DNA from: an uncultured Solirubrobacterales bacterium | Lineage (GTDB): Bacteria; Actinomycetota; Thermoleophilia; Solirubrobacterales; Solirubrobacteraceae | Length of the DNA stretch: 64,000 bases | Assembly: GCA_963703775.1 (NCBI GenBank) | Contig: CAVPFP010000029.1 | Coordinates: 17,105-81,104, forward strand | Direction: 5' to 3' | Shown here: positions 1 to 64,000 of the stretch, piece by piece | Layout: the number at the start of each line of letters is the position of its first letter | Numbering within the stretch: position 1 is the first letter of the stretch | Notes under the pieces: model-generated | Seen by the model: the letters and a program-made list of their open reading frames with translations, nothing else | Told to the model about the DNA's origin: nothing | The model's database searches: none | Program-made: the position numbers and the translations under genes

Positions 1-958
1 TGGTCGGGACGTCGAAGTTGATCACGTGCGTGACGGTGGAGATGTCGAGCCCGCGCGCCGCAACGTCGGTCGCGACGAGGATCGGCACGCGACCGGCCTT
101 GAAGGCGAGCATGACGCCGTCGCGTTGGCCCTGGCTGAGGTCGCCGTGGAGCGCGCGAACGTTGAGTGCTTTGTCGCGCAGCGTGCGGAACAGCTGGTCG
201 CAGCGAATCTTGGTGCGCACGAAGACAATCGCCTGGTCAGGCTTTTCGGCGTCCAACACCTCGACGAGCTTCGCCGCCTTCTCGCGCGTCTCGATCGGGA
301 GCTGGAACTGCTCAACGGTGTCGATCGTGAGCGTCGCCGCCTTGACCACGACCACCAGCGGGTCGTACATGTAGTGGTCCGCGAGCTTGCGCACAGCGGT
401 CGGCATCGTGGCCGAGAAGAGTGCCGTCTGGCGGCCGGTCGGCGTGGCGGCGAGGATTCGCTCCACGTCCTCGAGGAAGCCCAGGTCGAGCATCTCGTCG
501 GCCTCGTCGAGCACGACGAACCGGCAGTCGGCGAGTTGCAGCGAACCCCGCGAGACGAGGTCGAGGACGCGCCCGACGGTGCCGACCACGACGTGGCCGC
601 CTGTTCGTAGCTGTGCCTCCTGATTGCGAATCGGTGCGCCGCCGAAGACGGCGACGACGTCAACCCCACGCGTGGTGCCATAGGTGCGGATCGCCTGAGT
701 CACCTGGATGCAGAGCTCCCGCGTCGGCGTCAGCACCAGCGCCTGGACGGTCTCGAGCGCCGGGTCGACGTGCTCGATGATCGGGAGACCGAAGGCAGCG
801 GTCTTGCCGGTCCCGGTCTGTGCCTGGCCGATGATGTCTCGCCCAGCCATGAGCGGTGGGATCGCCTGGTCCTGTATCGGGCTCGGAGTTTCGTAGCCGA
901 CCTCGCGCACAGCGGCGAGCACGGGAGCGGACAGACCGAGATCTTCGAAGCTGGCCAT
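1..958 (-). CDS. DEAD-box ATP-dependent RNA helicase (N-terminal ~319 aa; C-terminus lies beyond the window start)
   Basis: Absent from the ORF track because the frame runs off the window edge. My minus-strand translation from ATG 958-956 reads MASFEDLGLSAPVLAAVREVGYETPSPIQDQAIPPLMAGRDIIGQAQTGTGKTAAFGLP..PTRELCIQ..VLDEADEMLDLGF..LFSATMP..ATDVAARGLDI. These are the Q motif and motifs I, Ia, II (DEAD), III and V. Confidence 0.9.
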   Translation of the reverse strand, partial: MASFEDLGLSAPVLAAVREVGYETPSPIQDQAIPPLMAGRDIIGQAQTGTGKTAAFGLPIIEHVDPALETVQALVLTPTRELCIQVTQAIRTYGTTRGVDVVAVFGGAPIRNQEAQLRTGGHVVVGTVGRVLDLVSRGSLQLADCRFVVLDEADEMLDLGFLEDVERILAATPTGRQTALFSATMPTAVRKLADHYMYDPLVVVVKAATLTIDTVEQFQLPIETREKAAKLVEVLDAEKPDQAIVFVRTKIRCDQLFRTLRDKALNVRALHGDLSQGQRDGVMLAFKAGRVPILVATDVAARGLDISTVTHVINFDVPT

Positions 959-1045
959 ATGGCCAGCTTACCCGTCAGCCTGCGCGGCGCCGGACACGAC
1001 ACCGCACGGCGCGACCGAGGACTTGCGCCTATCCTCTCTGCCCGC

Positions 1046-1966
1046 ATGCCAGTGACGGTCGTCGGATCGATTGCGTTCGACTCGGTGCGGACGCCGTTTG
1101 GCGAGCGCGAGCGGATGCTCGGCGGCGCCGCGGTCCACTTCGCCCTCGCCGCCTCGTTCTTCGACGAGGTCCATGTCGTCGGGCCAGTCGGCGAGGACTT
1201 CGGCGAGGCGGAGCTCGACGTGCTGCGCAACCGCAACATCGACACGTCCGGGATCGAGCGCGTCGCAGATGGCAAGACGTTCTTCTGGCGCGCCGAGTAC
1301 GGGTGGGATCTGAATAACCGCGAGACGCTCGAAACCGCGCTGGGGGTATTCGAGCGGTTCGAGCCGAAACTGTCCGAGAAAGCTCGCGCGAGCGACGTGG
1401 TGTTCCTGGCGAACATCCAACCGGACCTGCAACGGCGGGTGCGCGCGCAGTGCCTGGACACCCGCTTCGCCGCGCTCGACACGATGAATCTGTGGATCGA
1501 CACAGCGCGTCCATCGCTCGTCAAGGCGATCAACGAAGTCGATTGCGTGATCATCAACGACGCGGAGCTGCGCCAGCTCGCCGACCGGCCCAGTCTCGTC
1601 GGCGCGGCCCGCGAGATCCTCTCGTGGAGCACGACGCCCGGGCGCGCCGTCGTCGCAAAGCTCGGGGAATACGGCGCCGCGCTGATCACGCGCGACGGGT
1701 ACTTCTCGATCCCGGCATTCCCGCTCGAGACCGTCGTCGATCCGACTGGCGCCGGCGACAGCTTCGCAGGCGGCTTCATCGGCTACATCGCAGCCCAGCG
1801 CGACAAGCCCCTGACGCCAACGCTGCTACGCCGCGCGATGGCCTACGGCACCGCGATCGCCTCATTCAACGTCGAGGAGTTCGGCACCGAGCGCGTGGCC
1901 AGACTGCGAATGGACGAGGTCGATGAGCGCGTCGTCGACCTCAGACGGATGACGGCATTCGCCTAG
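1046..1966 (+). CDS. PfkB-family carbohydrate/nucleoside kinase (ribokinase-like)
   Basis: In-frame ATG at 1046 inside track ORF 770..1966; the upstream part overlaps the helicase start and is low-complexity. Reads MPVTVVGSIAFDSVRTPFG.. and carries the C-terminal DPTGAGDSFAGGF motif typical of ribokinase/PfkB kinases. Confidence 0.85.
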   Translation: MPVTVVGSIAFDSVRTPFGERERMLGGAAVHFALAASFFDEVHVVGPVGEDFGEAELDVLRNRNIDTSGIERVADGKTFFWRAEYGWDLNNRETLETALGVFERFEPKLSEKARASDVVFLANIQPDLQRRVRAQCLDTRFAALDTMNLWIDTARPSLVKAINEVDCVIINDAELRQLADRPSLVGAAREILSWSTTPGRAVVAKLGEYGAALITRDGYFSIPAFPLETVVDPTGAGDSFAGGFIGYIAAQRDKPLTPTLLRRAMAYGTAIASFNVEEFGTERVARLRMDEVDERVVDLRRMTAFA

Positions 1967-2058
1967 CGCCACCGCCCGGCGCTTCGCCGGCGACCGCAAC
2001 CGAGACTCGCCGCGGACGGTGTGCGATCGCGACCGACGGGTAGTACGATCGATGCGGG

Positions 2059-2331
2059 ATGGGCACGTCGAGCTACATCTGGCTTGCGCTGCTATTCAAG
2101 GTGCCGGCGATCGGCTTTGCCTGGCTGGTCTGGCGAGCGCTGCGATCGGACAGCAAGCCGAGCACCGAGCCGCAGGAGGCGTCCGGTGAGGATGGCGGCA
2201 GCAAGCTGCGGCTGCACCCGCGGCCGCGGGTGCCGCGCCCGCCGCGCCGCGGGCCGCACGGAGCCGAGCCGATCGCGCCGCCGCGACGCGTTCGCAGCGT
2301 GAGTGCTCGCGGGCGCGTTGCGAGCCGTTGA
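2059..2331 (+). CDS. hypothetical small membrane protein (one N-terminal hydrophobic helix, Pro/Arg-rich tail)
   Basis: Track ORF 2059..2331 with hydrophobic segment IWLALLFKVPAIGFAWLVW. No recognisable family; the tail is low-complexity, so coding status is uncertain. Confidence 0.3.
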   Translation: MGTSSYIWLALLFKVPAIGFAWLVWRALRSDSKPSTEPQEASGEDGGSKLRLHPRPRVPRPPRRGPHGAEPIAPPRRVRSVSARGRVASR

Positions 2332-2432
2332 GCGCCCCGCCGCGGCCCACCGACGCACGACGACGCGCCCTGTAGAGGCCCGCGTCCCCGATAATCGAGC
2401 CACACGCATACGACAGCGGGAACGGAATTGAG

Positions 2433-3771
<1,339 letters not shown>

Positions 3772-3789
3772 GCCAGCAGCACTCCGCCG

Positions 3790-4449
3790 CTACAGGACGA
3801 GCGCGGAGCCGTTGTGGCGCAGCCAAGCAGCGGCCTCGCGCCAGTGCGGGCAGCGGCGCTCGAGGAGCGCCCAGAAGCGGGCTGAGTGGTCGGGGACCTC
3901 GAGATGGCAGACCTCATGCCAGACGACGTAGTCGAGGACGCGCTCGGGGCCAAGCAACAAACGCCAGTTGAAGCTCATCGCGCCCCCGGCGGCGCAGCTC
4001 GCCCAGCGCGTGCGCTGGTTGCGGATCGCGAGGCTCGTGTAACGGCTCCCGGCGAGCGCGGTCGCGCGGTCGAGGCGCCATGCGATCTCCTCGCGAGCGG
4101 CACGACGGTACCAGCGCTCCACGGCATCGGACGCGCCCTCGCCCTCGGGCACGAGCAGCGTGTCCTCGCGACGATGCACGCGCGATCTACCCGGCTCGGC
4201 GACGATCCGCAAGCGGCCGTCGAGGTAGGGCAGCCAGCCGGCCTCCGGGGCAAGACGGGCGCGGGCGAGCCGGAGCTCGGCGAGCCGCCGGCGGATCCAT
4301 GGGGCGAGCTCGTTCACGGCGGCTGCCGCTGCACGCTCGGGCGTCCGCGGCGGCAGCACCACCTCGACGCCGTGATGCGGATCGATGCGAACCCGCACGC
4401 GCCGCGCACGTGGCGCGCGCCGAACGCGGTATGCGATCTCCGATGCCAC
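3790..4449 (-). CDS. YgjP-like (DUF45 / M48-type) metal-dependent hydrolase
   Basis: Track ORF of 219 aa. C-terminal zinc motif WHEVCHLEVPDHSARFW (HExxH) in the context typical of the YgjP/DUF45 family. Confidence 0.8.
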   Translation of the reverse strand: MASEIAYRVRRAPRARRVRVRIDPHHGVEVVLPPRTPERAAAAAVNELAPWIRRRLAELRLARARLAPEAGWLPYLDGRLRIVAEPGRSRVHRREDTLLVPEGEGASDAVERWYRRAAREEIAWRLDRATALAGSRYTSLAIRNQRTRWASCAAGGAMSFNWRLLLGPERVLDYVVWHEVCHLEVPDHSARFWALLERRCPHWREAAAWLRHNGSALVL

Positions 4450-4462
4450 GCGGGCGCGCAGG

Positions 4463-5386
4463 CTACTGGTTGCCCGCGACGGTTGCCTGGGGCGGACGTA
4501 CCGGGCTATCCCACGGGCGCAGCAACTTGAGCGCCGAGAGGATCGCCCGCGTCGCCGGGGAGCGGTTCAGCGTGTAGAAGTGGATCCCCGGGACGCCGGC
4601 CGCGAGCAGCTCGGCGCACTGGAGGGTCGCGTAAGCGACGCCCAGATCCTGCACGGCGTCCGCGTTATCGGCGCGCTCCTCGAGCGCGGCCCGAAGCGCC
4701 GCCGGGATCGTGATCCCGCCCAGGGCCTTGAAGCGTTCGATCTGACTTGCGCTCGTGATCGGCATGATGCCGGCAACGATCGGTACCTCGATCCCGGCCT
4801 CACGCGCGCGCGCCACGAAGTCGAAGAAGGCCTCGTTCGAGAAGAAGAGGTTGGTGATCAGCACGCGCGCGCCGGCGTCGACCTTCGCCTGCAGGTGGAG
4901 CATGTCGATGTCGCGATCCGCCGCCTCGGGGTGCGTGTCCGGGTAGCAGGCTGCGATTGGACACAGCCCGGCATAGCGGGAGGCGATCAGCGCAACGAGC
5001 TCGGCGGCGTGGCTGAAGCCGTCATCGGTCGCGGCGAACGCGGCGGCACCTGCGGGCGGGTCTCCGCGCAGCGCAAGCACGTTCTCGAGACCAGTACTCG
5101 CGAGCTCTTCGAGCGAGCGCCCGAGCGCAGCGCGCGTCGCGCCTGCGCATGTGATGTGCGCCGCGGCCTCGATGCCTTGCTCGGCGTGGATCCGCTTCAC
5201 GAGGTCGATCGTGTCGGCCTGCGTCGAGGACCCCGTCTTCGTCACGGAGACGAATGCCGGCTCGAGCTCGCGCAGCGCCGCAACCGCCTCGAACAGCTTG
5301 CGCTCGCCCTCCTGCGTCTGCGGCGGGAAGAACTCGAACGAGAAGAGCGGCTCGGTGCGTGTGGCGATCAGCTCATCGACGCGCAT
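4463..5386 (-). CDS. metF: 5,10-methylenetetrahydrofolate reductase
   Basis: Track ORF of 307 aa: ..PLFSFEFFPPQTQEGERKL..FVSVTKTGSST..AAHITC..LALRGDPP.. is a characteristic MetF layout. Confidence 0.9.
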   Translation of the reverse strand: MRVDELIATRTEPLFSFEFFPPQTQEGERKLFEAVAALRELEPAFVSVTKTGSSTQADTIDLVKRIHAEQGIEAAAHITCAGATRAALGRSLEELASTGLENVLALRGDPPAGAAAFAATDDGFSHAAELVALIASRYAGLCPIAACYPDTHPEAADRDIDMLHLQAKVDAGARVLITNLFFSNEAFFDFVARAREAGIEVPIVAGIMPITSASQIERFKALGGITIPAALRAALEERADNADAVQDLGVAYATLQCAELLAAGVPGIHFYTLNRSPATRAILSALKLLRPWDSPVRPPQATVAGNQ

Positions 5387-5429
5387 CGGCGAATTATCGT
5401 GAGCCTCGCAGACCGCAACTAAACTCGCG

Positions 5430-5807
5430 GTGATGGGCCGCCGAGCACGAGGCCGTGGTGACAGCGACGAGCCCGTCGCAGCGACCGCCGTCTACAGCGA
5501 CGCTGATGGCAACACGCTCGTCCTGCGAGGATCGCTCAGCCCGAGAACGCGTGCGCGCTACGCGCGCGTTGCAAAGGGCCAGGGCCTGCCGCCTGGTGCG
5601 ACCCGTGAGGACGCCTGGCAGCGCTCCGTCGAGTTCCTCTTCGAGCACCTCGCGGTCAGCTGGTCGATCGCCGACACGCCGGCGCTGACCCGTCAGAGCG
5701 AGCTGCTCGGGCGCCTGCGTTTCGCGAGCCCCCCCGAGCGAGCCTGGGTCAGGGACTGCCTGCGGGCGCACTGCGCCGATCGCTTTCCCGAGCTCGCAGC
5801 CCCCTAA
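5430..5807 (+). CDS. hypothetical protein
   Basis: Track ORF of 125 aa with protein-like composition (..WQRSVEFLFEHLAVSWSIADTPALTRQSELLGRLRF..). No recognised family. Confidence 0.4.
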   Translation: MMGRRARGRGDSDEPVAATAVYSDADGNTLVLRGSLSPRTRARYARVAKGQGLPPGATREDAWQRSVEFLFEHLAVSWSIADTPALTRQSELLGRLRFASPPERAWVRDCLRAHCADRFPELAAP

Positions 5808-5937
5808 CCGCCCGCTCGCTACCCCGCCGGCGCGCGCCACGTAAGCTTTCGGCCTCGGGGCGGCGGTGCGCTGTGAGGTTGCGGGCGGCCCACGCGTCCT
5901 GACAATCATTCGCCCGCCCAACCGAAACCAGCCGCCA

Positions 5938-7344
5938 ATGCGCCGTACGAAGATCGTCGCCACCATCGGGCCCGCCTCGTGCGAGCCCGACGTGCTGCTG
6001 CAACTCATTGAGGCGGGAATGGACGTCGCGCGGCTCAACTACTCGCACGGATCGCTGGATGAGCACGCCGAGACGGCGGAACGAGTTCGCGAGGCGGCGA
6101 ACCGCGCCGGACGGCCGGTGGCGATCCTCCAGGATCTCCCGGGGCCGAAGCTGCGGATTGGGGCGCTCGTCGACGGAGTCGCGGAGCTCGGTCTGGGCGA
6201 CACCGTGACCTTCGTGTGCGGCACCGAGGAAATCGGCGACCGCCGGCGCATGTCGGTGAGCTGGCAGGGACTGGCTGCGGCGCTCGAGCCGAATGAGATC
6301 CTCTACCTCGCGGACGGGTCGATCCGGTTGCGGGTGCGCGCGACGCGCGCAGCGGAGGGCGAGGTGGACGCGCAGGTCGAGGTCGGCGGCGTCGTCGCTT
6401 CGCGCCAGGGGCTCAACATCCCAGGCCCCGCGGTCGGGTTGCCGGCAGTGCCGGCGGAGGACCTCGACCTGCTCAAGCACGGCGAGTCGATCGGCGTCGA
6501 TCTCGTGGCCCTTTCCTTTGTGCGCTCAGCGAGCGACGTCGAGTTCGTTCGTGGCCACACGACCCTGCCGTTGATCGCCAAGATCGAGAAGCCGCAGGCC
6601 GTCGAGAACATGCACGAGGTCATCCGTGCGGCGGACTGCATGATGGTTGCGCGCGGGGACCTCGGGATCGAGCTGCCGATCGAGCAGGTGCCGCTCGTCC
6701 AGAAGCGTCTGCTGCGTCTTGCGGGGGAGCTCGCGCGACCATCGATTACGGCGACGCAGATGCTCGACTCGATGGTCCGCTCGCCGCGGCCCACCCGCGC
6801 GGAGGCGTCGGACGTCGCGAACGCGATCCTCGACGGAACCGACGCCGTGATGCTCTCGCAGGAGACCGCGGTCGGCGCCTTCCCCGTCGGGGCGGTGGCG
6901 ATGATGTCGGCGATCGCCGAGCAGACCGAGCTTGGCATCGACTACGAGCAGTGGAACGAGCACCGCGTCAAGCGCACCACGCAGGACCCGGCCTACACCG
7001 TCGCCTGGGCGGCCTGCCGGGCCGCCCACGAGCTCGACCTCGACGCGCTCGTCGTGCCGACGCAGAGCGGACGCTCAGCGCGCCTGGTCTCGGCCCACCG
7101 CCCGAACGTGCCGATCTACGCGCTGTCTCCGGAACAAGAGACGGTGCGTCGCTGCGGCCTGATGTGGGGGGTCACAGCGAGCTGGATGCCCCGGCATGAG
7201 GTCGCCGAGGAGCTGATTCGCGACGCCACCGAAACCGTCGTCCGCCTCGGCTGGTGCAAACCGGGCCAGCGTGTCGGCATCACGGCGGGGATGCCGAGCG
7301 GCACACCCGGCACGACGAGCCTGCTCCAGATCCAGCGCGTCTAG
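5938..7344 (+). CDS. pyk: pyruvate kinase
   Basis: In-frame ATG at 5938 within track ORF 5866..7344: MRRTKIVATIGPAS..ARLNYSHGS..ILQDLPGPKLRIG..MVARGDLGIELP..TQMLDSM.. Confidence 0.95.
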   Translation: MRRTKIVATIGPASCEPDVLLQLIEAGMDVARLNYSHGSLDEHAETAERVREAANRAGRPVAILQDLPGPKLRIGALVDGVAELGLGDTVTFVCGTEEIGDRRRMSVSWQGLAAALEPNEILYLADGSIRLRVRATRAAEGEVDAQVEVGGVVASRQGLNIPGPAVGLPAVPAEDLDLLKHGESIGVDLVALSFVRSASDVEFVRGHTTLPLIAKIEKPQAVENMHEVIRAADCMMVARGDLGIELPIEQVPLVQKRLLRLAGELARPSITATQMLDSMVRSPRPTRAEASDVANAILDGTDAVMLSQETAVGAFPVGAVAMMSAIAEQTELGIDYEQWNEHRVKRTTQDPAYTVAWAACRAAHELDLDALVVPTQSGRSARLVSAHRPNVPIYALSPEQETVRRCGLMWGVTASWMPRHEVAEELIRDATETVVRLGWCKPGQRVGITAGMPSGTPGTTSLLQIQRV

Positions 7345-7616
7345 CGCTGCGGTGCCCCTCCTCGGGCTCGGGGTGATGTGGCGAAGGCGTGCTGGTCGGG
7401 GGCTCCTCGCTTGGCTTGTCACGCGAGCGATGTGACGCGGCGTGAGTGCTTGGAGTTGCGTGCGCGGCCGCTTGGTGGGCGGAAGCTGCGCAGCTCCAGG
7501 CTGGGCGCGGCGGACGCCGCGTGACCGTGCGCGGCCGGTACCGGCGGTACGCGGGATGAGCCTGGCGAGGATGACGGCCCCACGCGGACGCTCACATCAC
7601 GCGCATGCAAGGGCCG

Positions 7617-8990
7617 TCACCGTAGCCCGTAGGCTGCCTCGGCGCGTCCAAGCTCGGTGACCGGCGGCTCGTCGAAGATCCACTCGCGCGCGATCCGGTG
7701 CCAGTTCGCGCTCGCGCGTAGCTGGGAGATGACGGCAAGGGTGAGCGTCTCGGTGCGGCGGCCAAAGAGGTGCTCGCGCGGAAGGTTCTCGTGACGCATC
7801 TGCTGATAGTGGCGTGAGCGCGGATCGGACATGTCGATGATCACCTGTGTCGCGACCTCCGGCGTCAGCGCGACCTCGGCGTCCCGCGTGTACCACCACG
7901 TGACGTCGAAGAACTGCTGGCGGATCTGCTCCGCCGTGTAGCGATTCGCATCACGCAGAAAGCCGCCGGCGCGCAGCTGCTCGAGCAGGCCGTCGGTGTC
8001 GCCGAGGATCGCGCGGCGGGCGAGCGCGAGCTCGAACTCAGCCACCGAGGCCTCGATCCGCTTGAACAGGCCGAAGTCGAGGAAGGCGACGCGCCCGTCG
8101 TCGAGTAGGAGGAAATTGCCCGGGTGCGGGTCGCCCGAGAACTGGTGGTGGCGATACATGCAGCCGAAGTAGAAGCGAAAGATGATCTCGCCGAGGCGGT
8201 TGCGCTCGTCCTGCGGGCGCAGCTTCAGCTCCTCGAAGCCGCTCCCCTGGACGTACTCGCTGACGAGGACGCGCTCGGAGGAGTGGCTCGAGATCACCTC
8301 CGGCACGAGGATGAACGGGTGCTCACGATAAAGGCGCGCGAGAGCGCGCTGGTTCGCGGCCTCGAGCTCGTAGTCGAGCTCCTCGCTGATGCGCTCGCGC
8401 ACCTCCTCGGCGATGTCCTTCGCGTCGAGCTCCGGCGCGAGGCGGGCCATCAACCGCACGAGCATGCCGAAGTTCTGGAGATCCGCACGAACGGCCGCCG
8501 CCGCGCCCGGATACTGGACCTTCACCGCGACCACGCGGCCGTCGTGGAGGCGGGCGCGGTACACCTGGCCAATCGACGCGGCCGCGATCGGCTCGCTGTC
8601 GAACTCGGCGAAGCTTTCTTCGAGGGGCTCGTCGCGCTCGGACTCGATCACGCCCCGTATCTCCGCGAACGGAACCGCGGGCGCACTGTCGCGGAGCTCC
8701 GCGAGCTTGCGCTGGAACTCGTCGCGGAACTCCTCCGGAACGAGCCCGACGTCGAGGAACGACATGACCTGCCCGAGCTTCATCGCGGCGCCCTTCATCG
8801 TCCCGAGCACCGCGACGATCTGTTCAGCGGTCTCGAGGTGTCGCCTTTCGAGCGCTTCGCGGCTTGCCTCCTCGCTGCGGACCACGTTCGCGGCGCGGGT
8901 CGCAAGCTGCTTGACCGCGGTCCCGGTCGCGAGCCGACCGATCGTCGCCGAGCGCTGCAGGCGCGAGGTGGGGATGTCCTCGCGGGCCAT
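7617..8990 (-). CDS. ABC1/UbiB (AarF) atypical kinase family protein
   Basis: Track ORF 7617..9038: ..MKLGQVMSFLDVGLVPEEF..PIAAASIGQVYRARLHDGRVVAVKVQYPG..DYELEAAN.. The ATG at 8990 avoids overlap with the upstream gene; 9038 is an alternative start. Confidence 0.85.
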   Translation of the reverse strand: MAREDIPTSRLQRSATIGRLATGTAVKQLATRAANVVRSEEASREALERRHLETAEQIVAVLGTMKGAAMKLGQVMSFLDVGLVPEEFRDEFQRKLAELRDSAPAVPFAEIRGVIESERDEPLEESFAEFDSEPIAAASIGQVYRARLHDGRVVAVKVQYPGAAAAVRADLQNFGMLVRLMARLAPELDAKDIAEEVRERISEELDYELEAANQRALARLYREHPFILVPEVISSHSSERVLVSEYVQGSGFEELKLRPQDERNRLGEIIFRFYFGCMYRHHQFSGDPHPGNFLLLDDGRVAFLDFGLFKRIEASVAEFELALARRAILGDTDGLLEQLRAGGFLRDANRYTAEQIRQQFFDVTWWYTRDAEVALTPEVATQVIIDMSDPRSRHYQQMRHENLPREHLFGRRTETLTLAVISQLRASANWHRIAREWIFDEPPVTELGRAEAAYGLR

Positions 8991-8997
8991 CGCGGAG

Positions 8998-9753
8998 CTA
9001 GTCGAGCCGCTGCACGCGGGAGCCGGGGACGATGTCATCGCTGCCGTCAGGCCAGCGGATCCATGCCTTGGTGCCCCCGTCGTAGTCCGGCGCGAGCAGG
9101 ATCAGCGTCGCCGGCTCACCGAGGGCCAGGCACGACTCACCGCCCTCGCCGTCGAGCCCGCGCCAGACCCGGATGAACGGGTTGCGAGCCCACTCGTGGC
9201 CGATCGTTGTCGTGTCGCTGTGGCCAGGTTGGATCACCGTTTCGTGAGGAAGCTCCATCAGGGTGCCCATGATCGAGTCCTTGAGCGCCTGATAGGTCCC
9301 GTGACCAGGAGCGCGGACGCCGCCGACCGATTCGCGAAAGAGCGTGTCACCGGTGAACACCGCGCCGTCCGCGCCGTCTGTGACGAGGAAGGACAACATG
9401 CCCAGCGTGTGCCCGGGCGTGTGGAGCGGGCGGATTCGAAGAGACCCGACGCTCAGCTCCTCCCCGGCTGCGATCGTCCCGGTCGCCCCGGGCACGAGCT
9501 CGCGTTCGAGCTCATGGATCAGCACCGGCGCAGCGGGCCAATGGCGGGTCAGCGAGGCCACGCCGGCGACATGATCACCGTGGTGGTGGGTCAGCAGGAT
9601 CAGGCTTGGCGTGACGCCGCGGCGCGCCGCGGCTTCGACGAGCGGTTCGACCGGCGGGCCAGCGTCGATCACCACCGCAGTGCCACCCGCCTCGTCGAGC
9701 ACGAGATAGCAGTTGGAGCGCAAAGCGGGGTTGGTTGCGCGCTCAACGATCAT
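8998..9753 (-). CDS. MBL-fold metallo-hydrolase (glyoxalase II / hydroxyacylglutathione hydrolase-like)
   Basis: Track ORF of 251 aa with the THHHGDH metal motif, ..HTPGHT.. and ..GDTLF.. Confidence 0.85.
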   Translation of the reverse strand: MIVERATNPALRSNCYLVLDEAGGTAVVIDAGPPVEPLVEAAARRGVTPSLILLTHHHGDHVAGVASLTRHWPAAPVLIHELERELVPGATGTIAAGEELSVGSLRIRPLHTPGHTLGMLSFLVTDGADGAVFTGDTLFRESVGGVRAPGHGTYQALKDSIMGTLMELPHETVIQPGHSDTTTIGHEWARNPFIRVWRGLDGEGGESCLALGEPATLILLAPDYDGGTKAWIRWPDGSDDIVPGSRVQRLD

Positions 9754-9776
9754 CGGACCGCCCTACACTGCGCGAC

Positions 9777-10169
9777 ATGGGCTTCCTCCACACGTGCTAC
9801 AGGATCACAGACATCGATCGATCGGTGGCGTTCTATCGTGCGCTCGGCTTCGAGGAGGTGCGGCGCATGCCGATCCGGGACGAGGCGATCAACGTTTTCA
9901 TGACGATCCCCGGGGACGGAGATGAGCCGCGACTCGAGCTCACCTACAACTTCGGCGTAGACCGCTACGAGCTCGGTAGCGCCTACGGCCACATCGCCAT
10001 TACCGCAGGCGAGCTCGACGACACGCTCGAGCGCCTCGCGGACCTCGGAATCGAGCCGGAGCGCCCGCCCTACCGGGTCAACGAGGGCGGCTCGCGGATC
10101 TGCTTCGTCCGCGACCCGGACGGCTACCGGATCGAGCTCATCGAACGCTCGGGCGACGGCGACGACTGA
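9777..10169 (+). CDS. gloA: lactoylglutathione lyase (glyoxalase I, VOC fold)
   Basis: ATG at 9777 within track ORF 9735..10169: MGFLHTCYRITDIDRSVAFYRALGF..LELTYNFG..YGHIAI..FVRDPDGYRIELIE. It is divergent from the glyoxalase II-like gene. Confidence 0.85.
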   Translation: MGFLHTCYRITDIDRSVAFYRALGFEEVRRMPIRDEAINVFMTIPGDGDEPRLELTYNFGVDRYELGSAYGHIAITAGELDDTLERLADLGIEPERPPYRVNEGGSRICFVRDPDGYRIELIERSGDGDD

Positions 10170-10171
10170 GC

Positions 10172-10411
10172 CTCGTCACCCGGTTCTTCGCCACCCTCGG
10201 CGAGGAGACGAAGATTCACAAGTTCGAGCCGCATGAGCTCATCGCCCAAGGCGACGATGTGGTCGTGTTGATCACCGCTGAGTTCACGGTGAAGCGCACC
10301 GGCCGCAAGGTCAGCGATCACCTGGTGCACGGCTGGACCTTCAAGGGCGGCAAGCTCGCGCATTTCGAGGCCTTCCGGGACACCGCCGCGATCGTCGCCG
10401 CCTACAGCTGA
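10172..10411 (+). pseudogene. 5-prime-truncated SnoaL/NTF2-like gene remnant
   Basis: No start codon. The frame with codons from 10172 and stop TGA 10409-10411 translates to LVTRFFATLGEETKIHKFEPHELIAQGDDVVVLITAEFTVKRTGRKVSDHLVHGWTFKGGKLAHFEAFRDTAAIVAAYS. This resembles the C-terminal two thirds of a SnoaL-like protein. Upstream in that frame there is only Arg-rich nonsense overlapping gloA. Confidence 0.5.
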
Positions 10412-10559
10412 CGTCGCAGGCCAGCCCCGGTCGGCACCGCCTGACCGCCGCCAGGAATTCACACCCGAGTGCCTGCCGCGGTATAGGCTCGCGCTCGGCA
10501 CGACCGTACGGCGCACAGCACCCGCTGTGCAGTCACCCCCAACGGATGAGAGGATCGCG

Positions 10560-10835
10560 ATGGCGACGTCCTATTACTTCACCCCTGAAGGCTTCACGCC
10601 CGCGAAATACGATGAGACGCTCAGGAAGCTCGAGGAGGCCGGCGCCGGAGCACCGAAGGGGCGCACGTATCACGCGGCGCTCGAGAGCGACGGCCACATC
10701 CAGGTCTTTGACATCTGGGAGTCTCAGGCGGACTTCGAAGCGTTCGGCGCGACCCTGGTGCCGATCATGGCCGAGCTCGGTGTCGATCCAGGCACGCCGA
10801 TGACGGCGCCCGTGCACAACGTAATCGAGGGCTGA
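10560..10835 (+). CDS. hypothetical small protein (91 aa)
   Basis: ATG at 10560 preceded by GAGAGGA (RBS-like), within track ORF 10527..10835. Composition is protein-like (..HIQVFDIWESQADFEAFGATLVPIMAELGVDPG..). Confidence 0.5.
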   Translation: MATSYYFTPEGFTPAKYDETLRKLEEAGAGAPKGRTYHAALESDGHIQVFDIWESQADFEAFGATLVPIMAELGVDPGTPMTAPVHNVIEG

Positions 10836-10860
10836 GCGAGACGCCGCCGCTCACGGAGGT

Positions 10861-10923
10861 CGCGCGCTAGCGCTGGCGCGGTCTGACCGCGGTGCCGGAG
10901 GCGCAGATCTCGGTCCAGATCGA
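10861..10923. repeat. 63-nt relic copy of the ybjQ 3-prime end (left copy of a direct repeat bracketing the acetyltransferase gene)
   Basis: Hand alignment with 11494-11556 gives 53/63 identical positions, including an exact 17-mer GCGCAGATCTCGGTCCA. On the minus strand it still reads ..SIWTEICASGTAVRPRQR-stop, versus ..SMWTEICAYGTAVHARPR-stop in ybjQ. Confidence 0.7.
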
Positions 10924-10926
10924 TCG

Positions 10927-11460
10927 CTAGCGGGTGACGCTTGCCGCGTCGGTGCCGGCCGACGCGGAGCCGAGCTCGCGCAGCCGAACTGCCGGGACCC
11001 CGCCGTAGAGCCCGTGCGGGAGCGTGTCGCGCGTGACGACGGCGCCGGCAGCGACGACGCAGCCCTCCGCGACGTTGACTCCCGGCAGGAGCGTCGCGCG
11101 CGCGCCAATCCAGCAGCCGTCGCCGACCGTAACCGGCGCAGTGGCCGGCAATCCCGCCCGTCGCTCGGGGCCGCCGGGGCCGTGAGTCGACGTGCAGAAC
11201 ATCACCTCCATGCCGATGTCGCAGCGGGCGCCGATGCTGATCGGTGAATGCCCCTCGAAGTGGCAGCCCATGTTGATGAACGTGTCCTCGCCGAGCGTGA
11301 CGTCGCGATTGTCCAGGTAGAACCCGCCGCGCAGGACCGTCCCCGGGCCCATCGTGACGCCGTACCAGCGCAACAGCCGGTGGCGTATCGGTGGTGGCAG
11401 GAGGTGATTCGCCGCGATCGTGTTGATCAGCCCGCGCCGCGCGTCTTCGCCAATCGCCAT
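10927..11460 (-). CDS. hexapeptide-repeat (LbH) O-acetyltransferase, maltose/galactoside acetyltransferase-like
   Basis: Track ORF of 177 aa with left-handed beta-helix repeats (..IGARCDIGMEVMF.., ..VGDGCWIGARATLLPGVNVAEGCVVAAGAVV..). Confidence 0.85.
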   Translation of the reverse strand: MAIGEDARRGLINTIAANHLLPPPIRHRLLRWYGVTMGPGTVLRGGFYLDNRDVTLGEDTFINMGCHFEGHSPISIGARCDIGMEVMFCTSTHGPGGPERRAGLPATAPVTVGDGCWIGARATLLPGVNVAEGCVVAAGAVVTRDTLPHGLYGGVPAVRLRELGSASAGTDAASVTR

Positions 11461-11493
11461 GGGACCCAGCAGGCTAACGCGGGGCGAGCTGCA

Positions 11494-11556
11494 CGCGCGC
11501 TAGCGCGGGCGCGCGTGCACGGCGGTGCCGTACGCGCAGATCTCGGTCCACATCGA
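11494..11556. repeat. right copy of the 63-nt direct repeat (functional 3-prime end of ybjQ)
   Basis: See the left copy at 10861-10923; this copy lies inside or just after the ybjQ coding end. Confidence 0.7.
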
Positions 11557-11820
11557 GCCGAGCTCAGCCGTGTCGAAGCGGAAGGCGACGACCGCATTCG
11601 CGCCCTTGGCTTCGGCCTCCTCGACAAGGCGGGCGGTGGCGTCCTGCCGTCCCGCCGCGAGCATCTTCGTCATGCCCTTCAGCTCGCCGCCAATCAGCGA
11701 CTTGAGCCCGGCGCCGATCTGTGCGCCGAGGTTGCGCGAGCGGACGGTAAGCCCGAAGACCTCGCCGAAGACCTCCTCGATCTCGTAGCCCGGCAGGTCG
11801 TTCATCGTCGAGATCAGCAT
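11500..11820 (-). CDS. ybjQ: YbjQ/UPF0145 family protein
   Basis: ATG at 11820 within track ORF 11500..11928: MLISTMNDLPGYEIEEVFGEVFGLTVRSRNLGAQIGAGLKSLIGGELKGMTKML..ANAVVAFRFDT.. is typical of the UPF0145 family. Confidence 0.85.
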   Translation of the reverse strand: MLISTMNDLPGYEIEEVFGEVFGLTVRSRNLGAQIGAGLKSLIGGELKGMTKMLAAGRQDATARLVEEAEAKGANAVVAFRFDTAELGSMWTEICAYGTAVHARPR

Positions 11821-11831
11821 GCGGCGCGATG

Positions 11832-12119
11832 CTACTCCTCGCCGGGATAGGCCGGCACGATCAGTGGCTCCTTGATCTGGATCGCCTGCTCGATCTCTTC
11901 CTCGATGCCGAAGGCCGAGCCGTCGCAATCGATCCGGAAGCGCTTCGGTGCGATCCGGTCGTCAGGCAGCACCGGGACGCCCCACAGCTCCTCCCAGCCG
12001 AACAGCTCGTAGTTGCCGGGATTCAGCAGGATCGCGCGCGGCGCCATCGGACAGGTACTCGCGTGGTGATCGAGACCGCGGCGGATGAAGGCGAGCATCT
12101 CGGCTTCGAGCGAGGCCAT
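11832..12119 (-). CDS. hypothetical protein (95 aa) inside the marR-ABC-ybjQ gene string
   Basis: Track ORF with 10-11 nt gaps to both neighbours on the same strand. Composition is protein-like; no recognised family. Confidence 0.5.
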   Translation of the reverse strand: MASLEAEMLAFIRRGLDHHASTCPMAPRAILLNPGNYELFGWEELWGVPVLPDDRIAPKRFRIDCDGSAFGIEEEIEQAIQIKEPLIVPAYPGEE

Positions 12120-12129
12120 CTGTCGGCCG

Positions 12130-14025
12130 TCACTGTAAAGACTCGGCGGGATTGTCGTGCGCGATCAGCGTCGCGTAGTAGCCCCCGCGCCCGATCAGCT
12201 CGTCGTGCGTGCCGACCTCGACGATCCGGCCGTGGTCAAGAACGACGATCTGGTCGGCGTCGCGAACCGTGGAGAGACGGTGAGCGATCGTGATCGTCGT
12301 CCGCCCGACGGCGAGCTCGTCGAGCGCCTCCTGCACCGCGTGCTCGGTCTGGGTGTCGAGCGAGCTCGTCGCCTCGTCGAGGACGAGCACCGGCGGGTTG
12401 CGCAGCACCGTCCGCGCAATCGCCATTCGCTGCTTCTCGCCGCCGGAGAATCGGTAGCCGCGTTCGCCGACGACCGTGTCATAGCCGTCGGGCAACGAGG
12501 CGATGAGGTCGTGGATTCGGGCTGCGGCCGCGGCTGACTCGACCTCCTCGTCGGAGGCGTCGGGCCGCGCGAAGCGTAGGTTCTCGCGCACCGAGGCATG
12601 GAACAGGTAGGTCTCCTGGGAGACGACGCCGATCGTCGCGGCAAGCGAAGCGAGTGTCGCGTCGCGGACGTCGACGCCGTCAATGGTGATCCGTCCCTCC
12701 TGCGGCTCGTAGAGGCGCGCGACGAGGTAGCCGAGCGTCGTCTTGCCGGCTCCGGTCTCGCCGACGATTGCCGTGCGCGTCCCGGCCGGGACGACCAGGT
12801 CGATGTCCGTGAGCGTCCAGTCGGAGTCGGGCGTGTAGCGGAACGCGACGTCCTCGAAGCGCACCTCGCCGAGCAGCTCACCCGGCCGCAGCTCGACGGC
12901 GCCGGGCCGCTCCTGGATGTCCACGGGCAGGTCGAGGTACTCAAAGATCCGGTCGAAGAGCGCCAGCGACGCCTCGACGTCGGTGCCGACCGAGAGCAGC
13001 TGCGCCATCGGGAAGAGCAGGCGCGTCTGGACCGTCGTGAAGGCGACGATCGTGCCGATGCTGATCGCGCCGCTGGTGACGTTCTCGCCCGCCAGCCAGT
13101 AGATGATCGCCGGCTGAATCGAGAAGACCATGTTGATCGTCGACATCAGCCAGCGTCCGGCCATCCGCGAGTGAACCTCGAGCTTGGCGACCTCGTCGGA
13201 CTCGGCGGTGAACCGCTCGGCGAGGTCCCCTCCCCGGCCCATCGTCTTGCCGAGCATCACCCCGGAGACGGACAGCGACTCGGCGACGAGCGCGGAGATA
13301 TCGGCAAGGCCGCCCTGCAGGCGCGATGTGATCGCGCGGCGCTCGCGCCCGACACGCCGTGTCATCCACACGAACAGCGGCATCAGCGCGAACGAGATCA
13401 GCGCCAGCTGCCAGCTCAGGATCGCCATCGCGATCGTGGCCGCGATGACTGTCGTAGCGTTCTGGGCGATCGTCGTCGCCGTGTTCGTCGCGACGTTGTC
13501 GATCCCGCCGATGTCGTTGGCGATCCGTGACTGGACCTCGCCGCCCCGCGTCCTCGTGAAGAACGCCAGCGACATCCGCTGCAGGTGGCGATAGACGGCG
13601 ACGCGCAGGTCGTGCATCACGCGCTGGCCGACCTCCGTCGAGACGTAGGTCTGAACGACGCTCAGCGCCGCCGTGGCGATCGCGATCGCGATCATGCCGC
13701 CGACGAGCTCGCTGAGCAGCGTCGTCTCGTGTTTGAAGATCCCCTTGTCGAGGACGTCGACCAGCAGGAATGGCGAGAGCATGCTGAGGCCCGAGGAGAC
13801 CACGATCAGCGCCAGCACCCAGGCGAGCTTCCAGCGGTAGGGCGCGAAGAGACGCACGATGCGGCGCGTGTCGCGCTCGCGCTCGGGATCCATCAGCGGC
13901 GGCGGCGGCTCGCTCGGCCCGAGCACGCGCTGTCCGCCGCGTGCGCCGCTGCGCGCCCGCGCGTCGCCGTGCATCCCGATGCCATGGCCTGCGCCGCCGG
14001 CGCCTGTCCCGCCCCAGAAGCTCAT
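12130..14025 (-). CDS. ABC exporter, fused permease + ATPase (MsbA/multidrug type)
   Basis: Track ORF of 631 aa: six-helix TMD, then Walker A GETGAGKTT, signature FSGGEKQR, Walker B LVLDEATSSLD and H-loop IAHRL. Confidence 0.9.
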   Translation of the reverse strand: MSFWGGTGAGGAGHGIGMHGDARARSGARGGQRVLGPSEPPPPLMDPERERDTRRIVRLFAPYRWKLAWVLALIVVSSGLSMLSPFLLVDVLDKGIFKHETTLLSELVGGMIAIAIATAALSVVQTYVSTEVGQRVMHDLRVAVYRHLQRMSLAFFTRTRGGEVQSRIANDIGGIDNVATNTATTIAQNATTVIAATIAMAILSWQLALISFALMPLFVWMTRRVGRERRAITSRLQGGLADISALVAESLSVSGVMLGKTMGRGGDLAERFTAESDEVAKLEVHSRMAGRWLMSTINMVFSIQPAIIYWLAGENVTSGAISIGTIVAFTTVQTRLLFPMAQLLSVGTDVEASLALFDRIFEYLDLPVDIQERPGAVELRPGELLGEVRFEDVAFRYTPDSDWTLTDIDLVVPAGTRTAIVGETGAGKTTLGYLVARLYEPQEGRITIDGVDVRDATLASLAATIGVVSQETYLFHASVRENLRFARPDASDEEVESAAAAARIHDLIASLPDGYDTVVGERGYRFSGGEKQRMAIARTVLRNPPVLVLDEATSSLDTQTEHAVQEALDELAVGRTTITIAHRLSTVRDADQIVVLDHGRIVEVGTHDELIGRGGYYATLIAHDNPAESLQ

Positions 14026-14468
14026 CGCTCCTCCGTGATCATGCGCTCGAGCAGCGCGAGTGCGCGGTCGAGCGTGGCACGGTCGTCGGGCTCGAACGAC
14101 GCGAGGCGGCGGGCGAGGTAGGCGTCACGGCGGGTTCGGCTCTCCCGCAACAGCGCACGCCCCGGCTCGGTCACCGCGACTCGGCACGAACGCCGGTCGC
14201 GAGGGTCGGGTGTGCGCGCAACGAGCCCCCGGTATTCGAGGATCGCCAGCAAGCGTGTCGCGGTCGGCCGCCGCACGCTCTCCAGCTCTGCGAGCTCGCT
14301 CGGCGAGATCGGGCCGCGGCGGCCGATCGTGGTGAGCGCCGAGTCGAGCGCGGGCGGAAGGCCGCTACCCGCCTCGCGCCGCAACCGGCGCGAGAGCCTC
14401 ATCGTCACGCGCCGCAATCGCGCAGGAAGCTCCTCGCGCGCGGTGGGAGTGGCAACAATCACGGACAT
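14022..14468 (-). CDS. MarR-family transcriptional regulator
   Basis: Track ORF of 148 aa with a winged-helix region (..ISPSELAELESVRRPTATRLLAILEYRGLVARTPDPRDRR..). ATGA overlap with the ABC exporter gene. Confidence 0.9.
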   Translation of the reverse strand: MSVIVATPTAREELPARLRRVTMRLSRRLRREAGSGLPPALDSALTTIGRRGPISPSELAELESVRRPTATRLLAILEYRGLVARTPDPRDRRSCRVAVTEPGRALLRESRTRRDAYLARRLASFEPDDRATLDRALALLERMITEER

Positions 14469-14489
14469 CTAGTTAGCATATCTAACTAG
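14469..14489. promoter_or_regulatory. AT-rich inverted repeat CTAGTTAG-N5-CTAACTAG abutting the marR start codon (candidate MarR operator)
   Basis: Read directly: CTAGTTAGCATATCTAACTAG at 14469-14489, immediately upstream of the marR ATG (14468-14466). It lies in the 64-nt divergent spacer to the Nudix gene and is strikingly AT-rich for this DNA. Confidence 0.5.
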
Positions 14490-14532
14490 ATCAGGGCGCT
14501 TTCCAGGCCCACAGGCCATAGCCTGTCGGCCG

Positions 14533-15180
14533 ATGGAGCTGAGTCCCGGCACGCTCGCCCGCGGTAGCTGGCGACCCGAACAGGTACACGTGACCTGGTC
14601 TCAGGAGCCTTACGAGCCACCGTCGGAGGCCGCTCGAGCCGCGAATGACGCGATCGCCGAACTGGCGCGCCGCGGGTCCCCATCCCACGACGGGACCAGC
14701 GCCCGGCTGGTCAGCTTCAGCGCGACCCCGGACCGCGTTACGCTCGAGCTCCAACCGATCCGCTGGTCACTGCGGCTGAGTGCGAGCGACGCGCTCCAGA
14801 GCCTCGCAGCGATGTGCGTCGTCCGTACGACCGACGGGCGCTGGCTTGCCGGTCATCGGGCCGAATGGCTCGCCTCATGGCCCGGCCGCTGGGCGCTCGG
14901 CGCCGGCGGCTCCGTGGAAGCCGGCGAGGACCCGGTGCACACCCTGCGCCGTGAGCTGCTCGAGGAGTGGTCGCTACAGACCGATGACCTGACGATCGAA
15001 GCGCTCGTCTGCCTCCCCCACCGCCTCGTCCTGCTCGTTGGCATGGCATCGGTCCCTCCGGACGCAACAGTCGTCTATGACGCCGAGCATTCGGGTTACG
15101 CGTGGTGGCCGCCCGATCCGGAGCAATGGCCAGCCGAAGCCGACGGCGCGGTCCGCGACATGGGCCGCCTACTCGCGTGA
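14533..15180 (+). CDS. NUDIX hydrolase
   Basis: Track ORF of 215 aa with the Nudix box GGSVEAGEDPVHTLRRELLEEWSL. Confidence 0.8.
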   Translation: MELSPGTLARGSWRPEQVHVTWSQEPYEPPSEAARAANDAIAELARRGSPSHDGTSARLVSFSATPDRVTLELQPIRWSLRLSASDALQSLAAMCVVRTTDGRWLAGHRAEWLASWPGRWALGAGGSVEAGEDPVHTLRRELLEEWSLQTDDLTIEALVCLPHRLVLLVGMASVPPDATVVYDAEHSGYAWWPPDPEQWPAEADGAVRDMGRLLA

Positions 15181-15497
15181 TCACGTTCAAGAATCTCGAG
15201 CGCGCTTCGTTCGCCCACTCGGCGGTCTACACCGCGCTGCTGATCGTGGCGTTCGGCTTCAACAATCCCCAGCCCGAGACGGTGGTCCTCGGTTTCAGCC
15301 ACGGGATCCTCTGGATCTTGATGTCACTCGCCTGCCTGTATGCGGCGCGCGCGCGCGTCATCCCGCTACGAATCGCGGTCGCTGTTGCGGTGCTCGGCGG
15401 GATCGGGCCGTTCTTCGGGAGCGCCGAGTTCGTGCGCGAGCAACGCCGTCGAGCGAGCGCCCGCCAACTGCCCGGCTCCGGGGGATCGCCACGCTAG
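15177..15497 (+). CDS. DUF3817-like small integral membrane protein
   Basis: GTG at 15177 (GTGA overlap with the Nudix stop) within track ORF 15102..15497. Three to four hydrophobic helices (..SAVYTALLIVAFGF.., ..ILWILMSLACLYAA.., ..IAVAVAVLGGIGPFF..). Confidence 0.6.
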   Translation: MITFKNLERASFAHSAVYTALLIVAFGFNNPQPETVVLGFSHGILWILMSLACLYAARARVIPLRIAVAVAVLGGIGPFFGSAEFVREQRRRASARQLPGSGGSPR

Positions 15498-15507
15498 AGT
15501 GCATGTA

Positions 15508-16089
15508 ATGGCCGTCGATACGACGATCCAGGTTGTCATGCCGAAGATGGGGGACTCGGTTGCCGAGGGCACGGTCCTTGGATGGCGTAAGGCTGAAGGC
15601 GATCGCGTTGCAGCCGACGAGACGATCGTCGACATCTCGACCGACAAGGTCGACGCCGAAGTCGTCGCTCCGGCCTCGGGCACGCTCGTGAAACTGCACG
15701 CGGCCGAGGGCGACAGCGTCAGCGTCGGCGCAGTGCTCGCCGAGATCGCTCCGGCAAACGGTTCCGACCCCGTCGCGACGGTCGAGCCAACCACGGCCGT
15801 GGAACCCGAACCGACGCCGCCGACGATCGTGGACATCGTCACGCCGAAGGCGGGCGAGTCGGTGAGCGAAGGCACGGTCCTCGCCTGGACGGTCGCGGTC
15901 GGCGAGCGCGTCGAGGCAGGCCAAACGGTCGTCGAGATCTCCACGGACAAAGTGGACATCGAGCTTCCCGCACCCGCCGGCGGGACGATCAGCGAGCTCC
16001 TCGCAAGCGAAGGCGACACCGTGACCGTCGGCCAGGTGATTGGTCGTATCGAGGCCGGCGAAGCCGTCCCCGACCCGAGCAGGAGCTGA
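15508..16089 (+). CDS. di-lipoyl-domain module of a 2-oxoacid dehydrogenase E2 (no catalytic domain in this frame)
   Basis: ATG at 15508 within track ORF 15340..16089. Two lipoyl domains with lipoyl-lysine motifs (..VDISTDKVDAEV.. and ..VEISTDKVDIEL..) separated by a Pro/Thr/Ala linker. It ends in a linker at 16089, overlapping the next ORF. Confidence 0.8.
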   Translation: MAVDTTIQVVMPKMGDSVAEGTVLGWRKAEGDRVAADETIVDISTDKVDAEVVAPASGTLVKLHAAEGDSVSVGAVLAEIAPANGSDPVATVEPTTAVEPEPTPPTIVDIVTPKAGESVSEGTVLAWTVAVGERVEAGQTVVEISTDKVDIELPAPAGGTISELLASEGDTVTVGQVIGRIEAGEAVPDPSRS

Positions 16090-19000
16090 GATTGCGCCTG
16101 CTGCTCGCGAGGCCGCGGAGGACCGTCCGGCGGCGTCCGACGGGGCCGCGGCTTCGCCCGTTGCGCGGCGGGCGGCCGACGCGCACTCGGTCGATCTCAC
16201 GAGGGTCGCCGGCTCCGGCCCGCGCGGGCGGATCACGAAGGCGGACGTCCTGGATGCGGCCACCCAGCCCGCCACCGAGACGGCGACGGCGATCAAGGGC
16301 GGAGCGGCGATGCTCGTCCACTACATGGAGGAGAGCCGCAAGATCCCGACCGCGACGAGCTTCCGCACGCTTGCGGTCGGCACGCTCGAAGCGCGGCGCG
16401 GCCAACTCAAGCAGGCCGGAAAGAAGGTTTCCTTCACACACCTGATCGCGTTCGCGATCGCGCGGGCGGCGGCGGCGCTACCGGTGATGACCCAGCACTT
16501 CGCCGAGATCGACGCGATCCCCCACCGAATCGACGACGGCGCCGTCAACCTCGGCCTCGCCGTCGACGTCGAGCGCAGGGACGGATCACGCACGCTGATG
16601 GTGCCGGTCGTGCGCGACGCCGGGAACATGGCGTTCGACACGTTCCTGGCCGCTTACGACGAGCTAGTCGACCGCGCGCGGACAAACAGCCTGACCGCCG
16701 ACGACCTCCAGGGCGCGAATATCACGCTGACGAACCCCGGCGGCATCGGCACCTCGGCGTCGGTACCGCGCCTGATGGCAGGGCAGGGCACGATCGTCGC
16801 GGCGGGCGCGATCGCCTATCCCCCGGGCCTTGCTGGCGTTGGCGCCGAGCTCGGCGCGGACAAGGTGATGACGCTGACCTCAACCTATGACCACCGGATC
16901 ATCCAGGGGGCGGAGTCCGGGCGCTTCCTCGCGCAGATCGAATCGCTGTTGGGCGGTTCGGACTCGTTCTATGACGCGGTCTTCGCAGCGCTCGGCCTCG
17001 AGCTCCCGCAACAGACGCGGGCAACGCCGGCGCCGCAGCCGGCGAGCGCCGGCGCTCCAAACGAAGAGCTGCTCGCCGCTGTTCAGTCCGCCGTCTCGCT
17101 GGTGCGAGCGCACCGCACGTACGGCCACCTGGCGGCGAAGCTCGACCCGCTCGGCTCGCCGCCGGTCGGGGACCCGTCGCTTGACCCCCACCCGCTCGGC
17201 CTCACGCCGGAGCTGATGGCGCAGATCCCGGCCCGGATCCTCAAGATCCACGTTCCCGGCCGGACGCTCGCCGAGGCCTACCCGCACCTGCAAGAGGTGT
17301 ACTGCGGCACGATCGCCTTCCAGATCGAGCACATCGGCTCCCATCGTCAGCGCACCTGGCTGCGCGAGAAGATCGAGGGCGGAGCGTTTCGCCAACCGCT
17401 CACCGATGACGAGCGCCGCGCGCTGCTCAAGCGCCTGGTCGAAGTCGACGCGCTCGAGCGCTTCATGCACAAGGCCTATCTCGGCCAGCATCAGTTCTCG
17501 ATCGAGGGCGTCGACATGACCGTGCCGATGCTCGATGAGATGATCGCCCTCGCCGCCGGCGACGGCGCGGAGGAGGTTGTGATCGGGATGGCTCACCGCG
17601 GTCGGCTGAACGTGCTGGCCCACGGTCTTGGACGCGCCTACGAGTCGATCTTCGCGGAGTTCGAGGGTGCGACGATGCTCGATGCGATCACGACGAACAA
17701 GCCGCAGGGCGGCACCGGTGACGTCAAATACCACCACGGCGCCCAGGGCGCGAAGCGTCTGCCGTCGGGCCAGCTCGTCCGCGTCAACCTCGAGTCGAAT
17801 CCGTCGCACCTCGAGTACGTCGCACCGGTCGTGATCGGCGCCACGCGCGCGGCGCAAACGACCCACGAGGGGTCACGGATGGCGCAATCCGTGACCCGCG
17901 CGGTGCCGGTCGTGATCCACGGCGACGCGGCCTTCCCCGGTCAGGGCGTCGTCGCGGAAACGCTGAACCTCCAGGCGCTCGACGGCTACCAGGTCGGTGG
18001 CACGCTGCACCTGATCACGAACAACCAGATCGGTTTCACCACCGAGCCCGACGACGGGCGCTCGACGCGTTGGGCCTCCGATCTCGCGAAGGGCTTCGAC
18101 GTTCCGATCATCCATGTCAATGCCGACGATGTCGAGGGCTGCATCCAGGCGACGCGACTCGCCTATGCCTTCCGCGCGGAGTTCGGGCACGACACATTGA
18201 TCGACCTGATCGGCTACCGCCGTTACGGGCACAACGAGGCCGACGAGCCGGCCTACACGCAGCCCGAGATGTACAACACGATCAAGACCCATAAGCGCGT
18301 CAGCGAGCTATGGGCCGATCAGCTCATCGCCGCGGGCGTCGTCAGTCGAGAAGAGGTCGCCGCCCAGCAGCAGGCAGTCTGGGATGTCCTCGCCCAAGCC
18401 CATCAGGAGCTCAAGGAGAAGCTCGCCCAGGTGGCCGAAGGCGGTATCCACGACCAACCGACCGGCGAGTACCGGCTCGACAGCACACCCTCACCGGACG
18501 TCATGACGGCCGTGCCCGTCGAGGTGCTCTCGGAGCTGAACGAGCAGCTTCTGCGGGTTCCGGAGGACTTCACGGTCCACCCGAAGCTCGCGCGCTTCCT
18601 CGAGTCGCGCCGCGAATCATTCACCACCGGCACGGGCATCAACTGGGCGCACGCGGAGGCGCTCGCTTTCGCCTCGCTGCTACGCGAAGGCCACCCGATC
18701 CGCCTGACGGGCCAGGACACCGAACGCGGCACCTTCAGCCAGCGCCACCTCGTCCTGCACGACGCCCGCACCGGACAGACGATCTGCCCGATGCAGAGCC
18801 TGCCGGCAGCAACCGCCGGTTTCGAGCTCTACAACAGCCCGCTTTCCGAGCTCGGCTGCCTGGGGTTTGAATACGGCTACAGCCAGGAGGCTCCGCAAAC
18901 GCTCGTGCTCTGGGAGGCGCAGTTCGGTGACTTCGTCAACGGCGCCCAGGTGATCGTCGACCAGTTCATCGCGTCCGGTCTCGCAAAGTGGGGGCAAACC

Positions 19001-19711
19001 TCGCGCCTGACACTGCTGCTTCCGCACGGCTATGAGGGGTCGGGGCCAGAGCATTCATCCGCGCGTCTCGAACGCTTCCTTCAGCTCGCCGCCGAGGGCA
19101 ACCTGCGGATCGCGAACCCGACGACTCCGGCCCAGTACTTCCACCTGCTCCGCCAGCAGGCCCAGATCGTCAAACAGCGACCGCTGATCCTGATGACGCC
19201 GAAGTCGCTGCTCCGCCTGCCACAGGCGACGAGCGATCTGGCCGGGCTCGCCGATGGGCGCGTTTTCGGTGTGCTCGCCGAGCCGGGAATCGACGACTCG
19301 AAGGTCACCCGGCTGATCCTCTGCACCGGCAAGATTTACTACGACCTCGTCACCCACGCGGACCGCGCCGCCGCCGAGGCGATCGCGATCGGCCGCGTCG
19401 AGGTCCTCTACCCGTTTCCGGAGCAGGAGGTGCGAAGCCTCTTCGGCCGCTACCCGAAGCTGCGCGAGGTCGTCTGGACGCAGGAGGAACCCCGCAACAT
19501 GGGAGCGCGCGCGTACATGTCACAGCGACTGCGGCAGATCATCAGCGACACGCCATTCGAGTTCGCCTACATCGGCCGGCCCGAGCGGGCCAGCCCGGGC
19601 GAGGGCTACCCGGCCGCGCACGCCCAGGAGCAGACGCGCATCGTGCGGACCGCGCTCGACATCAGCCAGCCGGTCTCGCAGTTCCCGATGCTCTTCCCGG
19701 GCGAGCGGTAG
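16040..19711 (+). CDS. odhA: PSBD + E2o succinyltransferase core fused to E1o 2-oxoglutarate decarboxylase (OdhA/Kgd-type); probably continuous with 15508..16089
   Basis: Track ORF of 1223 aa. It contains the peripheral-subunit-binding domain SPVARRAADAHSVDLTRVAGSGPRGRITKADV and the E2 core ..TLTNPGGIGTSASVP..TSTYDHRIIQGAESGRF.. A full E1o follows (..IEHIGSHRQRTWL..GMAHRGRLNVL..LLLPHGYEGSGPEHSSARLERFLQL..). Confidence 0.9.
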   Translation: MVVSRPAKPSPTRAGAEIAPAAREAAEDRPAASDGAAASPVARRAADAHSVDLTRVAGSGPRGRITKADVLDAATQPATETATAIKGGAAMLVHYMEESRKIPTATSFRTLAVGTLEARRGQLKQAGKKVSFTHLIAFAIARAAAALPVMTQHFAEIDAIPHRIDDGAVNLGLAVDVERRDGSRTLMVPVVRDAGNMAFDTFLAAYDELVDRARTNSLTADDLQGANITLTNPGGIGTSASVPRLMAGQGTIVAAGAIAYPPGLAGVGAELGADKVMTLTSTYDHRIIQGAESGRFLAQIESLLGGSDSFYDAVFAALGLELPQQTRATPAPQPASAGAPNEELLAAVQSAVSLVRAHRTYGHLAAKLDPLGSPPVGDPSLDPHPLGLTPELMAQIPARILKIHVPGRTLAEAYPHLQEVYCGTIAFQIEHIGSHRQRTWLREKIEGGAFRQPLTDDERRALLKRLVEVDALERFMHKAYLGQHQFSIEGVDMTVPMLDEMIALAAGDGAEEVVIGMAHRGRLNVLAHGLGRAYESIFAEFEGATMLDAITTNKPQGGTGDVKYHHGAQGAKRLPSGQLVRVNLESNPSHLEYVAPVVIGATRAAQTTHEGSRMAQSVTRAVPVVIHGDAAFPGQGVVAETLNLQALDGYQVGGTLHLITNNQIGFTTEPDDGRSTRWASDLAKGFDVPIIHVNADDVEGCIQATRLAYAFRAEFGHDTLIDLIGYRRYGHNEADEPAYTQPEMYNTIKTHKRVSELWADQLIAAGVVSREEVAAQQQAVWDVLAQAHQELKEKLAQVAEGGIHDQPTGEYRLDSTPSPDVMTAVPVEVLSELNEQLLRVPEDFTVHPKLARFLESRRESFTTGTGINWAHAEALAFASLLREGHPIRLTGQDTERGTFSQRHLVLHDARTGQTICPMQSLPAATAGFELYNSPLSELGCLGFEYGYSQEAPQTLVLWEAQFGDFVNGAQVIVDQFIASGLAKWGQTSRLTLLLPHGYEGSGPEHSSARLERFLQLAAEGNLRIANPTTPAQYFHLLRQQAQIVKQRPLILMTPKSLLRLPQATSDLAGLADGRVFGVLAEPGIDDSKVTRLILCTGKIYYDLVTHADRAAAEAIAIGRVEVLYPFPEQEVRSLFGRYPKLREVVWTQEEPRNMGARAYMSQRLRQIISDTPFEFAYIGRPERASPGEGYPAAHAQEQTRIVRTALDISQPVSQFPMLFPGER

Positions 19712-19859
19712 CGTCGCGACGAGCATCCGGGCGCTGATGCGCTGCGTCGCAGGCCGCACGTCTCAGCGTAAAGCGCTCCCCTGACGGTCGCGTCCGGCCG
19801 CCGATCGCTACGGACGCACGCGCACTGCCGCCGCCGCGGTATGCCTCGCAGCCAGTGAG

Positions 19860-19886
19860 CGGTTTGAGGGCAAAGCCCTCAAACCG
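19860..19886. terminator. perfect 12-bp-stem hairpin between convergent odhA and nucS
   Basis: CGGTTTGAGGGC-AAA-GCCCTCAAACCG read directly. It overlaps the nucS stop codon (19879-19881). There is no U-tract, so function as a terminator is inferred only. Confidence 0.35.
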
Positions 19887-20556
19887 CGAACAGCTTCAGC
19901 TCAGGCTCGCGCGTCCCGCGCAGCTCTTCGAGCGAGACCTCGACGCAGGTGATGCCGCGCGCGCCGGCGAGGGTGCGGGCCTGGGGCTTGATCGTCTGGG
20001 CTACGAGAACCCCACGGCAGTCCGCCATCGCGGGGTCGAGGCGGATTCGCTCCAGGTAGCGAGCCAGCTGCTCCACCGCCTCAATCGTGCCGCTGCGTTT
20101 GATCTCGACCGCGATCCAGCCGTCGGCGTCGTCGCGGCACATCAAGTCAACCGGGCCGATGTCGGTCGGCCATTCACGGCGCACGAGGCGAAACCCCTCG
20201 CCGCAGTGGACGGGACGCTCCGCGAGCAGCTCCTGCAGGTCGCGCTCGACGCCGTCCTTCTCGAGCGGAATCGCCAGATCGACCTCGTGGGAGATGTCGG
20301 CGAGAACCTCCTCGATAGTCACCTCGAGGCGCTCGTTGCCATTGAGCTTTCTGATTTCGATCCGCTCGGGCGGCTCCCCCTCGATGTCGACCGCCGTGGG
20401 CGGGGTCATCCAGTTGAGCGGCTTGTATCCACCGCTGTCCGCGTGCACGAGCAGCGAGCCGTCGGCCTTCAGAACCAGCAGCCGCACCGCCATCGGCAGT
20501 GTCGTCGAAAGACGACCGCTGTAGGAGACGGCGCAGCGAGCAACGATAAGACGCAT
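19879..20556 (-). CDS. nucS: endonuclease NucS (EndoMS, non-canonical mismatch repair)
   Basis: ATG at 20556 within track ORF 19879..20580: MRLIVARCAVSYSGRLSTTLPMAVRLLVLKADGSLLVHADSGGYKPLNWM..REWPTDIGPVDLMCRDDADGWIAVEIKR.. Confidence 0.9.
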   Translation of the reverse strand: MRLIVARCAVSYSGRLSTTLPMAVRLLVLKADGSLLVHADSGGYKPLNWMTPPTAVDIEGEPPERIEIRKLNGNERLEVTIEEVLADISHEVDLAIPLEKDGVERDLQELLAERPVHCGEGFRLVRREWPTDIGPVDLMCRDDADGWIAVEIKRSGTIEAVEQLARYLERIRLDPAMADCRGVLVAQTIKPQARTLAGARGITCVEVSLEELRGTREPELKLFAV

Positions 20557-20912
20557 GACGGCAGGCCAGGTTACGGACACGCCTGGATGCCGGTCACGCC
20601 GGGGATCGGCCGAACCCGCTAAGACGGCGAAAAGGTCACAGACCGGACGCAGCGTTTTGCCTCAAGTTGGGCGTTGTGCGGCCGCCGGTGACTGGACCGA
20701 GCCCTCGACGGCGCGTAGCTTCCGACAGCATGCAAACGTCGCGCGCCACACCCATCGAGGTCGGGGCGCCGGCCTGGCAAGCGCGCCGACTGAACGAGAG
20801 CATCCTCTGCGCACTGGTCGCGCGTGAGTGGCAGTGGCGGGGTCACTCGGTCGTCGAGCTCGCGCTCGGACCGCGGCCAGCGTGGCGGCAGGGATCGGCG
20901 AAGAGCGCCTGG

Positions 20913-21416
20913 ATGACCGAACAGCGCGCCGAGCAAACGATGCGCGCATTGGAGGAGCGCCTGCGTCAGGCCGAGCGGACCGTTCACGCGCGCGCGCAGG
21001 TTGCCGAGCCGCTCACGCCGCGGCTGCGCTACGCGCTCGCGGTCCATGCCTCTGCGCTCGCCCGCTGCCCGAGCCACGACCACCCGGACTCTCTGCGAGC
21101 AGAGGCGCGAGTGCTCGAGGCGGACGCGGCGTTACTCGAGCAGTCGGCTCCGCCGGAGGAGGTGCTCGACCTGCGGATCGCCGCGCTCCGGCGCCGCTGG
21201 GAAGCCGCCGAGCGCTCGCCGCGGATTGGCGCAGCCGGACGGATGCAGGCATTTCGGCGCCTTGTCGAGGCTGCGGCAGCGGGGGAGATCCGCATTGCGC
21301 GGCCGAACGCCGAAGCATCGCCCGCGCGGGCGGCTACGCTGCCGGGAGGACGCGCCGGCGGGCCTCGCGCATCCGATCACGCAGGTCGAGGAGCTCTGCG
21401 CCGGCGCCCAGCTTGA
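20913..21416 (+). CDS. hypothetical helical protein
   Basis: ATG at 20913 within track ORF 20667..21416. The core MTEQRAEQTMRALEERLRQAERTVH..LDLRIAALRRRWEAAERS.. is protein-like. The last ~80 nt overlap the convergent J-domain gene and look non-coding. Confidence 0.35.
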   Translation: MTEQRAEQTMRALEERLRQAERTVHARAQVAEPLTPRLRYALAVHASALARCPSHDHPDSLRAEARVLEADAALLEQSAPPEEVLDLRIAALRRRWEAAERSPRIGAAGRMQAFRRLVEAAAAGEIRIARPNAEASPARAATLPGGRAGGPRASDHAGRGALRRRPA

Positions 21417-22578
21417 GCGCGGTCGCGCAAGCGTCGAGGCAGTCGCTGATGCGGTCGGTGCGAGCGAGCGCGTGGGCGAGGCGAACCCAGGCGTCGACCG
21501 ATTGCGGTTCGAGCTGCGTGGCCGCTTCGCAGGCGGAAAGCTCGCCGCCAAGATCGCCACTGAGCGCCAGAGCGAGCGCGAGGTCGAGCAGGCCCTCGAC
21601 GCTCGGGCGAAGCGTCTGAGCGCGGCGCAGAGCGTCGGCCGCAGCTGAGGGATCATGCAGGCGCAGGCGTAGCCGACCGAGCCGCTCCCACTCGCGCGCG
21701 TCGCCCGGCGCGCGGTCGGCCGCACGTTCCGCAGCTTCCGCCGCCAGGTCGATGGCGCCCATGTCCTCATAGATGCGGGCGGCGAATCGGTGAGCGGCCG
21801 GACGCGCGCCATCGATGCGCGCCCAATCACGGACGGCACGGCCCGCCGCCTCGAGGTTGCCCGCCTGCCAGAAGGCGAGCGTCATCAGGCGCAGTACCGC
21901 GACGTTCGTCGGATCGGCGTCGCGCGCATAGATCAGCCGCTGCGCCGCGAGCGCGTAATCACCTTCGGCGAGCGCGTGCGTCGCGGCGGTCATGAAGCGC
22001 TCGAGCCGGTCGGCGCCGGCATCGGGCTTTGAGAAGTCCACGAAGCTGAGGCTCCCCGCCGGGACGGTGCGAACCCCCGCGGCGAAAAGGACCCGCGCCC
22101 ACTGCTTGACCTCGTCGCCATCGCCGCTGAAGTAGATGCCGGTGACACTGCCGACGCCCCACTCCGGGTAGCTCAGACAGCGCGCGTAGCGGTGGACGAC
22201 CGAATGGTCGGGAAGGCGATCGGCGAACGGGTCGTGCTTCGCGCGGTCAGCGGCGGCGGTGCGCGCGCGCTCCGCTGCCTCGTACGCGCGCTGCCCCTCC
22301 TCCTCGCGCGCTCGGCGCGTCGCCGCGGCCGAGACCTTGACCGCGCCGAGTGTGATCTTCCCCCCACGCGACCCCTCGGCGAGGCTCTCGAGCTCGTCCG
22401 CCGCGTCGTTGATCGCCTGGAGGTGACGCTGGTGCTCGTGCGCGCGGCCCGGCGGGGCGATGTCCGGATGCCAGCGCTTTGCCATCCGCCGCCGCGCAAG
22501 CTGGACGTCGCGCACGCCAAACGGGGGCTCGAGCTCGAGCAGCAGCATCGCCTGCTCCAGATCAAAGACGTTCGCCAT
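21334..22578 (-). CDS. J-domain protein with central unknown domain and C-terminal TPR repeats
   Basis: Track ORF of 414 aa. J domain with HPD (..RRRMAKRWHPDIAPPG..). The C-terminal half has TPR-like helical repeats (..LAFWQAGNLEAAGRAVRDWARID..ARIYEDMGAIDLAAEAAERA..). Confidence 0.8.
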   Translation of the reverse strand: MANVFDLEQAMLLLELEPPFGVRDVQLARRRMAKRWHPDIAPPGRAHEHQRHLQAINDAADELESLAEGSRGGKITLGAVKVSAAATRRAREEEGQRAYEAAERARTAAADRAKHDPFADRLPDHSVVHRYARCLSYPEWGVGSVTGIYFSGDGDEVKQWARVLFAAGVRTVPAGSLSFVDFSKPDAGADRLERFMTAATHALAEGDYALAAQRLIYARDADPTNVAVLRLMTLAFWQAGNLEAAGRAVRDWARIDGARPAAHRFAARIYEDMGAIDLAAEAAERAADRAPGDAREWERLGRLRLRLHDPSAAADALRRAQTLRPSVEGLLDLALALALSGDLGGELSACEAATQLEPQSVDAWVRLAHALARTDRISDCLDACATALKLGAGAELLDLRDRMREARRRVLPAA

Positions 22579-22787
22579 CAGCTAAGCACGTTAGCGAGCG
22601 GCGCTGCGGAAACGGCCGTCGCTCGCCGACGTTAGGACGCGTGCCGCCCTGCTCCCCCGCCACAGTTACCCGCGCGAGCAGCCCCGCCGGCCAGGACCTC
22701 TTCCCCCGCGAATGAGCACCTCACCACAGGCGCCAATCTCACGCGGCGCGGCTACGAGCTGCACACCGCCGCGTATCCTCCGAGGCG

Positions 22788-24440
22788 ATGCCCGGTGAAT
22801 ACATCTTCCAGACCTACAAGCTCGGCAAGGTCCACCCGCCCGACCGCAAGGTGCTCGAAGACATCTCGCTTTCGTTCTTCTTCGGTGCGAAGGTCGGGGT
22901 CCTCGGCTACAACGGCGCCGGCAAGTCCAGCCTGTTGCGGATCATGGCCGGCGTCGACGGCGAATATCGCGGCGATGCGCAGCTGGCGCCCGGAGCGAAG
23001 GTTGGCCTGCTCGCGCAGGAGCCTGCGCTCGACCCGGCCAAGACGGTGCGGGAGAACGTGCTCGAGGGGGTGGGCGATCTCGTGGCGCTCGTCGAGCGCT
23101 TCAACGAGCTCGCGGCCAACTACTCCGATCAGACCGCCGACGAGTTCGCGCGCCTTCAGGAGCAGATCGACGCGGCGGATGCTTGGAACCTCGACACGAC
23201 CGTCGAGTATGCGATGGATGCGCTGCGCTGCCCGCCCGCGGACGCGGCGGTTGAGCACCTCTCCGGCGGTGAGCGCCGGCGCGTCGCGCTCTGCCGGCTG
23301 CTGCTGAGCCAGCCCGACCTGCTGCTGCTCGACGAGCCGACCAACCATCTCGATGCCGAGTCGGTCGAGTGGTTGGAGCGCCACCTCGCCGAGTACAAGG
23401 GGACGGTGGTCGCCGTCACCCACGACCGCTATTTCCTCGACAACGTCGCCGGCTGGATCCTCGAGCTCGACCGCGGACGCGGGATCCCCTATCAGGGCAA
23501 CTACTCGGGTTGGCTCGAGCAGAAGCAGGCGCGCCTCGCGCAGAGCGAGAAGCAGGAGAAGGCGCGCCAGCGAACGATTGCCGCCGAGCTCGAATGGGTG
23601 CGCCAGAACCCGCGCGGTCGCCAAACGCGCAGCAAGGCGCGCCTCGCGCGCTACGAAGCGCTGCTCGCGGAGGAGACGGACGTCAAGCTCGACGAAGTCC
23701 AGATCCACATCCCGGCGGGGCCGCGACTCGGTGACCTCGTCATCGAGGCGCAGGGCCTGCGCAAGGCCTACGGCGAGAAGGTGTTGTTCGAGGATCTGTC
23801 GTTCTCACTGCCCCGTGGGGGCATCGTCGGCGTGATCGGACCGAACGGGGCGGGCAAGACGACGTTGATGCGACTGATCACAGCCCAGGAGGAGCCCGAC
23901 GGCGGCGAGCTGCGCGTCGGCGAGAGCGTCGAGCTCGCCTACGTCGACCAGTCGCGAGACGCGCTCGACGACGCGAAGTCGGTATGGGAGGAGATATCCG
24001 GCGGCCACGATCAGATCAAGGTCGGGGAGCAGTGGATGAGCTCGCGCCAGTACGTCGCCTCTTTCAACTTCAAGGGCTCCGACCAGCAGAAGCAGGTGGC
24101 CAAGCTCTCCGGTGGCGAGCGCAACCGCCTGCACCTGGCGAAGCTGTTGCGCAGCGGCGGCAACGTCCTGCTCCTCGACGAGCCGACCAACGACCTCGAC
24201 ATCGACACGCTGCGCGCCCTCGAGGAGGCTCTGCTGACCTTCGCCGGCTGCGCGGTCGTCGTCTCGCACGATCGCTGGTTTCTCGATCGCGTCGCCACGC
24301 ACGTGCTCGCCTTCGAAGGCGACAGCCGCGCAACGTGGTTCGAGGGCAACTTCGAGGCCTACGAGGAGCACCGCCGCGCCGTGCTCGGGCCCGAAGCCGA
24401 CCGCCCCAAGCGGATCACGTACAAGCGCCTCGTTCGCTGA
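22788..24440 (+). CDS. ettA: energy-dependent translational throttle protein EttA (ABC-F)
   Basis: Track ORF of 550 aa: MPGEYIFQTYKLGKVHPPDRKVLEDISLSFFFGAKVGVLGYNGAGKSSLLRIMAG.. Two NBDs with an inter-domain linker; diagnostic N-terminus. Confidence 0.95.
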   Translation: MPGEYIFQTYKLGKVHPPDRKVLEDISLSFFFGAKVGVLGYNGAGKSSLLRIMAGVDGEYRGDAQLAPGAKVGLLAQEPALDPAKTVRENVLEGVGDLVALVERFNELAANYSDQTADEFARLQEQIDAADAWNLDTTVEYAMDALRCPPADAAVEHLSGGERRRVALCRLLLSQPDLLLLDEPTNHLDAESVEWLERHLAEYKGTVVAVTHDRYFLDNVAGWILELDRGRGIPYQGNYSGWLEQKQARLAQSEKQEKARQRTIAAELEWVRQNPRGRQTRSKARLARYEALLAEETDVKLDEVQIHIPAGPRLGDLVIEAQGLRKAYGEKVLFEDLSFSLPRGGIVGVIGPNGAGKTTLMRLITAQEEPDGGELRVGESVELAYVDQSRDALDDAKSVWEEISGGHDQIKVGEQWMSSRQYVASFNFKGSDQQKQVAKLSGGERNRLHLAKLLRSGGNVLLLDEPTNDLDIDTLRALEEALLTFAGCAVVVSHDRWFLDRVATHVLAFEGDSRATWFEGNFEAYEEHRRAVLGPEADRPKRITYKRLVR

Positions 24441-24445
24441 GCTCG

Positions 24446-25138
24446 TCAGCCAGCGACCGCTCGCAGCGAGAGCGCGTCGCGCAGCTGACCGGCGTCAGGC
24501 AGGACAGCGTCGGCAGCCGTCAACTCGGCGGCGGAGTACGGGCCGGTGGCGATGGCGATGACGCGCAGGCCGTCGGCGCGGGCGCAGGCGATGTCCAGCG
24601 GGGTGTCGCCAATCACGGTCGTCAGGGCGCGCGAGTAAGGCGGTCCAGGGGCGCCGGCGCGCTCGCGGGCGATCGGTCCGAGCAGCTCGCGTTGCTCGGC
24701 GTCCGATCCAAAGGCGCCCTGGCCCACGGGAAAGTAGTGGGCGATGCCGGCACGCTCGAGCTTGAGTCGCGCGATCGGCTCGTAGTTGCCGGTCAGTAGC
24801 GACAGCCTGACCGTCCGCTCGCGCGAGAGCGCGTCCAGCACCTCGACAACTCCCGGGGCAACGTGCGAGGCGAGGCTCGCCGGGCAGCATCGTAGGAACG
24901 AACCGGTGCACGCTGCCTGAAACTCCTCGAGCCGGGCGTCGAAGCGCCCCTCGGGTAGGCCGCAGGCGACCGCGAGATCGCGTGCGATCTGCGTATCTGT
25001 CCGCCCCGCCGCGGCGACGGCCTGCGAACCCGGATCGTCGAGCCCGTAGACGCGCGTCAGCGCGTCCAGCAGCGCACGGCGGTGCGGATCGCTGGCGCGC
25101 AGCAGCAAGGTCCCGTCGATGTCGAAAAGCAGGAGCAC
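24446..25138 (-). CDS. HAD-superfamily hydrolase (phosphoglycolate phosphatase-like)
   Basis: Track ORF of 230 aa with motif I LLLFDIDGTLL and the later ..VIGDTPLDI.. motif. Confidence 0.85.
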   Translation of the reverse strand: MLLLFDIDGTLLLRASDPHRRALLDALTRVYGLDDPGSQAVAAAGRTDTQIARDLAVACGLPEGRFDARLEEFQAACTGSFLRCCPASLASHVAPGVVEVLDALSRERTVRLSLLTGNYEPIARLKLERAGIAHYFPVGQGAFGSDAEQRELLGPIARERAGAPGPPYSRALTTVIGDTPLDIACARADGLRVIAIATGPYSAAELTAADAVLPDAGQLRDALSLRAVAG

Positions 25139-25298
25139 AGCGGCATTCTTGCGAGTCGAACATCCGTCAAAGAAGCTCGACGGCTAGCCCTGGACGGACG
25201 ATGACCAACCATAGGCGCGCAGCGATCCGGCCGAAAGGAAGCCGATACCCGACCATACACACCGCTCGGGCTCGCGCGGACTGCGGCGACGCCCCCTC

Positions 25299-27509
25299 TT
25301 GACCTGTGCGCTCTCGGAAGCGGGCGACACGATGATCGAGGTCGTATGCGCGGCGCTGATCGTCGCGCTGGTCGCCGCTGCCGTCTTCACCGGGCTTTCC
25401 GCGGCCGCCCACATCTCGGGCACCCAGCGACATCAGTCGGTGGCGATCGAGCTGGCCCAGCAGGACGAGCAGCGCCTGCGTGGCCTCACGGTCCAGGAGC
25501 TCGTGGCAAGCGCGTCGGGCGGCTGTGCGAGCACGGCGCCGCTCGATGGCAACGGCTGCTACACGCAGACAATCGACAACCAGACCTACACGATCAGCTC
25601 AACTGCGCAGTTCTACTCGGCCTCGAACGGGTCGCAGTCATGCACCACCTCGAGCGTCGGCAGCGCCGACTACATCGCGACGACCTCGAAGATCACCTGG
25701 CAGAACACCACCAGTCAGCCGGTCGAGGAGCACAGCCTGATCACGCCAGCGAGCGGCGGACAGATAGTCGTCGCGGTACAGGACAACGCCCAGTCGCCCA
25801 CGACGGGCCTTTCCGGCGCGACCGTCACGATCACCGGGCCCGGGACGAACACCTCGACGCAGACGCAGACGACCGACAGCTCCGGCTGCGCGCTGTTCGT
25901 CGCCGTCACCGCGGGCAGCTACAGCGTCAGCGCGACGATCCCAGGCCCCTACGTCGCATACGGCGGCACCACGACGCAGTCCGTCCAGCTCGCCAACAAC
26001 CAGACGCAGACGGTCACGTTCAACGCTGCCCGAGCCGCGACGGTCAACGCCAGCTTCCAAACGGCCGTAAACGGGACGGCAAGCGCGATCCCCTTCGATA
26101 CCTTCTCCCTGGCGGCAACTAGCGAGTCCGCGGCGCAGTCGTTCGGCACCGTCGGTAGCTACGCAACGCCGCCGAGCACGGTCAGCTCAGGTGCGGGTCT
26201 GTATCCCTACTCGAGCGGCTACAACGCCTACGCCGGCACGTGCACGTCCGACGACCCGGGCTCGAGCCTCGACACGCCCGTGACCGTCACGGAGGGCGGC
26301 ACGACGCCGGCGACGGTGAACGTGCCGTCGATGCTGCTCGGGCTGACGAGTTCGTTCACGAGCCCGGGCGGAACCACGGAGGTCGACGACAGCAACTCGT
26401 CGGTGACGTTCGCGCAGGGCACCGGGTCGAGCAACGGCTGGACGACGCAGGGCAGCACGCCAGGCGACTACAACAGCGCCGAGCACTACAGCAACGTCGC
26501 CGGCAACGCAGCGAGCTACACGTTCACTGGAACGAGCATCACCTGGGTCACGAAGCTGTACTCGAACCATGGGTACGCCGACGTTTACATCGACGGCACT
26601 GACCTCGCGCACAACATCAACACGTACAGCGCCTCGACCATGTACCAGTACCAGGCCTTCACCTACGTCTGGCCGACGTCAGGCACGCACACGATCAAGG
26701 TCGTCGACGATGGTGGCACACCGCCGGGCTCGAGCGGTAGCTATATCGCGATCGACGCATTCATCGTCGGAACATACACGCCGACGCAGGTTCCGAACAC
26801 GAGCGCGTCAATCGCCTACACCGGCACTTGGGGGTCGTACACGAACAGCTCTGAATACAGCGGCAGCGAACACAACAACGGCGTCGCCGGAAGCACAGCA
26901 AGTCTCACCTTCACCGGCACGAGCGTGGCGTGGATCACATCCGAGTGGCCGGATCACGGCTACGCCGACGTCTACATGGACGGCACTGACGTCGCGCCAA
27001 ATGTCGATACGTACGCAGCGAGTGCGACCTTCCAGGTCGAGGCGTTCGAAGAGAACTGGACAACCTCGGGAACTCACACCATCAAGGTGTACGTCGACGG
27101 GAGACACGACGGCAGCTCCACAGGCAACAACGTCTCGATCGACGAGTTCATCGTCGCCAACGCGCAGTCCTCGTCAACCACGTCTGTCACGAGCTGGCCG
27201 GGCAGCTGGGCGATGAAGACCTACGACTCATGCTCGACGCCGGTCGCACGCCCGCTGCCGAGCAACCCGGTCGCGACCACCGTGAGCAGTCAGACGGTGT
27301 TCCCGGTACCCGCGCCCTACGGCAGCTCACTCCAGGTCTGCATCGCGAACAGCGGCACGAATACGAACACCGGCGCGCTCCCGTCAGGCTCGACGCAGCT
27401 CTCGAACACTGATTTCACCGGCAGGACGATCCAGTCGCTCACGTTGCCCACATCGAGCACGGCCACCGGCAACAGCGCCGTGTTCGCCAACAGCGGGAGC
27501 TGTCCATGA
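25299..27509 (+). CDS. giant pilin-like protein: weak prepilin-type N-terminus + CarboxypepD_reg-like domain + two tandem CBM/lectin-like domains
   Basis: Track ORF of 736 aa with a TTG start. N-terminus ..SEAG/DTMIEVVCAALIVALVAAAVF has Glu at +5 after Gly. Residues ~153-245 are an Ig-like beta-sandwich (GATVTITGPGT..TDSSGCALF..AGSYSVSA). Residues ~363-490 and ~499-619 are a duplicated domain. An alternative ATG at 25332 would remove the leader. Confidence 0.7.
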   Translation: MTCALSEAGDTMIEVVCAALIVALVAAAVFTGLSAAAHISGTQRHQSVAIELAQQDEQRLRGLTVQELVASASGGCASTAPLDGNGCYTQTIDNQTYTISSTAQFYSASNGSQSCTTSSVGSADYIATTSKITWQNTTSQPVEEHSLITPASGGQIVVAVQDNAQSPTTGLSGATVTITGPGTNTSTQTQTTDSSGCALFVAVTAGSYSVSATIPGPYVAYGGTTTQSVQLANNQTQTVTFNAARAATVNASFQTAVNGTASAIPFDTFSLAATSESAAQSFGTVGSYATPPSTVSSGAGLYPYSSGYNAYAGTCTSDDPGSSLDTPVTVTEGGTTPATVNVPSMLLGLTSSFTSPGGTTEVDDSNSSVTFAQGTGSSNGWTTQGSTPGDYNSAEHYSNVAGNAASYTFTGTSITWVTKLYSNHGYADVYIDGTDLAHNINTYSASTMYQYQAFTYVWPTSGTHTIKVVDDGGTPPGSSGSYIAIDAFIVGTYTPTQVPNTSASIAYTGTWGSYTNSSEYSGSEHNNGVAGSTASLTFTGTSVAWITSEWPDHGYADVYMDGTDVAPNVDTYAASATFQVEAFEENWTTSGTHTIKVYVDGRHDGSSTGNNVSIDEFIVANAQSSSTTSVTSWPGSWAMKTYDSCSTPVARPLPSNPVATTVSSQTVFPVPAPYGSSLQVCIANSGTNTNTGALPSGSTQLSNTDFTGRTIQSLTLPTSSTATGNSAVFANSGSCP
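26385..27155 (+). repeat. intragenic tandem duplication of a ~125-aa carbohydrate-binding-like domain
   Basis: Copy 1: HYSNVAGNAASYTFTGTSITWVTKLYSNHGYADVYIDGTDLAHNINTYSASTMYQYQAFTYVWPTSGTHTIKVV..IAIDAFIV. Copy 2: EHNNGVAGSTASLTFTGTSVAWITSEWPDHGYADVYMDGTDVAPNVDTYAASATFQVEAFEENWTTSGTHTIKVY..VSIDEFIV. Confidence 0.75.
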
Positions 27510-28222
27510 GGCGGCGCAAGCAGATGCGCGATGAGCGCGGTTACACGCTGATCGAGATGATCGCGGCGACCGGCGCGGGGTTACTCGTGGCAGCTGCGGC
27601 GATGGCGCTACTCGCCACGAGCTACCACATGCTCTCCAACGGCGCAGACCGCGTCGATGCGAACCAGCAGGGGCGCGCGGCGCTCCTGCAGATCGAACAG
27701 CTTCTGAACTCGAGCTGCGTCGCCGGCGTCGGAGTGTCCCCGATCGTCGGCGTAAGCTCGGGCGGCTCGGGCGCACCCCCGAGCGGCGCGAACTCGATCA
27801 CGTTCTACGCGTCGCAGAGCGACTCACCAACCGCGGAGCCCAACGAATACGTTGTCTACCTCTCTGGCGGCGGAGCGCTCGATCTGGCGACGTATCCGTG
27901 GGTCAGCGGCTCGAATCCGGATTGGGTCTTCGCGACGTCGCCCAGCCCCGTGACCCCGCAAGTGCTGGTCACGCATGCAGCAACCACACCGGGCACCTCC
28001 GCGCTCTTCAGCTATTACAGCTACGCCTCGAGTGGCCAGCTGACATCTGCCGATCCAAGCTCGAGCTCGAGCATCGCTGCGGTCACGATCCAGTTCGAGG
28101 CGCTCGCGACCGACAACAACACGTCGATCGGAAATGGGGTCAACTTCTCGGACCAGGTCGTGCTACGCCTCACGCCAGTGTCCGGCACGCCGCCCACCAG
28201 CACGCCGGAGCCCTGCTCATGA
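27506..28222 (+). CDS. PilW-like minor pilin / pseudopilin with canonical prepilin N-methylation signal
   Basis: Track ORF of 238 aa: MRRRKQMRDERG/YTLIEMIAATGAGLLVAAAAMALL (Gly-1, Glu+5, hydrophobic helix). ATGA overlap with the preceding gene. Confidence 0.75.
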   Translation: MRRRKQMRDERGYTLIEMIAATGAGLLVAAAAMALLATSYHMLSNGADRVDANQQGRAALLQIEQLLNSSCVAGVGVSPIVGVSSGGSGAPPSGANSITFYASQSDSPTAEPNEYVVYLSGGGALDLATYPWVSGSNPDWVFATSPSPVTPQVLVTHAATTPGTSALFSYYSYASSGQLTSADPSSSSSIAAVTIQFEALATDNNTSIGNGVNFSDQVVLRLTPVSGTPPTSTPEPCS

Positions 28223-29901
28223 CGCGCGCCGCCGTAGCCAGGCTGCGAGCGCGCGCCGCCGGCGAGCGTGGCTTCAGCATGGCCGTGGCGGTGATCGTCC
28301 TTCTCGCCTCCGCGATCATCACCTATGCCGCGATGGATGCCGTCGCCGGCGACGTCATACCGGTGCGCAACTCACTAGATCAGAACCGCGCCCTCGACGC
28401 CGCAGATGCCGGTCTCGCGGTGTTCCGCCAGCAGCTCCAGACCAACACCGGCTACTGGAGCACTTGCCCGATCGTGACCAATGCCGTGGTACCGGCATCG
28501 ACCGATGACAACTCGACCGAGCGCTACAGCTACCACATTCTCGCTGCTTCCACGGCCCCGACCACCGACAATCACTGCGATACATCGAACCCGATTGGCA
28601 CGGCCATCGAAGGCAACAGCGTCGGCTCAGGGTCGTTTCGGGTGGAGGTGACCGGCACATCGGGCAACGCGACGCGCTCGATCGTCGCCCAATTCCGTCC
28701 CCCCGCGTTCCTCAACTACGTCTACTTCACCAATTACGAGATGGGCGATCCATCGATCGATGGCGGAAACTGCACTTCGTGGCTCTCGGGCCTCTCGAGT
28801 TACGGCTACTCAACGGCGACCCCGCCCTACTACTGGTCGGTCATCAACGGCTCCACGATCGGGTCGACGCGGGTGTCGAACTGCAGTGACATCGAGTTCA
28901 TCACAGGCGATCACATCAACGGCCCGCTGCACAGCAACGATTACCTGGATATCTGTGGCGCCCCGACGTTCGGACGCTCTGGCGAGACGCCTGCCGACAC
29001 CGCCGAAGCACCCGGCGAGTACTCGGACAACGGCTGTTCGAACAACGCCGTCATCAACACGGCCAACCATACGCTCAACACGAGCGCCGGGACGCTTCCG
29101 CTCCCGTCGACCAACTCGGCGCTCCAGACCGTGGCCAACGGAGGCAATTCGTCGCTGACGAACGGCTGCTCGGCCACGGCAGGATGCGTATTCACTGGGC
29201 CTACGTGGATCACGCTGAGCGGGTCGACGACGCCCTCGACAATAACTGTCACCAACGCCAGCTATAACGGAGGCGTCGCTACGCGCCTGACCTCCGGGTA
29301 TCCAACGAACGGCGTGATCTACGTGCAAAACGGGTCGGGAACCTGCGCCGCTTACGCCAACAGCTCGCCCGACTACCCGACGTCCGGTGATCCATGTGGC
29401 GACGCGACGGTGACCGGCAGCTACACGAGCTCGCTCACGATCGCAAGCGCCAACGACGTGATACTCGCCGGCAGCGTGACCACGACCACGGACAGCAATG
29501 GCCAGCCCACGGGCAACGACTTCCTCGGGCTGATCGCCAACGACTTCGTGCGCATCGCGCACCCGTGCAACAACTCGAACGGCGTCAATGGGTCGAGCGG
29601 CAACTACACATCGCTGAGCAATCCCGAGATCGACGCGGCGATCCTTGCCGTCAACCACTCGTTCATCGTCGACGACTACGGCTGCGGCGCCGCGCTCGGG
29701 ACGCTGAAGGTCGACGGAGCGATCGCACAGGACTTTCGCGGCGTCGTCGGCACCGGTAACGGGGGCGGCGGCGCGTCGACCGGCTACCTGAAGAACTACA
29801 TCTATGACGGCGCGCTCCAGACCGAGTCGCCACCGTTCTTCCTCAACTCATCCGGCAGCTGGCAACTGGTTCGCGAGACCGAGTGCGACACGACGTGTTA
29901 G
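28219..29901 (+). CDS. PilX-like large pilus-tip/assembly protein (560 aa, Thr/Ser/Asn/Gly-rich, Cys-rich)
   Basis: ATG at 28219 (ATGA overlap) within track ORF 27898..29901. N-terminus ..AAGERGFSMAVAVIVLLASAIITYAAMDAV matches the PilX_N pattern (no Glu5). The remainder is beta-rich (..FRVEVTGTSGNATRSIVAQF.., ..INGPLHSNDYLDICGAPTF.., ..AILAVNHSFIVDDYG..). Confidence 0.7.
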   Translation: MTRAAVARLRARAAGERGFSMAVAVIVLLASAIITYAAMDAVAGDVIPVRNSLDQNRALDAADAGLAVFRQQLQTNTGYWSTCPIVTNAVVPASTDDNSTERYSYHILAASTAPTTDNHCDTSNPIGTAIEGNSVGSGSFRVEVTGTSGNATRSIVAQFRPPAFLNYVYFTNYEMGDPSIDGGNCTSWLSGLSSYGYSTATPPYYWSVINGSTIGSTRVSNCSDIEFITGDHINGPLHSNDYLDICGAPTFGRSGETPADTAEAPGEYSDNGCSNNAVINTANHTLNTSAGTLPLPSTNSALQTVANGGNSSLTNGCSATAGCVFTGPTWITLSGSTTPSTITVTNASYNGGVATRLTSGYPTNGVIYVQNGSGTCAAYANSSPDYPTSGDPCGDATVTGSYTSSLTIASANDVILAGSVTTTTDSNGQPTGNDFLGLIANDFVRIAHPCNNSNGVNGSSGNYTSLSNPEIDAAILAVNHSFIVDDYGCGAALGTLKVDGAIAQDFRGVVGTGNGGGGASTGYLKNYIYDGALQTESPPFFLNSSGSWQLVRETECDTTC

Positions 29902-30026
29902 CGCTGCGGGCCCGGCCTCGTCGCGGGAGTGAGACACCTGCGAGTTGGGGCCGGGCTTCTCGCTTTGCTTGCACTGCGCCTGGTGTGGCGCCGCGGAACG
30001 CTTGGTAGCGGGATGGCGCGCCGCTG

Positions 30027-32923
30027 CTAGCTCGCGGCCGCTAGTCCTTCCATCACGCCCTCGAACGCGCTGCGCACGCTCGCGACCGCGCGCGCGAGGG
30101 CGGGACCGAGCCTGTCCAGCATGGCGCCGTCGCCGTCGTTTGCGGCGCACTCGATCTCCGCGAGCACCTCCGCGAGCGCGCTGGCGCCGAGCGTCGCGCT
30201 GCTTGACTTCATCCGGTGCGCGACGCGCGCCGCCGCCGCGTGGTCGGAGGCTTGGACGGCCGTGCGAATCTCGACTGCCTGCGGATCGAGTTGCTCCAGG
30301 AACAGGCGAATGATCCGCGACAGGGCTGCAGCGCCGCCGACGTCCTCCTGCAACGCGGCGAGCATCGAACGGTCGATGGCGAACCCGTCGTCGCGCTGCG
30401 CACCGTTCGCGCGCTCGAGAGCGTCCTCGAGCGAGCCTTCCTCCGCAGGTTGCGCGCTGCGGCCGTTTGCCAGGACGGCGCGCTCTATCGCCTGCGCCAG
30501 CGCCGCGAGCGTGACCGGCTTCGCGACGAAGTCGTCCATACCGGCGTCGCGGCAACGGTCGTAGTCCTCACGCATCGCGTTCGCCGTGACAGCCACGATC
30601 GGCATGCGCGGGCCGCCCGCGGCCTCCCGACCGCGGATCGCGCGCGTGGCGGCATAGCCGTCCATCACCGGCATCTGGCAGTCCATGAGCACAGCGTCGT
30701 AGGTCTCCGCAGCGAGCGCGGCGAGTGCCTCCTCGCCATTCTCGACTGCGTTCACCACGAGTCCGAGGCGGCTCGCCTGCCGTGTCAGCACCTGCTGGTT
30801 GACCGGGTTGTCCTCGGCGATGAGGATCCGCAGGCCGCGCAGATCCGCGACGGCGGGGACATCGTCCGCGACCGGTGGCGCGGGGACAGCCGAGCGACCG
30901 CACCCCGCGAGCGCGTCGTACAGGCGCGACTGCTTGATCGGCTTGGCGATGACGGCATCGAACGGTTCCGCCGCGCGGTCGGCAGGCGCTCGCCGACGTC
31001 GAGCAGCGCGACGACGAACACGCCGTCTTCGCCAGCAAGCTCGTGCAGTTGCGAGGAGAGCCCATCCGAGCTCTCCTCGGCGGAGCTCACCGCGAGAAGC
31101 ACGGCATCGTAAGGCTCGTTCACGAGGGCCGCGCTGAACAGCTTGAGCCCCTCGGCCGCCGAGGAAGCCCGCGTCGTGTGCATCCCCCACGCGCGTAGGT
31201 AGCGGTCGATCGTCTCGGCCGCGCTGGCCGCCGATTCGACGATCAGCACGCGCAGCGGCCGGCTCTGCGGCAGCGGACCATAGGCCGGATCGGCGGCGCG
31301 CTCAGGCACCTCGAACGGGACCGCGAACGAGAACGTCGAGCCGCGACCGATGCCCGAGTCGACCGCCAGCTCGCCACCCAACAGGCGGACGAGACGCGAG
31401 GAGATGGCAAGTCCGAGGCCCGTGCCGCCGTGAGCGCGAGTTGAACTGCCGTCCACCTGCGTGAACGGCTCGAACAGCTTTTCAAGAGCATCGGGAGGGA
31501 TCCCGATCCCGCTGTCGCTGACCGCGAACTGCACTCGCACGCGATTTCCCTCGGCCGGTTGGAGCTCCGCGCGGATCGCGACCTCGCCGGAGTCAGTGAA
31601 CTTGACCGCATTGCCGACGAGATTGACCAGGACCTGCCGCAGCAACCGGGCATCGCCGCGAAGGACCGACGGAGTCCGCGGGTCGACGAAGCAGCCGAGC
31701 GCGAGACCCTTGCGCCGGGCCGGCACGGCGACGATGTCGGTGACGCCCTCGACAAGCGTCGCGAGGTCGAACTCGATCGCTTGGCTGTCGAGCTTGTCGG
31801 CCTCGATCTTCGAGAGGTCGAGGATGTCATCGATTATCGCCAGCAGGTCGTGGCCAGAGGTCCGAGCGATCGTCGCGAGCTCGCGCTGCTCGTCCTCCAG
31901 GTCCGAGTCAAGGATGAGATCGAGGCTGCCGATGACACCGTTCATAGGAGTGCGTATCTCGTGGCTCATCGTTGCCAGAAACTCGGACTTGACGACCGAC
32001 GCGCGCAGTGCCGCGTCGCGCGCGTCGGCGAGCCGTCGTTCCGCCGCGCGCCGCTCCGTTACGTCACGGACGAAGGTGACGAACATTTGCTGACCTGCGG
32101 TTTCAAGCGAATCGATCGTGGCCTCGAGCGGGAACTCGCTGCCGTCGCTGCGCCGGCCGGTACCGGTAAGCCGGCGGCCGCGGAAGTGCTTCGGGTCGCT
32201 GCGCAGGCGGTCGAGGATCTCGACCCAGACCTGGCGGTCACGCCACGGGACGAACGTCTCGAGGTTCTCGCCGACAGCGGCGCGGGTCGTCTTGTAGAGC
32301 CGCTCGGCGGAGCGGTTCAGCTCCACGATCGTGCCGTCGCTGTCGAGCATCAGGATCGCGTCAACGCTCGCTGCCATCACGGCACTCTTCATCTCCTCGC
32401 TGGCCTCGAGCGCCGCGCGCGCTGTCTTCTCCTCGGTGACGTCGCGCAACACCACGCAAACCCCGATCATCTCGCCATCGCCATTGGGGCGAATCGGAGT
32501 AGCGGTCGCCTCGATCCAGCGCGTGCCCCCATCGGGCAGGGCGATCCGGTGCCGGCAACTCTCGCGCTTGCCGCTCCTCAAGGCCACATACGCCGGCAGC
32601 GTGTCGACCCGATGTGGCGTGCCGTCCTCGCGGATCAACCTCGCCGCCGTTTCCTCGGGCGTGAGCCTCAACCGTTCGTCCAGCGGCAATGCCGTTATGT
32701 CGTTGGCGCGCTCGTTGCAGTGGACGACGTTCGAGTCGAGATCGAGAACGAGCACGCCCTCGTCCATGGCTTCGAGCATCGCGGCAGCGAGCTCCACGCT
32801 AACGGCCGACGTGGCCGGCTCGGCGGTCTTCGGAGCCGTGCTGCGCGGGCGCGACGCCCGGCGGGCAGTGCCGCCTTGAGGAGTCCGGCTCGCAGCGCTG
32901 GGCTTGGCGGGAGTCATCGACAC
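30027..32923 (-). pseudogene. hybrid sensor histidine kinase PAS-PAS-HisKA-HATPase-REC(degenerate)-REC-HPt, one frame break
   Basis: Track ORFs 30785..32923 and 30027..31190 join at ..LLDVGERLPTA / AAEPFDAVIAKPIKQSRLYDAL, with the break near 30969-30983. H-box ATMSHEIRTPMNGV; G-boxes DSGIGI and GGTGLGLAIS. The first receiver lacks the acceptor Asp (DAVLLAVSS). The second is canonical (DAVLMDCQMPVMDG). HPt motif AHRMKSSSATLGA. Confidence 0.85.
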
Positions 32924-32991
32924 GACATAAGAACGGCTATCTGGGCGCCGAGGACGACTCGAACATGCGTCCAGGGTGCGGGAATACGAGC

Positions 32992-34109
32992 ATGAGTTCG
33001 CCGCAGCGCCTGCGCATCCTGCTCGTCGAGGACGATGCGATCTTCGCCGCTGTCACCGCCGAGGTGATGCGCGAACGCGCGCTCGTCCGCTGGACACCGA
33101 CGGCGGAAGCGGCCCTCGCCGCCGCGGGCGAGAAGGAATGGGATCTGATCATCACCGACATCGAGCTCCCGGGAATGAGCGGGCTCGAGCTCGTGATGAA
33201 GATCAAGGCGTCGCAGCCGCACGTCGCCACGCTGATCCTGACGGGCCATCGCAGCTTCGACAACGCGGTCGAGGCGATCCGTGTCGGCGCCGACGACTTC
33301 CTCACGAAGCCGGTCGACCGGCGCGACGCTGATCGAGAAGATCGATGAGCTCGCAGCGCTGAGCGCGCGACGCCGCGCCTCGAGTCAGCGCGACGGTCCT
33401 CGCCGTTGGCGCTCACCCCGACGACATCGAGGTCGGCTGTGGCGGCACCCTGCTTTCCCACATCGCGCAGAACCATTCCGTCTCCGCGCTGGTGATCACC
33501 GGCGGCGAGGTGGGCGGAGTCCCCGCCGACCACGCTCGCGAGGCGGCTCGCGCCGCCGAGCTGATGGGAGTCCGCCTATTCCATATCAATGTCGGCGACG
33601 CCAACGTAGGCGATTTGGAGGCGACGACAAACGAAATCCGCCGCGTGCTGGAGGAGCTGACGCCCGACACGCTCTACACCCACAGCATTCACGACTTCAA
33701 CCAGGATCACCGCAGCGTGCACGAGGCCTCGGTCGCCGCGGCCGCGAACGTTCCCCGGGTCTTCTGCTACCAGAGCGCCTCGAGTACCGTCGAGTTCCAG
33801 CCGAGCCGTTTCGTGGCAGTCGATGAGTACATGGACCGCAAGCTCGCCGTCGTCCGTGCCTACAAGTCGAACGTCCGCCAGCGCCGCTATCTCGACGCCG
33901 ATCTGCTCCGCGCGACCAGCCGCTACTGGAGTCGTTACGGACAGACCAGGTTTGTCGAGCCGTTCGAGGTGGTCCGTGAGACGCCGGCCGTCGTCTCGCC
34001 CGAGTGGTCCGACGATGAGGCCGAGATCACGGGCCCAACGTCCTCACCGACTTCCAATGGCGTGGCGTGGGACCAGCGCACGCCGATCGAATCGCCTGTC
34101 AGCGACTGA
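32992..34109 (+). pseudogene. response regulator receiver fused to PIG-L/LmbE-family deacetylase, two frame breaks in the linker
   Basis: REC (LRILLVEDD..DLIITDIELPGMSG..FLTKPVD) runs in track ORF 32965..33348. The linker ATLIEKIDELAALSARRRASSQ is in the frame of ORF 33281... The PIG-L domain TVLAVGAHPDDIEVGCGGTL..NQDHRSVH.. is in the frame of ORF 33492..34109 and has no start codon of its own after the stop at 33360-33362. Breaks lie near 33320 and 33390. Confidence 0.75.
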
Positions 34110-34142
34110 CGGACGCGGATCCGCGACCGGCGCCGGAGAGGG

Positions 34143-35480
34143 CTAGGTCGCCGCGCTCTGTCCGCGGCGCGACACGGCGTCCACGATCACCGCTGCCAGC
34201 AACACCAGCGCCGTGATCATGAACTGGAAGTCGGCGGAGAGGCTTAGCAGGCCCATGCCGTTGTAGATCGTCGCGATGACGAGGCCGCCGAGTAGCGCGT
34301 GGACCATCTTGCCGCGACCGCCGAGCAGGCTCGTGCCGCCGATCACCGCCGCAGCGACGCCGTAGAGCACGAGCTGGCCGCCGTCGGTGTCGGTATTCGC
34401 ACCGCCCGTCCGTGAGTCGAGGATGATGATCGCCGCGGCGGCACTGAGGCCGGCGAGCGTGTAGCAGAGCACACGCACGCGGTGGACGTTGATGCCCGCG
34501 CGGCGCGCGGCTTCGCGGTTGCCGCCGATCGCGTAGATGTAGCGGCCAAAGCGCGTGCGGTTCAGGACGAAGGTCCACACGACGACGATCCCGATCACGA
34601 TCGGCACGACCCAGGGGATGCCCTCGACCGTCGTGCCCTTGAAGACCGCGCGGTTGACGCCACAGACCGCGACGAGCGCGGCGCCGCCCGCGGCGACGGC
34701 GGCGATCTTGGCAACCGTCAGGGCAAGCGGCGGAGCCACTAGACCCCCGGCCCGCCGCCGGCGATCGCGCGTCAAGCTCAGGGCGGCGTAGAGCACGATC
34801 GCGACCGCGAGCACGATCCACCCGGCCGTGACGCTCATGTTGCCGTTGACGATGTCGTAGATCGTGGTGTTGGTGATCCGGATCGAGCCACCGTTCGATG
34901 GGCTCTGGTTGTTGATCACCCAGATCAGGAAGCCCTCCCAGAACAGCAGGCCGGCGAGCGTGACGACGAACGGCGGAAGGCGCAGCCGGGAGATGATCTG
35001 CCCCTGCGTGAAGCCGATCGCAGCGGTCGTGGCAAGGCCCGACGCGATGGCGAACGGCCAGCCGAGGTTGATCGGTGGGTAAGCGAGAATCGTCATCACC
35101 GCTGCCCCGACGGCGCCGGAGTAGCCGAGCGAGAGGTCGATCTCCCCGAGCAGCAGAACGAAGATCTCCGCCATGCCGAGCACCACGAAGGCCGCCGCCT
35201 GCTGGAGGAGGTTTGCGAAGTTCAGCGCCGTGAGGAAGCGCGAATCCTCGATCTGGAAGACGATGATGATCGCGATCAGGCCACCGACGACGGGCAGTAC
35301 GCCGCTCTGGCCGCTGCGCACCCGCTTGAACCAGGCACTCAAGTACTCGTTGACGGTCGCGTCCGGCGGTAGCGCCATGAGATCGCGGTCGAGCGTCACC
35401 TGGTCGGCTGCGGTCTCCTCCTCGATCGCGGGAGGCGCCGTGACCTCGCCGAGGTGCTGCGGCTTGTCGGTTGTGCTCAT
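34143..35480 (-). CDS. sugar ABC transporter permease (CUT2, xylose/ribose-type)
   Basis: Track ORF of 445 aa with ~10-12 hydrophobic helices and a typical CUT2 permease layout (..GEIDLSLGYSGA.., ..GGTSLLGGRGKMVHALLGGL..). Confidence 0.9.
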   Translation of the reverse strand: MSTTDKPQHLGEVTAPPAIEEETAADQVTLDRDLMALPPDATVNEYLSAWFKRVRSGQSGVLPVVGGLIAIIIVFQIEDSRFLTALNFANLLQQAAAFVVLGMAEIFVLLLGEIDLSLGYSGAVGAAVMTILAYPPINLGWPFAIASGLATTAAIGFTQGQIISRLRLPPFVVTLAGLLFWEGFLIWVINNQSPSNGGSIRITNTTIYDIVNGNMSVTAGWIVLAVAIVLYAALSLTRDRRRRAGGLVAPPLALTVAKIAAVAAGGAALVAVCGVNRAVFKGTTVEGIPWVVPIVIGIVVVWTFVLNRTRFGRYIYAIGGNREAARRAGINVHRVRVLCYTLAGLSAAAAIIILDSRTGGANTDTDGGQLVLYGVAAAVIGGTSLLGGRGKMVHALLGGLVIATIYNGMGLLSLSADFQFMITALVLLAAVIVDAVSRRGQSAAT

Positions 35481-36341
35481 CAGATCCTCGCCGCTTCAGG
35501 GACGCCGTTCTCCCGTTCGCTCAACACTCCGGTCGTCATGATCTCGACCGCGCTCTGGCGGTCATAGTCCGATGCGGGGCCGGCGGATACGAGCCGGCCG
35601 AGGTGGAGTATCGCCACGCGGTCGGCGACCGCGAACACGTCGTTGAGGTTGTGCGAGATCAGGAGCACGGCGATCCCGCTGCCGGCGAGGCGCTTGATCA
35701 GGTCGAGCACCATCGCCGTCTGGGACACGCCGAGCGCCGCGGTGGGCTCGTCCATGATCACGAGCCTTGCATCGCCCATCACCGCGCGGGCCACGGCGAC
35801 GCTTTGGCGCTGGCCGCCGGAAAGCGAGCCGACCGGCTGGCGGATTGAGCGTACGGAGGTGACCGAGAGATCGGCGAGCGTCTTGCGGGCGGTCAGCTCC
35901 ATCGGCGTCTCGTCCAGCATGCCGCGACTCAAGGTTTCCGCGCCGAGGAACATGTTGGCGACGATGTCGAGGTTGTCGCACAGCGCCAGGTCCTGGTAGA
36001 CGGTGGCCACGCCGAGCGTGGTGGCGTCGTGCGGAGTGCGAATCTGAACTCGTTCGCCGTTCCAGTGGATCTCGCCGTGGTCGGCTTCGTGGATCCCCGC
36101 GATCACCTTGATCAACGTCGACTTGCCCGCCCCGTTGTCGCCGAGCAGCGCGGTCACCTGTCCCGCCGGCGACATCGAGATCTACGGCGTCGAGCGCAGT
36201 GACCGGCCCGAAGTGCTTCGAGATGCCGTGCAGCGAGAGCAGCATCTGGCCTGCGGGGCTGGGCTCCCGGTCCGCCGAGGCGGACCGGGAGCCATACCCG
36301 TCCTGCGATTCGCTAGCCGCGTCTGTGGAATCGGCCATCAT
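35480..36341 (-). pseudogene. sugar ABC transporter ATP-binding protein with a single NBD, one frame break
   Basis: Track ORFs 35562..36341 (N-terminus ..MLLSLHGISKHFGPVTALDAVDLDVAGG) and 35480..36175 (QVTALLGDNGAGKSTL..LSGGQRQSVAVARAV..LVIMDEPTAALG..LLISHN..). Removing one base near 36161 restores DLDVAGGQVTALLGDNGAGKS. An alternative start is at 36245. Confidence 0.85.
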
Positions 36342-36391
36342 CGTCCGGAGCCTATAGAACGCGACTTTTCTTGCCTACTCGACTTTCGTGC

Positions 36392-37627
36392 CTACTTGAT
36401 CTTGTACTTGGCGCAGTCCGCGGCGTACGACGGGCCCGAAGGCGGCGCGCCGGCGCAGATCTGCGATGCGGGGACGAACTTGTCCTTGACGACCGTCTTC
36501 TCGATCGTCGCCGCCGTGACCCACTCCGGGGTCTCGAGCACTGATGGGATGCTGACGTTCGCGACGCTGTCCGTCGTCGAGCCGTTCAGCAGGGACTTCG
36601 GCACCGACACGTTTGCGCGTGCATACATCGCCAGCGCGGCCGCCGCCTGCGCCTCCAGGAAGACCGGCTTGTAGACCGTTCCGCACTGGTAGCCGCTGAT
36701 GACGTTCTGCAGACCCGGTAGTGAGGCATCCTGCCCCGTCGTCGGGAACGTGTTGGGCTTGACGCCCTGCTGCTGCAGGTAGGTGATGATCGCAGCGGCC
36801 GTCGCGTCGTTAGCCGTCAACGTCGCGTTTGCGGTCGGGTGCGCGGTGAATGCCTGCTGGAATTGCGTTTCAGCGGTCGGCGGATCCCATGTTCCGGCGA
36901 GGTAGCCGTTGGCGCCCTCGAGATCGGTCCACCCACCACCGTTGAACTTCGCGTTCAGGACGCTGAAGTAGCCCTGCGCGAACTGCGTCGCGTTGTTGTC
37001 CGTCGCGGCGCCGTGGTTCACGATGACCATCGGGGTCTTGACGCCCCATGCGGTGACGCAGTCAACGAGCCCCTGGCCCTCGAGCGCGCCGACCTTGACG
37101 TTGTCGAAGCTGACGTAGTACTTGCCGGTGGTGGCACCGCCGAGGGTAAGACGGTCGTAGTCGATCGTCTTGACGCCAGCCGCCGTATCCGCCTTCTCCA
37201 CCTGGTCGCCGGTTGCTGAGTCGACCGGAGTGATCAAGATCACCTTCGCGCCAGCCGTGATGTCCGACTGGTCGTCGGTGATGAAGGTGGAGTCAGAGCC
37301 CTGGGCGTTCTGGATGATGATGTCGCTCGACTTGAGGCCGGCGGCCGACAGCGCCTTCTTGAGGTACGGCGCGTCGAACTCCGTCCAGCGGGTCGAGGAC
37401 ACCGTGTCCGGAAGGATCACGGCCACCTTCCCCTTGGCCTTCTTGGCGAGGGGGACAAGGGCCTTCATCGCCGAGAACGACGTGTTGAAGTCCTTGGAAC
37501 TGAGGTTCTTGTACGTCACGGCCGGCTTAGCCTTGGCCGCGAAACTGCTCTCGCTCGCAAACAGCACGCCGGTGATAGCCACCGACACGATGCCGACAAA
37601 AGCGAGTCTGCTCCTAAGCAGAGACAT
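36392..37627 (-). CDS. sugar ABC transporter substrate-binding protein (periplasmic-binding-protein type I, secreted)
   Basis: ATG at 37627 within track ORF 36392..37702. Signal peptide MSLLRSRLAFVGIVSVAITGVLFASESSFA, then ..KVAVILPDTVSSTRW..AKVILITPVDS.. Confidence 0.85.
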   Translation of the reverse strand: MSLLRSRLAFVGIVSVAITGVLFASESSFAAKAKPAVTYKNLSSKDFNTSFSAMKALVPLAKKAKGKVAVILPDTVSSTRWTEFDAPYLKKALSAAGLKSSDIIIQNAQGSDSTFITDDQSDITAGAKVILITPVDSATGDQVEKADTAAGVKTIDYDRLTLGGATTGKYYVSFDNVKVGALEGQGLVDCVTAWGVKTPMVIVNHGAATDNNATQFAQGYFSVLNAKFNGGGWTDLEGANGYLAGTWDPPTAETQFQQAFTAHPTANATLTANDATAAAIITYLQQQGVKPNTFPTTGQDASLPGLQNVISGYQCGTVYKPVFLEAQAAAALAMYARANVSVPKSLLNGSTTDSVANVSIPSVLETPEWVTAATIEKTVVKDKFVPASQICAGAPPSGPSYAADCAKYKIK

Positions 37628-37721
37628 GCTTCGGTCCCTCTCTCTCTGATCACATTGCTGTGCTACCGAGGCCGGCGCAACGCGTCGCGACCCCCGCAAC
37701 ACGGGAACGAAACGAATCTAG

Positions 37722-37787
37722 GCGTTTTGGCGTAAACGCGACATCAAAGTTCGCGTGGTTTCTGGAACAAGATGTAAACGCGTTTAC
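37722..37787. promoter_or_regulatory. two AT-rich palindromes sharing the half-site AAACGC upstream of the sugar ABC operon
   Basis: GCGTTT-TGGCGT-AAACGC at 37722-37739 and GTAAACGCGTTTAC at 37774-37787, read directly. GTAAACGCG occurs at 37732 and 37774, 42 nt apart. Confidence 0.4.
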
Positions 37788-37794
37788 GTCTTGT

Positions 37795-38511
37795 TTATTC
37801 GGGCGCGAGCCGGTAGCCGACCCGGGGCTGGGTGAGGATCAGCGGCGGGCTCCCGGCGGGCTCGAGCTTGGCGCGGAGGCGGCGCACGTAGACCCGGACA
37901 TACTCCGTCTCGGTTTCATACCCCGGCCCCCAGACGCGCCGCAGCAGCTGCGCATGCGTCAGCAGCTTGCCGCGATTGACCACCAGCTCACGCAGCAACG
38001 CGAACTCGGTCGGCGTCAGATGGAGGGGGGCGCCATCGCGGGTCACCTGGCGCCCGGCGAGGTCCATCTCGAGCCCGTCGCCGAGTGCGACCAACGTGCT
38101 CTGCGCCTCGGCGGGAGCGGGGCGCGTGCGCCGCAACGTGGCACTGATCCGCGCAAGAAGCTCGTCGATGCTGAACGGCTTTGTCAGGTAATCATCGGCG
38201 CCCAGGTTCAGCGCCGCGACCTTGTCGTGATCGCCGCCGCGGGCTGAGACAACGACAACGCCGACGCTCGAACGCTCGCGGACCTGCTTGCAGAGCTCGA
38301 AGCCGTCGACCGACGGCAGCATGAGGTCGAGCAGGATCAGGTCGGGCTGCTCGGTTTCGAGGATCTGCAGCACGCGAGCGCCGTCCGTGGACACGACCGT
38401 GTCGAAGCCGCGCACGGTGAGATTCGAGCGAATCAGGTCGACGATGTTCGGATCGTCCTCGACCACGAGGATCTTCGTGGCGAGCGCTGGCTCAGACGTC
38501 GGCGAGGTCAT
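37795..38511 (-). CDS. OmpR/PhoB-family response regulator (KdpE-like)
   Basis: Track ORF of 238 aa: KILVVEDDPNI..DLILLDLMLPSVDG..LGADDYLTKPF.. plus a winged-helix C-terminus (..THAQLLRRVWGPGYETETEYVRVYVRRLRAKLE..). Confidence 0.9.
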   Translation of the reverse strand: MTSPTSEPALATKILVVEDDPNIVDLIRSNLTVRGFDTVVSTDGARVLQILETEQPDLILLDLMLPSVDGFELCKQVRERSSVGVVVVSARGGDHDKVAALNLGADDYLTKPFSIDELLARISATLRRTRPAPAEAQSTLVALGDGLEMDLAGRQVTRDGAPLHLTPTEFALLRELVVNRGKLLTHAQLLRRVWGPGYETETEYVRVYVRRLRAKLEPAGSPPLILTQPRVGYRLAPE

Positions 38512-40999
38512 GGTCCTCCGTGTAGCGGTGCGAGGGGTCCGGCTCGCCGATTGGCAGCGTCACGGAAAAGCGCGTGCCATGGTCGAGCCTCTCGAGCACG
38601 ATCTCGCCGAGATGGGCGTCAACGATTCCCTTTGCGATCGACAGCCCGAGGCCGGCGCCGGCCGCTGGACCGACGCCGCCGTTGCGGGCCTCGAACAGCG
38701 CGCTCGCCACTGCCTCCGGAAGACCGCCGCCGTCGTCGGTCACGGTTACGACGACGCCCTGCCCCTCGTCCCCGGTGGCGTTGACCACCACCCGCGTGCC
38801 GGGGGGGTTGTGGCGCAGCGCGTTCTCCAGCAGGTTCAAGAAGACCTGCTCGAGCCGATCGTGATCGGCCCAGATCACCGGCAGATCGTCCTGGCAATCG
38901 ACGTCGATCACAGCCGCCTGGGTCGGCGAAAGGCATGCGATCGCGGCGTCGATGACCAGTGGCAGCTCGCACCAGTCCGGCAGCATCCGCATCGTCGAAG
39001 ACTCGATCGCCGAGAAGTCGAGCAGGTCACCGACCAGCCGGCCGAGGCGGGCCGACTCGGCGCCGATTCGGGTGAGGAAGCGTGTCTCCGACGCACGATC
39101 CCAGGTGACGTCGGGCGCCATCAGGCTCGACGCGTAGCCCCCGATCGCCGTAAGCGGTGTCCGTAGCTCGTGACTGAGACGCGAGAGGAACCCTCGCTGG
39201 AGCTCCCGCGAACGCCGCAGGGCGCTCGCCTCCTGCCGAGCACGCTCCGATTCCTCGCGCTCGCGAGCAAGGCGTAGCGAATTGGCGGTGTCCTCCATCA
39301 GCGCGACGACATCCGGCGGGGCCGTCGTCGCCCGCCACTGCGCGATCAGGATGCCGCCGCCGTCCGGGGCCGCGAAGCGCACCGCCATGCAACCATCGCC
39401 GCCGGCCGCCATCATGCTCGCCGCGCGCCCCTCACGCGCGTCGCCGCGCCGCATGATCGCCGCCGCCTCGAGCAGGCCGGCGGACGGCGCCACCTTCGCG
39501 CCGGATGAGTCAATGGTGAGCCAACTCTCGGTACCGTCGGCCGAGTCCGAGAGGGTCAGTAGTGCCACGCGCTCGGCGAGGAGCCCCTCTCGAAGCGTGT
39601 TCAGCACGATCGTGAGGGCTTCGGCAAACGGCGGCCCGGCGAGCGTTTCGAGCACGACGCGGATCGTCTCGAGGACGCGGTTGCGCCCGGTGAGCTCGCC
39701 AAGCAGGCGCTCCCGCTCAACAGCGCTCGCGATATAGCCGGCGTAGAGGTTCACGAGCTGGCGCTCGTCGCTCGGGGGGTAGCCCGGAACCTCGCGAAAG
39801 ACGGTGATCACGCCGAGCACGCCGTCAGCGCCCATCACCGGGACCGACCACGAGCTGCGCACCCGGGCCTCGGTTGCCAGCAACCGCCATGGAGCCCACG
39901 CCGCGCTCGAGCGGATATCGAAATCGATCACGGCCTCGCCCGAATGGGCGGCAACTCCGACCGGACCGCCGGCAACATCGAAGGGCAGGTCCGACCATGC
40001 ATCGGCGATCGCGGTCGGCAGGCCAAGCGCCCCGGCGACGCGCAGCCGCCGCTCCTCGACGAGATGCACACACAACCGTGGCGCCCCCAGCGCGCCGGCG
40101 AGCGCCGACACGATCAATGGCAAGCTCGAGGAGGGCTCCGCCGAGGCAAGCTGGTCCGCGAGGCCGTGCAGGCGGCTCAACTGTCGGCGGGCCGAGGAAT
40201 CGACCGGCTGGCCGGAGATGAAGGCGACGATGTCCTCGGGGTGCGATTCGGCCGGGTTGACGTCCGCGGCGATCCGGCCGCGGCGCAGCACGACGATGCG
40301 GTCGGCCAGGCGGAATATCTGATCGATGTCGTGCGAGATCAGCAGGACGGTCGTGCCGCGCTCGCGCACGGTCGCCATCAGCTTGTCGACCTGCGCCGAC
40401 TCGTTCACGCCGAGCGCCGTCGTCGGCTCGTCGAGGACCAGCAGCTTGGGGCGGCTGGCCATCGCGCGCGCTACCGCGACGAGCTGGCGCTCGCCGCCGG
40501 ACAACGTCCCGACCCGCCGCGTCGTGTCGGTCAGCGCAATCCCGAGATCCGCGAGCAGCGCCCTCGCGGCTTCGTGAAAGCGCGGCGTGGATCGCAGCAA
40601 CGGGGATCTCTCGCTGCCGAGTAGGAGGTTCGACGCAACGTCGAGGTTGTCGCAGAGAACGAGGTGCTGCCAGACGACCGTGATGCCGCGCCGCGTTGCC
40701 GCTGCGGGCGTCGACCCGACCCGTTCGCCATTGAGGTAGACGTGGCCGCTGGTCGGGGCCATGTCGCCGCCGATGCAGCGCACGAGAGTCGACTTCCCGG
40801 CCCCGTTCTCGCCGGCGAGCGCGACGGTCTCGCCGGAGCGAATATCGAGGTCGAGCGCGTCGAGCGCGTTGTAACCCTCGTAGCGCACGCTGAGCGCCCG
40901 CACGCGCAGGAGCGGCGCACTCTCGCGCACCGCCGATTCTCTGGGCATGACCACCATCCTAGGCCCTCGTGCCATAAGCAACGACGGTAGCCGCGCCAC
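38492..40999 (-). CDS. soluble sensor histidine kinase with N-terminal ABC-transporter ATPase (NBD) domain, two GAF-like modules, HisKA and HATPase_c
   Basis: Single uninterrupted 835-aa track ORF. NBD motifs: GENGAGKST, VVWQH, LSGGERQ, LLVLDEPT, LLISHD. A GAF-like region follows (..RLCVHLVEERRLRVAGALGLP..VITVFREVPGYPPSDERQLVNLYAGYIASAVERERL..). H-box LSHELRTPLTAI, N-box LLENALRHN, G1 DDGGGL, G2 GAGLGLSI. The start could be 40999 or 40948. Confidence 0.85.
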   Translation of the reverse strand: MARLPSLLMARGPRMVVMPRESAVRESAPLLRVRALSVRYEGYNALDALDLDIRSGETVALAGENGAGKSTLVRCIGGDMAPTSGHVYLNGERVGSTPAAATRRGITVVWQHLVLCDNLDVASNLLLGSERSPLLRSTPRFHEAARALLADLGIALTDTTRRVGTLSGGERQLVAVARAMASRPKLLVLDEPTTALGVNESAQVDKLMATVRERGTTVLLISHDIDQIFRLADRIVVLRRGRIAADVNPAESHPEDIVAFISGQPVDSSARRQLSRLHGLADQLASAEPSSSLPLIVSALAGALGAPRLCVHLVEERRLRVAGALGLPTAIADAWSDLPFDVAGGPVGVAAHSGEAVIDFDIRSSAAWAPWRLLATEARVRSSWSVPVMGADGVLGVITVFREVPGYPPSDERQLVNLYAGYIASAVERERLLGELTGRNRVLETIRVVLETLAGPPFAEALTIVLNTLREGLLAERVALLTLSDSADGTESWLTIDSSGAKVAPSAGLLEAAAIMRRGDAREGRAASMMAAGGDGCMAVRFAAPDGGGILIAQWRATTAPPDVVALMEDTANSLRLAREREESERARQEASALRRSRELQRGFLSRLSHELRTPLTAIGGYASSLMAPDVTWDRASETRFLTRIGAESARLGRLVGDLLDFSAIESSTMRMLPDWCELPLVIDAAIACLSPTQAAVIDVDCQDDLPVIWADHDRLEQVFLNLLENALRHNPPGTRVVVNATGDEGQGVVVTVTDDGGGLPEAVASALFEARNGGVGPAAGAGLGLSIAKGIVDAHLGEIVLERLDHGTRFSVTLPIGEPDPSHRYTEDHDLADV

Positions 41000-41087
41000 G
41001 CCGCGCGGCGCTCAGTCAATCCAGCGCGTCACATGCCCCGAGTACGCGAAGCCCGAGGAAGGGCCGGTCCAGCAAGGGCCCGCCACA

Positions 41088-43861
41088 TCACCCCGAGTCC
41101 GCGGCCGCCCGACGACCGTGCGCGACCGCCCGACGAACCACATAAGGGAGGATGCCGCCGTGGCGGAAGTAGGTCGCCTCCATCGGCGTGTCGATGCGGA
41201 CGCGCACCTCGAACTGCGCGTCGTCGGCGGTGACCTTTGCGATCGTCGGGAGCTCGCCGGCGGCCAGCGGCTCGGCGACGCCGGTGATCGAGAAGGTCTC
41301 GTTTCCGCTCAGGCCGAGGGACGCGGCGCTCTGCCCGTCCTGGAACTGGAGCGGCAGCACGCCCATGCCGACGAGGTTCGAGCGGTGGATGCGCTCGAAG
41401 CTCTCGGCGAGGACGGCGCGGATGCCGAGCAGTAGCGAGCCCTTGGCGGCCCAGTCGCGCGAGGAGCCGGAGCCGTACTCCTTGCCGCCGATGACGATCA
41501 GCGGGACCCCCTCCTGCTGGTAGCGCATCGCGGCGTCGTAGATCGCCAGCTGCTCGCCGTCGGGAAGGTGGTAGGTGTAGCCACCTTCGGGGAGCGGTGT
41601 CCGCCGGCCGCGACGAGGCGGTTGCGCAGACGGATATTGGCGAAGGTGCCGCGCATCAAGACCTCGTGATTGCCGCGCCGCGCGCCATAGGAGTTGAACT
41701 CCGCGGGCTCGACGCCGTGCTCCTGGAGGTAGCGTCCGGCCGGGCTGTCGCGCTTGATCGACCCGGCCGGGGAGATGTGGTCGGTGGTGACGGAATCGCC
41801 GAGCAGCGCGAGGACGAGCGCGCCCTCGATGTCCGACGGCGGGTCGGGCTCCTGCCTGAGGCCTTCGAGGAACGGCGGGCGGCGGACATAGGTCGAGTCC
41901 TCGGCCCAGGCGAAGCGGTCTCCGCTCGGGATCTCCAGGGCGTGCCAATGCTCGTCGCCGTCGAAGACCTCGGCGTAGCGCTTGTGGAACATGTCCGCCT
42001 GAACGGCGTACTGGATCGTCTCGGCGATCTCGTGCCGCGGACGGCCAGATGTCGCGCAGGTAGACCGGCTCGCCCGCCGTGTCCGTTCCGAGCGGGTCGC
42101 TGCGTCGAGATCGATGTCCATCGTGCCGGCGATCGCGTAGGCAACGACGAGCAACGGCGAGGCGAGGTAGTTGAGCTTCACATCCTGGTTGATCCGCCCC
42201 TCGAAGTTTCGGTTACCCGACAGCACCGCCGCGACGGCGAGGTCGTGCTCGTTGACGGCAGCGGAGATCTCGTCCGGCAGCGGGCCGGAGTTGCCGATGC
42301 ACGTGGTGCAGCCGTAGCCGACGAGGTTGAAGCCCAGCTCGTCGAGCGGTTGCGTGAGGCCCGCGCGCTCCAGGTAGTCGGTGACGACCATCGACCCGGG
42401 CGCGAGCGAGGTCTTCACCCAGGGCTTGCGCCGCAGTCCCCGCGCAACGGCGTTGCGGGCAAGCAGCCCGGCGCCGAGCATCACCGAGGGATTCGAGGTA
42501 TTGGTGCAGCTCGTGATCGCGGCGATCACGACATCGCCGTGGTCGAGCTCGACCACCTCGCCGTCGGCGAGCTTCACGCGGGCGGCCGTCGCGTGCGCAC
42601 CGTTCGTGCCGTTCGCCGGGGGGTCGCTCGCAGGGAAGCTGCCGGCGACCGCGTCGTCGAGATAGCTCTCGAGCGTCTCGTGCAGGCTGCGGCGAGCGGC
42701 GGACAGTGCGATCCGGTCCTGCGGCCGGCGCGGGCCCGCGAGGCTCGACTCGACCTCACCGAGGTCGAGCTCGAGGGTGTCGGTGAAGACCGGCTCGCGA
42801 GAGCTCTCGTCGTGCCACAGACCCTGCTCCTGCGCGTACGCCTCGACGAGCTCGATCTGCTCGGTCGGGCGACCGGTCAGTTCGAGATAGCGCAGCGTCG
42901 CGGCGTCGATCGGGAAGATCGCGACGGTCGAGCCGAACTCGGGCGACATGTTCCCGATCGTCGCGCGGTCGGCGATCGGTAGGGCAGCGACGCCGGCGCC
43001 GTAGAACTCGACAAAGCGGCCGACGACGCCCTTGCGCGCGCAGCAGCTGGGCGATCGTGAGCACGAGGTCGGTGGCCGTCGTGCCGTCGCGCAGCTTGCC
43101 GTGCAACTGGAATCCGATCACCTGGGGCAGCAACATCGACATCGCCTGGCCGAGCATCACGGCCTCCGCCTCGATCCCCCCGACGCCCCAGCCGAGCACG
43201 CCGAGGCCGTTGACCATCGGAGTGTGGGAGTCGGTGCCGACGAGCGTGTCCGGATAGGCTCGCGGCAGCTCGCCGCCTTCTTGCACGAAGACCACGCGCG
43301 AGAGGTACTCGAGGTTCACCTGGTGGCAGATGCCGGTATCGGGTGGAACGACCGAGAAGTTGTCGAATGCGCCGCTGACCCCAGCGCAGGAACGCATAGC
43401 GCTCGCGATTGCGCTCGAACTCGCGTTCCACGTTGACGGCGAAAGCGTCGCTGCGCGCGAACGCGTCGACCTGGACCGAGTGGTCGATGACGAGCTCGGT
43501 CGGGACGAGCGGGTTGATTCGCTGGGGGTCGCCGCCGAGCTCGACGATCGCGTCGCGCATCGCAGCGAGGTCGACGACGCCGGGAACGCCAGTGAAGTCC
43601 TGCATCAGCACGCGCGCCGGTGTGAACGCGATCTCCTTGCTCGGCTCGGCGTCGCGCGTCCCATTCGGCGATCGCCGCGATGTCCGCCGCGCTGACGGCG
43701 CCGTTGCCTTCGGTGCGCAACAGGTTCTCGAGCAGAACCTTCAACGAGAACGGCAGTCGCGCAACGTCGAAGCGCTCCTGCAGCGCGTCCAACCTGAAGA
43801 TCTCGAAGCGCCGGCCCCCGACCTCCAGCTCGGCGCGCGCGTCGAAGCTGTTCGCACTCAT
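41088..43861 (-). pseudogene. acnA: aconitate hydratase (AcnA-type), six frame breaks
   Basis: Reassembled from track ORFs 43316..43861, 42877..43611, 42756..43397, 41498..42949 and 41088..41948. Sequence runs MSANSFDARAELEVGGRRFEIFRL..AIAEWDA / [42 protein letters not shown] / [38 protein letters not shown] / [44 protein letters not shown] / [20 protein letters not shown] / [17 protein letters not shown] / ..[41 protein letters not shown].. Confidence 0.9.
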
Positions 43862-43911
43862 CGGCTGCGATTATCGCAGCCGGGCTGCAGGCGCCCGGTA
43901 GGCTCGCCGCG

Positions 43912-44674
43912 GTGAGCGCGCTCGAGATCCTCTCGATCCTCGCCGCAGGGCTGGCGGCGGGGACGATCAACGTGGTCGTCGGCTCGGGGACGCTGATCAC
44001 GTTCCCGGTGCTGCTGGCGTGGGGGTTTGCGCCGGTGACCGCGAACGTCTCGAACAGCCTTGGCCTCGCGCCCGGGGCGCTCACGGGGGCTGTCGGCTAT
44101 CGGCGCGACCTGGAAGGTCAGGGGCACCGCGCAGCGCGTCTGGCGCTCGCGACCATCATCGGAGCCGTCGGCGGGGCGGTATTGCTGCTCGTGCTGCCGC
44201 CCTCGGCGTTCAAGTCGATCGTGCCCGTCTTCATCGTCCTCGCGCTCGTCCTGATCGTTGTGCAGCCGCGCCTGAGCGCGCGCCTCGCGCGCCGCGACCG
44301 CCGCGCGCGCAGAGAACCCGCATGCGCCCGGTCGCGGTCTGTTCGCCGCCGTGCTGCTCACGGGCGTCTACGGCGGCTACTTCGGTGCGGCCCAGGGCGT
44401 CATCCTGATCTCGATCCTCGCGATCGGCCTGAACGAGGGTCTGCATCGCGCAAACGCCGTGAAGAACCTGCTGGCGGGGCTGGCCAATCTGACCGCCGGA
44501 ATCGTCTTCGCCTTCGCCGCGCCGCACGTCGACTGGGCCGTCGCGGGCCTGCTCGCGGTGTCATCGATCAGCGGCGGGATCATCGGCGCGCGCTACGGCC
44601 GGCGACTGCCACCGACCGCGCTGCGGGCGCTGATCGTGGCCGTCGCGATCATCGCGATCGTGCGACTCGTGTGA
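43912..44674 (+). pseudogene. TauE/SafE (DUF81) family anion exporter, one frame break
   Basis: Track ORF 43912.. is membrane-like up to ..VLALVLIVVQPRLSARL. Track ORF 44351..44674 (LLTGVYGGYFGAAQGVILISILAIGL..) continues the family in the +1 frame. The break lies somewhere in 44270-44335. Confidence 0.8.
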
Positions 44675-44714
44675 GCGCGACCCGATCTTGTGCCCGGCGC
44701 TACGCTTAGACCCA

Positions 44715-45485
44715 ATGGGCGAGCGGACGGAATACAAGCCGGGGACCTTCTGCTGGGTCGACCTGTCGACGCCGGACACGGCGGCCGCCAAGAGCTTCTA
44801 CATGAGCCTGTTCGGCTGGGAGGCTGACGATCGACCCGTCGGCGAAGGCGCGATCTACTCGGTCATGACGCTCGGCGGCAGCACGGTCTGCGCGATCAGC
44901 CCGCAGAACGAGAACCAGCAGGGCATGCCGCCGGTTTGGAACTCCTATGTCAGCGTTGCGGACGTCGACGCGAGCGCGGATCGCGCCCGCGAGCTCGGCG
45001 CGAACGTGCACGCTCCCCCATTCGACGTGATGGACGCGGGGCGCATGGCCGTGCTCCAGGATCCCCAGGGCGCGTTCGTGATGCTCTGGCAGCCTGGCGG
45101 CACGTTTGGCGCGGAGCTCGTCAACGCGCCGGGCGCCTGGTGCTGGAACGAGCTCTACACGGCCGACACGGCCGCCTCCGCGGCCTTCTACAGTGACCTC
45201 TTCGGCTGGAGCATCGAGCCGTTCGAAGGCTCGGCGGTGCCTTACCTCGTGGCGAGCAACGACGGACACGGGAACGGCGGCGTGATGGAGCTGCAGGAGG
45301 GGATGATGCCGACCTGGCTCGTCTACTTCGCTGTCGAGGACATCGATGCCGCGCTGGCGCGGGTCGGCGAGCTTGGTGGCGGCACGACGTTTGGGCCGAG
45401 CGACATCGGCGTGGCAAAGATCGCCGGCGTCCATGACCCGCAGGGCGGCCACTTCGCGCTCTACGCGGGCGCCCTCGAGCCCTAG
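44715..45485 (+). CDS. two-domain VOC (glyoxalase/bleomycin-resistance/dioxygenase fold) protein
   Basis: ATG at 44715 within track ORF 44688..45485. Two repeats of the pattern ..FCWVDLSTPDTAAAKSFYMSLFGW.. / ..WCWNELYTADTAASAAFYSDLFGW.. Confidence 0.8.
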   Translation: MGERTEYKPGTFCWVDLSTPDTAAAKSFYMSLFGWEADDRPVGEGAIYSVMTLGGSTVCAISPQNENQQGMPPVWNSYVSVADVDASADRARELGANVHAPPFDVMDAGRMAVLQDPQGAFVMLWQPGGTFGAELVNAPGAWCWNELYTADTAASAAFYSDLFGWSIEPFEGSAVPYLVASNDGHGNGGVMELQEGMMPTWLVYFAVEDIDAALARVGELGGGTTFGPSDIGVAKIAGVHDPQGGHFALYAGALEP

Positions 45486-45506
45486 CCTTCCGGGCCGCAC
45501 GCTCGC

Positions 45507-46640
45507 CTAGCCGGCGCCCCACGATTCGAGGCGGCGGCGCAGGGCGCCCAGAAAGCGGGCCGCGATCGCGCCGTCGAGCGCGCGATGGTCCCAGGACAGG
45601 CCGAGGATGCAGATCGAGCGGATCACGATCTCGTCATCGACGACGACCGGCCGGCGCACGATCGCCTCGACGTCGAGGATCGCCACCTGCGGCTGGCTGA
45701 TCACCGGGGTCGCCATGACCGTGCCGAACTGGCCGGGATTGGTGATCGTGAACGTGCCGTCGGCGAGCTCGTCGGGCGCCAGCTCCCCAGCGCGTGCGCG
45801 TCCGGCGAGCTCGCGGATCGCGCTACCCAGCTCGAGCACCGAGAGGAGCTCGGCCGATTGGATCACCGGCACGATCAGGCCGCCCTCGATCGCCACGGCG
45901 ATGCCGAGGTTGACGGTCTCGTGGCGCGTGAAGCGCTCCCCGTCGACCCAGGCGTTGAGGTCGGGGAACTCGCCGAGCGTCTGGAGCGTCGCCTTGGCGA
46001 CGATCGGTAGTGCGGTCGTCCCGATTTCCATCCGCGTACGCTCGATCGCGCTGAAGTCGACCTCGATCCAGGAGGTGACGGTCGCGGCCGTGTCGAGCGA
46101 GCGCTTCATGTGAGCGCCGATCGACCGACGCATGTGCGACAGCGCGACCGGCGGCGGCGGCTCGTAGCGCGCGGCGACCTTGTCCTGGTCGGCGGCGGCG
46201 ATCACGTCCTGCTTGCGGATCCGACCACCCGCTCCCGTGCCCTTCACCTGCGCGAGCTCGATTCCGAGATCCTTCGCAAGACGCGCCACGACCGGCGAGA
46301 CGGCGCCCGGATCGCCAGTCGCAACCGGCACGCCGTAGGCCGTGTCGAGCACGCTCTCCTGTCGGGCAGCGATCGCGTCGGCGCGGTCCTGGTCGGTCAG
46401 GACGACCGCGATCGCCGTCCCCACGTCAACGGTCTCCCCCTCCTCGACGAGGATCTCGACCAGCGTGCCCGTTGCCGGAGCCGGTAGCTCGGATTCGATC
46501 TTGTCGGTCGCGATGTCGCAGATCGGCTCCTCGTAGACGACCGCGTCGCCAGGCGCCTTGCGCCAGCGCACGATCGTGCCCTCGACGACCGAGATGCCGA
46601 GCGAGGGCAGGAGCACTTCGACGCGGGTGTCGGAGGCCAT
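45507..46640 (-). CDS. dihydrolipoamide acyltransferase (E2) of a 2-oxoacid dehydrogenase complex
   Basis: ATG at 46640 (1-nt overlap with the E1beta stop) within track ORF 45507..46862. Lipoyl domain ..CDIATDKIESELPA.., PSBD ..SPVVARLAKDLGIELAQVKGTGAGGRIRKQDV.., catalytic ..LGLSWDHRALDGA.. Confidence 0.9.
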   Translation of the reverse strand: MASDTRVEVLLPSLGISVVEGTIVRWRKAPGDAVVYEEPICDIATDKIESELPAPATGTLVEILVEEGETVDVGTAIAVVLTDQDRADAIAARQESVLDTAYGVPVATGDPGAVSPVVARLAKDLGIELAQVKGTGAGGRIRKQDVIAAADQDKVAARYEPPPPVALSHMRRSIGAHMKRSLDTAATVTSWIEVDFSAIERTRMEIGTTALPIVAKATLQTLGEFPDLNAWVDGERFTRHETVNLGIAVAIEGGLIVPVIQSAELLSVLELGSAIRELAGRARAGELAPDELADGTFTITNPGQFGTVMATPVISQPQVAILDVEAIVRRPVVVDDEIVIRSICILGLSWDHRALDGAIAARFLGALRRRLESWGAG

Positions 46641-47602
46641 CAGTAGGCGAGCAGCTCGGTGATCGCGCCGCGGATGCGCTCGACGCTCGGCAGCACCGCG
46701 CGCTCGAGCTCGGGCGCGAAAGGAATCGGGACATCCGGCGTCGCAACGCGGATGATCGGCCCGTCGAGGTCCTCGAACGCGCGCTCGGCGATCAGCGCCG
46801 AGACCTGCGCGCCGATCGCGCACGTGTAGTTGGCCTCGTCGACGACGACGACCTTCGAGCACTCGCGCGCCGCGGCGAGGATCGCCTCCTCGTCGAGCGG
46901 CTCGAGCGAGCGCAGGTCCAGCAGGCGGACGCTCGCGCCATCGAGCTGCTCGATCGCGGCCAGGGCCGCGTGCACCATCGCGCCGTAGGTGATCACGACG
47001 AGATCGTCGCCGTCACGCACCGTTCGAGCCTCGAAGGGCGTCTCGTAGGAGCCCTCCGGGACCTCCCCGCGAACCCTCCGGTAGAGCCCCTTGTGCTCCA
47101 TGAAGATGACCGGATTGGGGTCCGCGAGCGCCGCGAGCAGAAGGCCCTTGGCATCCTCGGCCGTCGACGGCGCGACGACCTTAAGCCCGGGCGCGTGAAG
47201 GAACCAGGCCTCCGGGTTGGCCGAGTGGTAGGGCCCTCCGGAGACCCCGCCGCCGCAGGGTAGGCGGATCACGATCGGTGCCGCGAGCTCGAGGCGATAG
47301 TGGAGCTTGCCGGCGACATTGACGATCTGGTCGAAGCCGCAGGCGACGAAGTCGGCGAACTGCATCTCGCAGATCGGCCGCATGCCGACGATCGCGGCGC
47401 CGACCGCGCCGCCGACGATCATCTCCTCGGAGATCGGCGTGTCGATGACGCGCTCGGCACCGAACTCGTCGAGCAGCCCGGCGGTCACCTTGAACGCCCC
47501 GCCCATCACGCCGATGTCCTCCCCGAGCAGGAAGACACGGTCATCGTCGCGCAACGCGCAGCGCAGACCATCGGAGATCGCCTCGAGGTATGTCAGCTGC
47601 AA
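46640..47602 (-). CDS. 2-oxoacid dehydrogenase E1 component beta subunit
   Basis: Track ORF of 320 aa: MQLTYLEAISDGLR..FLLGEDIGVMGGAFKVT..VIDTPISE.. Confidence 0.9.
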   Translation of the reverse strand: MQLTYLEAISDGLRCALRDDDRVFLLGEDIGVMGGAFKVTAGLLDEFGAERVIDTPISEEMIVGGAVGAAIVGMRPICEMQFADFVACGFDQIVNVAGKLHYRLELAAPIVIRLPCGGGVSGGPYHSANPEAWFLHAPGLKVVAPSTAEDAKGLLLAALADPNPVIFMEHKGLYRRVRGEVPEGSYETPFEARTVRDGDDLVVITYGAMVHAALAAIEQLDGASVRLLDLRSLEPLDEEAILAAARECSKVVVVDEANYTCAIGAQVSALIAERAFEDLDGPIIRVATPDVPIPFAPELERAVLPSVERIRGAITELLAY

Positions 47603-48642
47603 AAGCCGCTCCAGTGCGCCTCGCCCTGCCCGAGCGGCACCGGCTCGCTCGTGGCGTACACGCCAGCCGTCGCGCCAGCGGGGTCCGGCGCCGGCATCGC
47701 GAGCGCGGCCTGCGCCGCCGCTGCGACGTCTTCAGCCACGGCTGCATCGATCGCGGCGACGTCCACCCCCAGCGCGACGAGACGGCCGCGCTGGCGCTCG
47801 AGCGGGTCGCGTTCCTCCCACTTCGCGAGCAGCTCGGCCGGGACGTAGCGCGCGTCGTCGTGCGCGCCATGCCCGTGCATGCGCATCGTCGTCGCCGCGA
47901 TCAGCGTCGGCCCCTCGCCGGCGAGCGCGCGCTCGCGCGCCTGGCGGGTCGCCTCGAAGACCGCCTCGACATCGTTGCCGTCGACTGGCTCGCCGTGGAT
48001 CCCGTAGGCGCTCGCGCGCGCGAGTGGGTGAACCGGGAATTGGGCGGCGCTCGGCGTCGAGTACGCGTATCCGTTGAGCTCGAGGACGAGGATCAGCGGC
48101 AGGCGCTCGATCGCCGCAAAGTTGACCGCCTCGTGCCAATCCCCGACGGAGGTCGCGCCGTCGCCGAAGAACGCGAGCGAGCAACGCTGCTCGCCGCGGA
48201 GCTTGAAGGCAAGCGCCATTCCCGCCGCGACGACCACCATGTCGGCGAGCATCGAGGTCATTCCGACGACGCCACGCGAGGCCTCGCCAAGATGGACGTT
48301 GCCGTCGCGCCCGCGGCCAACCCCGCCGGCGCGCCCGAGATAGTGGGCGAGGATCGCGAGCGGCGTCGTCCCGCGCACGAGATGGGTGCCCATGTCGCGG
48401 ATCAGCGGGCAGACCGTGTCAGCCGCGTCGAGCGCGTACGTGGCGCCGACGCAGGTCGCCTCCTGGCCGCGACCGTCGTAGTAGGAGCCCGGGACCCGGC
48501 CCTGCTTGTAGAGCGAGAGCCCGCGTTCCTCGACGGCGCGCTGCAGCGCCATGAACCTGTAGAGAGAGACACGATCCGGCAGCTCGAGGTATGGCCCCTC
48601 GCGCGTGCCCTCCGCGGCGCCAGTCGTGGGCAGAGTGCTCAA
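47593..48642 (-). CDS. 2-oxoacid dehydrogenase E1 component alpha subunit (TPP-dependent)
   Basis: Track ORF of 349 aa: ..YYDGRGQEA..FFGDGATSVGDWHEAVNFAAIERLPLILVLELNGYAYSTP.. (TPP motif GDG..N). Confidence 0.9.
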   Translation of the reverse strand: MSTLPTTGAAEGTREGPYLELPDRVSLYRFMALQRAVEERGLSLYKQGRVPGSYYDGRGQEATCVGATYALDAADTVCPLIRDMGTHLVRGTTPLAILAHYLGRAGGVGRGRDGNVHLGEASRGVVGMTSMLADMVVVAAGMALAFKLRGEQRCSLAFFGDGATSVGDWHEAVNFAAIERLPLILVLELNGYAYSTPSAAQFPVHPLARASAYGIHGEPVDGNDVEAVFEATRQARERALAGEGPTLIAATTMRMHGHGAHDDARYVPAELLAKWEERDPLERQRGRLVALGVDVAAIDAAVAEDVAAAAQAALAMPAPDPAGATAGVYATSEPVPLGQGEAHWSGFCS

Positions 48643-48693
48643 ACTGCGCGATCGTACCGCGGCGGGGCCGCGGACCGCCTCGAGAGCTCAAAC

Positions 48694-49772
48694 CTAGGCC
48701 GGCTGCGCGACAGCGAAGCGACGGCGGATCTCGTACAGCGTCGTACGCTCGGCGGCAGGTCGGCCAGCCGCTGTGTGCCGCGCCGATCAGGTCCTCAGGG
48801 TCGAGCTTGACGCCGTGGTAGGAGCCCGCCATCCGGCTGATCGACTCCTCCATCAGCGTGCCGCCGAGGTCGTTGACGCCCCAGCGCAGCGACTCTGTCG
48901 CTGCGTCCAGACCCAGCTTCACCCAGGAGCTCTGGAGGTTGGGGATCGAGCGACCCAGCGCGAGGCGGAAAACCGCCGTGTGCTTGAGCTTCTCCTCGGT
49001 CGAGAGCTCCTCGACGCCGTGCGTGCGCCCAAGCAGCGTCTGGAACGGGATGAACGAAAGCGGCACGAACTCGGTGATGCCGCCGGTACGCTGCGGCAGC
49101 TCGCGAACGACGCGCATGTGCTCGGCGAGCTCCCACGGCTCCTCGATGTGCCCGAACATCACCGTCGCCGTCGATCGCAGGCCGATGCGGTGCGCCGCCT
49201 CGATGATCTCGACCCAGCGCGCGACCGGGCAGCTTGTTCGGGCGAGATGCGCTCGCGCACGCCGTCATGCGAGGATCTCCGCCGCCGTCCCCGGGGACGG
49301 AGTCGAGGCCGGCGTCGCGCAGCCGCGACGAGAACCTCCGTCGGGCCGCAGGCCCGAGACGTCGCACATGTGCGCGATCTCCATCGGCGAGTAGGCGTGG
49401 AGGTGAGATGTCGGCGCGGTCTCCTTGATCACGCGCAGCCAGTGCTCGTAGTCGGCGAGCGTCCAGTCGGGGTGGATGCCCGACTGCATGCAGATCTCGG
49501 TCGCGCCGACCTCGACCGCCTCGCGGACCTTCGCCTCGAGCGTCGCGCGGTCGTGCTCGTAGGCGTCCGGCGAGCGGCGGCTCTGGCCAAAGCCGCAGAA
49601 GGCGCAGCCGACGATGCAGATGTTCGAGACGTTGATGTTGCGGCAGACGACGAACGTGACCGTCTCGCCGGCGAGCTCGGCGCGCAGCTCGTCGGCGGCC
49701 TGCGCGGATGTCCTCGATCGCCTCGGGTCGCGTCTCGGCAAACAGCGCCGTGAGCTCCTCCTCGCTTAGCAC
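48694..49772 (-). pseudogene. cofH: FO (7,8-didemethyl-8-hydroxy-5-deazariboflavin) synthase subunit CofH, about eight frame breaks
   Basis: Pieces from track ORFs 48795..49772 (VLSEEELTALFAETRPEAIEDIRA), 49265..49741 (AADELRAELAGETVTFVVCRNINVSNICIVGCAFCGF..HLHAYSPMEIAHMCDVSGL) and 48419..49162 (VMFGHIEEPWELAEHMRVVREL..TEFVPLSFIP..WGVNDLGGTLMEE), plus short segments in other frames. The C-terminus AAGRPAAERTTLYEIRRRFAVAQPA-stop ends at 48696-48694. Radical-SAM CxxxCxxC is present. Confidence 0.8.
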
Positions 49773-49811
49773 GACGCCGTCGCGCCCCTTCCGACCGCAC
49801 CAGCGACCAGA

Positions 49812-50950
49812 TCACTGCGGATCACTCGCTCCGAGCGTCGCCCGCTCGCCGCGCCGCGGGATGAAGGACCAGTAGCGCGCCTTGATCGTGTCGAGCACCG
49901 CCGCGCGACTGCCACTCCGGGTCGATGAAGTCCGGGTAGACGCACAGCCGCTCGGTCAAGCGCGAAGCCCTCGCGGGCGAGCGTCCGGCGGACTCGCTGC
50001 GGCGAGGGGAACGGGTGCTCGGGCGAGATGTGGTCGCCGTTGGCCGAGAGGCCGCCGAGGTCGCTCGCACCGGCCGCGACGAGCGCCGGCCACCAGTCGG
50101 CAAGGTTCGGCGGAACCTGGATGCCGACACCGGGGAGCAGCTCGCGCGTCGCGCGCACAAGCTCGAGCATCTCGTCGATCGAGACCGCGCAGGCCCAGTC
50201 GGGCAGCGGGAGCTGCGGATGGCGGCCGATGCCCGTGCGCCAGTACGCCTCGGCGGCGGCGGTTGCGATCTCGGCGGGCTCCTCGCCGTAGTAGCGGCGG
50301 TGCGGGACGAAGTTCTGGAGGATCAGCTCCTGGATGTGGCCGTAGCGGTGGTGCAGTGCGGCGAGCGCCTCGAGCGCCTCGATGCGATCGGCGTGCGTCT
50401 CGCCGATGCCGACGAGGATGCCGCTCGTGAACGGGATGCGCAGCTCGCCGGCGTCGCTGATCGTCTGCAGGCGCAGCGCGGGTCCTTCGTCGGCGAGCCG
50501 GCATGCGCGGTCAGGTCGGCACGCAGCGACTCGAGCATCAGGCCCTGGGAGGCCGTCACGTCGCGCAGGCGCGCGAGGTCGGAACGCGCGAGCGCGCCGA
50601 GGTTGGTGTGCGGGAGGAGCCCCCGCTCGAGCGCGCGCTCGCAACACCAGACGACGTAGTCGACGAAGTCGATCGAACCCGAGCTCGGCGAGCTTTGCAG
50701 CCACGCCGGGATGGGCGGCCGGGTCGTCGCCCGTCAGGACCAGGAGCTCCTTGACGTTGCCGGCACCCGCGCGGTCGAGCAGTGCGATCACCTCGTCCGG
50801 CTCGTGCAGGTGGGCCCTGTGCGTCGCGAAGGCGCAGTACTTGCAGTGCGAGACGCAGGTGCGCGAAAGTGAGAGCGTCAGGTTGCGCGAGAAGCTGACC
50901 CGCCGTGTCGGGCGCTCGATTGGCCGCTCTGAGCTCGCGCTTGCTCGCAT
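49812..50950 (-). pseudogene. cofG: FO synthase subunit CofG, four frame breaks
   Basis: ATG at 50950: MRASASSERPIERPTRRVSFSRNLTLSLSRTCVSHCKYCAF.. (radical-SAM motif). Then / DFVDYVVWCCERALERGLLPHTNLGAL..SQGLMLESL..SPTKDP / ALRLQTISDAGELRIPFTSGILVGIGE..LILQNF..GDHISPEHPFP..REGFAL / TERLCVYPDFIDPEW / VLDTIKARYWSFIPRRGERATLGASDPQ-stop (49814-49812). Breaks lie near 50672, 50475, 49958 and 49905. Confidence 0.8.
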
Positions 50951-50955
50951 CGTGG

Positions 50956-51484
50956 TCAACTGTCGCCCGAAGAGGCTACCCCGTCCGGCCCGCCGCGGAA
51001 CGAGCCGTAGCGCCCGCGAAAGAAGACGAGCGGATCGACCGGGTCGGGGTTGAGCTCGAGCCGATCGACGGCGCCGACGACGATCAGGTGGTCGCCCGCC
51101 TCGTGGACTGCGTCGATCGTGCATTCGATCCAGGCGATCGCCTCGTCGAGCGCCGGGCCGGCCGCAAGCTGATGCCAGGCAACCCCGGCGAAGCGGTCGA
51201 CGCCGCGCTGCGAGAAGCGCCGCGAGATCTGCTCGTGGTGGGCGGCGAAGATGTTCACGGCAAATGCCCCGGTGGCCGCGATCTTCGGCCAGGTCGTCGA
51301 ATCCTTGGCCGGGCAGAAGAGGACGAGCGGCGGCTTGAGCGAGACCGAGGTGAACGAGTTCGAGGACATGCCGACGGGCCCTCGATGCATGGTTCGCCGT
51401 CACTACGACGACGCCGGTCGGCAGGTGGCCGAGAACCTCGCGGAAGCGCTCTTCGCCGGTCGGCGGCTCGCTCGCAGCTTGCAT
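50956..51484 (-). pseudogene. flavin reductase-like (FMN-binding split-barrel) protein, one frame break
   Basis: The N-terminus MQAASEPPTGEERFREVLGHLPTGVVVVTA is in the frame of the giant track ORF. It continues as ..GPVGMSSNSFTSVSLKPPLVLFCPAKDSTTWPKI..DHLIVVGAV.. in track ORF 50956..51390. The break is near 51392. The stop is 5 nt before the cofG start. Confidence 0.75.
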
Positions 51485-51519
51485 GCGCGTTGACGTTACC
51501 GGGCGGCGGTTGCGGGTCG

Positions 51520-53110
51520 TCAGCGCGCCGGGCGCAGGTACTCGTAGTAGGTGACGGGGACGGCGCGGGCTGCATAGCCGATGATCGGCGCGCGTGTCAC
51601 GTTCTCGACGGGCAGCTCGAAGAGGTTGACCGCCGGCACGTCGGAATCGATGCGCGCCGTGATCTTTTCGATCAGCGGGCCGGCGGGCGCGCTCGCCGGC
51701 GTTCGCGCGAGCTGGGCGAGGAGCTTCGCGACCGCGGGATCGGCGTAGCCGAAGTGGCTGGCCGGGCTCGACGGATCGAGGCCGAGACCACCATCGGTGG
51801 TGATCAGCGTGAAAGCCGCGCCAGCGAGGAGCGGCATGACGTCCTCGATCGCCGAAGGCACCTGGTGGGCGCCGGCCAGCGCGTAGAGCTGATCGTCGTC
51901 GTAGACCACCGTTGGCGCAAGGGTGATCCCGATCTGAGCAAGCTGTTGGCCCAGCAGGTAGAGCTCGGAGCCCTGGTTGCCGACGCCAAGGTCGTAGGGC
52001 ACGTAGACGGGTAGCGTGAGGCCGTGCGCGTAGCCGGCCGCCGCCAGCAGGCGCCGGGCCGTCGCAAGGTCGTCGACGCCCGGCTGCGCCAGGCCATAGG
52101 CGGCGGGGAGCGCGAGCACGTCCGGCTTCGCGAAGCCACCCAGGTCTGTCCGGCGATCTGTGAGCGATCGATCGCGATATCGAGCGCCCGGCGCACAGCG
52201 GGGTCGTTGAACGGCTTGACGGCAAGGTTGAGGAACCACGACTCGACGGCCGGGCCCGTCTGCAGGATGCTCGCGCGGACGTGGTTCGCCCACCCGTACT
52301 GGATCGCAGTGCCATAGTCGCCGAAATCAAGGCCGGTCGTGTGGTCGATCTTGCCGGCGAAGATCGCCGCGAGCCGGTGGCCCGCATCGGGCATCTGCCT
52401 GATCTCGACCTTGGCGTAGTACGGGTGATCCCAGGCATAGGGGTTGCGCAGCAGGATGATCCGCCGGCGCCGCCAGGAGCTGGGCCACGTAGTACGCGCC
52501 GAAGCTCGCGGAGTGGGTGGCGCCCCAACCCTCGCCCCAGGGGTCGCTCGGGCTCGCGTGCGCGAGGTAGAGCTTGCGGTCGAAGATCGCGCCTTCGAGC
52601 GAGGCGAGCACGCCGAGCAGGAAGGGGCTCGGAGCGGTCACGTTGAAGCGAATCGCATAGGGACCGAGAACCGTGAGCGGGTCGGCACGGTCGAGGTGCG
52701 CGAGCGAGAAGAGGTAGGGCGCCGCGGGCGTGACCGCGAGGTCGCGGCGGATGCTCCAGGCGACATCGGCGGAGCTGAACGGATCGCCCGATGGACTGCG
52801 CACACCGTGGCGCAGCTCGAAAGTGATGTCGCCACCCGGCGCGGTCCGCCAGGAGGTGGCGAGATATGGAACGACCGCGCTCGCCGACGGAAGCTGCGCG
52901 TCCGCACCGGGAGCAACGCCGGCCGACCGGACGAGGCCGCTCGACCAGCTCGGCAGGACGGTGCTCCTGCTCGGGCGTCGGCGTCGCCGAGCTGTCGAGG
53001 TCCTCCGGAAGCAGCGGCAAGGCGTCGATGAACGTGCGCGCGCGCGGGATCGCGGCGCCGGGGGTGTGCGAGGTGCCGCAAGCCGCTAGCGCGAGCGCCA
53101 GCGCGATCAT
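51520..53110 (-). pseudogene. ABC transporter substrate-binding lipoprotein, family 5 (peptide/nickel type), three frame breaks
   Basis: Lipoprotein signal MIALALALAAC, then pieces ..TVLPSWSSGLVRSAG..ATSWRTAPGGDITFELRHGVRSPSGDPFSSADV.. (frame of ORF 52327..52803). Next RIILLRNPYAWDHPYYAKVEIRQMPDAG..ESWFLNLAVKPFNDPAVRRALDIAIDR.. (ORF 51804..52394). Finally DLGGFAKPDVLALPAAYG..YYEYLRPAR-stop (ORF 51520..52293). Breaks lie near 52960, 52480 and 52145. Confidence 0.75.
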
Positions 53111-53153
53111 CGCGACCGCCGCCGCGTGCCGCCGCGAGGGCCTGACGCGGTCC

Positions 53154-54026
53154 CTATTGCTTCGCGGGGCCAGCGTCGCTCGCCTCTGAGTCGAGCCCCT
53201 TCCGCATGATGCGTTCGAGCGTCCCCTGCGCCGCCGCGAGTCCGCCCGGATCACCGCCCGGCCCACGCAGGACCCACGCGATGGCGACCGCGAGAACGCC
53301 ACCGAGCACGGGGCCGGCGAGATAGGGCCAGAAGTGGGCGAAGTGGCCGCGGACCAGATCGGGCCCGAACGAGCGGGCCGGGTTCATCGACGCGCCACTG
53401 AGCGGGCTCGACCAGAGGCCGGCGAGCGCGATGTAGCCGCCCACCGCGACCGCCGAGAGCGTGCCGACGTTCTGCGCGCGCGAGGCGGTCCCGAGGATCG
53501 TCGAGACGAGCCCCACCGTGAGCACGCCCTCGACGAGGGCCGCCTTCCAGTCCGCCACGTGCGCGCCGGGCAGCGTCGCGCCGACCCCCGCCGCCCCGCC
53601 GATGACCTTGTCGACGAACAAGCACGCGAGCACGGCGCCGGCGAGCTGCACCGCGATGTAGGGGATGACCCGCGCGCGTGGGAAGTCGCCACGCAGCCAG
53701 AAGCTGATCGTGACAGCGGGGTTCAGATGCGCGCCGGAGACGGCGCCCATGAAGAGGATGATCGCCATGACCATCAGGCCCGGAGCGGTGACGGCTGCCG
53801 CGCGACTGACCGCGCCGTGACTCGTCGCCGCGACGACCCCGCCGCCGGCGGCGACGAGGACGAGCAGGAAGGTGCCGAAGAGCTCGGAGAAGAGTCGCCG
53901 CCACCAGAGTGACGCGACGTAGAAGTCCTGGGTTGCGGGGTACTCGAGCGCGAGTAGCGCGCGGTTGCGCACCGCGCGCGCCTGCCGGAGGCCTGAACGC
54001 TCGGGATCGACTTGCTCGCCAGTCAT
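53154..54026 (-). CDS. MIP-family channel (aquaporin / glycerol facilitator)
   Basis: Track ORF of 290 aa with two NPA boxes (SGAHLNPAVT and SGASMNPARS) and six hydrophobic helices. Confidence 0.9.
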   Translation of the reverse strand: MTGEQVDPERSGLRQARAVRNRALLALEYPATQDFYVASLWWRRLFSELFGTFLLVLVAAGGGVVAATSHGAVSRAAAVTAPGLMVMAIILFMGAVSGAHLNPAVTISFWLRGDFPRARVIPYIAVQLAGAVLACLFVDKVIGGAAGVGATLPGAHVADWKAALVEGVLTVGLVSTILGTASRAQNVGTLSAVAVGGYIALAGLWSSPLSGASMNPARSFGPDLVRGHFAHFWPYLAGPVLGGVLAVAIAWVLRGPGGDPGGLAAAQGTLERIMRKGLDSEASDAGPAKQ

Positions 54027-54084
54027 CGGGCCGCCGCGAGCCTAGCCGGTTGCGCGTGCCGCCGCCAGCACTAGGCGGTGGCGG

Positions 54085-55788
54085 TCAGGCGTCCTGCAGC
54101 ATTTCGGGATCCCAGCCGATCGTGGCTGCCCCGTAGCGCTCGCCGCAAACATAGATCGGAACCGAGATCGCGGTCATCACCGCACCCGTGTCGCGGACAT
54201 AGGTCTGCAGCAGGAACCCCTGCTTGGCCGGCGGGGGCTCCGCGAGGTCGGCGCCCGCCGCCCGCATCTGGCTGCGGGGAATCGGACCGGGCGGCAGATC
54301 GACGCCGAGGCCGGTGCGCGCGGCGCGCATCACCGCGACCGAATCCAGCAGGAAGCGCTTCGCGCGGTTGTAGGCGAGGTCCGTCGCGCGGTCACCCGTC
54401 CAGTCGTGCTGGAACCTCGTCGCGGAGGCCGGCGAGTAGCCGTTGATGTCCGTCAGGCCCGCGAGCGCGAGCATCGGCTCGGAGTCGAGCAGGGCATCGA
54501 GGCGCTCGGTCAGGCGCGGGCCGACGGCGTCATACGCAGTCAGGTACTTCGGCGGATCAAAGCCCTCCGGAGGGACGCGCGAGACATCGAACAGGTCCGC
54601 GAGACGCTCGATGAGCGGTCCCTTGACCTCCTCGTAGCGCTGCGCGAGCACCTGCTCGAGGGTCAGCTCGCGGCGCGCGATCGCACCCTCGAAGACCTCC
54701 CGCAGCTCCCGTGCGAGCTGTTGGCTACGACTGTGCAGGTGCGAGATGCTCCCGGATGTCCGAAAGCGCGCCATCACCCGCAGGGCCTCCTCGGTACCGC
54801 GCGCGAGGCTCGCCTGGTGGCCCGCAACCACGTGGGCGTGGTCCTCGATCCGGGCACCGGAGGCAGCGATCGCACGGATCCCACCGTTCACCGCCGTGGC
54901 ATCGGCGAGCTGCTGGCCCGCGATCTGGGCGATCCGGCCGGAGCGCTCGCTCGCTGAGCCGGTCAGCTCCGTCACCTGCTCGAGCGCGAGCCGGCCCTCG
55001 CCGGCGTTGCTTGCCCCCTCCGCAGCCCGCTTGCGCGCATCGCCCGCAGCCACCTGGGCGGCACCCATCTGGCGCTGAGTCCGGTCGATCGTCTGCGCGA
55101 TCTGGGCCGTCTGGGCGGCTGTCTCGGTGGCCAGGCGTCCAACCTCGTCAGCGACGACCGCGAAGCCGCGACCGTGGTCGCCTGCGCGCGCTGCCTCGAT
55201 CGCCGCGTTGAGCGCGAGGAGCTTCGTCTGGTTCGCGACCCCGTCGATCACCGAGGAGAAGCTCGAGATGTCGTTGAGCTCGTTGCGCGCCAACCCGTCG
55301 ACGAGCTCCGCCACCTGCTCGGTGCGCGAGCTCAGTTCGTCGAGGCCCTCGATGACGCGACCGATCACGGCGAGCCCATGGTCGGTCTGGCGCAGCAGCT
55401 CCGCCGTCAGCTCGGCCGACTCACGAGCCATCGCTTCGCCGTCTTTCGAGGACGACAGGAGCGATCCGGCGCGTTCGGCAAGCTGATCCAGCTCCGTACG
55501 CAGACCCTCGATCTCGGTGGAAATCTGGGCGACCGACTGGGAGCTGCGCGCGGCGTCGGCCGAGAAGTGGCTCGTGGTCTGAGCGAGCTCGTCGAGCGCA
55601 CCCCCGGCAGCCGCGGCGAGGCGCGACGACGGCCCACCGGACTCGACGATCGCGACAAGGTCCCAGCGGCCGTCGATGCCCTGTTCGGCGTCGGCCTCGG
55701 CCGGCAGGGCGACCAGTGGCGGCCGCTCCAGGGGCGAGGGGGCGCCAGCGGCCGACGCGTGTGTGGCGAGGGCGTCGCTGGGCGGCAT
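54085..55788 (-). CDS. soluble methyl-accepting chemotaxis-type transducer with the sensor-like domain at the C-terminus
   Basis: Track ORF of 567 aa. MCP hairpin core ..[41 protein letters not shown].. sits in the N-terminal half. There is no TM helix. The C-terminal ~210 aa end in ..[34 protein letters not shown].., reminiscent of PDC/Cache-type sensor domains. Confidence 0.8.
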
Positions 55789-55932
55789 CTACATTGCATG
55801 ATCGACCGACGCCGACCGCGGCTTGAGAACCTGATTTGTTACTCGCGCGAGATCGAGCCGGGTGTACAAAGGGTCCCGAGTAAGCGTCGAGGGCCTCCTG
55901 GACACGTCGACGACGTCCGATAAGACACCCAG

Positions 55933-57702
55933 ATGATGAGCTGCCGCCCGAAGAGCGCGGTGCGCCGAGTCGTCGCGATCCTCGCGATCGTCGGCGGGGT
56001 TTCGGCCGCGGCGGCACCGGTGAGCGCGAACGAGCTGCGCACCATCGGCCCGATGCTGAGCCTCCATGGCCCGCAGGTAGTCCATCTCGACCTCGTCACG
56101 CCGAGTGCGCAGCGGGGCCGCAGCCGTCACGCGGCCACCCTCGCCCCGTCGATCATGCTGCAGCCGGCAAACGTGCTCGTCGCGCCCGGCGGCTACGCAC
56201 GTTTCACGGCTAAGGCGAGTGGCCGCCCGCGACCGAGCGTCCAGTGGCAGATCTCCGTCAACGGCGGACGCAAGTGGCGCTCGATCGCGGGCGCGCACCG
56301 GACGAGCTTCTCGTTCATGGCCCTCGCCGGCCAGAGCGGCGACGAGTTCAGGGCAGTCTTCCTCAACCGCCGGGGCCGCCGCGCAAGCGCTCCCGCGATG
56401 CTTTCCGTGATCGCGGGCGAAAGCGCGCCACTCGTGGTCAATCAACCGACCAGCCAAACCGCCGCCGCCGGTGCGACGGTGAGCTTCGGCGCGATCGCGT
56501 CGGGACAGCCGGCGCCGAGCGTCCAGTGGGAGATCTCGGACAACGGCGGGGCATCGTGGAGTGACGTCGCAGGCGCAACGCAGCCCACGCTCGCGTTCAC
56601 CGCGAGCTCGATCCTGAACGGCGACGAGTTTCGCGCGGCGTTCACCAATGCGCTCGGATCGATCCTTTCGAACGTGGCCACGCTGACCGTGAGCGGGACG
56701 ATCACGGGCCCACCCGTCGTGACCGAGCAGCCGCAGGACACGAGCGTCACCCACGGGCAGACCGCCACGTTCACGGCGACGGCCGCGGGCAATCCCGCGC
56801 CGAGCATCCAGTGGCAGGTCTCTGCCGACCACGGGCAGACCTGGCAGGCGATCAGCGGTGCGACTTCGAACACCTACTCGTTCGTCGCGAGCGCCGACGA
56901 ACAATCTCTACGAGTACGCCGCAGCGTTCACGAGCTCGGCGGGCACCGTGACGAGCGACCCCGCGATCCTGGCAGTCGACTACGCGCTGGCACAGAACTG
57001 GTCGGGCTACGCCGCGACCGGCACGACCTACAGCGCGGTCACCGCGAGCTGGCATGTTCCGACCCGTGACCTGCCCGAGCGGCCAGCCAAACACCTACTC
57101 GTCGCAGTGGGTCGGGATCGACGGGGTCAACGACTCAACCGTCGAGCAGGACGGGACCGAGGCTGACTGCACGGGCACAACGGCCAGCTAGGCGCGTGGT
57201 ACGAGATGTACGGCGATAGCGCGGTGTACGACGGCGCTGCGGTCATTCGGGGAGCAACATACGGACGTGCCGTGGCAGTGCACGCCGCTCGCGAGCTGCA
57301 CCTGTTGCGGCCGGCGACGCGATGACCGCGAACGTCTCTGTCAACGCGAGCGGCGTCTGGACGCTCCAGCATGAACGACGCGACCGCGCCACGACGCCTG
57401 GACCTTCAGACCCCGATTACCTGGACGGCGCCGACAGGAGTCCTCCGCGGAGTGGATCGTCGAGCGCCCGGAGGTCTGCACCGGCACCGGCAATGCGGGA
57501 TCACGCCGCTCGCGAATTTCGGCACGGTCCAGTTCACGAACGCCACGGCGACGACGACAAACGGGGCGCAGTCGATCGGAGCGCTCGGGGGCGAGCCGAT
57601 CGAGATGGTCAGCTCCTCGACAAACTCGACGCTGCTCGCGTCTGCCCGGTGCGAGCCGCCGAACAGAGCGGCTTCACCGACACCTGGTTCGCCAGCAGCT
57701 AG
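55933..57702 (+). pseudogene. secreted protein: signal peptide + three Ig-like repeats + peptidase G1 (eqolisin/glutamic peptidase-like) domain, about ten frame breaks in the last third
   Basis: Track ORF 55933..57069 gives the signal peptide and three repeats of the pattern ..A.F.A.ASG.P.PSVQW..S..GG..W..I.GA....L.F.A....GDEFRA.F.N..G... From ~56895 the reading continues in other frames: NNLYEYAAAFTSSAGTVTSDPAILAVDYALAQNWSGYAATGTTYSAVTASWHVPT / VTCPSGQPNTYSSQWVGIDGVNDSTVEQDGTEADC.. / AWYEMYGDSAVYDG.. / GDAMTANVSVNASGVWTLQ / ..SSAEWIVERPEV.. / ITPLANFGTVQFTNATAT..EPIEMV.. / ..GFTDTWFASS-stop at 57702. Confidence 0.7.
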
Positions 57703-57729
57703 CGGGCCTGCGGCGCCCGCGTGGGCGGC

Positions 57730-58872
57730 CTAGCGCGTGCCTGCGGCGAGTGGAGTCGCTTCATCGAGGTAGGCGGTCAAATAGCGCGCGTTCACCTTCG
57801 CGACGGGCTGCCAGGTCGGCTCGTTCGTGAGCTCGCCGTCAAAGCCCTTCCCGCCGACGAGCCGCGCGCTGAGGTAGCGCGGTTCCCGGCCGGTGAAGAG
57901 GATCGCGTGGATCTCCGCCTGGTCACTCGGTGTGGCGACATCCGCTCCGGCGGCAGCGGCGATCGAAGCCGCCGCGACGTCGGCCTGCTGCGCTGCGACC
58001 CCCCCGAACTTGACGGGGCAGTCGGTCGCGTCTCCGGCCGCCCAGACGGCTTCGACTCCGCGCACCCGCCCATGACCGTCGACGGGGATGAAGCCGTGCT
58101 CGCCGGTTGGCAGGCCGCGAACGGCCGGGCCGAAGAGCTCGGGCAGAGCAACGATGCGATCCGCGTTGAGCGTCCGCTCGCCGGGCATCAGCAGCAACTC
58201 CCCTGGCTCCGGCACGTGCGCGTCAACGCCGCCGATCACGCCCACGCCGGCTTCGTCGAGGAGCGTGGCAACAGCGTGACTCGCGCGCTCGCCGAAGAAC
58301 GCGAGCGGCGAAGACTCGGGGGTCACCACCGTAAGCTCGACCGCCACGCCCATGTCGTGCGCGCGCGCCGCGGTCATCAGTGCCAGCTCGTAAAGCGGCA
58401 GCGCCCAGCCCTGCCGGGAGGGCGACGCGAACGCGACGCGGCGCGCGTAGCCGTCCTCGACGTCTTGAACGAGACCGTGGAGGAGCTCGTCCATCCGCCC
58501 GGCGTCGATCGTCGTCACGTGCGGGAAGGCGTCCTTGGTCCTCGCGCCGAGGCAGAGCAGGAGCGCGTCGTAGGGAAGCTCATCGCCGGAGGCGGTCACT
58601 GCGACGCGCCGATCGGCCTCGAGATAGGCGAACTCGCCCTCGATCAGATCCGCACCGACCGATGCCGCAAGCTCGGCCAGCGAGTAGCGCTCGGGCTTCG
58701 CGTGGGCAAACGGCTCGCGGACGCTGAGCGGTCGGTAGCCGAAGTCCCTGTTGGGCGCGAGGATACGCAGCGACACGAGATCGCCGGCGAGATCGCGCAG
58801 GGCGAGTGCCGCCTCCAGCGCCGCGACGCCGCCGCCGGCGATCAGAACAGCGAGTGGCGGCCGCGCGTCCAT
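57730..58872 (-). CDS. FAD-dependent pyridine-nucleotide-disulfide oxidoreductase (SQR / NDH-2-like)
   Basis: Track ORF of 380 aa with dinucleotide fold VLIAGGGVAALEAAL, ..LLLCLGAR.. and ..VWAAGDATD.. Confidence 0.8.
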   Translation of the reverse strand: MDARPPLAVLIAGGGVAALEAALALRDLAGDLVSLRILAPNRDFGYRPLSVREPFAHAKPERYSLAELAASVGADLIEGEFAYLEADRRVAVTASGDELPYDALLLCLGARTKDAFPHVTTIDAGRMDELLHGLVQDVEDGYARRVAFASPSRQGWALPLYELALMTAARAHDMGVAVELTVVTPESSPLAFFGERASHAVATLLDEAGVGVIGGVDAHVPEPGELLLMPGERTLNADRIVALPELFGPAVRGLPTGEHGFIPVDGHGRVRGVEAVWAAGDATDCPVKFGGVAAQQADVAAASIAAAAGADVATPSDQAEIHAILFTGREPRYLSARLVGGKGFDGELTNEPTWQPVAKVNARYLTAYLDEATPLAAGTR

Positions 58873-58964
58873 TCCGCCACAGCGTAGCGACGCGATCGAC
58901 CAACTGCGGGACCTGCCCGGCGCAGGCGGTGTCGCGCATAGCGCTGTCGCGCGCGATAGCGTGC

Positions 58965-59633
58965 ATGGCTATGAGCATGGATGCGGGGGAGGCACCGAAC
59001 GCGACGATCCGGATCGTGATCGCCGACGACCACGCCGTCGTTCGAAGCGGCCTGCGGCTGCTGCTCGAAGCGGAACCCGACTTCGAAGTCGTCGCCGAAG
59101 CCGGCGACGTCGAAGCCGCACGGCGTTACGTTCGCGGCCACCACCCGGGCGTGCTCGTGCTCGACCTCAACATGCCCGGCGGCTCGAGCCTCGACGCGAT
59201 TCCGGTGCTCCGCAACGAGGCTCCGGAGACGCAGATCGTCATCCTGACGATGCAGGAGGAGCCGGCGTTCGCCCGGCAGGCGCTCAGTGCCGGCGCGATC
59301 GGCTACGTGCTCAAGGAGGCCGCCGACGCAGAGCTCGTCGAGGCTGTGCGGCGCGCTGCTGCCGGCGAGACGTATCTGAACCCGGCACTGGGTGCGCGAA
59401 TCGCTCGCGAGCCCCCGCCTGGACCGCCGGACGACCTCAGCGAGCGCGAGGTCGAGGTGTTGCGCCTGATCGCACTCGGACACACGAACTCCGAGATCGC
59501 CGAGCAGCTGTTCCTCTCGGTCCGCACCGTCGAGACCCATCGCTCCCACATTCAGCAGAAGCTCCGCGTGTCTTCGCGCGCGGAGCTCGTCCGCTACGCG
59601 CTCCAGCGCGGCCTCGTCAACACCGACGAGTAG
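58965..59633 (+). CDS. NarL/FixJ (LuxR-HTH) response regulator
   Basis: ATG at 58965 (alternatives 58971 and 58977) within track ORF 58806..59633: IRIVIADDHAVVRSGL..VLVLDLNMPGG.. and HTH ..LSEREVEVLRLIALGHTNSEIAEQLFLSVRTVETHRSHI.. Confidence 0.9.
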   Translation: MAMSMDAGEAPNATIRIVIADDHAVVRSGLRLLLEAEPDFEVVAEAGDVEAARRYVRGHHPGVLVLDLNMPGGSSLDAIPVLRNEAPETQIVILTMQEEPAFARQALSAGAIGYVLKEAADAELVEAVRRAAAGETYLNPALGARIAREPPPGPPDDLSEREVEVLRLIALGHTNSEIAEQLFLSVRTVETHRSHIQQKLRVSSRAELVRYALQRGLVNTDE

Positions 59634-59742
59634 TCAAGCCGCGCAAGCGGCGCGCTCGGCGACCAGTAAAAGCCCGCAGGCGATCGCGGAGCCAGCCACG
59701 ATGGCAGCGGCCCTCGTCGGTGGTTCGATCGGCGGATCAGAA

Positions 59743-60483
59743 ATGGCTCCACGGGAAATCACAGATCCGCCGGCAAACGGCGAGCGCAGCTGGCTGCGCG
59801 CCGTACCGACTGACGACTCGGCGGTCGCGCACTATTCAGCGATCAGCATCCTGCTGGCGGACGACCACGCGTTCGTGCGGCGGAGCCTGCGCGGAGTGCT
59901 CGATTCCGACGGCGAGCTCCAGGTCGTCGGCGAAGCGGCCGACCTGACGACAGCGATGCGCCAGGTCCAGGCGCAGGGGCCGCACGTTCTGATCCTTGAC
60001 GTCGGCATGCCTGCGGGATCGATCCTCGGCGTGATCCGCGACCTGCGCACGCGGGCCCCCGAGACCGCGATCGTCGTGACGACGATGACCGACGATCCGC
60101 GCTTCGCACGCGAGGTCCTGGCCGCGGGCGCGAGCGCCTACGTCCTGACCGAGTGGGCCGAGCGCGACCTCGGACGCGCGGTGCGCGCCGCAGCGCGCGG
60201 CGAGAGCTTCATCGCGCCCGAGCTCGAGCAGCTGATCCGCGTCTACGAGAGCGACGGCGACCGGCTCAGCGGACGCGAGCTCGAGGTGCTGCGCCTGATC
60301 GGGTTGGGACACACGAACTCCGAGATCGGTGCGTTGCTCGGGCTGTCCGTCCGCACCGTCGAGTCGCATCGAGCGAGCATTCACCGCAAGCTCGGGCTCA
60401 GCACGCGTGCAGAGCTAGTGCGCTACACGTTGAGCCGGGGTCTGCTCGCCGCGGAGCTCGCGAGCGACGCGCGTGCCCGCTGA
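59743..60483 (+). CDS. second NarL/FixJ (LuxR-HTH) response regulator, paralogue of the preceding gene
   Basis: Track ORF 59701..60483 (start 59701 or 59743): ISILLADDHAFVRRSL..VLILDVGMPAGS.. and ..LSGRELEVLRLIGLGHTNSEIGALLGLSVRTVESHRASI.. Confidence 0.85.
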   Translation: MAPREITDPPANGERSWLRAVPTDDSAVAHYSAISILLADDHAFVRRSLRGVLDSDGELQVVGEAADLTTAMRQVQAQGPHVLILDVGMPAGSILGVIRDLRTRAPETAIVVTTMTDDPRFAREVLAAGASAYVLTEWAERDLGRAVRAAARGESFIAPELEQLIRVYESDGDRLSGRELEVLRLIGLGHTNSEIGALLGLSVRTVESHRASIHRKLGLSTRAELVRYTLSRGLLAAELASDARAR

Positions 60484-62147
60484 GCCAGCGGCAACCAGGC
60501 CCGCACCGCGGTCTCCCCTCCCACCGACTCGATCGAGAGCTCCCCGCCGGAGACGGCGACGCGCTCCTGCATGCCGATGACGCCGAAGCCCTGCGCGCGT
60601 TGATCGACGGCGAAGCCGCGCCCATCGTCGATCACGGCGAGGCTGATTCGCCCGTCGTGCGCCCGGACAGTGACGCTGACGTGCTTCGCACGCGCGTGCT
60701 TGGCGATGTTCGTCAGCGCCTCCTGGACGACGCGATAGACGGTCGCTTCGAGCTCGCCGCCGATCTCGAGCGCGTCCGGGATCTCGATCTCGGCGCTGAC
60801 CTCGAGGTCGTTGACGGCGCGATGGCGTTCGAATAGCGCGTCCAGCGCCGCCGCCAGGCCGAGCTCGTCGAGGGCCGCCGGGCGCAGCTCGGTGATGATC
60901 GCGCGGAGGTTCGTGATCTCTTGCTCGATCTGCTCGAGCGCTTGAGCGGTGGCCCCGACCAGGGCATCGAGTGTCCCCACCCGCCGCGCCGACGAGAGGA
61001 GCACGCGCAAGCCGCCAAGCGCTTGCAGTGTCTCGTCGTGCAGCTCGCGCGCCCAGCGGCGGCGCTCCTGCTCGGATGCGGCGAGCGTGTCGCGCAACCG
61101 CTGCTTCTCGACGCTCTGCGCGATCACGACGGCTGTGGCCGCGCTCGCAGCGAACGCCTTGAGCGCGCGCTCGTCCTCGTCGGTGAAGGGCTGCGCGCCG
61201 GGGGTGCGGTCGAATGCCAGCAGGACGCCGAGCGGCTCGTCCCGATACGCCAGCGGGACGATCAATGCGCTGTGCGCATCGGGGACGCCCAACCTGTCCG
61301 CGCTGATGAGCAACCGCGAGGCGACCTCGTCGATGCGCTCGGAGCGACCACGGAGCATCACCTGGCCTGAGGTGGATCCGTCCACCGGGATCCGCAGGTC
61401 GCCGCTACGGTCGCCGTGACCGGCCATCGCAGCGACGACGAGATCTTCCCCCTCCAGAAGCATGATGACGACGGTGCGCGCCTCGACCAGCGCGCGCCCA
61501 CGCTTGACGATCAGCTCGAGCGAGCGTTCGAGATCGACTTCGGCGCCGACGGCGAGCGCCACAGCCTGCGTCGCGCGTAGGCCCGCGACAGCGCGCTCAA
61601 GCTCGACGCGCTGGTTCTCGACGTCGTGATAGAGCCGCGCGTTCTCCACGGCGATTCCCGCCCAGCGCGCGAGCACGACAATCGCCTCCTCATCAGCCTC
61701 GTCGAACTCGCCACCCTCCTTCTCGGTCAAATACAGGTTGCCCCACGCCTCGCCGCGGATGAAGACCGGGACGCCGAGGAAGGACTCCATCGGCGGATGA
61801 CCCATCGGGAAGCCGTAGGAGGCAGGATGCCCGCCCACGCGCCTTAGGCGCAGCGGCTTCGGATCGTCGATCAGCACGCCGAGCACCCCGCGCCCGTGTG
61901 GCAGCTCGCCGATGCGGCGCTGCGTATCCTCATCGATCCCGGCGGTGATGAACCGCTCGAGCTCGCTGCGCTCCGCGTTGAGCACGCCGAGGGCCGCGTA
62001 ACGAGCACCGGTCAGCTCGAGGGCAGCGTCGAGCACGCGGCGCAGCAACGTATCGAGGTCGAGCTCGGAGACGATGAAGCCCCCGACGTCGATCAGGGTG
62101 CGAAGCCGTTCGCTGTTGAGCTGCTCGGTTATCTGGCGGTCCTCCAT
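60423..62147 (-). CDS. GAF-GAF-HisKA_3-HATPase sensor histidine kinase (DevS/DosT-like architecture)
   Basis: ATG at 62147 within track ORF 60423..62213. Two GAF modules (..ARYAALGVLNAERSELERFITAGID..LPHGRGVLGVL..FLGVPVFIRGEAWGNLYLTEK..). H-box ..WARELHDETLQAL..; ATPase ..EALTNIAKHA..DDGRGF..GFGVIGMQERV.. The last ~60 nt overlap the convergent regulator gene. Confidence 0.85.
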   Translation of the reverse strand: MEDRQITEQLNSERLRTLIDVGGFIVSELDLDTLLRRVLDAALELTGARYAALGVLNAERSELERFITAGIDEDTQRRIGELPHGRGVLGVLIDDPKPLRLRRVGGHPASYGFPMGHPPMESFLGVPVFIRGEAWGNLYLTEKEGGEFDEADEEAIVVLARWAGIAVENARLYHDVENQRVELERAVAGLRATQAVALAVGAEVDLERSLELIVKRGRALVEARTVVIMLLEGEDLVVAAMAGHGDRSGDLRIPVDGSTSGQVMLRGRSERIDEVASRLLISADRLGVPDAHSALIVPLAYRDEPLGVLLAFDRTPGAQPFTDEDERALKAFAASAATAVVIAQSVEKQRLRDTLAASEQERRRWARELHDETLQALGGLRVLLSSARRVGTLDALVGATAQALEQIEQEITNLRAIITELRPAALDELGLAAALDALFERHRAVNDLEVSAEIEIPDALEIGGELEATVYRVVQEALTNIAKHARAKHVSVTVRAHDGRISLAVIDDGRGFAVDQRAQGFGVIGMQERVAVSGGELSIESVGGETAVRAWLPLAQRARASLASSAASRPRLNV

Positions 62148-62300
62148 CAACCCCCGTCCGGGGCTTGAAGATACACCCGCATGTCGCCGCTTCGCGGTGC
62201 GTTCGACGCCCACGTCAGCCGCCGTCAGTAGTTTCAGCGGAGCGCCCGCGCGGCGCGCGCACGATGCAGGGAGGCGGCGCTAGCGGCGATCATCGCTTGA

Positions 62301-64000
62301 GTGGCCGAGCAGAGCCAAACCCGTGCACGGACGAGCGAGCGCCTCCTCTATGAAAGCGACTCGCGCAGCAGCAGCGGCGTGATCGTCGATGTCGTCCTGC
62401 GCGACGGCTCGACCGTACGGGTGCGAGCGGTGCGCCCCGATGACGAGGAGCGGGTCAAGGCCTTCCTGAGCGGGCTCTCGGAGCGCTCGCGCGTGCTGCG
62501 GTTCTTCTCTGCGGCCCCCGACCTCGCGGGCCAGGCGCATCGGTTCACGCACCTCGACCCGGCGCGCGACCACGGGCTCGTGGCCACGGCCGGTGGCGAC
62601 GGCGAGATCGTCGGCCACGCCGGGTATTCCGGCGAGGACGCCGACTCAGCCGAGATCGCGTTCGCGATCAGCGACGCCTACCAGGGTCTCGGGGTGGCGA
62701 CGACGCTGCTAGCGCACCTCGCGGCGCACGCACAGGAGCACGGGGTCAGCACGTTCACGGCGATCACGCGGCCCGACAACCACCGGATGATCGATGTCTT
62801 TCGCGAAAGCGGCTTTCGCGTCGAGGTTCACTCAGGTGTGGACCTCGTCTCCTTCACGATGCCGACCGAGCTCAGCGCAGTCGGCTGGGACCGTTTCGAG
62901 GATCGCGACCGGATCGCCAGCGTCGCCGCGGTCGACGCGATCCTCGCGCCGAAGGTCGTCGCGCTGATCGGAGCGTCGCGCCGGCGCGGCACCGTCGGCG
63001 GGGAGATCCTCCACAACCTCGTCGCGAACAACTTCCAGGGGATCGTCTACCCAGTCAACCCGACCGCGAGCTCGGTTCAGTCGATGGCGGCCTACCCGTC
63101 GGTTGCCGACCTGCCGGCGAAGCCAGACCTCGCGGTGATCGCGGTTCCTGCGCCGGCGGTTCCCGACGTCGTACGCCAGTGCGGCGAGGCCGGTGTGCGC
63201 GGCCTGGTCGTGATCTCGGCCGGGTTCGCCGAGTGCGGCGAGGCGGGGAGCCGCGCCCAGCAGGAAGTGCTCGAGATCTGCCGCGCGTACGGGATGCGAA
63301 TCGTCGGACCGAACTGCATCGGCGTCCTCAACACGGCGGCGGACGTACAGCTCGATGCCACGTTCATCCCGCTGGCGCCGCGGCCGGGGAGCGTCGGCTT
63401 CCTGTCACAGAGCGGTGGCCTCGGCATCGCGATCGTGCAGGCCGCCAACCGGCTGAACCTCGGGCTCTCGGCATTCGTCTCCGTCGGCAACAAGGTGGAT
63501 TTGTCGGGCAACGACTTCCTCCAGTACTGGGAGCAGGACCCGAACACGAACGTGATCCTGCTCTACCTCGAGTCCTTCGGCAACGCCCGGAAGTTCTCGC
63601 GGGTAGCGCGGCGCGTCGGGCGCAGCAAGCCGATCGTCGCCGTCAAGAGCGGCCGCTCGGCGGCCGGCGCGCGCGCGACCTCGTCGCACACGGGAGCGTT
63701 GCTCGCCACATCGGATGTGACCGTCGACGCGCTGTTCCGTCAGGCCGGCGTGATCCGAACCGAGACGCTCGGGGAGCTCTTTGACGTCGCAGCGCTGCTG
63801 TCAGCGCAGCCGGCGCCGCGCGGTACCCGCGTCGTGATCCTTACCAACGGCGGAGGACCGGGAATCCTCGCCGCGGACGCCTGCGAAACGGCGGGGCTCG
63901 AAGTGGTCGAGCTGCCGGCGAAGCTGCGCAGGAGCTGAGCGCGATCCTTCCGCCGGAGGCATCGGTCACGAACCCGATCGACGTGATCGCGACCGCCAGC
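62301..64000 (+). pseudogene. GNAT acetyltransferase fused to ADP-forming acyl-CoA synthetase-like (CoA-binding + ligase) domains; one frame break near 63920; continues past the window end
   Basis: Track ORF 62301..63938. GNAT region (..VRAVRPDDEERVKAFLSGLSERSRVLRFF..AFAISDAYQGLGVATTLLAHL..), then CoA-binding ..VALIGASRRRGTVGGEI..AVIAVPA..VISAGFAE..IVGPNCIGV..SQSGG.. After ..ELPAK the family sequence AQELSAILPPEASVTNPIDVIATAS continues in another frame to position 64000. Confidence 0.8.

Follow-up and report, generated by a model that had tools for sequence, protein, structure and literature searches.

The three genes at 25299-29901 on the + strand of the window (the whole 64 kb stretch of DNA analysed) most probably, at roughly three chances in four, encode a core minor-pilin trio: the tip and priming complex of a type IVa pilus, separate from the genes for the pilus machinery. 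The host is a soil actinobacterium of the order Solirubrobacterales. The earlier note had described a minor-pilin or pseudopilin operon. That description is borne out by relatives in which the trio lies inside type IVa clusters, by a ComZ- and PilX-like gene 3, by N_methyl matches across the family and by a modular gene 1. Its term "stand-alone" holds in that the trio is encoded away from machinery, but not in the sense of an independent system. By sequence, gene 1 reads as PilI/PilV/GspI-like, gene 2 as PilJ/PilW/GspJ-like and gene 3 as PilK/PilX/GspK-like. The features, all on the + strand, are as follows.

25230..25248, +, weak candidate -10 region upstream of gene 1 (GCCGAAAG at 25230, GCCGATAC at 25241)
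25299..27509, +, gene 1, PilV/GspI-like modular minor pilin (TTG start, 736 aa)
25299..25325, +, gene 1 leader MTCALSEAG, ending in Gly-1 (Gly-1/Glu+5 conserved, 58 loci)
25326..25742, +, gene 1 pilin module: alpha-1 helix, residues 10-61 (Asp+1, Glu+5), and beta-sheet, 86-148
25758..26360, +, gene 1 Ig/CnaB/prealbumin-like beta-sandwiches, residues ~154-354 (weak Pfam, Foldseek)
26373..26771, +, gene 1 CBM-like jelly roll 1, residues ~359-491 (Pfam CE2_N, Foldseek)
26781..27158, +, gene 1 CBM-like jelly roll 2, residues ~495-620 (duplicate of jelly roll 1)
27171..27452, +, gene 1 C-terminal beta domain, residues ~625-718 (AF2 model, conservation)
27506..28222, +, gene 2, PilW/GspJ-like minor pilin (ATG start, 238 aa)
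27506-27541, +, gene 2 leader MRRRKQMRDERG, followed by YTLIEM with Glu+5
28219..29901, +, gene 3, PilX/GspK/ComZ-like capping minor pilin (560 aa from ATG at 28219)
28219-28272, +, gene 3 leader, 18 residues ending in Gly, no Glu+5
28273..28698, +, gene 3 pilin-like module (AF2: alpha-1 residues 21-75, four strands to residue 160)
28711..29802, +, gene 3 beta-solenoid insert, residues ~165-528 (AF2 model)
29863..29886, +, gene 3 final beta-strand, residues 549-556, after the solenoid (AF2 strand order)

The sizes originally given, 736, 238 and 560 aa, correspond exactly to three intact ORFs (25299-27509, 27506-28222 and 28219-29901), and the ATGA overlaps said to couple neighbouring genes can be read directly in the sequence at 27506-27509 and 28219-28222. 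A longer GTG ORF for gene 3, opening at 27898, was dropped for want of homologue support. GC3 in the three frames (0.83-0.87) matches that of adjacent genes. Thr, Ser, Asn and Gly together make up 36-44% of the proteins, in keeping with the richness in these residues noted before for the ectodomains; Cys counts are 10, 2 and 14 for genes 1, 2 and 3, and a sequence check found no LPxTG in any of the three proteins. The products of gene 1 (D30 E18 versus K5 R7) and gene 3 (D31 E13 versus K2 R18, that is, two Lys) are strongly acidic. Purifying selection acts on all three genes: against the closest relative dN/dS is 0.13-0.18 (0.13-0.17 against L001), similar to the 0.12 of the neighbouring ABC-F gene against a second relative, L088. 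Against L088, gene 1 itself evolves faster (0.41).

All three N-termini had been called prepilin-like, and they read as stated: MTCALSEAG/DTMIEVVCAALIV in gene 1, MRRRKQMRDERG/YTLIEMIAA in gene 2 and ...AAGERG/FSMAVAVIVLL in gene 3. Gene 1 homologues at 58 loci conserve Gly-1, Glu+5 and a hydrophobic alpha-1N, which are also present in 29/29 full-length gene 2 homologues and remain invariant although homologues range from 40 to 89% identity; in the gene 3 family, at least 90% of members have Gly-1 and Glu+5 is absent. For gene 1, TTG at 25299 is the earliest canonical start in the open frame, while gene callers elsewhere chose an ATG 11 codons downstream (P0152). Because 58 loci conserve, at the protein level, the G/DTMIEV motif that lies upstream of this ATG, and because in L088 an ATG stands at -9 just where gene 1 has its TTG, the upstream TTG is the right start. 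Gene 1 has Asp at +1, which is atypical for prepilins.

Pfam, to which the earlier note had pointed for N_methyl and PilX_N, supports the assignment among the relatives but not in the window's own proteins, where N_methyl stays below threshold (19.3 and 10.1 versus a cut-off of 21.2), so that the pilin call rests on family-level evidence. N_methyl is found in 19/24 gene 2 family members and in 7 of 36 gene 1 relatives, PilX_N in 10 of 43 gene 3 relatives, and JGI annotation names homologues of the trio PilV, PilW and PilX. The gene 2 family profile matched only pilin N-termini in the PDB.

Of 87 loci, nearly all retain the order gene 1-gene 2-gene 3. Among 77 GTDB loci from related Solirubrobacterales, 34 place the trio within 10 kb of pilus machinery genes (L086 is such a locus on a complete chromosome), and the order there, pilB-pilT-pilC-major pilin-[trio]-pilD-pilM-pilN-pilO, is that of a complete type IVa pilus cluster. 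Pfam confirms this machinery (T2SSE with MshEN, T2SSE, T2SSF, N_methyl pilin, Peptidase_A24, PilM_2 and PilN), and the major pilin measures 140-195 aa. The window trio occupies a second site, ABC-F/HAD, trio, hybrid kinase (context A), which is conserved in one Solirubrobacteraceae lineage; the flanks are, as described before, a HAD hydrolase (24446-25138, - strand) and a hybrid kinase (30027-32923, - strand). No context A locus has machinery genes within 10 kb of the trio. In the 64 kb window we likewise found no pilB, pilT, pilC, pilD, pilM, pilN, pilO, major pilin or secretin, an earlier claim that we checked by Pfam (30 genes), by synteny-derived annotation of the remaining genes and by searching all six frames for motifs of class III signals and of the T2SSE Walker A. 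The machinery is probably encoded elsewhere in the source genome. Neither a GspH/FimU-like fourth minor pilin nor a PilY1/PilC adhesin was seen with the trio.

In the AF2 model of gene 3 (pLDDT 83.9, pTM 0.81), a large beta-solenoid is joined to a pilin fold. The sole significant Foldseek match of this model in the PDB is ComZ (6qvi; E 1e-9, probability 1.00), with low global TM-scores (0.22-0.27), and ComZ is also the only PDB match of the family profile (E 0.044), positions 47-166 of the A1 profile of gene 3 aligning to ComZ residues 7-129; identity is ~10% and confined to the fold. ComZ and PilA2 of Thermus thermophilus are competence-associated pilins proposed to sit at the pilus tip (PMC6561018). 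Like ComZ (crystallised chain 534 aa, against 560 aa here), gene 3 lacks the canonical Glu+5 motif, carries a large beta-solenoid ahead of the last strand of a GspK-like pilin module and lies downstream of smaller minor-pilin genes in its operon. Set against the ComZ topology (PMC6561018), strand order alone suggests that the last strand of gene 3 returns to the pilin sheet; PilK/GspK supply their final strand in cis (PMC13533445). Unlike the ComZ system, the trio belongs to a high-GC actinobacterium, lies apart from the gene for the major pilin and includes a partner, gene 1, with CBM-like modules.

In the gene 1 model (pLDDT 84.4), a 54-residue N-terminal helix (8-61) and a pilin sheet (strands 86-148) are followed by CnaB/Ig-like domains and CBM-like modules. 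Foldseek of the head domains, likewise suggested earlier, returned both Ig/CnaB-like and jelly-roll matches: GBS52, SpaA, PitA and SdrD for the former, for which Pfam gives weak matches to SdrD_B, SpaA and Ig_DR_A0283 (residues ~154-354), and 3nqh, 7ehg, 4qaw, 2waa and 5xnr for jelly roll 1. CE2_N matches the protein in two stretches, scoring 29.1 bits in jelly roll 1 (cut-off 27.9), and the two jelly rolls align to each other at ~50% identity (local alignment score 320). CarboxypepD_reg occurs in 24/36 gene 1 homologues, and Cys645, Cys681 and Cys735 are conserved in the C-terminal part. On the model, the CBM-like modules most likely bind polysaccharide; fold similarity alone suggests that the trio may have lectin or adhesin activity.

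Upstream of gene 1, the -10 region listed above is at best a weak candidate promoter; no matching -35 element was found, and the window contains no exact copy of the sigma-28-like pattern. In relatives L089/L090 the aligned position is CTCAAG-N15-ACCGATAG. Across Solirubrobacterales, a motif resembling the WhiG consensus (-35 TAAA, -10 GCCGATAA; PMC8325347) lies upstream of both gene 1 homologues and major pilin genes. A type IV pilus cluster under WhiG/sigma-28 control is described in Rubrobacter (PMC8325347). Rubrobacteria, the sister class of Thermoleophilia, likewise branch early among actinobacteria and have type IV pilus genes. The Solirubrobacterales motif, known from sequence, differs in that its -35 is mostly CTCAA rather than TAAA, and it is not matched upstream of gene 1 in the window.

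Together with the relatives' clusters, these features suggest the following scenario. Class III signals would insert each protein in the membrane, and a PilD-type prepilin peptidase encoded elsewhere would cleave after the conserved Gly, a prediction that extends to the Asp+1 protein of gene 1. The three alpha-1 helices would then come together as a trimer, which would start the major pilin polymerising and travel outward on the pilus tip. Gene 3, without Glu+5 like GspK and PilX, would cap the fibre, its ComZ-like beta-solenoid being too bulky for the fibre body, and gene 1 would present Ig-like spacers and two CBM-like jelly rolls, most likely to polysaccharide. Processing, trimer formation, tip location, glycan binding and the presence of the machinery in this genome are predicted properties.

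Other scenarios might explain parts of this pattern. ComZ, with PilA2, is the proposed tip DNA receptor of a competence pilus (PMC6561018), and gene 3 and a partner minor pilin might bind extracellular DNA in the same way; ComZ is the sole structural and profile match of gene 3, and the relatives' clusters include pilT, so their pili are retractile. However, the DNA binding of ComZ maps to two Lys (PMC6561018), whereas gene 3, with two Lys in all, is strongly acidic and gene 1 is acidic too; moreover, the likeness is at fold level, the gene 1 modules resemble CBMs rather than DNA-binding domains, and a non-systematic look near the trios saw no comEA, comEC or dprA. We therefore consider this reading unlikely. 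It is quite unlikely that the trio has been repurposed independently of any machinery, the Asp+1 trio either remaining unpolymerised, as a lectin complex anchored in the membrane or held at the cell surface, or depending on another peptidase. Asp+1 is indeed found in every context A copy, as opposed to Phe, Met, Ile, Leu or Tyr in pilus-cluster copies, no context A locus has machinery nearby, and the sigma-28-like promoter is degenerate in the closest relatives. Yet more distant context A loci retain this promoter, of the same type as before major pilin genes, and an invariant Gly-1, Glu+5 and alpha-1N at a dN/dS of about 0.15 are difficult to account for if the proteins are not processed as prepilins and their helices do not pack.

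The GspI/J/K-like organisation and order, and a weak NCBIfam match of gene 2 to XpsI, would also suit a T2SS-like secretion machine, with the trio at its pseudopilus tip, rather than an adhesive pilus. That match reaches 16 bits against a cut-off of 150, though, the scans of the 64 kb window gave no secretin, and the relatives' pilT, pilM, pilN and pilO and the size of their major pilin speak for type IVa organisation; the host, which we assume to be monoderm as for Actinomycetota, also counts against this very unlikely alternative. Finally, the Ig/CnaB-like domains resemble sortase pilins and MSCRAMMs, and with N_methyl below threshold in the window one might imagine ordinary Sec-secreted or sortase-anchored wall proteins whose N-termini merely resemble prepilin signals. 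This we regard as extremely improbable: the trio has neither LPxTG nor a C-terminal anchor, the G/xxxxE motif is conserved family-wide, homologues sit between the major pilin gene and pilD, and the modelled alpha-1 helices exceed 50 residues.

Returning to the minor-pilin trio, a close parallel is GspI-GspJ-GspK/PilV-PilW-PilX ("PilIJK"; 3CI0), whose gene order is conserved across T4P and T2SS (PMC13533445). As there, three co-transcribed genes follow one another as I, J and K, and the last encodes the subunit without Glu+5 that would supply its own C-terminal strand; PilX_N matches occur among gene 3 relatives, and K is normally the largest subunit. Here the I subunit, normally the smallest, is modular and very large, a beta-solenoid replaces the alpha-domain of GspK as the insert in K, and the fourth pilin and PilY1/PilC adhesin are not seen. 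Modular pilins are widespread, and the pilin plus PF13620 (CarboxypepD_reg) architecture is among the frequent ones (PMC8179133). In Streptococcus sanguinis, which has a Gram-positive-type type IV pilus, the three modular minor pilins PilA-PilB-PilC are modelled as a tip complex that binds glycans (PMC9934059, PMC8179133), their pilin modules carrying bulky functional modules as grafts. Those modules are a concanavalin-like lectin and vWA instead of Ig/CnaB-like domains and two CE2_N/CBM-like jelly rolls, the proteins have no detectable sequence relationship to the trio, the genes lie in the pil locus, and binding is experimentally shown there while it is inferred here.

Separation of minor pilins from their machinery has a precedent in Myxococcus xanthus, where several sets serve one machine and one major pilin and prime and tip the pilus (PMC7541494), although each set there comprises four minor pilins plus PilY1 and the sets are known paralogues within one genome. 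What is unusual about the window trio is the Asp+1 of gene 1 and the lack of a clear counterpart to the relatives' sigma-28/WhiG-like promoter. The detached trio is a recognisable member of the known PilV/PilW/PilX-type (GspI/J/K-type) systems, and its likeliest function would be that of a tip and priming complex with a lectin-like head for a pilus encoded elsewhere.

The trio consists of three genes on the forward strand:

25299-27509, + strand: gene 1 (PilV/GspI-like), TTG start, 736 aa
27506-28222, + strand: gene 2 (PilW/GspJ-like), ATG start, 238 aa
28219-29901, + strand: gene 3 (PilX/GspK-like), 560 aa counted from the ATG at 28219

The earlier note had described three coupled forward-strand ORFs, and their coordinates, starts and sizes all hold when the ORFs and the sequence are checked, as do the ATGA overlaps at both junctions. 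GGAG-type ribosome-binding sites precede genes 2 and 3; inspection of the upstream sequence finds none before the TTG of gene 1, which is the first canonical start in frame. Several gene callers place the start of gene 1 homologues at an ATG 11 codons downstream (as in the homologue P0152, among others). That translation starts upstream of this ATG, in line with the TTG originally proposed, follows from the (E)(A/T)G/DTMIEV peptide encoded 5' of it, which is conserved at the protein level in every gene 1 relative, and from two related loci, L088, with an ATG at the same position as the window's TTG, and L001, with a TTG six codons further upstream.

Measured against L001, which is 89% identical, dN/dS comes to 0.17, 0.17 and 0.13 for genes 1, 2 and 3, and against L088 to 0.41, 0.17 and 0.18, with the ABC-F neighbour at 0.12. 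Such values argue that the trio genes are functional and that gene 1 evolves fastest of the three, as would be expected of an exposed head. Six cysteines in gene 1, two in gene 2 and five in gene 3 are invariant among relatives, which would fit extracellular, disulfide-bonded proteins. Total GC dips to 0.64-0.65 over the trio region, so that a foreign island might be suspected. However, third-position GC (0.83-0.87) is the same as in neighbouring genes and synteny is kept down to about 40% identity, and we therefore ruled out a foreign origin. The dip instead stems from Thr/Ser/Asn(/Gly)-rich coding: by composition count Thr, Ser, Asn and Gly make up 36-44% of the trio proteins, a richness that had been noticed before. 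Scans for sigma-70 promoters and intrinsic terminators over 24900-30300 gave nothing useful.

The leaders of the three proteins are short and hydrophilic and end in Gly-1 (SEAG/ in gene 1, DERG/ in gene 2, GERG/ in gene 3), a residue kept in 58 gene 1 loci, throughout the full-length gene 2 homologues listed and in 90% or more of the gene 3 homologues. Genes 1 and 2 also have Glu+5 and a hydrophobic stretch, both conserved: in all gene 1 relatives (58 loci) G/x(T,A,S)(L,M)(I,V)EV leads into a hydrophobic helix, and ERG/(Y,F,L)TLIE is found in 29/29 of the full-length gene 2 relatives listed. Gene 3 has Val+5, and its family combines Gly-1 with Phe+1 and Leu or Val at +5. The class III signals reported earlier, with Glu+5 in genes 1 and 2 but not in gene 3, are thus real and conserved across relatives. 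A missing Glu+5 is a known exception among GspK/PilX-type caps. Published work is consistent with such caps departing from the Glu+5 rule (PMC6561018).

Domain models give a more mixed answer. In the window proteins N_methyl (PF07963) stays below its cut-off of 21.2 (19.3 bits in gene 2, 10.1 bits in gene 1), TIGR02532 reaches 13.8 against a cut-off of 16.3, all NCBIfam matches are sub-threshold, and gene 3 matches no Pfam or NCBIfam model. Relatives do better: N_methyl is matched by 19/24 gene 2 relatives and 7/36 gene 1 relatives (E <= 0.01), and PilX_N by 10/43 aligned gene 3 family members. The expectation that the trio would match N_methyl and PilX_N therefore fails for the window's own proteins and is borne out by their relatives, so that the pilin identity of the trio, as judged from sequence, rests on family-level evidence. 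Homologue names from JGI agree with it (PilV or PilE for gene 1 relatives, 'PilX' for gene 3, which has more than 700 relatives in a word-indexed search, mostly Solirubrobacteraceae MAGs). A profile search with gene 3 extends its family to 4,289 representatives (E <= 0.001, 50% clustering). Single-sequence searches of the three proteins against the PDB returned nothing meaningful; the gene 2 profile matches pilin N-termini exclusively. At one related locus (L007, 10001-12370) a single 789 aa protein call with N_methyl and PilX_N covers the homologues of genes 2 and 3; it is a true fusion or else an artefact of assembly or of a frameshift.

Two other kinds of surface protein were considered. 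Were these sortase-anchored (LPXTG) pilins or MSCRAMMs, they should carry a C-terminal sorting signal with a hydrophobic tail, but LPx[TSA]G is absent from all three proteins, whose C-termini read ...NSGSCP, ...TPEPCS and ...ECDTTC, and this membership is ruled out. As for Tad/Flp pseudopilins (TadE/TadF), no TadE_N match was found among the trio proteins and their relatives, the signal is of the type G/(F,Y,D)T(L,M)IE as opposed to the G/xxxxEY type of TadE/TadF, and the machinery next to the trio in relatives is PilB/PilT/PilC/PilM/PilN, not CpaF/TadB/TadC. We rejected this alternative too.

Genomic context is the strongest evidence for a pilus role of the trio. The gene 3 alignment, searched against one genome per GTDB species, has at least 514 relatives; from the best 80 of 514 matches we kept 77 loci, nearly all labelled Solirubrobacterales or Solirubrobacteraceae MAGs, and the order of genes 1, 2 and 3 is kept almost everywhere. 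In 34/77 loci (context B) a complete type IVa pilus cluster surrounds the trio, in the order pilB (585-600 aa), pilT (about 360-377 aa), pilC (about 405 aa), major pilin (140-195 aa, with the signal …ESG/FTLVELLVVML…), trio, pilD, pilM, pilN, pilO. Pfam assigns T2SSE+MshEN, T2SSE, T2SSF, N_methyl, Peptidase_A24+A24_N_bact, PilM_2 and PilN in two such clusters (L050/L058), and a third (L086) lies on a complete chromosome. Homologous trios beside pilB/T/C/D/M/N/O in so many relatives support what the earlier note had proposed, namely that the window holds a detached minor-pilin operon.

The window itself represents context A, in which TPR, ABC-F and HAD genes (the last on the - strand) lie on one side of the trio and a hybrid kinase-Hpt gene (-), an RR-PIG-L gene (+) and aconitase on the other, a synteny kept from 89% to about 40% gene 3 identity. 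At this site the whole trio is tandemly duplicated in some relatives (L005/L011, 3334-11857; L016; L020; L043), the first copy having a longer gene 1 with CE2_N-like modules and the second a shorter one with CarboxypepD_reg only; the window retains just a trio of the first-copy type. Context C is a second conserved orphan site, with tRNA-Trp(CCA) upstream and a divergent tRNA-Leu(TAG)/tRNA-Leu(CAA) pair downstream, separated from gene 3 by a stretch of variable length. These flanks hold in 22/28 loci examined (27 GTDB loci plus L008), and the context C loci (among L011-L087, plus L008) have them at about 6.0-7.6 kb and 11.7-18 kb. A neighbour-joining tree of gene 3 proteins resolves context-specific clades, and among the 77 loci kept from the best 80 of 514 matches no genome had two contexts. 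In L008, genes for a DsbA-like thioredoxin and VKOR (1643-2972) lie 5-6 kb upstream of the context C trio and may be relevant to disulfides of Cys-rich pilins; an unannotated 177 aa ORF (12163-12696) follows gene 3.

Pfam and motif scans of the window agree with the earlier statement that it contains no pilus machinery: they detect no prepilin peptidase and no assembly ATPase or platform gene, and the motif scan finds no class III signal beyond those of the trio and no T2SSE Walker A. The rest of the window holds housekeeping and signalling genes only. Among these, an MCP signalling-domain gene (54088-55788, -), divergent from an Ig-domain/BNR-repeat gene (55933-57066, +), forms with it the only other sensory- or surface-looking pair, kinases aside, and a 1178 aa ORF (49766-53302, -), whose sole match is Radical_SAM (residues 811-979) and whose third-position GC is patchy, is probably several genes or frames, or frameshifted, and not one protein. 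A PilC-based metagenome scan for pilus clusters lacking an embedded trio recovered none that could be linked to the lineage of the window; its matches came from other lineages, whose minor-pilin sets differ, and included clusters with one small extra pilin only. An example of a different set is found in a related high-GC type IVa cluster (L091, 11532-17209; also L092, L097 and L099), where an 806 aa secreted repeat protein is followed by pilin-like proteins of 203 aa and 469 aa between the major pilin gene and pilD.

Conserved linkage might also suggest that the trio works with the adjacent hybrid kinase and RR-PIG-L genes, but the surrounding housekeeping synteny is equally conserved and we dropped this link. 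Both neighbours are broken in the window. The kinase (30027-32923, -) is split into overlapping ORFs of 712 aa (30785-32923) and 387 aa (30027-31190), and its relatives are single proteins of 948-978 aa with PAS, HisKA, HATPase_c, Response_reg and Hpt, which places a frameshift within 30785-31190. This may be a long-read indel error, given that L001, a close relative, is broken at this place too. Across 32965-34109 (+), a receiver domain (32965-33348) and a PIG-L/LmbE-like deacetylase (33492-34109) lie in different frames; all relatives have them as one RR-PIG-L fusion of 351-380 aa, an unusual response-regulator output, pointing to a frameshift near 33345-33365.

What might the cap look like? 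The AF2 model of gene 3 (43-sequence alignment; pLDDT 83.9, pTM 0.81) has a long N-terminal helix (21-43 and 47-75), then four strands as far as residue 160, some 360 beta-rich residues (165-528) and a final strand at 549-556, a topology taken from the secondary-structure string alone. In a Foldseek search of the PDB its sole significant matches are three chains of ComZ, the proposed tip pilin of Thermus thermophilus (6qvi; E 1e-9 to 4e-8, probability 1.00), with a global TM-score of just 0.22-0.27, and the gene 3 family profile has ComZ as its only PDB match, at a marginal E of 0.044, across the pilin module. ComZ itself belongs to the GspK-like pilins, with an inserted beta-solenoid preceding the last strand; it binds DNA and has been argued to sit at the pilus tip (PMC6561018). 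The likeness, by model, lies in the succession of pilin module, beta-solenoid and final strand. Gene 3 is strongly acidic (net charge about -24, 2 Lys), which argues, by inference only, against a ComZ-like DNA receptor.

Gene 1, like gene 3, is predicted to have the lollipop fold of a pilin, with an alpha-1 of about 50 residues packed on a beta-sheet; in gene 1 further domains are appended to it. Its AF2 model (pLDDT 84.4, pTM 0.58) shows a 54-residue alpha-1 (helix 8-61), the pilin sheet (strands 86-148), Ig/CnaB-like sandwiches, two jelly rolls and a C-terminal beta domain. Foldseek matches the sandwiches to GBS52, SpaA, PitA and SdrD, and the jelly rolls to CBM-type modules: 3nqh, the xylan-binding module 7ehg (TMt 0.70), the CBM35-bearing 4qaw, the CE2 esterase 2waa and the CBM32-bearing 5xnr. 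The head proposed in the earlier note would, on this model, have CBM-like and CnaB/Ig folds. At the level of Pfam, CE2_N scores 29.1 bits (cut-off 27.9) over two stretches of the window protein, in which SdrD_B, SpaA and Ig matches are sub-threshold; among gene 1 relatives CarboxypepD_reg occurs in 24/36 and CE2_N in 20/36. The jelly rolls are internal duplicates of each other (about 50% identity) and are missing from short orthologues of 436-500 aa. Actinobacterial NlpC/P60, SpoIID, cell-wall-binding and beta-helix proteins also contain CE2_N-like modules. Gene 1 is a modular type IV pilin in the sense of Raynaud et al. 2021, an N-terminal pilin module joined to domains that are not pilus-specific. 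On its model, it is probably a lectin-like subunit.

Thermoleophilia, the class of the window's lineage, has Rubrobacteria as its sister class. In Rubrobacteria, WhiG (sigma-28-type) promoters, with TAAA at -35 and GCCGATAA at -10, drive the type IV pilus genes (PMC8325347). A related motif, CT(C/A)A-N16-18-G(C/T)CGA(T/C/A)(A/G)A, is found a short way 5' of gene 1 in 20/52 distinct relatives, where about 0.15 would be expected, an enrichment that is overstated since the pattern was defined after seeing some sequences and the sequences are related. Instances of the sigma-28/WhiG-like motif (CTCAA or CTAAAG, about 16 nt, GCCGAyrA) in related loci include:

L002, 7709-7737
L013, 7622-7650
L020, 7122-7150
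L032, about 18608, - strand
L076, 7286-7314
and others

Major pilin genes and a pilM of Solirubrobacterales have the motif upstream as well, which suggests that detached trios and pilus clusters may share a regulon. For the window operon itself such a promoter finds no support: the motif has no match in the window, where 25230-25248 offers just GCCGAAAG/GCCGATAC without a -35 element, and it is degenerate in the closest relatives, a recognisable version being kept in L089/L090 alone.

Taken together, the trio is a genuine, functional, detached type IVa minor-pilin operon with a putative ComZ-like cap. It is best read as a PilI-PilJ-PilK (PilV-W-X, GspI-J-K) set that would prime and cap a type IVa pilus with its machinery genes elsewhere, gene 3 being the putative cap and gene 1 the putative bearer of a lectin-like head. 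Type IV filaments keep the gene order I-J-K throughout, and K can provide the last strand from its own chain (PMC13533445). The trio matches this pattern in part: order and coupling fit, and so do the J-like gene 2 of 238 aa and the K-like gene 3 of 560 aa, which lacks Glu+5 and has PilX_N in relatives. A small I, a medium J and a large K subunit would be expected, whereas gene 1 is the largest of the three (736 aa) because of its appended modules, the pilin module alone measuring about 150 residues. Pilins joined to PF13620 are among the common modular architectures (PMC8179133). In Streptococcus sanguinis modular minor pilins form a glycan-binding tip (PMC9934059), and in Myxococcus xanthus several minor-pilin sets serve one machine (PMC7541494); by analogy, these precedents would support the detached trio as a tip set.

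We also considered whether the trios at the ABC-F/HAD-kinase site might be something more specific. Asp+1 is invariant in their gene 1; trios inside pilus clusters carry Phe, Met, Ile, Leu or Tyr at this position. It is possible, though in our judgement unlikely, that these Asp+1 trios represent a pilus tip class with a function of its own, a lectin-headed and exchangeable cap bearing CBM-like modules in tandem, which an abundant uncultured soil lineage, the Solirubrobacteraceae, loads on a type IVa pilus to grip a specific plant, fungal or bacterial-wall polysaccharide, its acidic N-terminus altering processing or seating. If so, ComZ-like beta-solenoid caps (more than 4,000 clusters at 50% identity) would be a widespread, unrecognised tip family whose role is not DNA uptake.

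Thermoleophilia/Solirubrobacterales are a common, almost uncultured soil group, and their type IV pili are essentially undescribed in the literature. As this locus and its relatives show, Solirubrobacterales possess canonical Gram-positive-type type IVa pilus clusters, in which three genes encode the core minor pilins, the cap among them resembling Thermus ComZ. The set was also relocated to, or copied at, conserved sites that lie apart from the machinery genes, and its first subunit acts as a module carrier whose head differs from lineage to lineage (436-870 aa). A large family that Pfam hardly covers (the 4,289 representatives at E <= 0.001) gains a sound annotation. Known ideas (PilIJK tips, modular pilins, multiple minor-pilin sets) are extended, not overturned, and testable hypotheses arise on how soil actinobacteria may attach to polysaccharides.

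Follow-up and report, generated by a model that had tools for sequence, protein, structure and literature searches.

Organization of the kinase-importer locus

Five genes follow one another on the minus strand of the window (the whole stretch of DNA analysed, 64,000 nucleotides) in the order sensor histidine kinase (K), response regulator, sugar-binding protein, transporter ATPase (T) and permease, and all five lie within it. This is the order given in the first-pass annotation of the sequence, whose quoted peptides were also found, six out of six.

K (38492..40957; all features described here are on the minus strand) is an 821-aa cytoplasmic protein, as delineated from Pfam, homologues and an AF2 domain map. 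Its reading frame is open up to a GTG at 40999, while the start supported by homologues, with which the start of P0001 agrees, is the ATG at 40957. The protein is laid out as an ABC nucleotide-binding domain (NBD), a linker, a GAF domain, a helix, a second GAF-like domain, DHp with His596, and CA; in the numbering of the 835-aa ORF, the Pfam matches are ABC_tran 46-194, GAF 293-428, HisKA 601-667 and HATPase_c 712-817. The NBD (aa 17-248; 40214..40909) was delimited by motif conservation, Foldseek and NCBIfam. The tandem GAF region (39317..40126; Pfam GAF and GAF_2, AF2 pLDDT about 80-93) consists of GAF1 at aa 278-395, a connecting helix at 396-440 and the second GAF-like domain at 444-547. 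It is followed by the kinase core (38555..39316), in which a signalling helix leads into DHp (HisKA, 3.6e-14, with SHELRTPL) and CA (HATPase_c, 1.8e-20). K has the DHp phospho-acceptor His and the CA N, G1 and G2 boxes of a classical HisKA kinase, and H596, N712, G743/G745 and G767-G771 are invariant among 60 homologues.

By hydropathy, K has no transmembrane (TM) segment (KD19 maximum 1.70). Therefore, a signal from extracellular sugar would need to reach it via the transporter or after import. AF2 and Foldseek join the NBD to a phytochrome-like GAF-GAF-DHp spine. The top Foldseek matches of the GAF region are the bacteriophytochrome GAF-PHY-HK spines 8upk_A and 9eut_A (650-675 aligned columns), and the whole output half (GAF, helix, GAF/PHY-like domain, long helix, DHp and CA) superposes on full-length bacteriophytochromes, with 8upk_A ranking first (E = 6e-21, 675 columns). 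In contrast to these proteins, K gives no evidence of a PAS-GAF chromophore pocket, and an N-terminal ABC NBD stands where phytochromes have PAS.

The regulator gene (37795..38511) overlaps the kinase stop by 20 nt and encodes the receiver and winged-helix output of an OmpR/PhoB-family two-component regulator (Pfam Response_reg, 6e-29; Trans_reg_C, 3e-22). The binding protein (36392..37627; Pfam Peripla_BP_4, PF13407, 5e-35) is XylF/ChvE-like, its NCBIfam matches to xylF (2e-37) and ChvE (7e-35) both falling under the equivalog cut-offs; a hydrophobic segment at aa 3-30 forms an N-terminal signal or anchor. The permease (34143..35480), the ATG of which overlaps the stop of T (ATGA), has 445 aa and about 10 TM segments by hydropathy. 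It is GguB/XylH-like (Pfam BPD_transp_2, PF02653, 8.5e-25; NCBIfam GguB, 5.8e-63, under the cut-off), and an EAA-like loop, GGNREAARRAGI, is seen in its translation; no homologue of it was found in the PDB. The locus thus has two of the hallmarks of a CUT2 importer, namely a Cluster-B sugar-binding protein of the Peripla_BP_1/4 fold and a BPD_transp_2 permease of about 10 TM segments with a GGNxxAA loop.

Conservation of the arrangement in related genomes, which the first-pass annotation had singled out as informative, was confirmed, and it extends to the five genes only. Among the 25 related loci in which the sequence covers the ATPase gene and at minimum the beginning of the permease gene, 24 keep the same order, the exception being a single rearranged locus (L009). 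Kinase identity over the related loci ranges from 42% to 86%; in every locus, the kinase gene is followed by that of the regulator (66-94% identity). No flanking gene beyond the five is conserved in more than 5 loci. Hence, K, the regulator and the importer form a real, conserved and self-contained five-gene unit.

The K architecture is common to more than 120 full-length homologues (57-96% identity), and we define the family by ABC_tran, GAF, HisKA and HATPase_c in one protein of ~820-850 aa, with the regulator, binding-protein, ATPase and permease genes after it. No NCBIfam model names such an NBD-GAF-HK fusion, and a literature search found no paper on it; these kinases are an uncharacterised, unnamed family, of which uncultured soil Actinomycetota have many members. 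The 28 genome loci found all come from metagenome-assembled genomes, which is probably why the family has gone unstudied so far.

A conserved element upstream of the binding-protein gene

A spacer separates the regulator and binding-protein genes (37628..37794). It had been given as 168 nt and measures 167 nt to the likely start codon, a trivial difference. Conservation in homologous spacers reveals a YGTTNACG element within it, with two sense copies 42 nt apart (37774-37779 and 37732-37737) and an inverted copy (37782-37787) that makes a palindrome, GTAAACGCGTTTAC. In 27 homologous spacers we counted 57 such sites, against 5.2 in shuffles, with sense copies outnumbering antisense ones by 34 to 6. 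Phased pairs occur in 17 of the 27, where 0.016 would be expected; across the whole window, the minus strand has no phased pair other than that of the present spacer. Given this element, the importer operon is the likely regulatory target, whatever the input to the kinase.

The transporter ATPase

T (35480..36341) was reconstructed from the reading frames, from alignment to L087 and L001 and from P0271; once repaired, it has 286 aa and matches Pfam ABC_tran (2.8e-29). The window does not contain the intact ORF of 260-287 aa that had been described for it. Relative to L087 and L001, there is a 1-nt insertion (an extra G) at ~36170, just upstream of Walker A, such that the N-terminus (MMADS...DLDV) and the remainder (QVTALLGDNGAGKST...) sit in separate frames. 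One could take T to be a true pseudogene in this host, leaving K as the only ATPase to energise the importer. The position of the frameshift, right before Walker A, would fit, but we regard this as very unlikely. The window is rich in indels: aconitase is broken four times, into 5 frame pieces, and TauE once, into 2. Furthermore, P0271, which is 97% identical to T, is intact at 286 aa, the rest of the T frame is clean and highly conserved, and T is present in every other locus. Because other genes of the same assembly are also broken and relatives carry the intact gene, the frameshift is almost certainly a sequencing or assembly error.

The usual CUT2 ATPase has two fused NBDs; T has one. The first-pass annotation had seen in this an anomaly that implied a missing partner. 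This does not hold. Single-NBD ATPases 50-61% identical to T are found in operons that combine binding-protein, ATPase and permease genes with an AraC or ROK regulator but no kinase (for example in Kitasatospora, Rhizobium, Arthrobacter and Marinovum); matches extend to 2079 plasmid records. Such ATPases pair with long XylH/GguB-like permeases, commonly in operons without a kinase. Given how common they are there, no absent half needs to be supplied. A single-NBD CUT2 system has in fact been published for Sulfolobus, with its NBD 'probably forming a homodimer' (PMC7264815). The present importer resembles the known single-NBD CUT2 importers (TC 3.A.1.2; the pentose transporter of Sulfolobus acidocaldarius and the XylFGH/GguAB-like operons of Actinomycetota and Rhizobia) in its Peripla_BP_4 binding protein, its single NBD (~260-290 aa in these systems) and its BPD_transp_2 permease (420-445 aa). 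Unlike the present cassette, those operons are under AraC, ROK or LacI-type regulators and have no NBD-fused kinase.

The NBD of the kinase

The K NBD carries Walker A (GENGAGKST), a Q-loop WQ followed by LCDNLD, the signature LSGGERQ, Walker B (LLVLDE) and the H-loop (SHD). Among the 60 homologues, conservation of the Walker A Lys, Q-loop Gln, LSGGQ, Walker B Asp-Glu and H-loop His is complete or no lower than 90%: K55, Q97, S153/G155 and D176/E177 are invariant and H209 is nearly so. By Foldseek, it superposes on transporter NBDs (MalK, rmsd 2.6 Å; TTHA1159, TMt 0.84). Judged by motifs and fold, it is thus a catalytically intact ABC NBD. In the same 60 homologues, the residues after the Q-loop (W96, Q97, L99, L101, C102, N104, L105, A108, N110, L111, L113, G114 and E116) and those of helix 1 (T57, L58, R60, C61 and G64) are invariant or nearly so; from established knowledge of ABC structures, we take these two segments to be the coupling-helix groove.

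The best NCBIfam matches of the K NBD are the N-halves of YtfR, AraG and XylG, which places it in the CUT2 type. That it is a close paralogue of T is correct as to kinship (44% identity over 203 aa, E = 3e-46) but not as to closeness, since K is 0.41 identical to T and 0.42 to unrelated single-NBD ATPases. The motif QDLALCDNLD is common to K, T and the kinase-less single-NBD ATPases and rare in the tandem halves. In the helical subdomain, K is 0.40 identical to single-NBD ATPases versus 0.28 to tandem N-halves; in the RecA core, the values are 0.42 for the single-NBD group and 0.41 for tandem halves. It is thus the Q-loop and helical subdomain, rather than the RecA core, that carry the additional likeness to the single-NBD group. 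In the NBD phylogeny that had been proposed, the K clade stood as monophyletic (197/200 bootstraps), while its split together with the single-NBD group is present in the best NJ tree but is not robust (27/200). From these sequence comparisons, the K NBD branched off the single-NBD CUT2 ATPase lineage long ago and is not a recent duplicate of the adjacent T. Its degree of conservation is similar to that of T (within-group identity 0.63 versus 0.70). Outside the shared motif, much of the K helical subdomain is unlike T and the kinase-less ATPases, so the partner specificity of K could have changed.

The first-pass annotation had also suggested that the K NBD and T form a heterodimer at the permease. 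With one K NBD and one T on each permease dimer, a K dimer would bridge two transporters and read the real transport cycle as a true flux sensor. K and T do strictly co-occur, their motifs are canonical and mutually compatible (Walker A, signature, D-loop region), and both have ALGV after Walker B. However, obligate heterodimers usually show complementary degeneracy, as do the two halves of RbsA-type tandem CUT2 ATPases, and none exists between K and T, which both have canonical Walker A, Q, LSGGQRQ, Walker B-Glu and H motifs. Moreover, K and T are no more identical within a locus (0.416) than across loci (0.411), many operons that lack a kinase have T-type ATPases functioning without K, and the kinase dimer already brings two NBDs together. 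We thus consider such pairing improbable.

The cassette rather suggests that K itself may couple to the importer and sense sugar transport there. There are points against such docking: the tandem GAF domains may provide an alternative, purely cytoplasmic ligand input, conservation around the Q-loop could mirror an intramolecular contact instead, and the transporter is complete without K. K might never meet the permease; its NBD pair would be a repurposed ATP-dependent dimerisation or energy-state switch, the GAF domains would bind an intracellular ligand (the imported sugar or a derivative), and the transporter would merely be the regulatory target, accounting for the synteny. Two GAF-fold domains, a classic small-molecule input, agree with this, as do the transporter's own complete ATPase in every locus and the divergence of the K helical subdomain; the YGTTNACG element would mark the operon as target under any input. 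Nevertheless, this proposal leaves unexplained why the NBD stems from the ATPase lineage of this very type of permease and why the TMD-facing Q-loop segment and the helix-1 Arg60 are invariant, and a literature search found no other transporter-free role for such a kinase NBD. We therefore hold it to be somewhat unlikely, yet a serious competitor to docking.

A proposed route from importer to regulator

We favour the docking of K on the importer because of the synteny, the lack of TM segments in K, its intact NBD, the invariance of the groove, the shared QDLALCDNLD, the selection on the K clade, the spine and the cis-element. It is quite conceivable, if short of probable, that K docks on the permease via its NBDs, reads the cycling driven by the binding protein and induces the importer through the regulator. 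In such a scheme, K and the OmpR-type regulator would control the adjacent sugar ABC importer. K, dimerised via DHp, would engage the coupling helices of the permease dimer with both of its NBDs in place of a T dimer, giving a minority of 'sensor' complexes beside the T-driven 'transport' complexes. Arrival of the sugar-loaded binding protein on the permease would then favour ATP-dependent closing of the two K NBDs, with hydrolysis, and this motion would travel along the phytochrome-like spine of helices (GAF, GAF, DHp) and switch autophosphorylation, in a direction that we infer, as we do the identity of the sugar. Finally, the phosphorylated regulator would presumably bind the phased YGTTNACG repeats that precede the binding-protein gene and induce the importer operon. 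The importer may, with much the same tentativeness, double as a transmembrane receptor, the K NBD competing with the free ATPase for the permease coupling helices, and extracellular sugar, sensed as the binding protein docks, triggering NBD closure and then the kinase switch.

If true, the cassette would hold the first ABC 'transceptor' to have arisen by covalent NBD-kinase fusion and would give a cytoplasmic kinase a route for sensing outside the cell; it would show that an ABC importer is able to act as a receptor. Signalling coupled to transporters (Bce, Pst/PhoU/PhoR, DctA/DcuS, CbrA) is under active study, a field in which coupling of the transporter cycle to a kinase is difficult to study with separate membrane-protein partners. 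NBD closure being an ATP-driven motion that is well understood, the fusion would offer a defined, soluble handle on this coupling. With its compact five genes and conserved YGTTNACG repeats, the cassette would also be directly portable to a heterologous reporter system, and its design could serve again as a sugar biosensor.

Comparison with known transporter-coupled kinases

ChvE-VirA, XylFII-LytS, LuxP-LuxQ and TorT-TorS are binding-protein-dependent sensor kinases whose periplasmic domains touch the binding protein directly. As is proposed for the cassette, the ChvE-VirA class has a XylF/ChvE-class sugar-binding protein bring an extracellular signal to a kinase that induces sugar-transport genes; K differs in having no membrane or extracytoplasmic part.

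By analogy, docking is also backed by two precedents of transporter-coupled kinases, BceAB-BceS and CbrA. In the flux-sensing BceAB-BceS systems of Firmicutes, the ABC transporter is the actual sensor for a kinase that is unable to sense alone, and the transporter genes are induced (PMC4513084, PMC10314905). Bce transporters are exporter-type, FtsX-fold and directed at peptide antibiotics, whereas the present one imports sugar and depends on a binding protein; BceS, with two TM segments, is an intramembrane kinase that makes non-covalent contact via its membrane helices, whereas K is soluble and would make contact through its covalently fused NBD. With a BPD_transp_2 permease instead of an FtsX-fold BceB with its large extracellular domain, and a kinase without TM segments, the cassette is not a Bce-type module by structure, and the likeness is one of logic only.

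Membership of K in the SLC5-STAC kinases was likewise rejected, as it has no SLC5 or STAC Pfam domains and no TM segments. In these kinases (CbrA/CrbS, 'transceptors'), a covalent fusion joins a transporter module to a histidine kinase and ties solute transport to signalling (PMC7096432, PMC13488458). There, the whole membrane transporter domain is fused; in K, by contrast, it is the cytoplasmic ATPase module alone, and K would share with the free ATPase a membrane subunit that is a protein of its own.

The kinase cassette and its gene neighbourhood

The cassette lies on the minus strand of the window (GC ~69%), and the peptides quoted in the first-pass annotation were all recovered from the window translations. 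The kinase gene (38492-40957) sits in an ORF that reaches a GTG at 40999; its 96%-identical homologue P0001 begins at the ATG at 40957. Pfam assigns to the kinase ABC_tran, GAF, HisKA and HATPase_c, and to the response regulator (37795-38511, minus, with a 20-nt overlap with the kinase stop) Response_reg and Trans_reg_C. A 167-nt spacer (37628-37794) separates the regulator from the binding protein (36392-37627, minus; Peripla_BP_4), which is followed by the transporter ATPase, hereafter T (35480-36341, minus; one ABC_tran domain), and the permease (34143-35480, minus; BPD_transp_2), whose own ATG overlaps the ATPase stop. By NCBIfam, and in each case below the equivalog cut-offs, the binding protein is nearest XylF and ChvE, the permease is nearest GguB, and the nucleotide-binding domains (NBDs) of both the kinase and T are nearest the N-terminal halves of the tandem CUT2 ATPases YtfR, AraG, XylG and RbsA; NCBIfam holds no model naming an NBD-kinase fusion. 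Further ABC NBDs occur in the window at 12223-12864 (minus) and 22854-24314 (plus), the latter with two NBD matches in tandem. These are not CUT2-like, share only 24-31% identity with the kinase NBD, and probably belong to unrelated transporters.

More than 120 independent full-length homologues of the kinase, 57-96% identical and with the same four Pfam domains, rule out a gene-fusion artefact. A scan of one genome per species yielded 28 loci that encode a relative of the fusion; each belongs to a metagenome-assembled genome and none to a cultured isolate. They are labelled Solirubrobacterales, 'Streptosporangiaceae', Mycobacteriales and Conexibacteraceae, plus one 'Bryobacterales' (Acidobacteriota) bin, L017, where the fusion may reflect binning contamination or transfer. 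According to the record titles, the sources of the 28 loci are soil, peat or fen.

Gene order was counted in the 25 of the 28 loci that reach through the ATPase and at least the permease start. The order kinase, regulator, binding protein, single-NBD ATPase, permease is kept in 24 of these, so that the gene neighbourhood, whose conservation the first-pass annotation had set as a check, has held. The remaining locus, L009 (13245-19408), is rearranged: its regulator and binding protein are separated by ~3.7 kb of additional genes, among them a permease-like fragment and, ahead of the binding protein, a single-NBD ATPase that is divergent (43% identical to T), and no T orthologue lies between the binding protein and the permease. 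In four loci (L004, L019, L022 and L024, at ~15.9-18.7 kb in each) the one permease gene is replaced by two in succession, whose products are 41-48% identical to that of the window; this implies a heterodimeric permease served by the same single T and kinase. When all flanking ORFs were clustered, only the five cassette genes proved common to the loci, other genes recurring in at most five; the module is therefore autonomous and not bound to one catabolic pathway. The sole clue nearby to a sugar substrate comes from L087, a 97%-related contig, in which an aldose 1-epimerase gene (16422-17522) is found ~4 kb downstream of the permease; this gene is not conserved from locus to locus. In one kinase homologue, P0021 (890 aa), annotated with an additional Response_reg domain, kinase and regulator seemingly form one ORF; this is either a true hybrid kinase or the result of a frameshift across their 20-nt overlap.

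Direct repeats between the regulator and binding-protein genes

The spacer from the regulator to the binding-protein gene contains a hexamer, GTT[ACT]AC (extended consensus YGTTNACG), that recurs in sense orientation. Across 27 non-redundant spacers, 57 sites were counted, against 5.2 in shuffled spacers (maximum 13 in 1000 shuffles), and 26 of the 27 contain at least one site (shuffles, 4.7). A helically phased pair (10-12, 21-22, 31-33 or 42-43 nt) is present in 17 of the 27, compared with 0.016 in shuffles. Furthermore, the non-palindromic variants number 34 in sense and 6 in antisense orientation, and site density is 5.6 per kb in the spacers versus 0.47 across the loci. The direct repeats of the homologous spacers (L001-L028) are phased at 11, 31 and 42 nt. 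In the window, the sense sites at 37774-37779 and 37732-37737 are 42 nt apart and form the sole phased pair on the minus strand across all 64 kb; an inverted copy at 37782-37787 completes a perfect palindrome, GTAAACGCGTTTAC, 6 nt past the regulator stop.

OmpR/PhoB-type regulators bind direct repeats at multiples of ~11 nt. We infer that the cassette's own regulator binds the YGTTNACG repeats, which mark a likely regulatory target. Autoregulation of the kinase promoter via the same repeats was rejected, since the region upstream of the kinase contained no phased pair in the 19 loci searched. A sigma-70 promoter scan of the spacer gave no match, a result that is expected in a high-GC actinobacterium and says little.

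Origin of the kinase NBD

A total of 176 NBDs were aligned over 230 columns: 26 from the kinases (K), 25 from T, seven from single-NBD CUT2 ATPases of kinase-less operons (S), the L009 variant, both halves (N and C) of 58 tandem ATPases including E. coli RbsA, XylG, MglA and AraG, and a LivG outgroup. By neighbour joining (NJ), 197 of 200 bootstraps recover K as a monophyletic group, and 160 of 200 recover T. From these trees we take it that there was one ancient fusion, followed by co-diversification. The phylogeny against the tandem halves, a check proposed in the first-pass annotation, thus separated the K and T clades but left K itself without a firm placement: K joined T and S in the best NJ tree, with only 27 of 200 bootstraps for that grouping, and over the trees of 170-176 NBDs a K+T+S group appeared in 22-27 of 200 bootstraps.

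Mean identity of K is 0.41 to T, 0.42 to S, 0.35 to N and 0.28 to C. The kinase NBD had been described as a close paralogue of the neighbouring ATPase, which is too strong a statement: its identity to the T of its own locus (0.416) is about the same as to those of other loci (0.411). A recent K/T duplication or gene conversion is ruled out, same-locus identity being no higher than cross-locus identity. Descent of the K NBD as an old offshoot of the single-NBD CUT2 lineage fits the alignments better. Three motifs are common to K, T and S and rare in tandem halves: QDLALCDNLD directly following the Q-loop, LSGGQRQxVAVA, and ALGV following Walker B. The extra likeness to T and S sits in the Q-loop and helical subdomain, where the identity of K is 0.40 and 0.39 to T and S versus 0.28 to N; over the RecA-like core it is 0.42 versus 0.41. 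A search of a representative library with the kinase NBD says little about its nearest non-fusion relatives: the sum of two domain scores put tandem ATPases high among the 150 matches listed, and single-NBD proteins ranked below those 150.

The half-size transporter ATPase

In the first-pass annotation, CUT2 ATPases were taken to be tandem as a rule and the half-size ATPase was read as the sign of a missing partner, a reading that does not survive comparison with other operons. ATPases 50-61% identical to T were found in 2079 plasmid or chromid records, and annotated examples are operons of a binding protein, an ATPase (262-280 aa) and a permease (~420 aa) without a kinase; they occur in Kitasatospora, adjoining an AraC regulator, in Rhizobium and Arthrobacter, adjoining ROK regulators, and in Marinovum. 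For Sulfolobus, too, a CUT2 transporter with a single NBD has been published, 'probably forming a homodimer' (PMC7264815). Since single-NBD CUT2 systems occur in kinase-less operons, the importer is complete without the kinase, and a need for the kinase NBD to complete the transporter is ruled out.

In the window, the N-terminus of T (MMADS...DLDV) and its remainder (QVTALLGDNGAGKST...) are in different frames, and alignment to two relatives, L087 and L001, locates one extra G at ~36170; the contig of the closest relative, that of P0001, stops within the binding-protein gene. Comparison with contig L081 (92% identical) shows the aconitase gene (41124-43861, minus) in five frame pieces and TauE (43912-44671, plus) in two. 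The T gene is intact in every related locus, and P0271, 97% identical to T, is an intact protein of 286 aa. The window assembly is indel-prone and probably long-read, and any apparent pseudogene in it is hence suspect. Because indels abound in the window and the T of relatives is intact, the frameshift is treated as an assembly error; there is a very slim chance that it marks a real pseudogene. That the kinase replaces a dead T in this genome is, given the assembly quality, highly unlikely.

Architecture of the kinase

No membrane segment is detectable in the kinase, the KD19 maximum of 1.70 being equal to that of the soluble ATPase, and its ABC catalytic motifs and kinase boxes are all conserved. 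AlphaFold2, run on a 60-sequence alignment (mean pLDDT 77.7, pTM 0.36), gave reliable domains whose mutual arrangement is not reliable: an NBD (residues 17-248), a low-confidence linker (251-277), GAF 1 (278-395), a connecting helix (396-440), a second GAF-like domain (444-547), a continuous helix into DHp His596 (548-612) and a CA domain (661-801). The best Foldseek match in the PDB is a full-length bacteriophytochrome (8upk_A, E = 6e-21, 675 columns), and the NBD superposes on transporter NBDs, e.g. MalK at 2.6 Å. The main rival to the docking model set out below is that the NBD is a repurposed ATP-dependent switch, that the GAF tandem senses an intracellular ligand, and that the transporter is merely the regulatory target; this we regard as rather unlikely.

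The NBD-GAF linker (aa 249-290, window ~40088-40213; SGQxVDSSARRQLSRLHGLADRLAS...) is strongly conserved in sequence, with G249, R257, Q259, L260, R262, L263 and L266 invariant, yet its AlphaFold pLDDT is <50. The linker may become ordered only on dimerisation, adopting a coiled-coil signalling helix.

Histidine kinases form dimers via DHp, so that each kinase dimer (K2) has two NBDs that could pair in a canonical ATP sandwich. The NBDs of obligate heterodimers typically show complementary motif degeneracy; neither K nor T does, which is weak evidence for K2 and T2 homodimers rather than a K-T pair. A K-T heterodimer at the permease would be possible; nothing speaks specifically in its favour, and we deem it improbable.

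The coupling groove and a docking model

ABC structures place the permease coupling helix in a groove built from the Q-loop, the helical subdomain and the helix that follows Walker A. Within the kinase this groove ranks with the best-conserved segments, in alignments of 14 as well as 60 sequences. W96, Q97, L99, L101, C102, N104, L105, A108, N110, L111, L113, G114 and E116 are invariant in the 14 sequences and invariant or at least 90% conserved in the 60, as are T57, L58, R60, C61 and G64. We take Arg60 to be the counterpart of MalK Arg47, whose partner in the MalFGK2 structure is the Glu of the EAA loop. The permease retains its GGNREAARRAGI loop; a sequence search of the PDB returned no homologue of the permease, and no NBD-kinase fusion is present there.

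A soluble kinase, strict synteny, and an NBD that would derive from the very ATPase lineage serving this permease type and that keeps its groove invariant and its catalytic site intact lead us to propose a docking model. K2 would take the place of T2 on the permease dimer, docking through its NBDs; the docked K2 would report binding-protein- or substrate-dependent cycling to the regulator, which would then induce the importer operon through the repeats. Of the readings weighed here we rank this sequence of events first, as plausible, if somewhat short of probable. Its central mechanistic claim is still one that we infer; the observation beneath it is solid, and the module lends itself well to experiment.

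Relation to known systems

The transport half of the cassette is a known single-NBD CUT2 subtype, and on the signalling side there is a standard HisKA/OmpR pair whose spine is phytochrome-like. VirA, in the ChvE-VirA system, is a binding-protein-dependent kinase; the logic is alike, although the cassette kinase has no periplasmic domain. Transceptors of the CbrA type are likewise similar in logic (PMC7096432, PMC13488458), but the SLC5/STAC domain that defines them is missing in the kinase. Flux sensing by Bce systems (PMC4513084, PMC10314905) shares the logic of transporter-coupled two-component sensing, whereas its defining features, an FtsX-type permease and an intramembrane kinase, are missing in the cassette. 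Full-text literature searches turned up no description of an ABC-NBD/histidine-kinase fusion, and database names for the fusion proteins are only 'ATP-binding cassette domain-containing protein' or 'histidine kinase/ABC-type ... ATPase subunit'.

What the first reader, a model, noticed from the sequence alone, without database searches (positions are those of the whole stretch)
38492..40999. Soluble histidine kinase whose input region is a complete ABC-transporter ATPase domain (NBD-GAF-GAF-HisKA-HATPase)
One uninterrupted 835-codon ORF. Residues ~30-265 carry every ABC NBD motif in order: Walker A GENGAGKST, Q-loop VVWQH, signature LSGGERQ, Walker B LLVLDEPT, H-loop LLISHD. Residues ~290-590 look like two GAF-type modules. 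Residues ~600-835 have H-box SHELRTPLTAI, N-box LLENALRHN, G1 DDGGGL and G2 GAGLGLSI. No transmembrane segment is visible. The gene overlaps an OmpR/KdpE-like regulator gene by 20 nt (38492-38511). ABC NBDs are normally free subunits or fused to permeases. I know of no characterised two-component kinase that uses an intact NBD as its sensory module. ATP binding/hydrolysis, or docking onto a transporter, could therefore be the signal that is read out.
Basis: partly seen in the sequence, partly recalled or inferred. Interest (0 to 1): 0.85.

Follow-up and report, generated by a model that had tools for sequence, protein, structure and literature searches.

The report
Histidine kinase fused to transporter ATPase
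A soluble bacterial sensor kinase carries, as its input end, a complete copy of the ATP-burning motor of the sugar importer encoded next to it. It probably senses sugar by plugging into that importer, a signalling design I could not find described anywhere.

Summary
Window 38492-40999 (-) is one intact ORF, probably starting at Met15 (40957). It encodes ABC NBD - GAF - a second alpha/beta module - HisKA - HATPase_c and has no transmembrane segment. The fusion is not an assembly artefact: more than 230 full-length relatives from independent assemblies share the architecture. They come from Solirubrobacteraceae, Streptosporangiaceae and Acidimicrobiales. In 237 members the Walker A Lys, Q-loop Gln and Walker B Asp-Glu are invariant, and the H-loop His is kept in 234.

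The gene always sits in one cassette: NBD-kinase | OmpR-type regulator | sugar-binding protein | single-NBD ATPase | CUT2 permease. The flanking genes differ between genomes. The kinase NBD is a paralogue of the cassette's own ATPase (44% identity). Conserved PhoB-like direct repeats (CGTTyAC) and a -10 box precede the binding-protein gene. One lineage (four contigs) has lost the separate ATPase but keeps the permease under purifying selection (dN/dS about 0.1).

Best reading, at about 50%: the kinase dimer docks its NBDs on the permease and reports transport-cycle closure to the regulator. Eight literature searches and one review found no description of this design. I rate it a new variant of transporter-coupled sensing, and the mechanism is inferred, not shown.

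The parts
38492..40999 (-). NBD-GAF-(GAF/PHY-like)-HisKA-HATPase_c sensor kinase gene. This is the longest ORF, 835 codons from GTG. The probable true start is the ATG at 40957 (Met15), giving 821 aa.
40205..40912 (-). Complete ABC nucleotide-binding domain (residues about 30-265), of the CUT2 NBD1 type. It has Walker A, Q-loop, LSGGERQ signature, Walker B with catalytic Glu, D-loop and H-loop.
   Evidence: Pfam ABC_tran E 2.7e-31. NCBIfam best matches are YtfR/AraG/XylG/RbsA positions 1-246. Motifs are invariant or nearly so in 237 relatives.
40130..40204 (-). Conserved linker (ISGQxxDSSARRQLSRLHGLADxLAS) between the NBD and GAF1. It is predicted helical but with low model confidence.
   Evidence: Alignments. 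AlphaFold helix 254-271 in Met15 numbering, pLDDT 35-46.
39716..40123 (-). GAF domain 1 (residues 293-428).
   Evidence: Pfam GAF_2 E 2.2e-14 and GAF E 2.6e-11. Model pLDDT 80-92.
39314..39640 (-). Second alpha/beta module (residues about 454-562). It is GAF/PHY-like by predicted fold only.
   Evidence: AlphaFold secondary structure. Foldseek top hits are bacteriophytochromes 8upk_A and 9eut_A. No Pfam hit and no HHalign similarity to GAF1.
38999..39199 (-). HisKA/DHp domain with H-box SHELRTPLT (residues 601-667).
   Evidence: Pfam E 3.6e-14.
38549..38866 (-). HATPase_c catalytic domain with N, G1 and G2 boxes (residues 712-817).
   Evidence: Pfam E 1.8e-20. Sequence.
37795..38511 (-). OmpR/PhoB-family response regulator gene. 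It overlaps the kinase gene by 20 nt.
   Evidence: Pfam Response_reg E 6e-29 and Trans_reg_C E 3e-22. NCBIfam MtrA/PhoB/KdpE-like, all below the equivalog cut-offs.
37715..37787 (-). Putative regulator-dependent promoter of the transporter genes. It has 7-bp direct repeats: CGTTTAC (37774-37780), TGTTCCA (37763-37769) and CGTTTAC (37732-37738). A TAGATT -10 box lies at 37715-37720. An inverted copy of box 1 (37781-37787, + strand) forms a hairpin or palindrome just after the regulator's stop codon.
   Evidence: The same arrangement (boxes at 0, +11, +42/43, then TAnnnT 11 nt after box 3) is seen in L081, L082, L084, L086, L087 and L091, and in degenerate form in L085.
36392..37627 (-). Periplasmic-type sugar-binding protein gene (Peripla_BP_4, XylF/ChvE-like). 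The probable start is Met26 of the ORF that runs to 37702.
   Evidence: Pfam E 5e-35. NCBIfam XylF/ChvE E 1e-35 to 1e-37, below cut-offs.
35480..36341 (-). Single-NBD ABC ATPase gene of the cassette, split here by a 1-nt indel in a G run near 36165. The repaired product is 286 aa and is 44% identical to the kinase NBD.
34143..35480 (-). CUT2 permease gene (BPD_transp_2, GguB-like, 445 aa).
   Evidence: Pfam E 8.5e-25. NCBIfam GguB E 5.8e-63, below cut-off.

Best explanation
The protein is the sensor of a two-component system that reads the working state of the adjacent CUT2 sugar importer through a built-in copy of that importer's motor domain.

Proposed mechanism:
1. The kinase is a soluble parallel homodimer held together by its GAF, GAF/PHY-like and DHp helical spine. 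This places two canonical ABC NBDs at one end.
2. These NBDs dock on the cytoplasmic face of the permease dimer, in place of, or in competition with, the dedicated single-NBD ATPase.
3. When the sugar-loaded binding protein engages the permease, ATP-dependent closure of the NBD pair is transmitted through the conserved NBD-GAF linker and the helical spine to the DHp/CA domains. This shifts the kinase/phosphatase balance.
4. ATP hydrolysis resets the sensor.
5. The phosphorylated OmpR-type regulator binds the CGTTyAC direct repeats that replace a -35 element. It activates the binding-protein/ATPase/permease operon.

Shown here: the architecture, its conservation, the paralogy, the synteny and the conserved operator-like repeats.

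Inferred only: docking on the permease, coupling of NBD closure to kinase activity, and the direction of regulation.
For: 1. All domains are real and the catalytic residues are under strong constraint. In 237 relatives, Walker A Lys is 237/237, Q-loop Gln 237/237, Walker B Asp-Glu 237/237, H-loop His 234/237 and LSGG 211/237. Between genomes the NBD is as conserved as the working cassette ATPase and more conserved than the GAF region.
2. The five-gene cassette kinase | RR | Peripla_BP_4 | single-NBD ATPase | BPD_transp_2 appears in every five-gene locus examined: window, L081, L082/83, L084, L085, L086, L087, L091-94. The flanking genes are unrelated between these loci.
3. The kinase NBD is 44% identical to the cassette ATPase (E 6e-58). 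In an NJ tree the kinase NBDs form one clade (142/200 bootstraps). That clade groups with the single-NBD ATPases (132/200), apart from tandem CUT2 NBD1 and NBD2.
4. The two paralogues share the derived post-Q-loop motif QDLALCDNLD. From my knowledge of MalK structures, not tested here, this segment lines the coupling-helix cleft. They also share a canonical LSGGQRQ. Tandem CUT2 NBD1s differ at both.
5. In four contigs of one lineage (L001, L088, L089, L090) the cassette has no ATPase gene. The binding-protein and permease genes are 5-13 nt apart in L088-L090, and L001 has no room for an ATPase gene between them. The permease stays intact, with dN/dS of 0.09-0.11.
6. Binding proteins diverge to 30% identity while the kinase NBD stays at 54%. 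This fits a kinase that reads the transporter and not the sugar.
7. Conserved direct repeats with 11-bp phasing and an invariant TAnnnT precede the binding-protein gene in the window and seven other loci (degenerate in L085). The tandem arrangement occurs only once in the 64-kb window.
8. The kinase has no transmembrane segment or extracytoplasmic domain of its own.
Against: - There is no physical or functional evidence of docking.
- Genetic linkage and paralogy would also arise if the NBD were only borrowed as an ATP-dependent dimerisation switch.
- In the ATPase-less lineage a complete second CUT2 system with its own single-NBD ATPase lies about 5 kb upstream (L088 1-2937). It could serve the orphan permease in trans.
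- In that lineage the kinase NBD shows no shift towards ATPase-like residues (8 of 10 discriminating positions remain kinase-like).
- Bootstrap support for the key clades is moderate (66-71%).
- The NBD-GAF linker is modelled with low confidence (pLDDT 35-46).
- The GAF domain may bind an unknown ligand that is the real signal.
Confidence: 0.5

Rival explanations
1. Free cytosolic energy sensor. The two NBDs of the kinase dimer close on ATP and reopen after hydrolysis without touching any membrane protein. Kinase output then follows the cellular ATP/ADP level and gates expression of an ATP-consuming importer.
For: The protein is soluble with no transmembrane segment. All ATP-binding and hydrolysis residues are conserved. 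Canonical signature motifs suit a symmetric homodimer.
Against: It does not explain the strict linkage to one transporter type across three actinobacterial classes. It does not explain retention of the post-Q-loop segment shared with the cassette ATPase. It does not explain the lineage in which the kinase NBD is the only NBD in the cassette. An energy sensor would be expected next to varied targets.
Confidence: 0.2
2. Heterodimeric motor. The kinase NBD pairs with the stand-alone cassette ATPase to form the two-NBD engine. This would mimic the fused NBD1-NBD2 ATPases of canonical CUT2 importers, making the kinase an obligatory transporter subunit.
For: Canonical CUT2 ATPases are tandem NBDs. 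The cassette encodes exactly two NBD-bearing proteins that arose by duplication.
Against: Both are NBD1-type with full canonical motifs, with no division into a degenerate and a consensus site. Histidine kinases are homodimers, so a 1:1 heterodimer would leave one kinase NBD unpaired or would bridge two transporters. Four contigs lack the partner ATPase yet keep the kinase NBD and the permease.
Confidence: 0.15
3. GAF-ligand sensor with an accessory NBD. A cytoplasmic metabolite, for example the imported sugar or a derivative, binds GAF1 and is the primary signal. The NBD only tunes dimerisation or localises the kinase.
For: GAF1 is a bona fide GAF with invariant GGPxGxAA and W/SxW/PV positions. 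GAF domains commonly bind small molecules (general knowledge).
Against: Between genomes the GAF region is the least conserved part of the kinase (40-67% against 54-67% for the NBD). The NBD catalytic residues would not need near-total conservation for a tethering role.
Confidence: 0.15

Closest known systems
BceS-BceAB flux-sensing modules of Firmicutes
   Same: The kinase has no sensing domain of its own and relies on an ABC transporter encoded beside it. The two-component system induces that transporter. Transporter activity, not the ligand, is what is sensed (review PMC8534201; bioRxiv 10.1101/2020.02.28.969956).
   Different: BceS is a membrane protein with two transmembrane helices that contacts the permease non-covalently, and BceAB is an exporter-type system. 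Here the kinase is soluble and carries a covalently fused NBD. The transporter is a binding-protein-dependent CUT2 importer.
PhoR - PhoU - PstSCAB phosphate signalling
   Same: An ABC importer reports substrate availability to a PhoR-type kinase from its cytoplasmic side (PMC9239213 and PMC13577022). The kinase core here is PhoR/PnpS-like. The promoter layout resembles pho boxes replacing the -35 element (the pho-box layout is from my own knowledge).
   Different: In Pst signalling the link is non-covalent and needs the adaptor PhoU. PhoR is membrane-anchored and has a PAS domain. Here the NBD is part of the kinase polypeptide and no PhoU-like gene is present in the cassette.
Kinases fused to membrane transporter domains: SLC5/STAC kinases CbrA/CrbS and the Amt-kinase KsAmt5
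   Same: A transporter module is covalently joined to a histidine kinase and acts as its input (PMC9100948 and PMC5715377; KsAmt5 in PMC8534201).
   Different: Those fusions use the membrane-embedded substrate-binding permease domain. Here the fused part is the soluble ATP-hydrolysing motor domain. It has no substrate site and would need a separate permease.
MalK of the E. coli maltose importer (NBD with a C-terminal regulatory domain that sequesters MalT)
   Same: An importer NBD carries a C-terminal extension that holds the dimer together beneath the NBDs and links the transport state to transcription. MalK NBDs are among the structural matches (2r6g, 3puy). The regulatory role is from my own knowledge.
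   Different: MalK's extension is a small TOBE-like domain that acts by binding an activator. Here the extension is a complete GAF - GAF/PHY-like - DHp - CA kinase that would signal by phosphotransfer.
Bacteriophytochrome histidine kinases (PAS-GAF-PHY-HK)
   Same: They are the best whole-chain fold matches (8upk_A E 4e-21, 9eut_A E 1e-20, about 670 aligned columns). They share GAF, a second GAF-fold module, long signalling helices, DHp and CA.
   Different: The match has low TM-scores (0.18-0.25) because the domains are oriented differently. The N-terminal PAS/bilin-binding part is replaced by an ABC NBD. No PAS_2 or PHY Pfam match was found.
KdpD
   Same: It is a sensor kinase with an N-terminal nucleotide-binding P-loop domain, and it controls a transporter operon (PMC11018627; the Walker motifs of the KdpD N-terminal domain are from my own knowledge).
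   Different: The KdpD N-terminal domain is not an ABC cassette. KdpD is membrane-anchored, and the transporter it controls is a P-type ATPase.

Membership tests
Class I two-component sensor histidine kinase (HisKA + HATPase_c) | DHp domain with an H-box phospho-acceptor histidine | tested here: met
   PF00512, E 3.6e-14, residues 601-667. SHELRTPLT is invariant in the family.
Class I two-component sensor histidine kinase (HisKA + HATPase_c) | Catalytic ATP-binding domain with N, G1 and G2 boxes | tested here: met
   PF02518, E 1.8e-20. LLENALRHN, DDGGGL and GAGLGLSI are present.
Class I two-component sensor histidine kinase (HisKA + HATPase_c) | Cognate response regulator encoded alongside | tested here: met
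   The OmpR-type regulator gene overlaps by 20 nt. The same pairing is seen in all related loci.
Class I two-component sensor histidine kinase (HisKA + HATPase_c) | Autophosphorylation and phosphotransfer | not testable with these tools
   Needs biochemistry.
ABC transporter nucleotide-binding domain (PF00005), CUT2 single-NBD subgroup | Walker A, Q-loop, LSGGQ signature, Walker B with catalytic Glu, D-loop and H-loop, in order | tested here: met
   ABC_tran 109 bits against a cut-off of 25. Motifs are visible and conserved in 237 relatives.
ABC transporter nucleotide-binding domain (PF00005), CUT2 single-NBD subgroup | Closest relatives are monosaccharide (CUT2) importer ATPases | tested here: met
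   Best NCBIfam matches are YtfR/AraG/XylG/RbsA positions 1-246. The NJ tree groups it with single-NBD CUT2 ATPases.
ABC transporter nucleotide-binding domain (PF00005), CUT2 single-NBD subgroup | Functional association with a transmembrane permease | tested here: inconclusive
   Only genetic evidence: invariant linkage to a BPD_transp_2 permease, a shared post-Q-loop motif with the cassette ATPase, and an ATPase-less lineage. There is no interaction data.
ABC transporter nucleotide-binding domain (PF00005), CUT2 single-NBD subgroup | ATP hydrolysis | not testable with these tools
   Catalytic residues are present and conserved. Activity is untested.
GAF domain | Match to GAF profiles (first module) | tested here: met
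   GAF_2 54 bits and GAF 45 bits, both above cut-offs.
GAF domain | Match to GAF profiles (second module, residues about 454-562) | tested here: not met
   No Pfam hit at E<=10 in five family members. HHalign against GAF1 gives probability 0.6%. Only the predicted fold and its position resemble a PHY/GAF module.
Bacteriophytochrome | N-terminal PAS-GAF bilin-binding photosensory core with a PHY domain | tested here: not met
   The N-terminus is an ABC NBD. No PAS_2 or PHY family match. The resemblance is at fold level only.
Bce-type transporter-dependent (intramembrane-sensing) kinases | Kinase with two transmembrane helices and no extracytoplasmic domain, contacting the permease in the membrane | tested here: not met
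   No transmembrane segment at all. The logic is similar but it is not a member.
Bce-type transporter-dependent (intramembrane-sensing) kinases | Adjacent ABC transporter whose expression the two-component system controls | tested here: inconclusive
   The transporter is adjacent in all loci. Conserved regulator-type direct repeats and a -10 box lie upstream of its first gene. Regulation is not demonstrated.
Transporter-fused kinases (SLC5/STAC CbrA/CrbS; Amt-kinase) | A membrane-embedded permease domain fused to the kinase | tested here: not met
   The fused module is the soluble NBD. The permease is a separate gene.

The most novel reading that the evidence does not exclude
The kinase is itself a motor subunit of an ABC importer. 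A kinase dimer sits on the CUT2 permease, hydrolyses ATP in response to the liganded binding protein, and converts each transport-cycle closure directly into a change in autophosphorylation. A soluble protein would thus achieve transmembrane signalling by borrowing a transporter's membrane domain. In the ATPase-less lineage it would be the only engine of the complex, making that complex a true 'transceptor'.
Probability: 0.4. Interest if true: 0.85.

Novelty: new variant of a known kind. Interest (0 to 1): 0.72.

Why it matters
How transporters pass information to kinases is still mechanistically unclear, even for the best-studied cases (BceAB-BceS, Pst-PhoU-PhoR). Here evolution has fused the transporter's conformational engine to the kinase. 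The path from NBD closure through the helical spine to DHp is therefore in one polypeptide, which can be purified as a soluble protein.

If the docking model is right, it adds a new way of signalling across the membrane without a membrane-spanning sensor. It would give a tractable system for studying flux sensing. It would also explain how a large group of soil Actinomycetota regulate a sugar importer.

The natural variant without a separate ATPase offers a ready-made test of whether the kinase NBD can drive or occupy the permease.

If the docking model is wrong and the NBD is a free ATP switch, it would still be the first ABC cassette I know of used as a sensory domain of a two-component kinase.

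Tried and rejected
1. The genome-contig scan with the family alignment was swamped by the generic Walker A pattern. It returned 79 ordinary CUT2 ATPases and only one true member (L001). Synteny was recovered through the look-up of encoding contigs instead.
2. Assembly-artefact hypothesis: rejected, see the observation check.
3. Second GAF: not supported by a Pfam scan at E<=10 or by HHalign against GAF1. It is kept only as 'GAF/PHY-like by fold'.
4. I looked for reversion of the kinase NBD towards ATPase-like residues in the ATPase-less lineage and found none. No claim is made.
5. PDB sequence search: no solved chain combines an NBD with a kinase.
6. Rfam scan of the window: no known RNA family.
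7. The sigma-70 consensus scan of the regulator/binding-protein intergenic region found no canonical promoter. The promoter call rests on cross-locus conservation of TAnnnT and the repeats.
8. Literature: eight searches with different vocabularies and one review found no NBD-kinase fusion. The library lacks most subscription-journal papers.
11. The sugar specificity could not be assigned. The binding protein scores below all NCBIfam equivalog cut-offs.

Full report
**What is in the sequence**

On the minus strand, 38492-40999 is one uninterrupted ORF of 835 codons from a GTG. Pfam finds four domains above their curated cut-offs: ABC_tran (residues 46-194, E 2.7e-31, 109 bits against a cut-off of 25), GAF/GAF_2 (293-428), HisKA (601-667) and HATPase_c (712-817).

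NCBIfam places the NBD (residues 30-274) closest to the N-terminal half of CUT2 monosaccharide importer ATPases (YtfR, AraG, XylG, RbsA). It places the C-terminal 230 residues closest to PhoR/PnpS-type kinases.

The highest 19-residue hydropathy mean is 1.70. It falls in the first helix of GAF1, so there is no transmembrane segment.

The real start is probably Met15 (ATG at 40957). It is preceded by GAGGG, and homologues of 819-825 aa begin there.

**Is the fusion real?**

The contig does carry indels. The ATPase gene two genes downstream is split by one extra base in a G run near 36165. The aconitase gene upstream is in three pieces.

The kinase ORF is nevertheless corroborated. A 96%-identical 821-aa protein covers 98% of it. 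All 120 best hits (57-96% identity) from JGI, ENA and NCBI assemblies are single proteins with ABC_tran + GAF + HisKA + HATPase_c.

A profile of more distant members retrieved 1999 proteins at E<=1e-50, and the 120 listed again share that architecture. A search of the 50%-identity representative library with only the middle region gave 73 hits at E<=1e-30. About 20 of these were full-length clusters (777-918 aa), in which the match starts near residue 250. All have an NBD in front.

Source names place members in Solirubrobacteraceae, Streptosporangiaceae and Acidimicrobiales, three classes of Actinomycetota. The window itself is closest to Solirubrobacteraceae sequences (84% to P0006).

**The NBD is constrained like a working ATPase**

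In 237 family members:
- Walker A Lys, Q-loop Gln and Walker B Asp-Glu are invariant. Walker A invariance is partly built in, because the members were selected with a GxxGxGK[ST] pattern.
- The H-loop His is kept in 234.
- The signature is LSGG in 211. Seventeen of the remaining members have Arg at the third position.

A few divergent members seen have degenerate signatures or, in P0177, a Walker B Asp-Asp. Between genomes the NBD is 54-67% identical. This is similar to the stand-alone cassette ATPase (60-77%) and higher than the GAF region (40-67%).

**Anatomy of the rest**

The AlphaFold model has mean pLDDT 76 and pTM 0.36, so domain folds are usable but relative orientation is not. In Met15 numbering it shows:
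- NBD 17-248
- a conserved but poorly modelled helix 254-271
- GAF1 278-395
- a long helix 396-438
- a second alpha/beta module 444-541
- a long helix 550-612 running into DHp, then DHp helix 2 (621-655)
- the CA domain 661-801

Foldseek's best whole-chain matches are full-length bacteriophytochromes (8upk_A, 9eut_A), followed by many ABC NBDs. The C-terminal 550 residues are therefore laid out like GAF-PHY-HK, with an NBD where the PAS domain would be.

The second module has no Pfam match and no profile similarity to GAF1. 'Two GAFs' is only half confirmed. No solved structure combines an NBD with a kinase.

**Context**

Downstream on the same strand are:
- an OmpR/PhoB-type regulator gene (37795-38511, overlapping by 20 nt)
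- a Peripla_BP_4 sugar-binding protein gene (XylF/ChvE-like)
- a single-NBD ABC ATPase gene (286 aa after repair)
- a BPD_transp_2 permease gene (GguB-like)

The same five genes, in the same order, occur in every five-gene locus I could retrieve: L081, L082/83, L084, L085, L086, L087 and L091-94. Their flanking genes are unrelated to each other. The cassette is therefore the unit of inheritance.

**Origin of the NBD**

The kinase NBD is 44% identical to the cassette ATPase (E 6e-58). Both match the NBD1 half of tandem CUT2 ATPases.

In an NJ tree the kinase NBDs form one clade (142/200 bootstraps). That clade groups with the single-NBD ATPases (132/200), away from tandem NBD1 and NBD2. The branching of the cassette ATPases mirrors that of the kinase NBDs. 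The simplest history is one duplication of the transporter's own ATPase, fusion to a GAF-kinase, and co-inheritance since then. Support is moderate.

The two paralogues share a derived post-Q-loop motif (QDLALCDNLD) and a canonical LSGGQRQ, where tandem CUT2 NBD1s differ. From my knowledge of MalK structures, that segment lines the cleft that receives the permease coupling helix. I did not test this here.

**A natural variant**

In L001, L088, L089 and L090 (four contigs whose kinases are 93-95% identical to one another) the cassette is kinase | regulator | binding protein | permease. There is no ATPase gene. In L088-L090 the binding-protein and permease genes are 5-13 nt apart, and in L001 there is no room for one between them.

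The permease is intact in three of the four contigs and evolves with dN/dS of 0.09-0.11. The kinase NBD gives 0.12-0.19. The nearest five-gene relative (L085, 63% identity) still has the ATPase, so the loss is recent.

Within that cassette, the kinase NBD is the only partner the permease has. The caveat is that a separate complete CUT2 system with its own ATPase lies about 5 kb upstream and could act in trans.

**Regulatory DNA**

The regulator-to-binding-protein spacer has a conserved layout in the window and seven other loci with kinases from 53% identity to the window's NBD upward (L085 only in degenerate form):
- a 7-bp box CGTTyAC
- a second copy 11 bp downstream
- a third copy 42-43 bp from the first
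- an invariant TAnnnT 11 nt after the third box

In the window these lie at 37774-37780, 37763-37769, 37732-37738 and 37715-37720. The tandem arrangement occurs nowhere else in the 64 kb.

This is the arrangement expected for a PhoB/OmpR-type activator replacing a -35 element (my own knowledge of pho boxes). It argues that the regulator drives the transporter genes. The ATPase-less variant has no such spacer, because the regulator and binding-protein genes overlap by 4 nt.

**Interpretation**

The most economical model is that the kinase homodimer presents two canonical NBDs to the permease dimer, as the ATPase homodimer does. ATP- and binding-protein-dependent NBD closure would then be relayed through the conserved linker and helical spine to DHp/CA. 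Hydrolysis resets the sensor, and the regulator then induces the transporter.

This resembles MalK, whose C-terminal domains hold the dimer beneath NBDs that open and close (my own knowledge). It also resembles flux sensing by BceAB-BceS (PMC8534201), but here the link is covalent.

I put this model at about 0.5. The rivals are:
- a free ATP/energy switch, 0.2
- a kinase-NBD/ATPase heterodimer mimicking tandem CUT2 ATPases, 0.15
- a GAF-ligand sensor in which the NBD is accessory, 0.15

Nothing here shows physical docking.

**Comparison and novelty**

Kinases that depend on transporters are known: BceS-BceAB, PhoR-PhoU-Pst and DcuS-DctA. Kinases fused to membrane transporter domains are also known: SLC5/STAC CbrA/CrbS and Amt-kinase KsAmt5. 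I found none that uses the soluble ABC motor domain as input. The evidence for that is eight full-text searches and a 2021 review of sensor-kinase diversity.

The library omits most subscription-journal papers, and databases already auto-annotate the architecture. I therefore rate this a new variant of a known kind, not categorically new. It is widespread, uncharacterised and directly testable, and I score interest at 0.72.

Noticed in passing
window 35480-36341 (-), indel near 36165: The cassette's stand-alone ABC ATPase gene is split into two overlapping ORFs (35562-36341 and 35480-36175) by one extra base in a G run (GGCGGGACAGG). Removing it gives a 286-aa single-NBD ATPase that aligns end to end with orthologues. 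This is probably a sequencing error and not a pseudogene.
   Followed up: partly
window 41088-43611 (-): The aconitase gene directly upstream of the kinase gene is broken into three overlapping ORFs (42877-43611, 41498-42949, 41088-41948). This confirms that the contig is indel-prone.
   Followed up: no
window 37760-37795 (-); L084 11168-11200; L091 about 9203-9237: An AT-rich hairpin or palindrome lies immediately after the regulator's stop codon (RNA fold -9.4 kcal/mol, z -3.5; L084 -15.7 kcal/mol, z -5.4). Stem changes between loci are compensatory. It contains box 1 of the CGTTyAC repeats and its inverted copy. It could be a weak terminator/attenuator between the regulatory and transporter genes, or a palindromic operator.
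   Followed up: partly
L001 7941-13584; L088 8001-13717; L089 8001-13677; L090 8001-13690: A four-gene variant of the cassette has no stand-alone ATPase and no internal promoter spacer. A second complete CUT2 system (binding protein, 346-348-aa permease, 277-282-aa ATPase) lies about 5 kb upstream, and an MFS transporter gene lies directly downstream.
   Followed up: yes
L081 12781-13683, L082 12710-13588, L084 12574-13458, window 36200-36341: The cassette ATPases carry a 30-45-residue low-complexity N-terminal extension rich in Ser, Pro, Gly, Ala and Asp. The Acidimicrobiales member (L087, 262 aa) lacks it. Its function is unknown.
   Followed up: no
L084 15883-17862; L091-L093 from 12952: In the closest relatives with long contigs, a hybrid histidine kinase gene (HisKA-HATPase_c-Response_reg) follows the cassette. 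The window does not have it at the corresponding position; a PIG-L-like fragment (33492-34109, + strand) follows instead.
   Followed up: no
P0177, P0145, P0163, P0166, P0175: A minority of divergent family members have degenerate signature motifs (LTRGEQQ, LSEARRQ, LTSGQRQ, LSRGQRQ, LPAGQRQ). P0177 also has Walker B Asp-Asp and H-loop Ser. This suggests that some lineages bind ATP but hydrolyse it poorly.
   Followed up: partly
L088 7855-8000: Upstream of the kinase gene in the ATPase-less variant there are three direct repeats of GGTAAyAG/GGTAATGA spaced about 14-16 nt apart. They are unlike the CGTTyAC boxes of the five-gene cassettes. This may be a different operator or promoter elements.
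   Followed up: no
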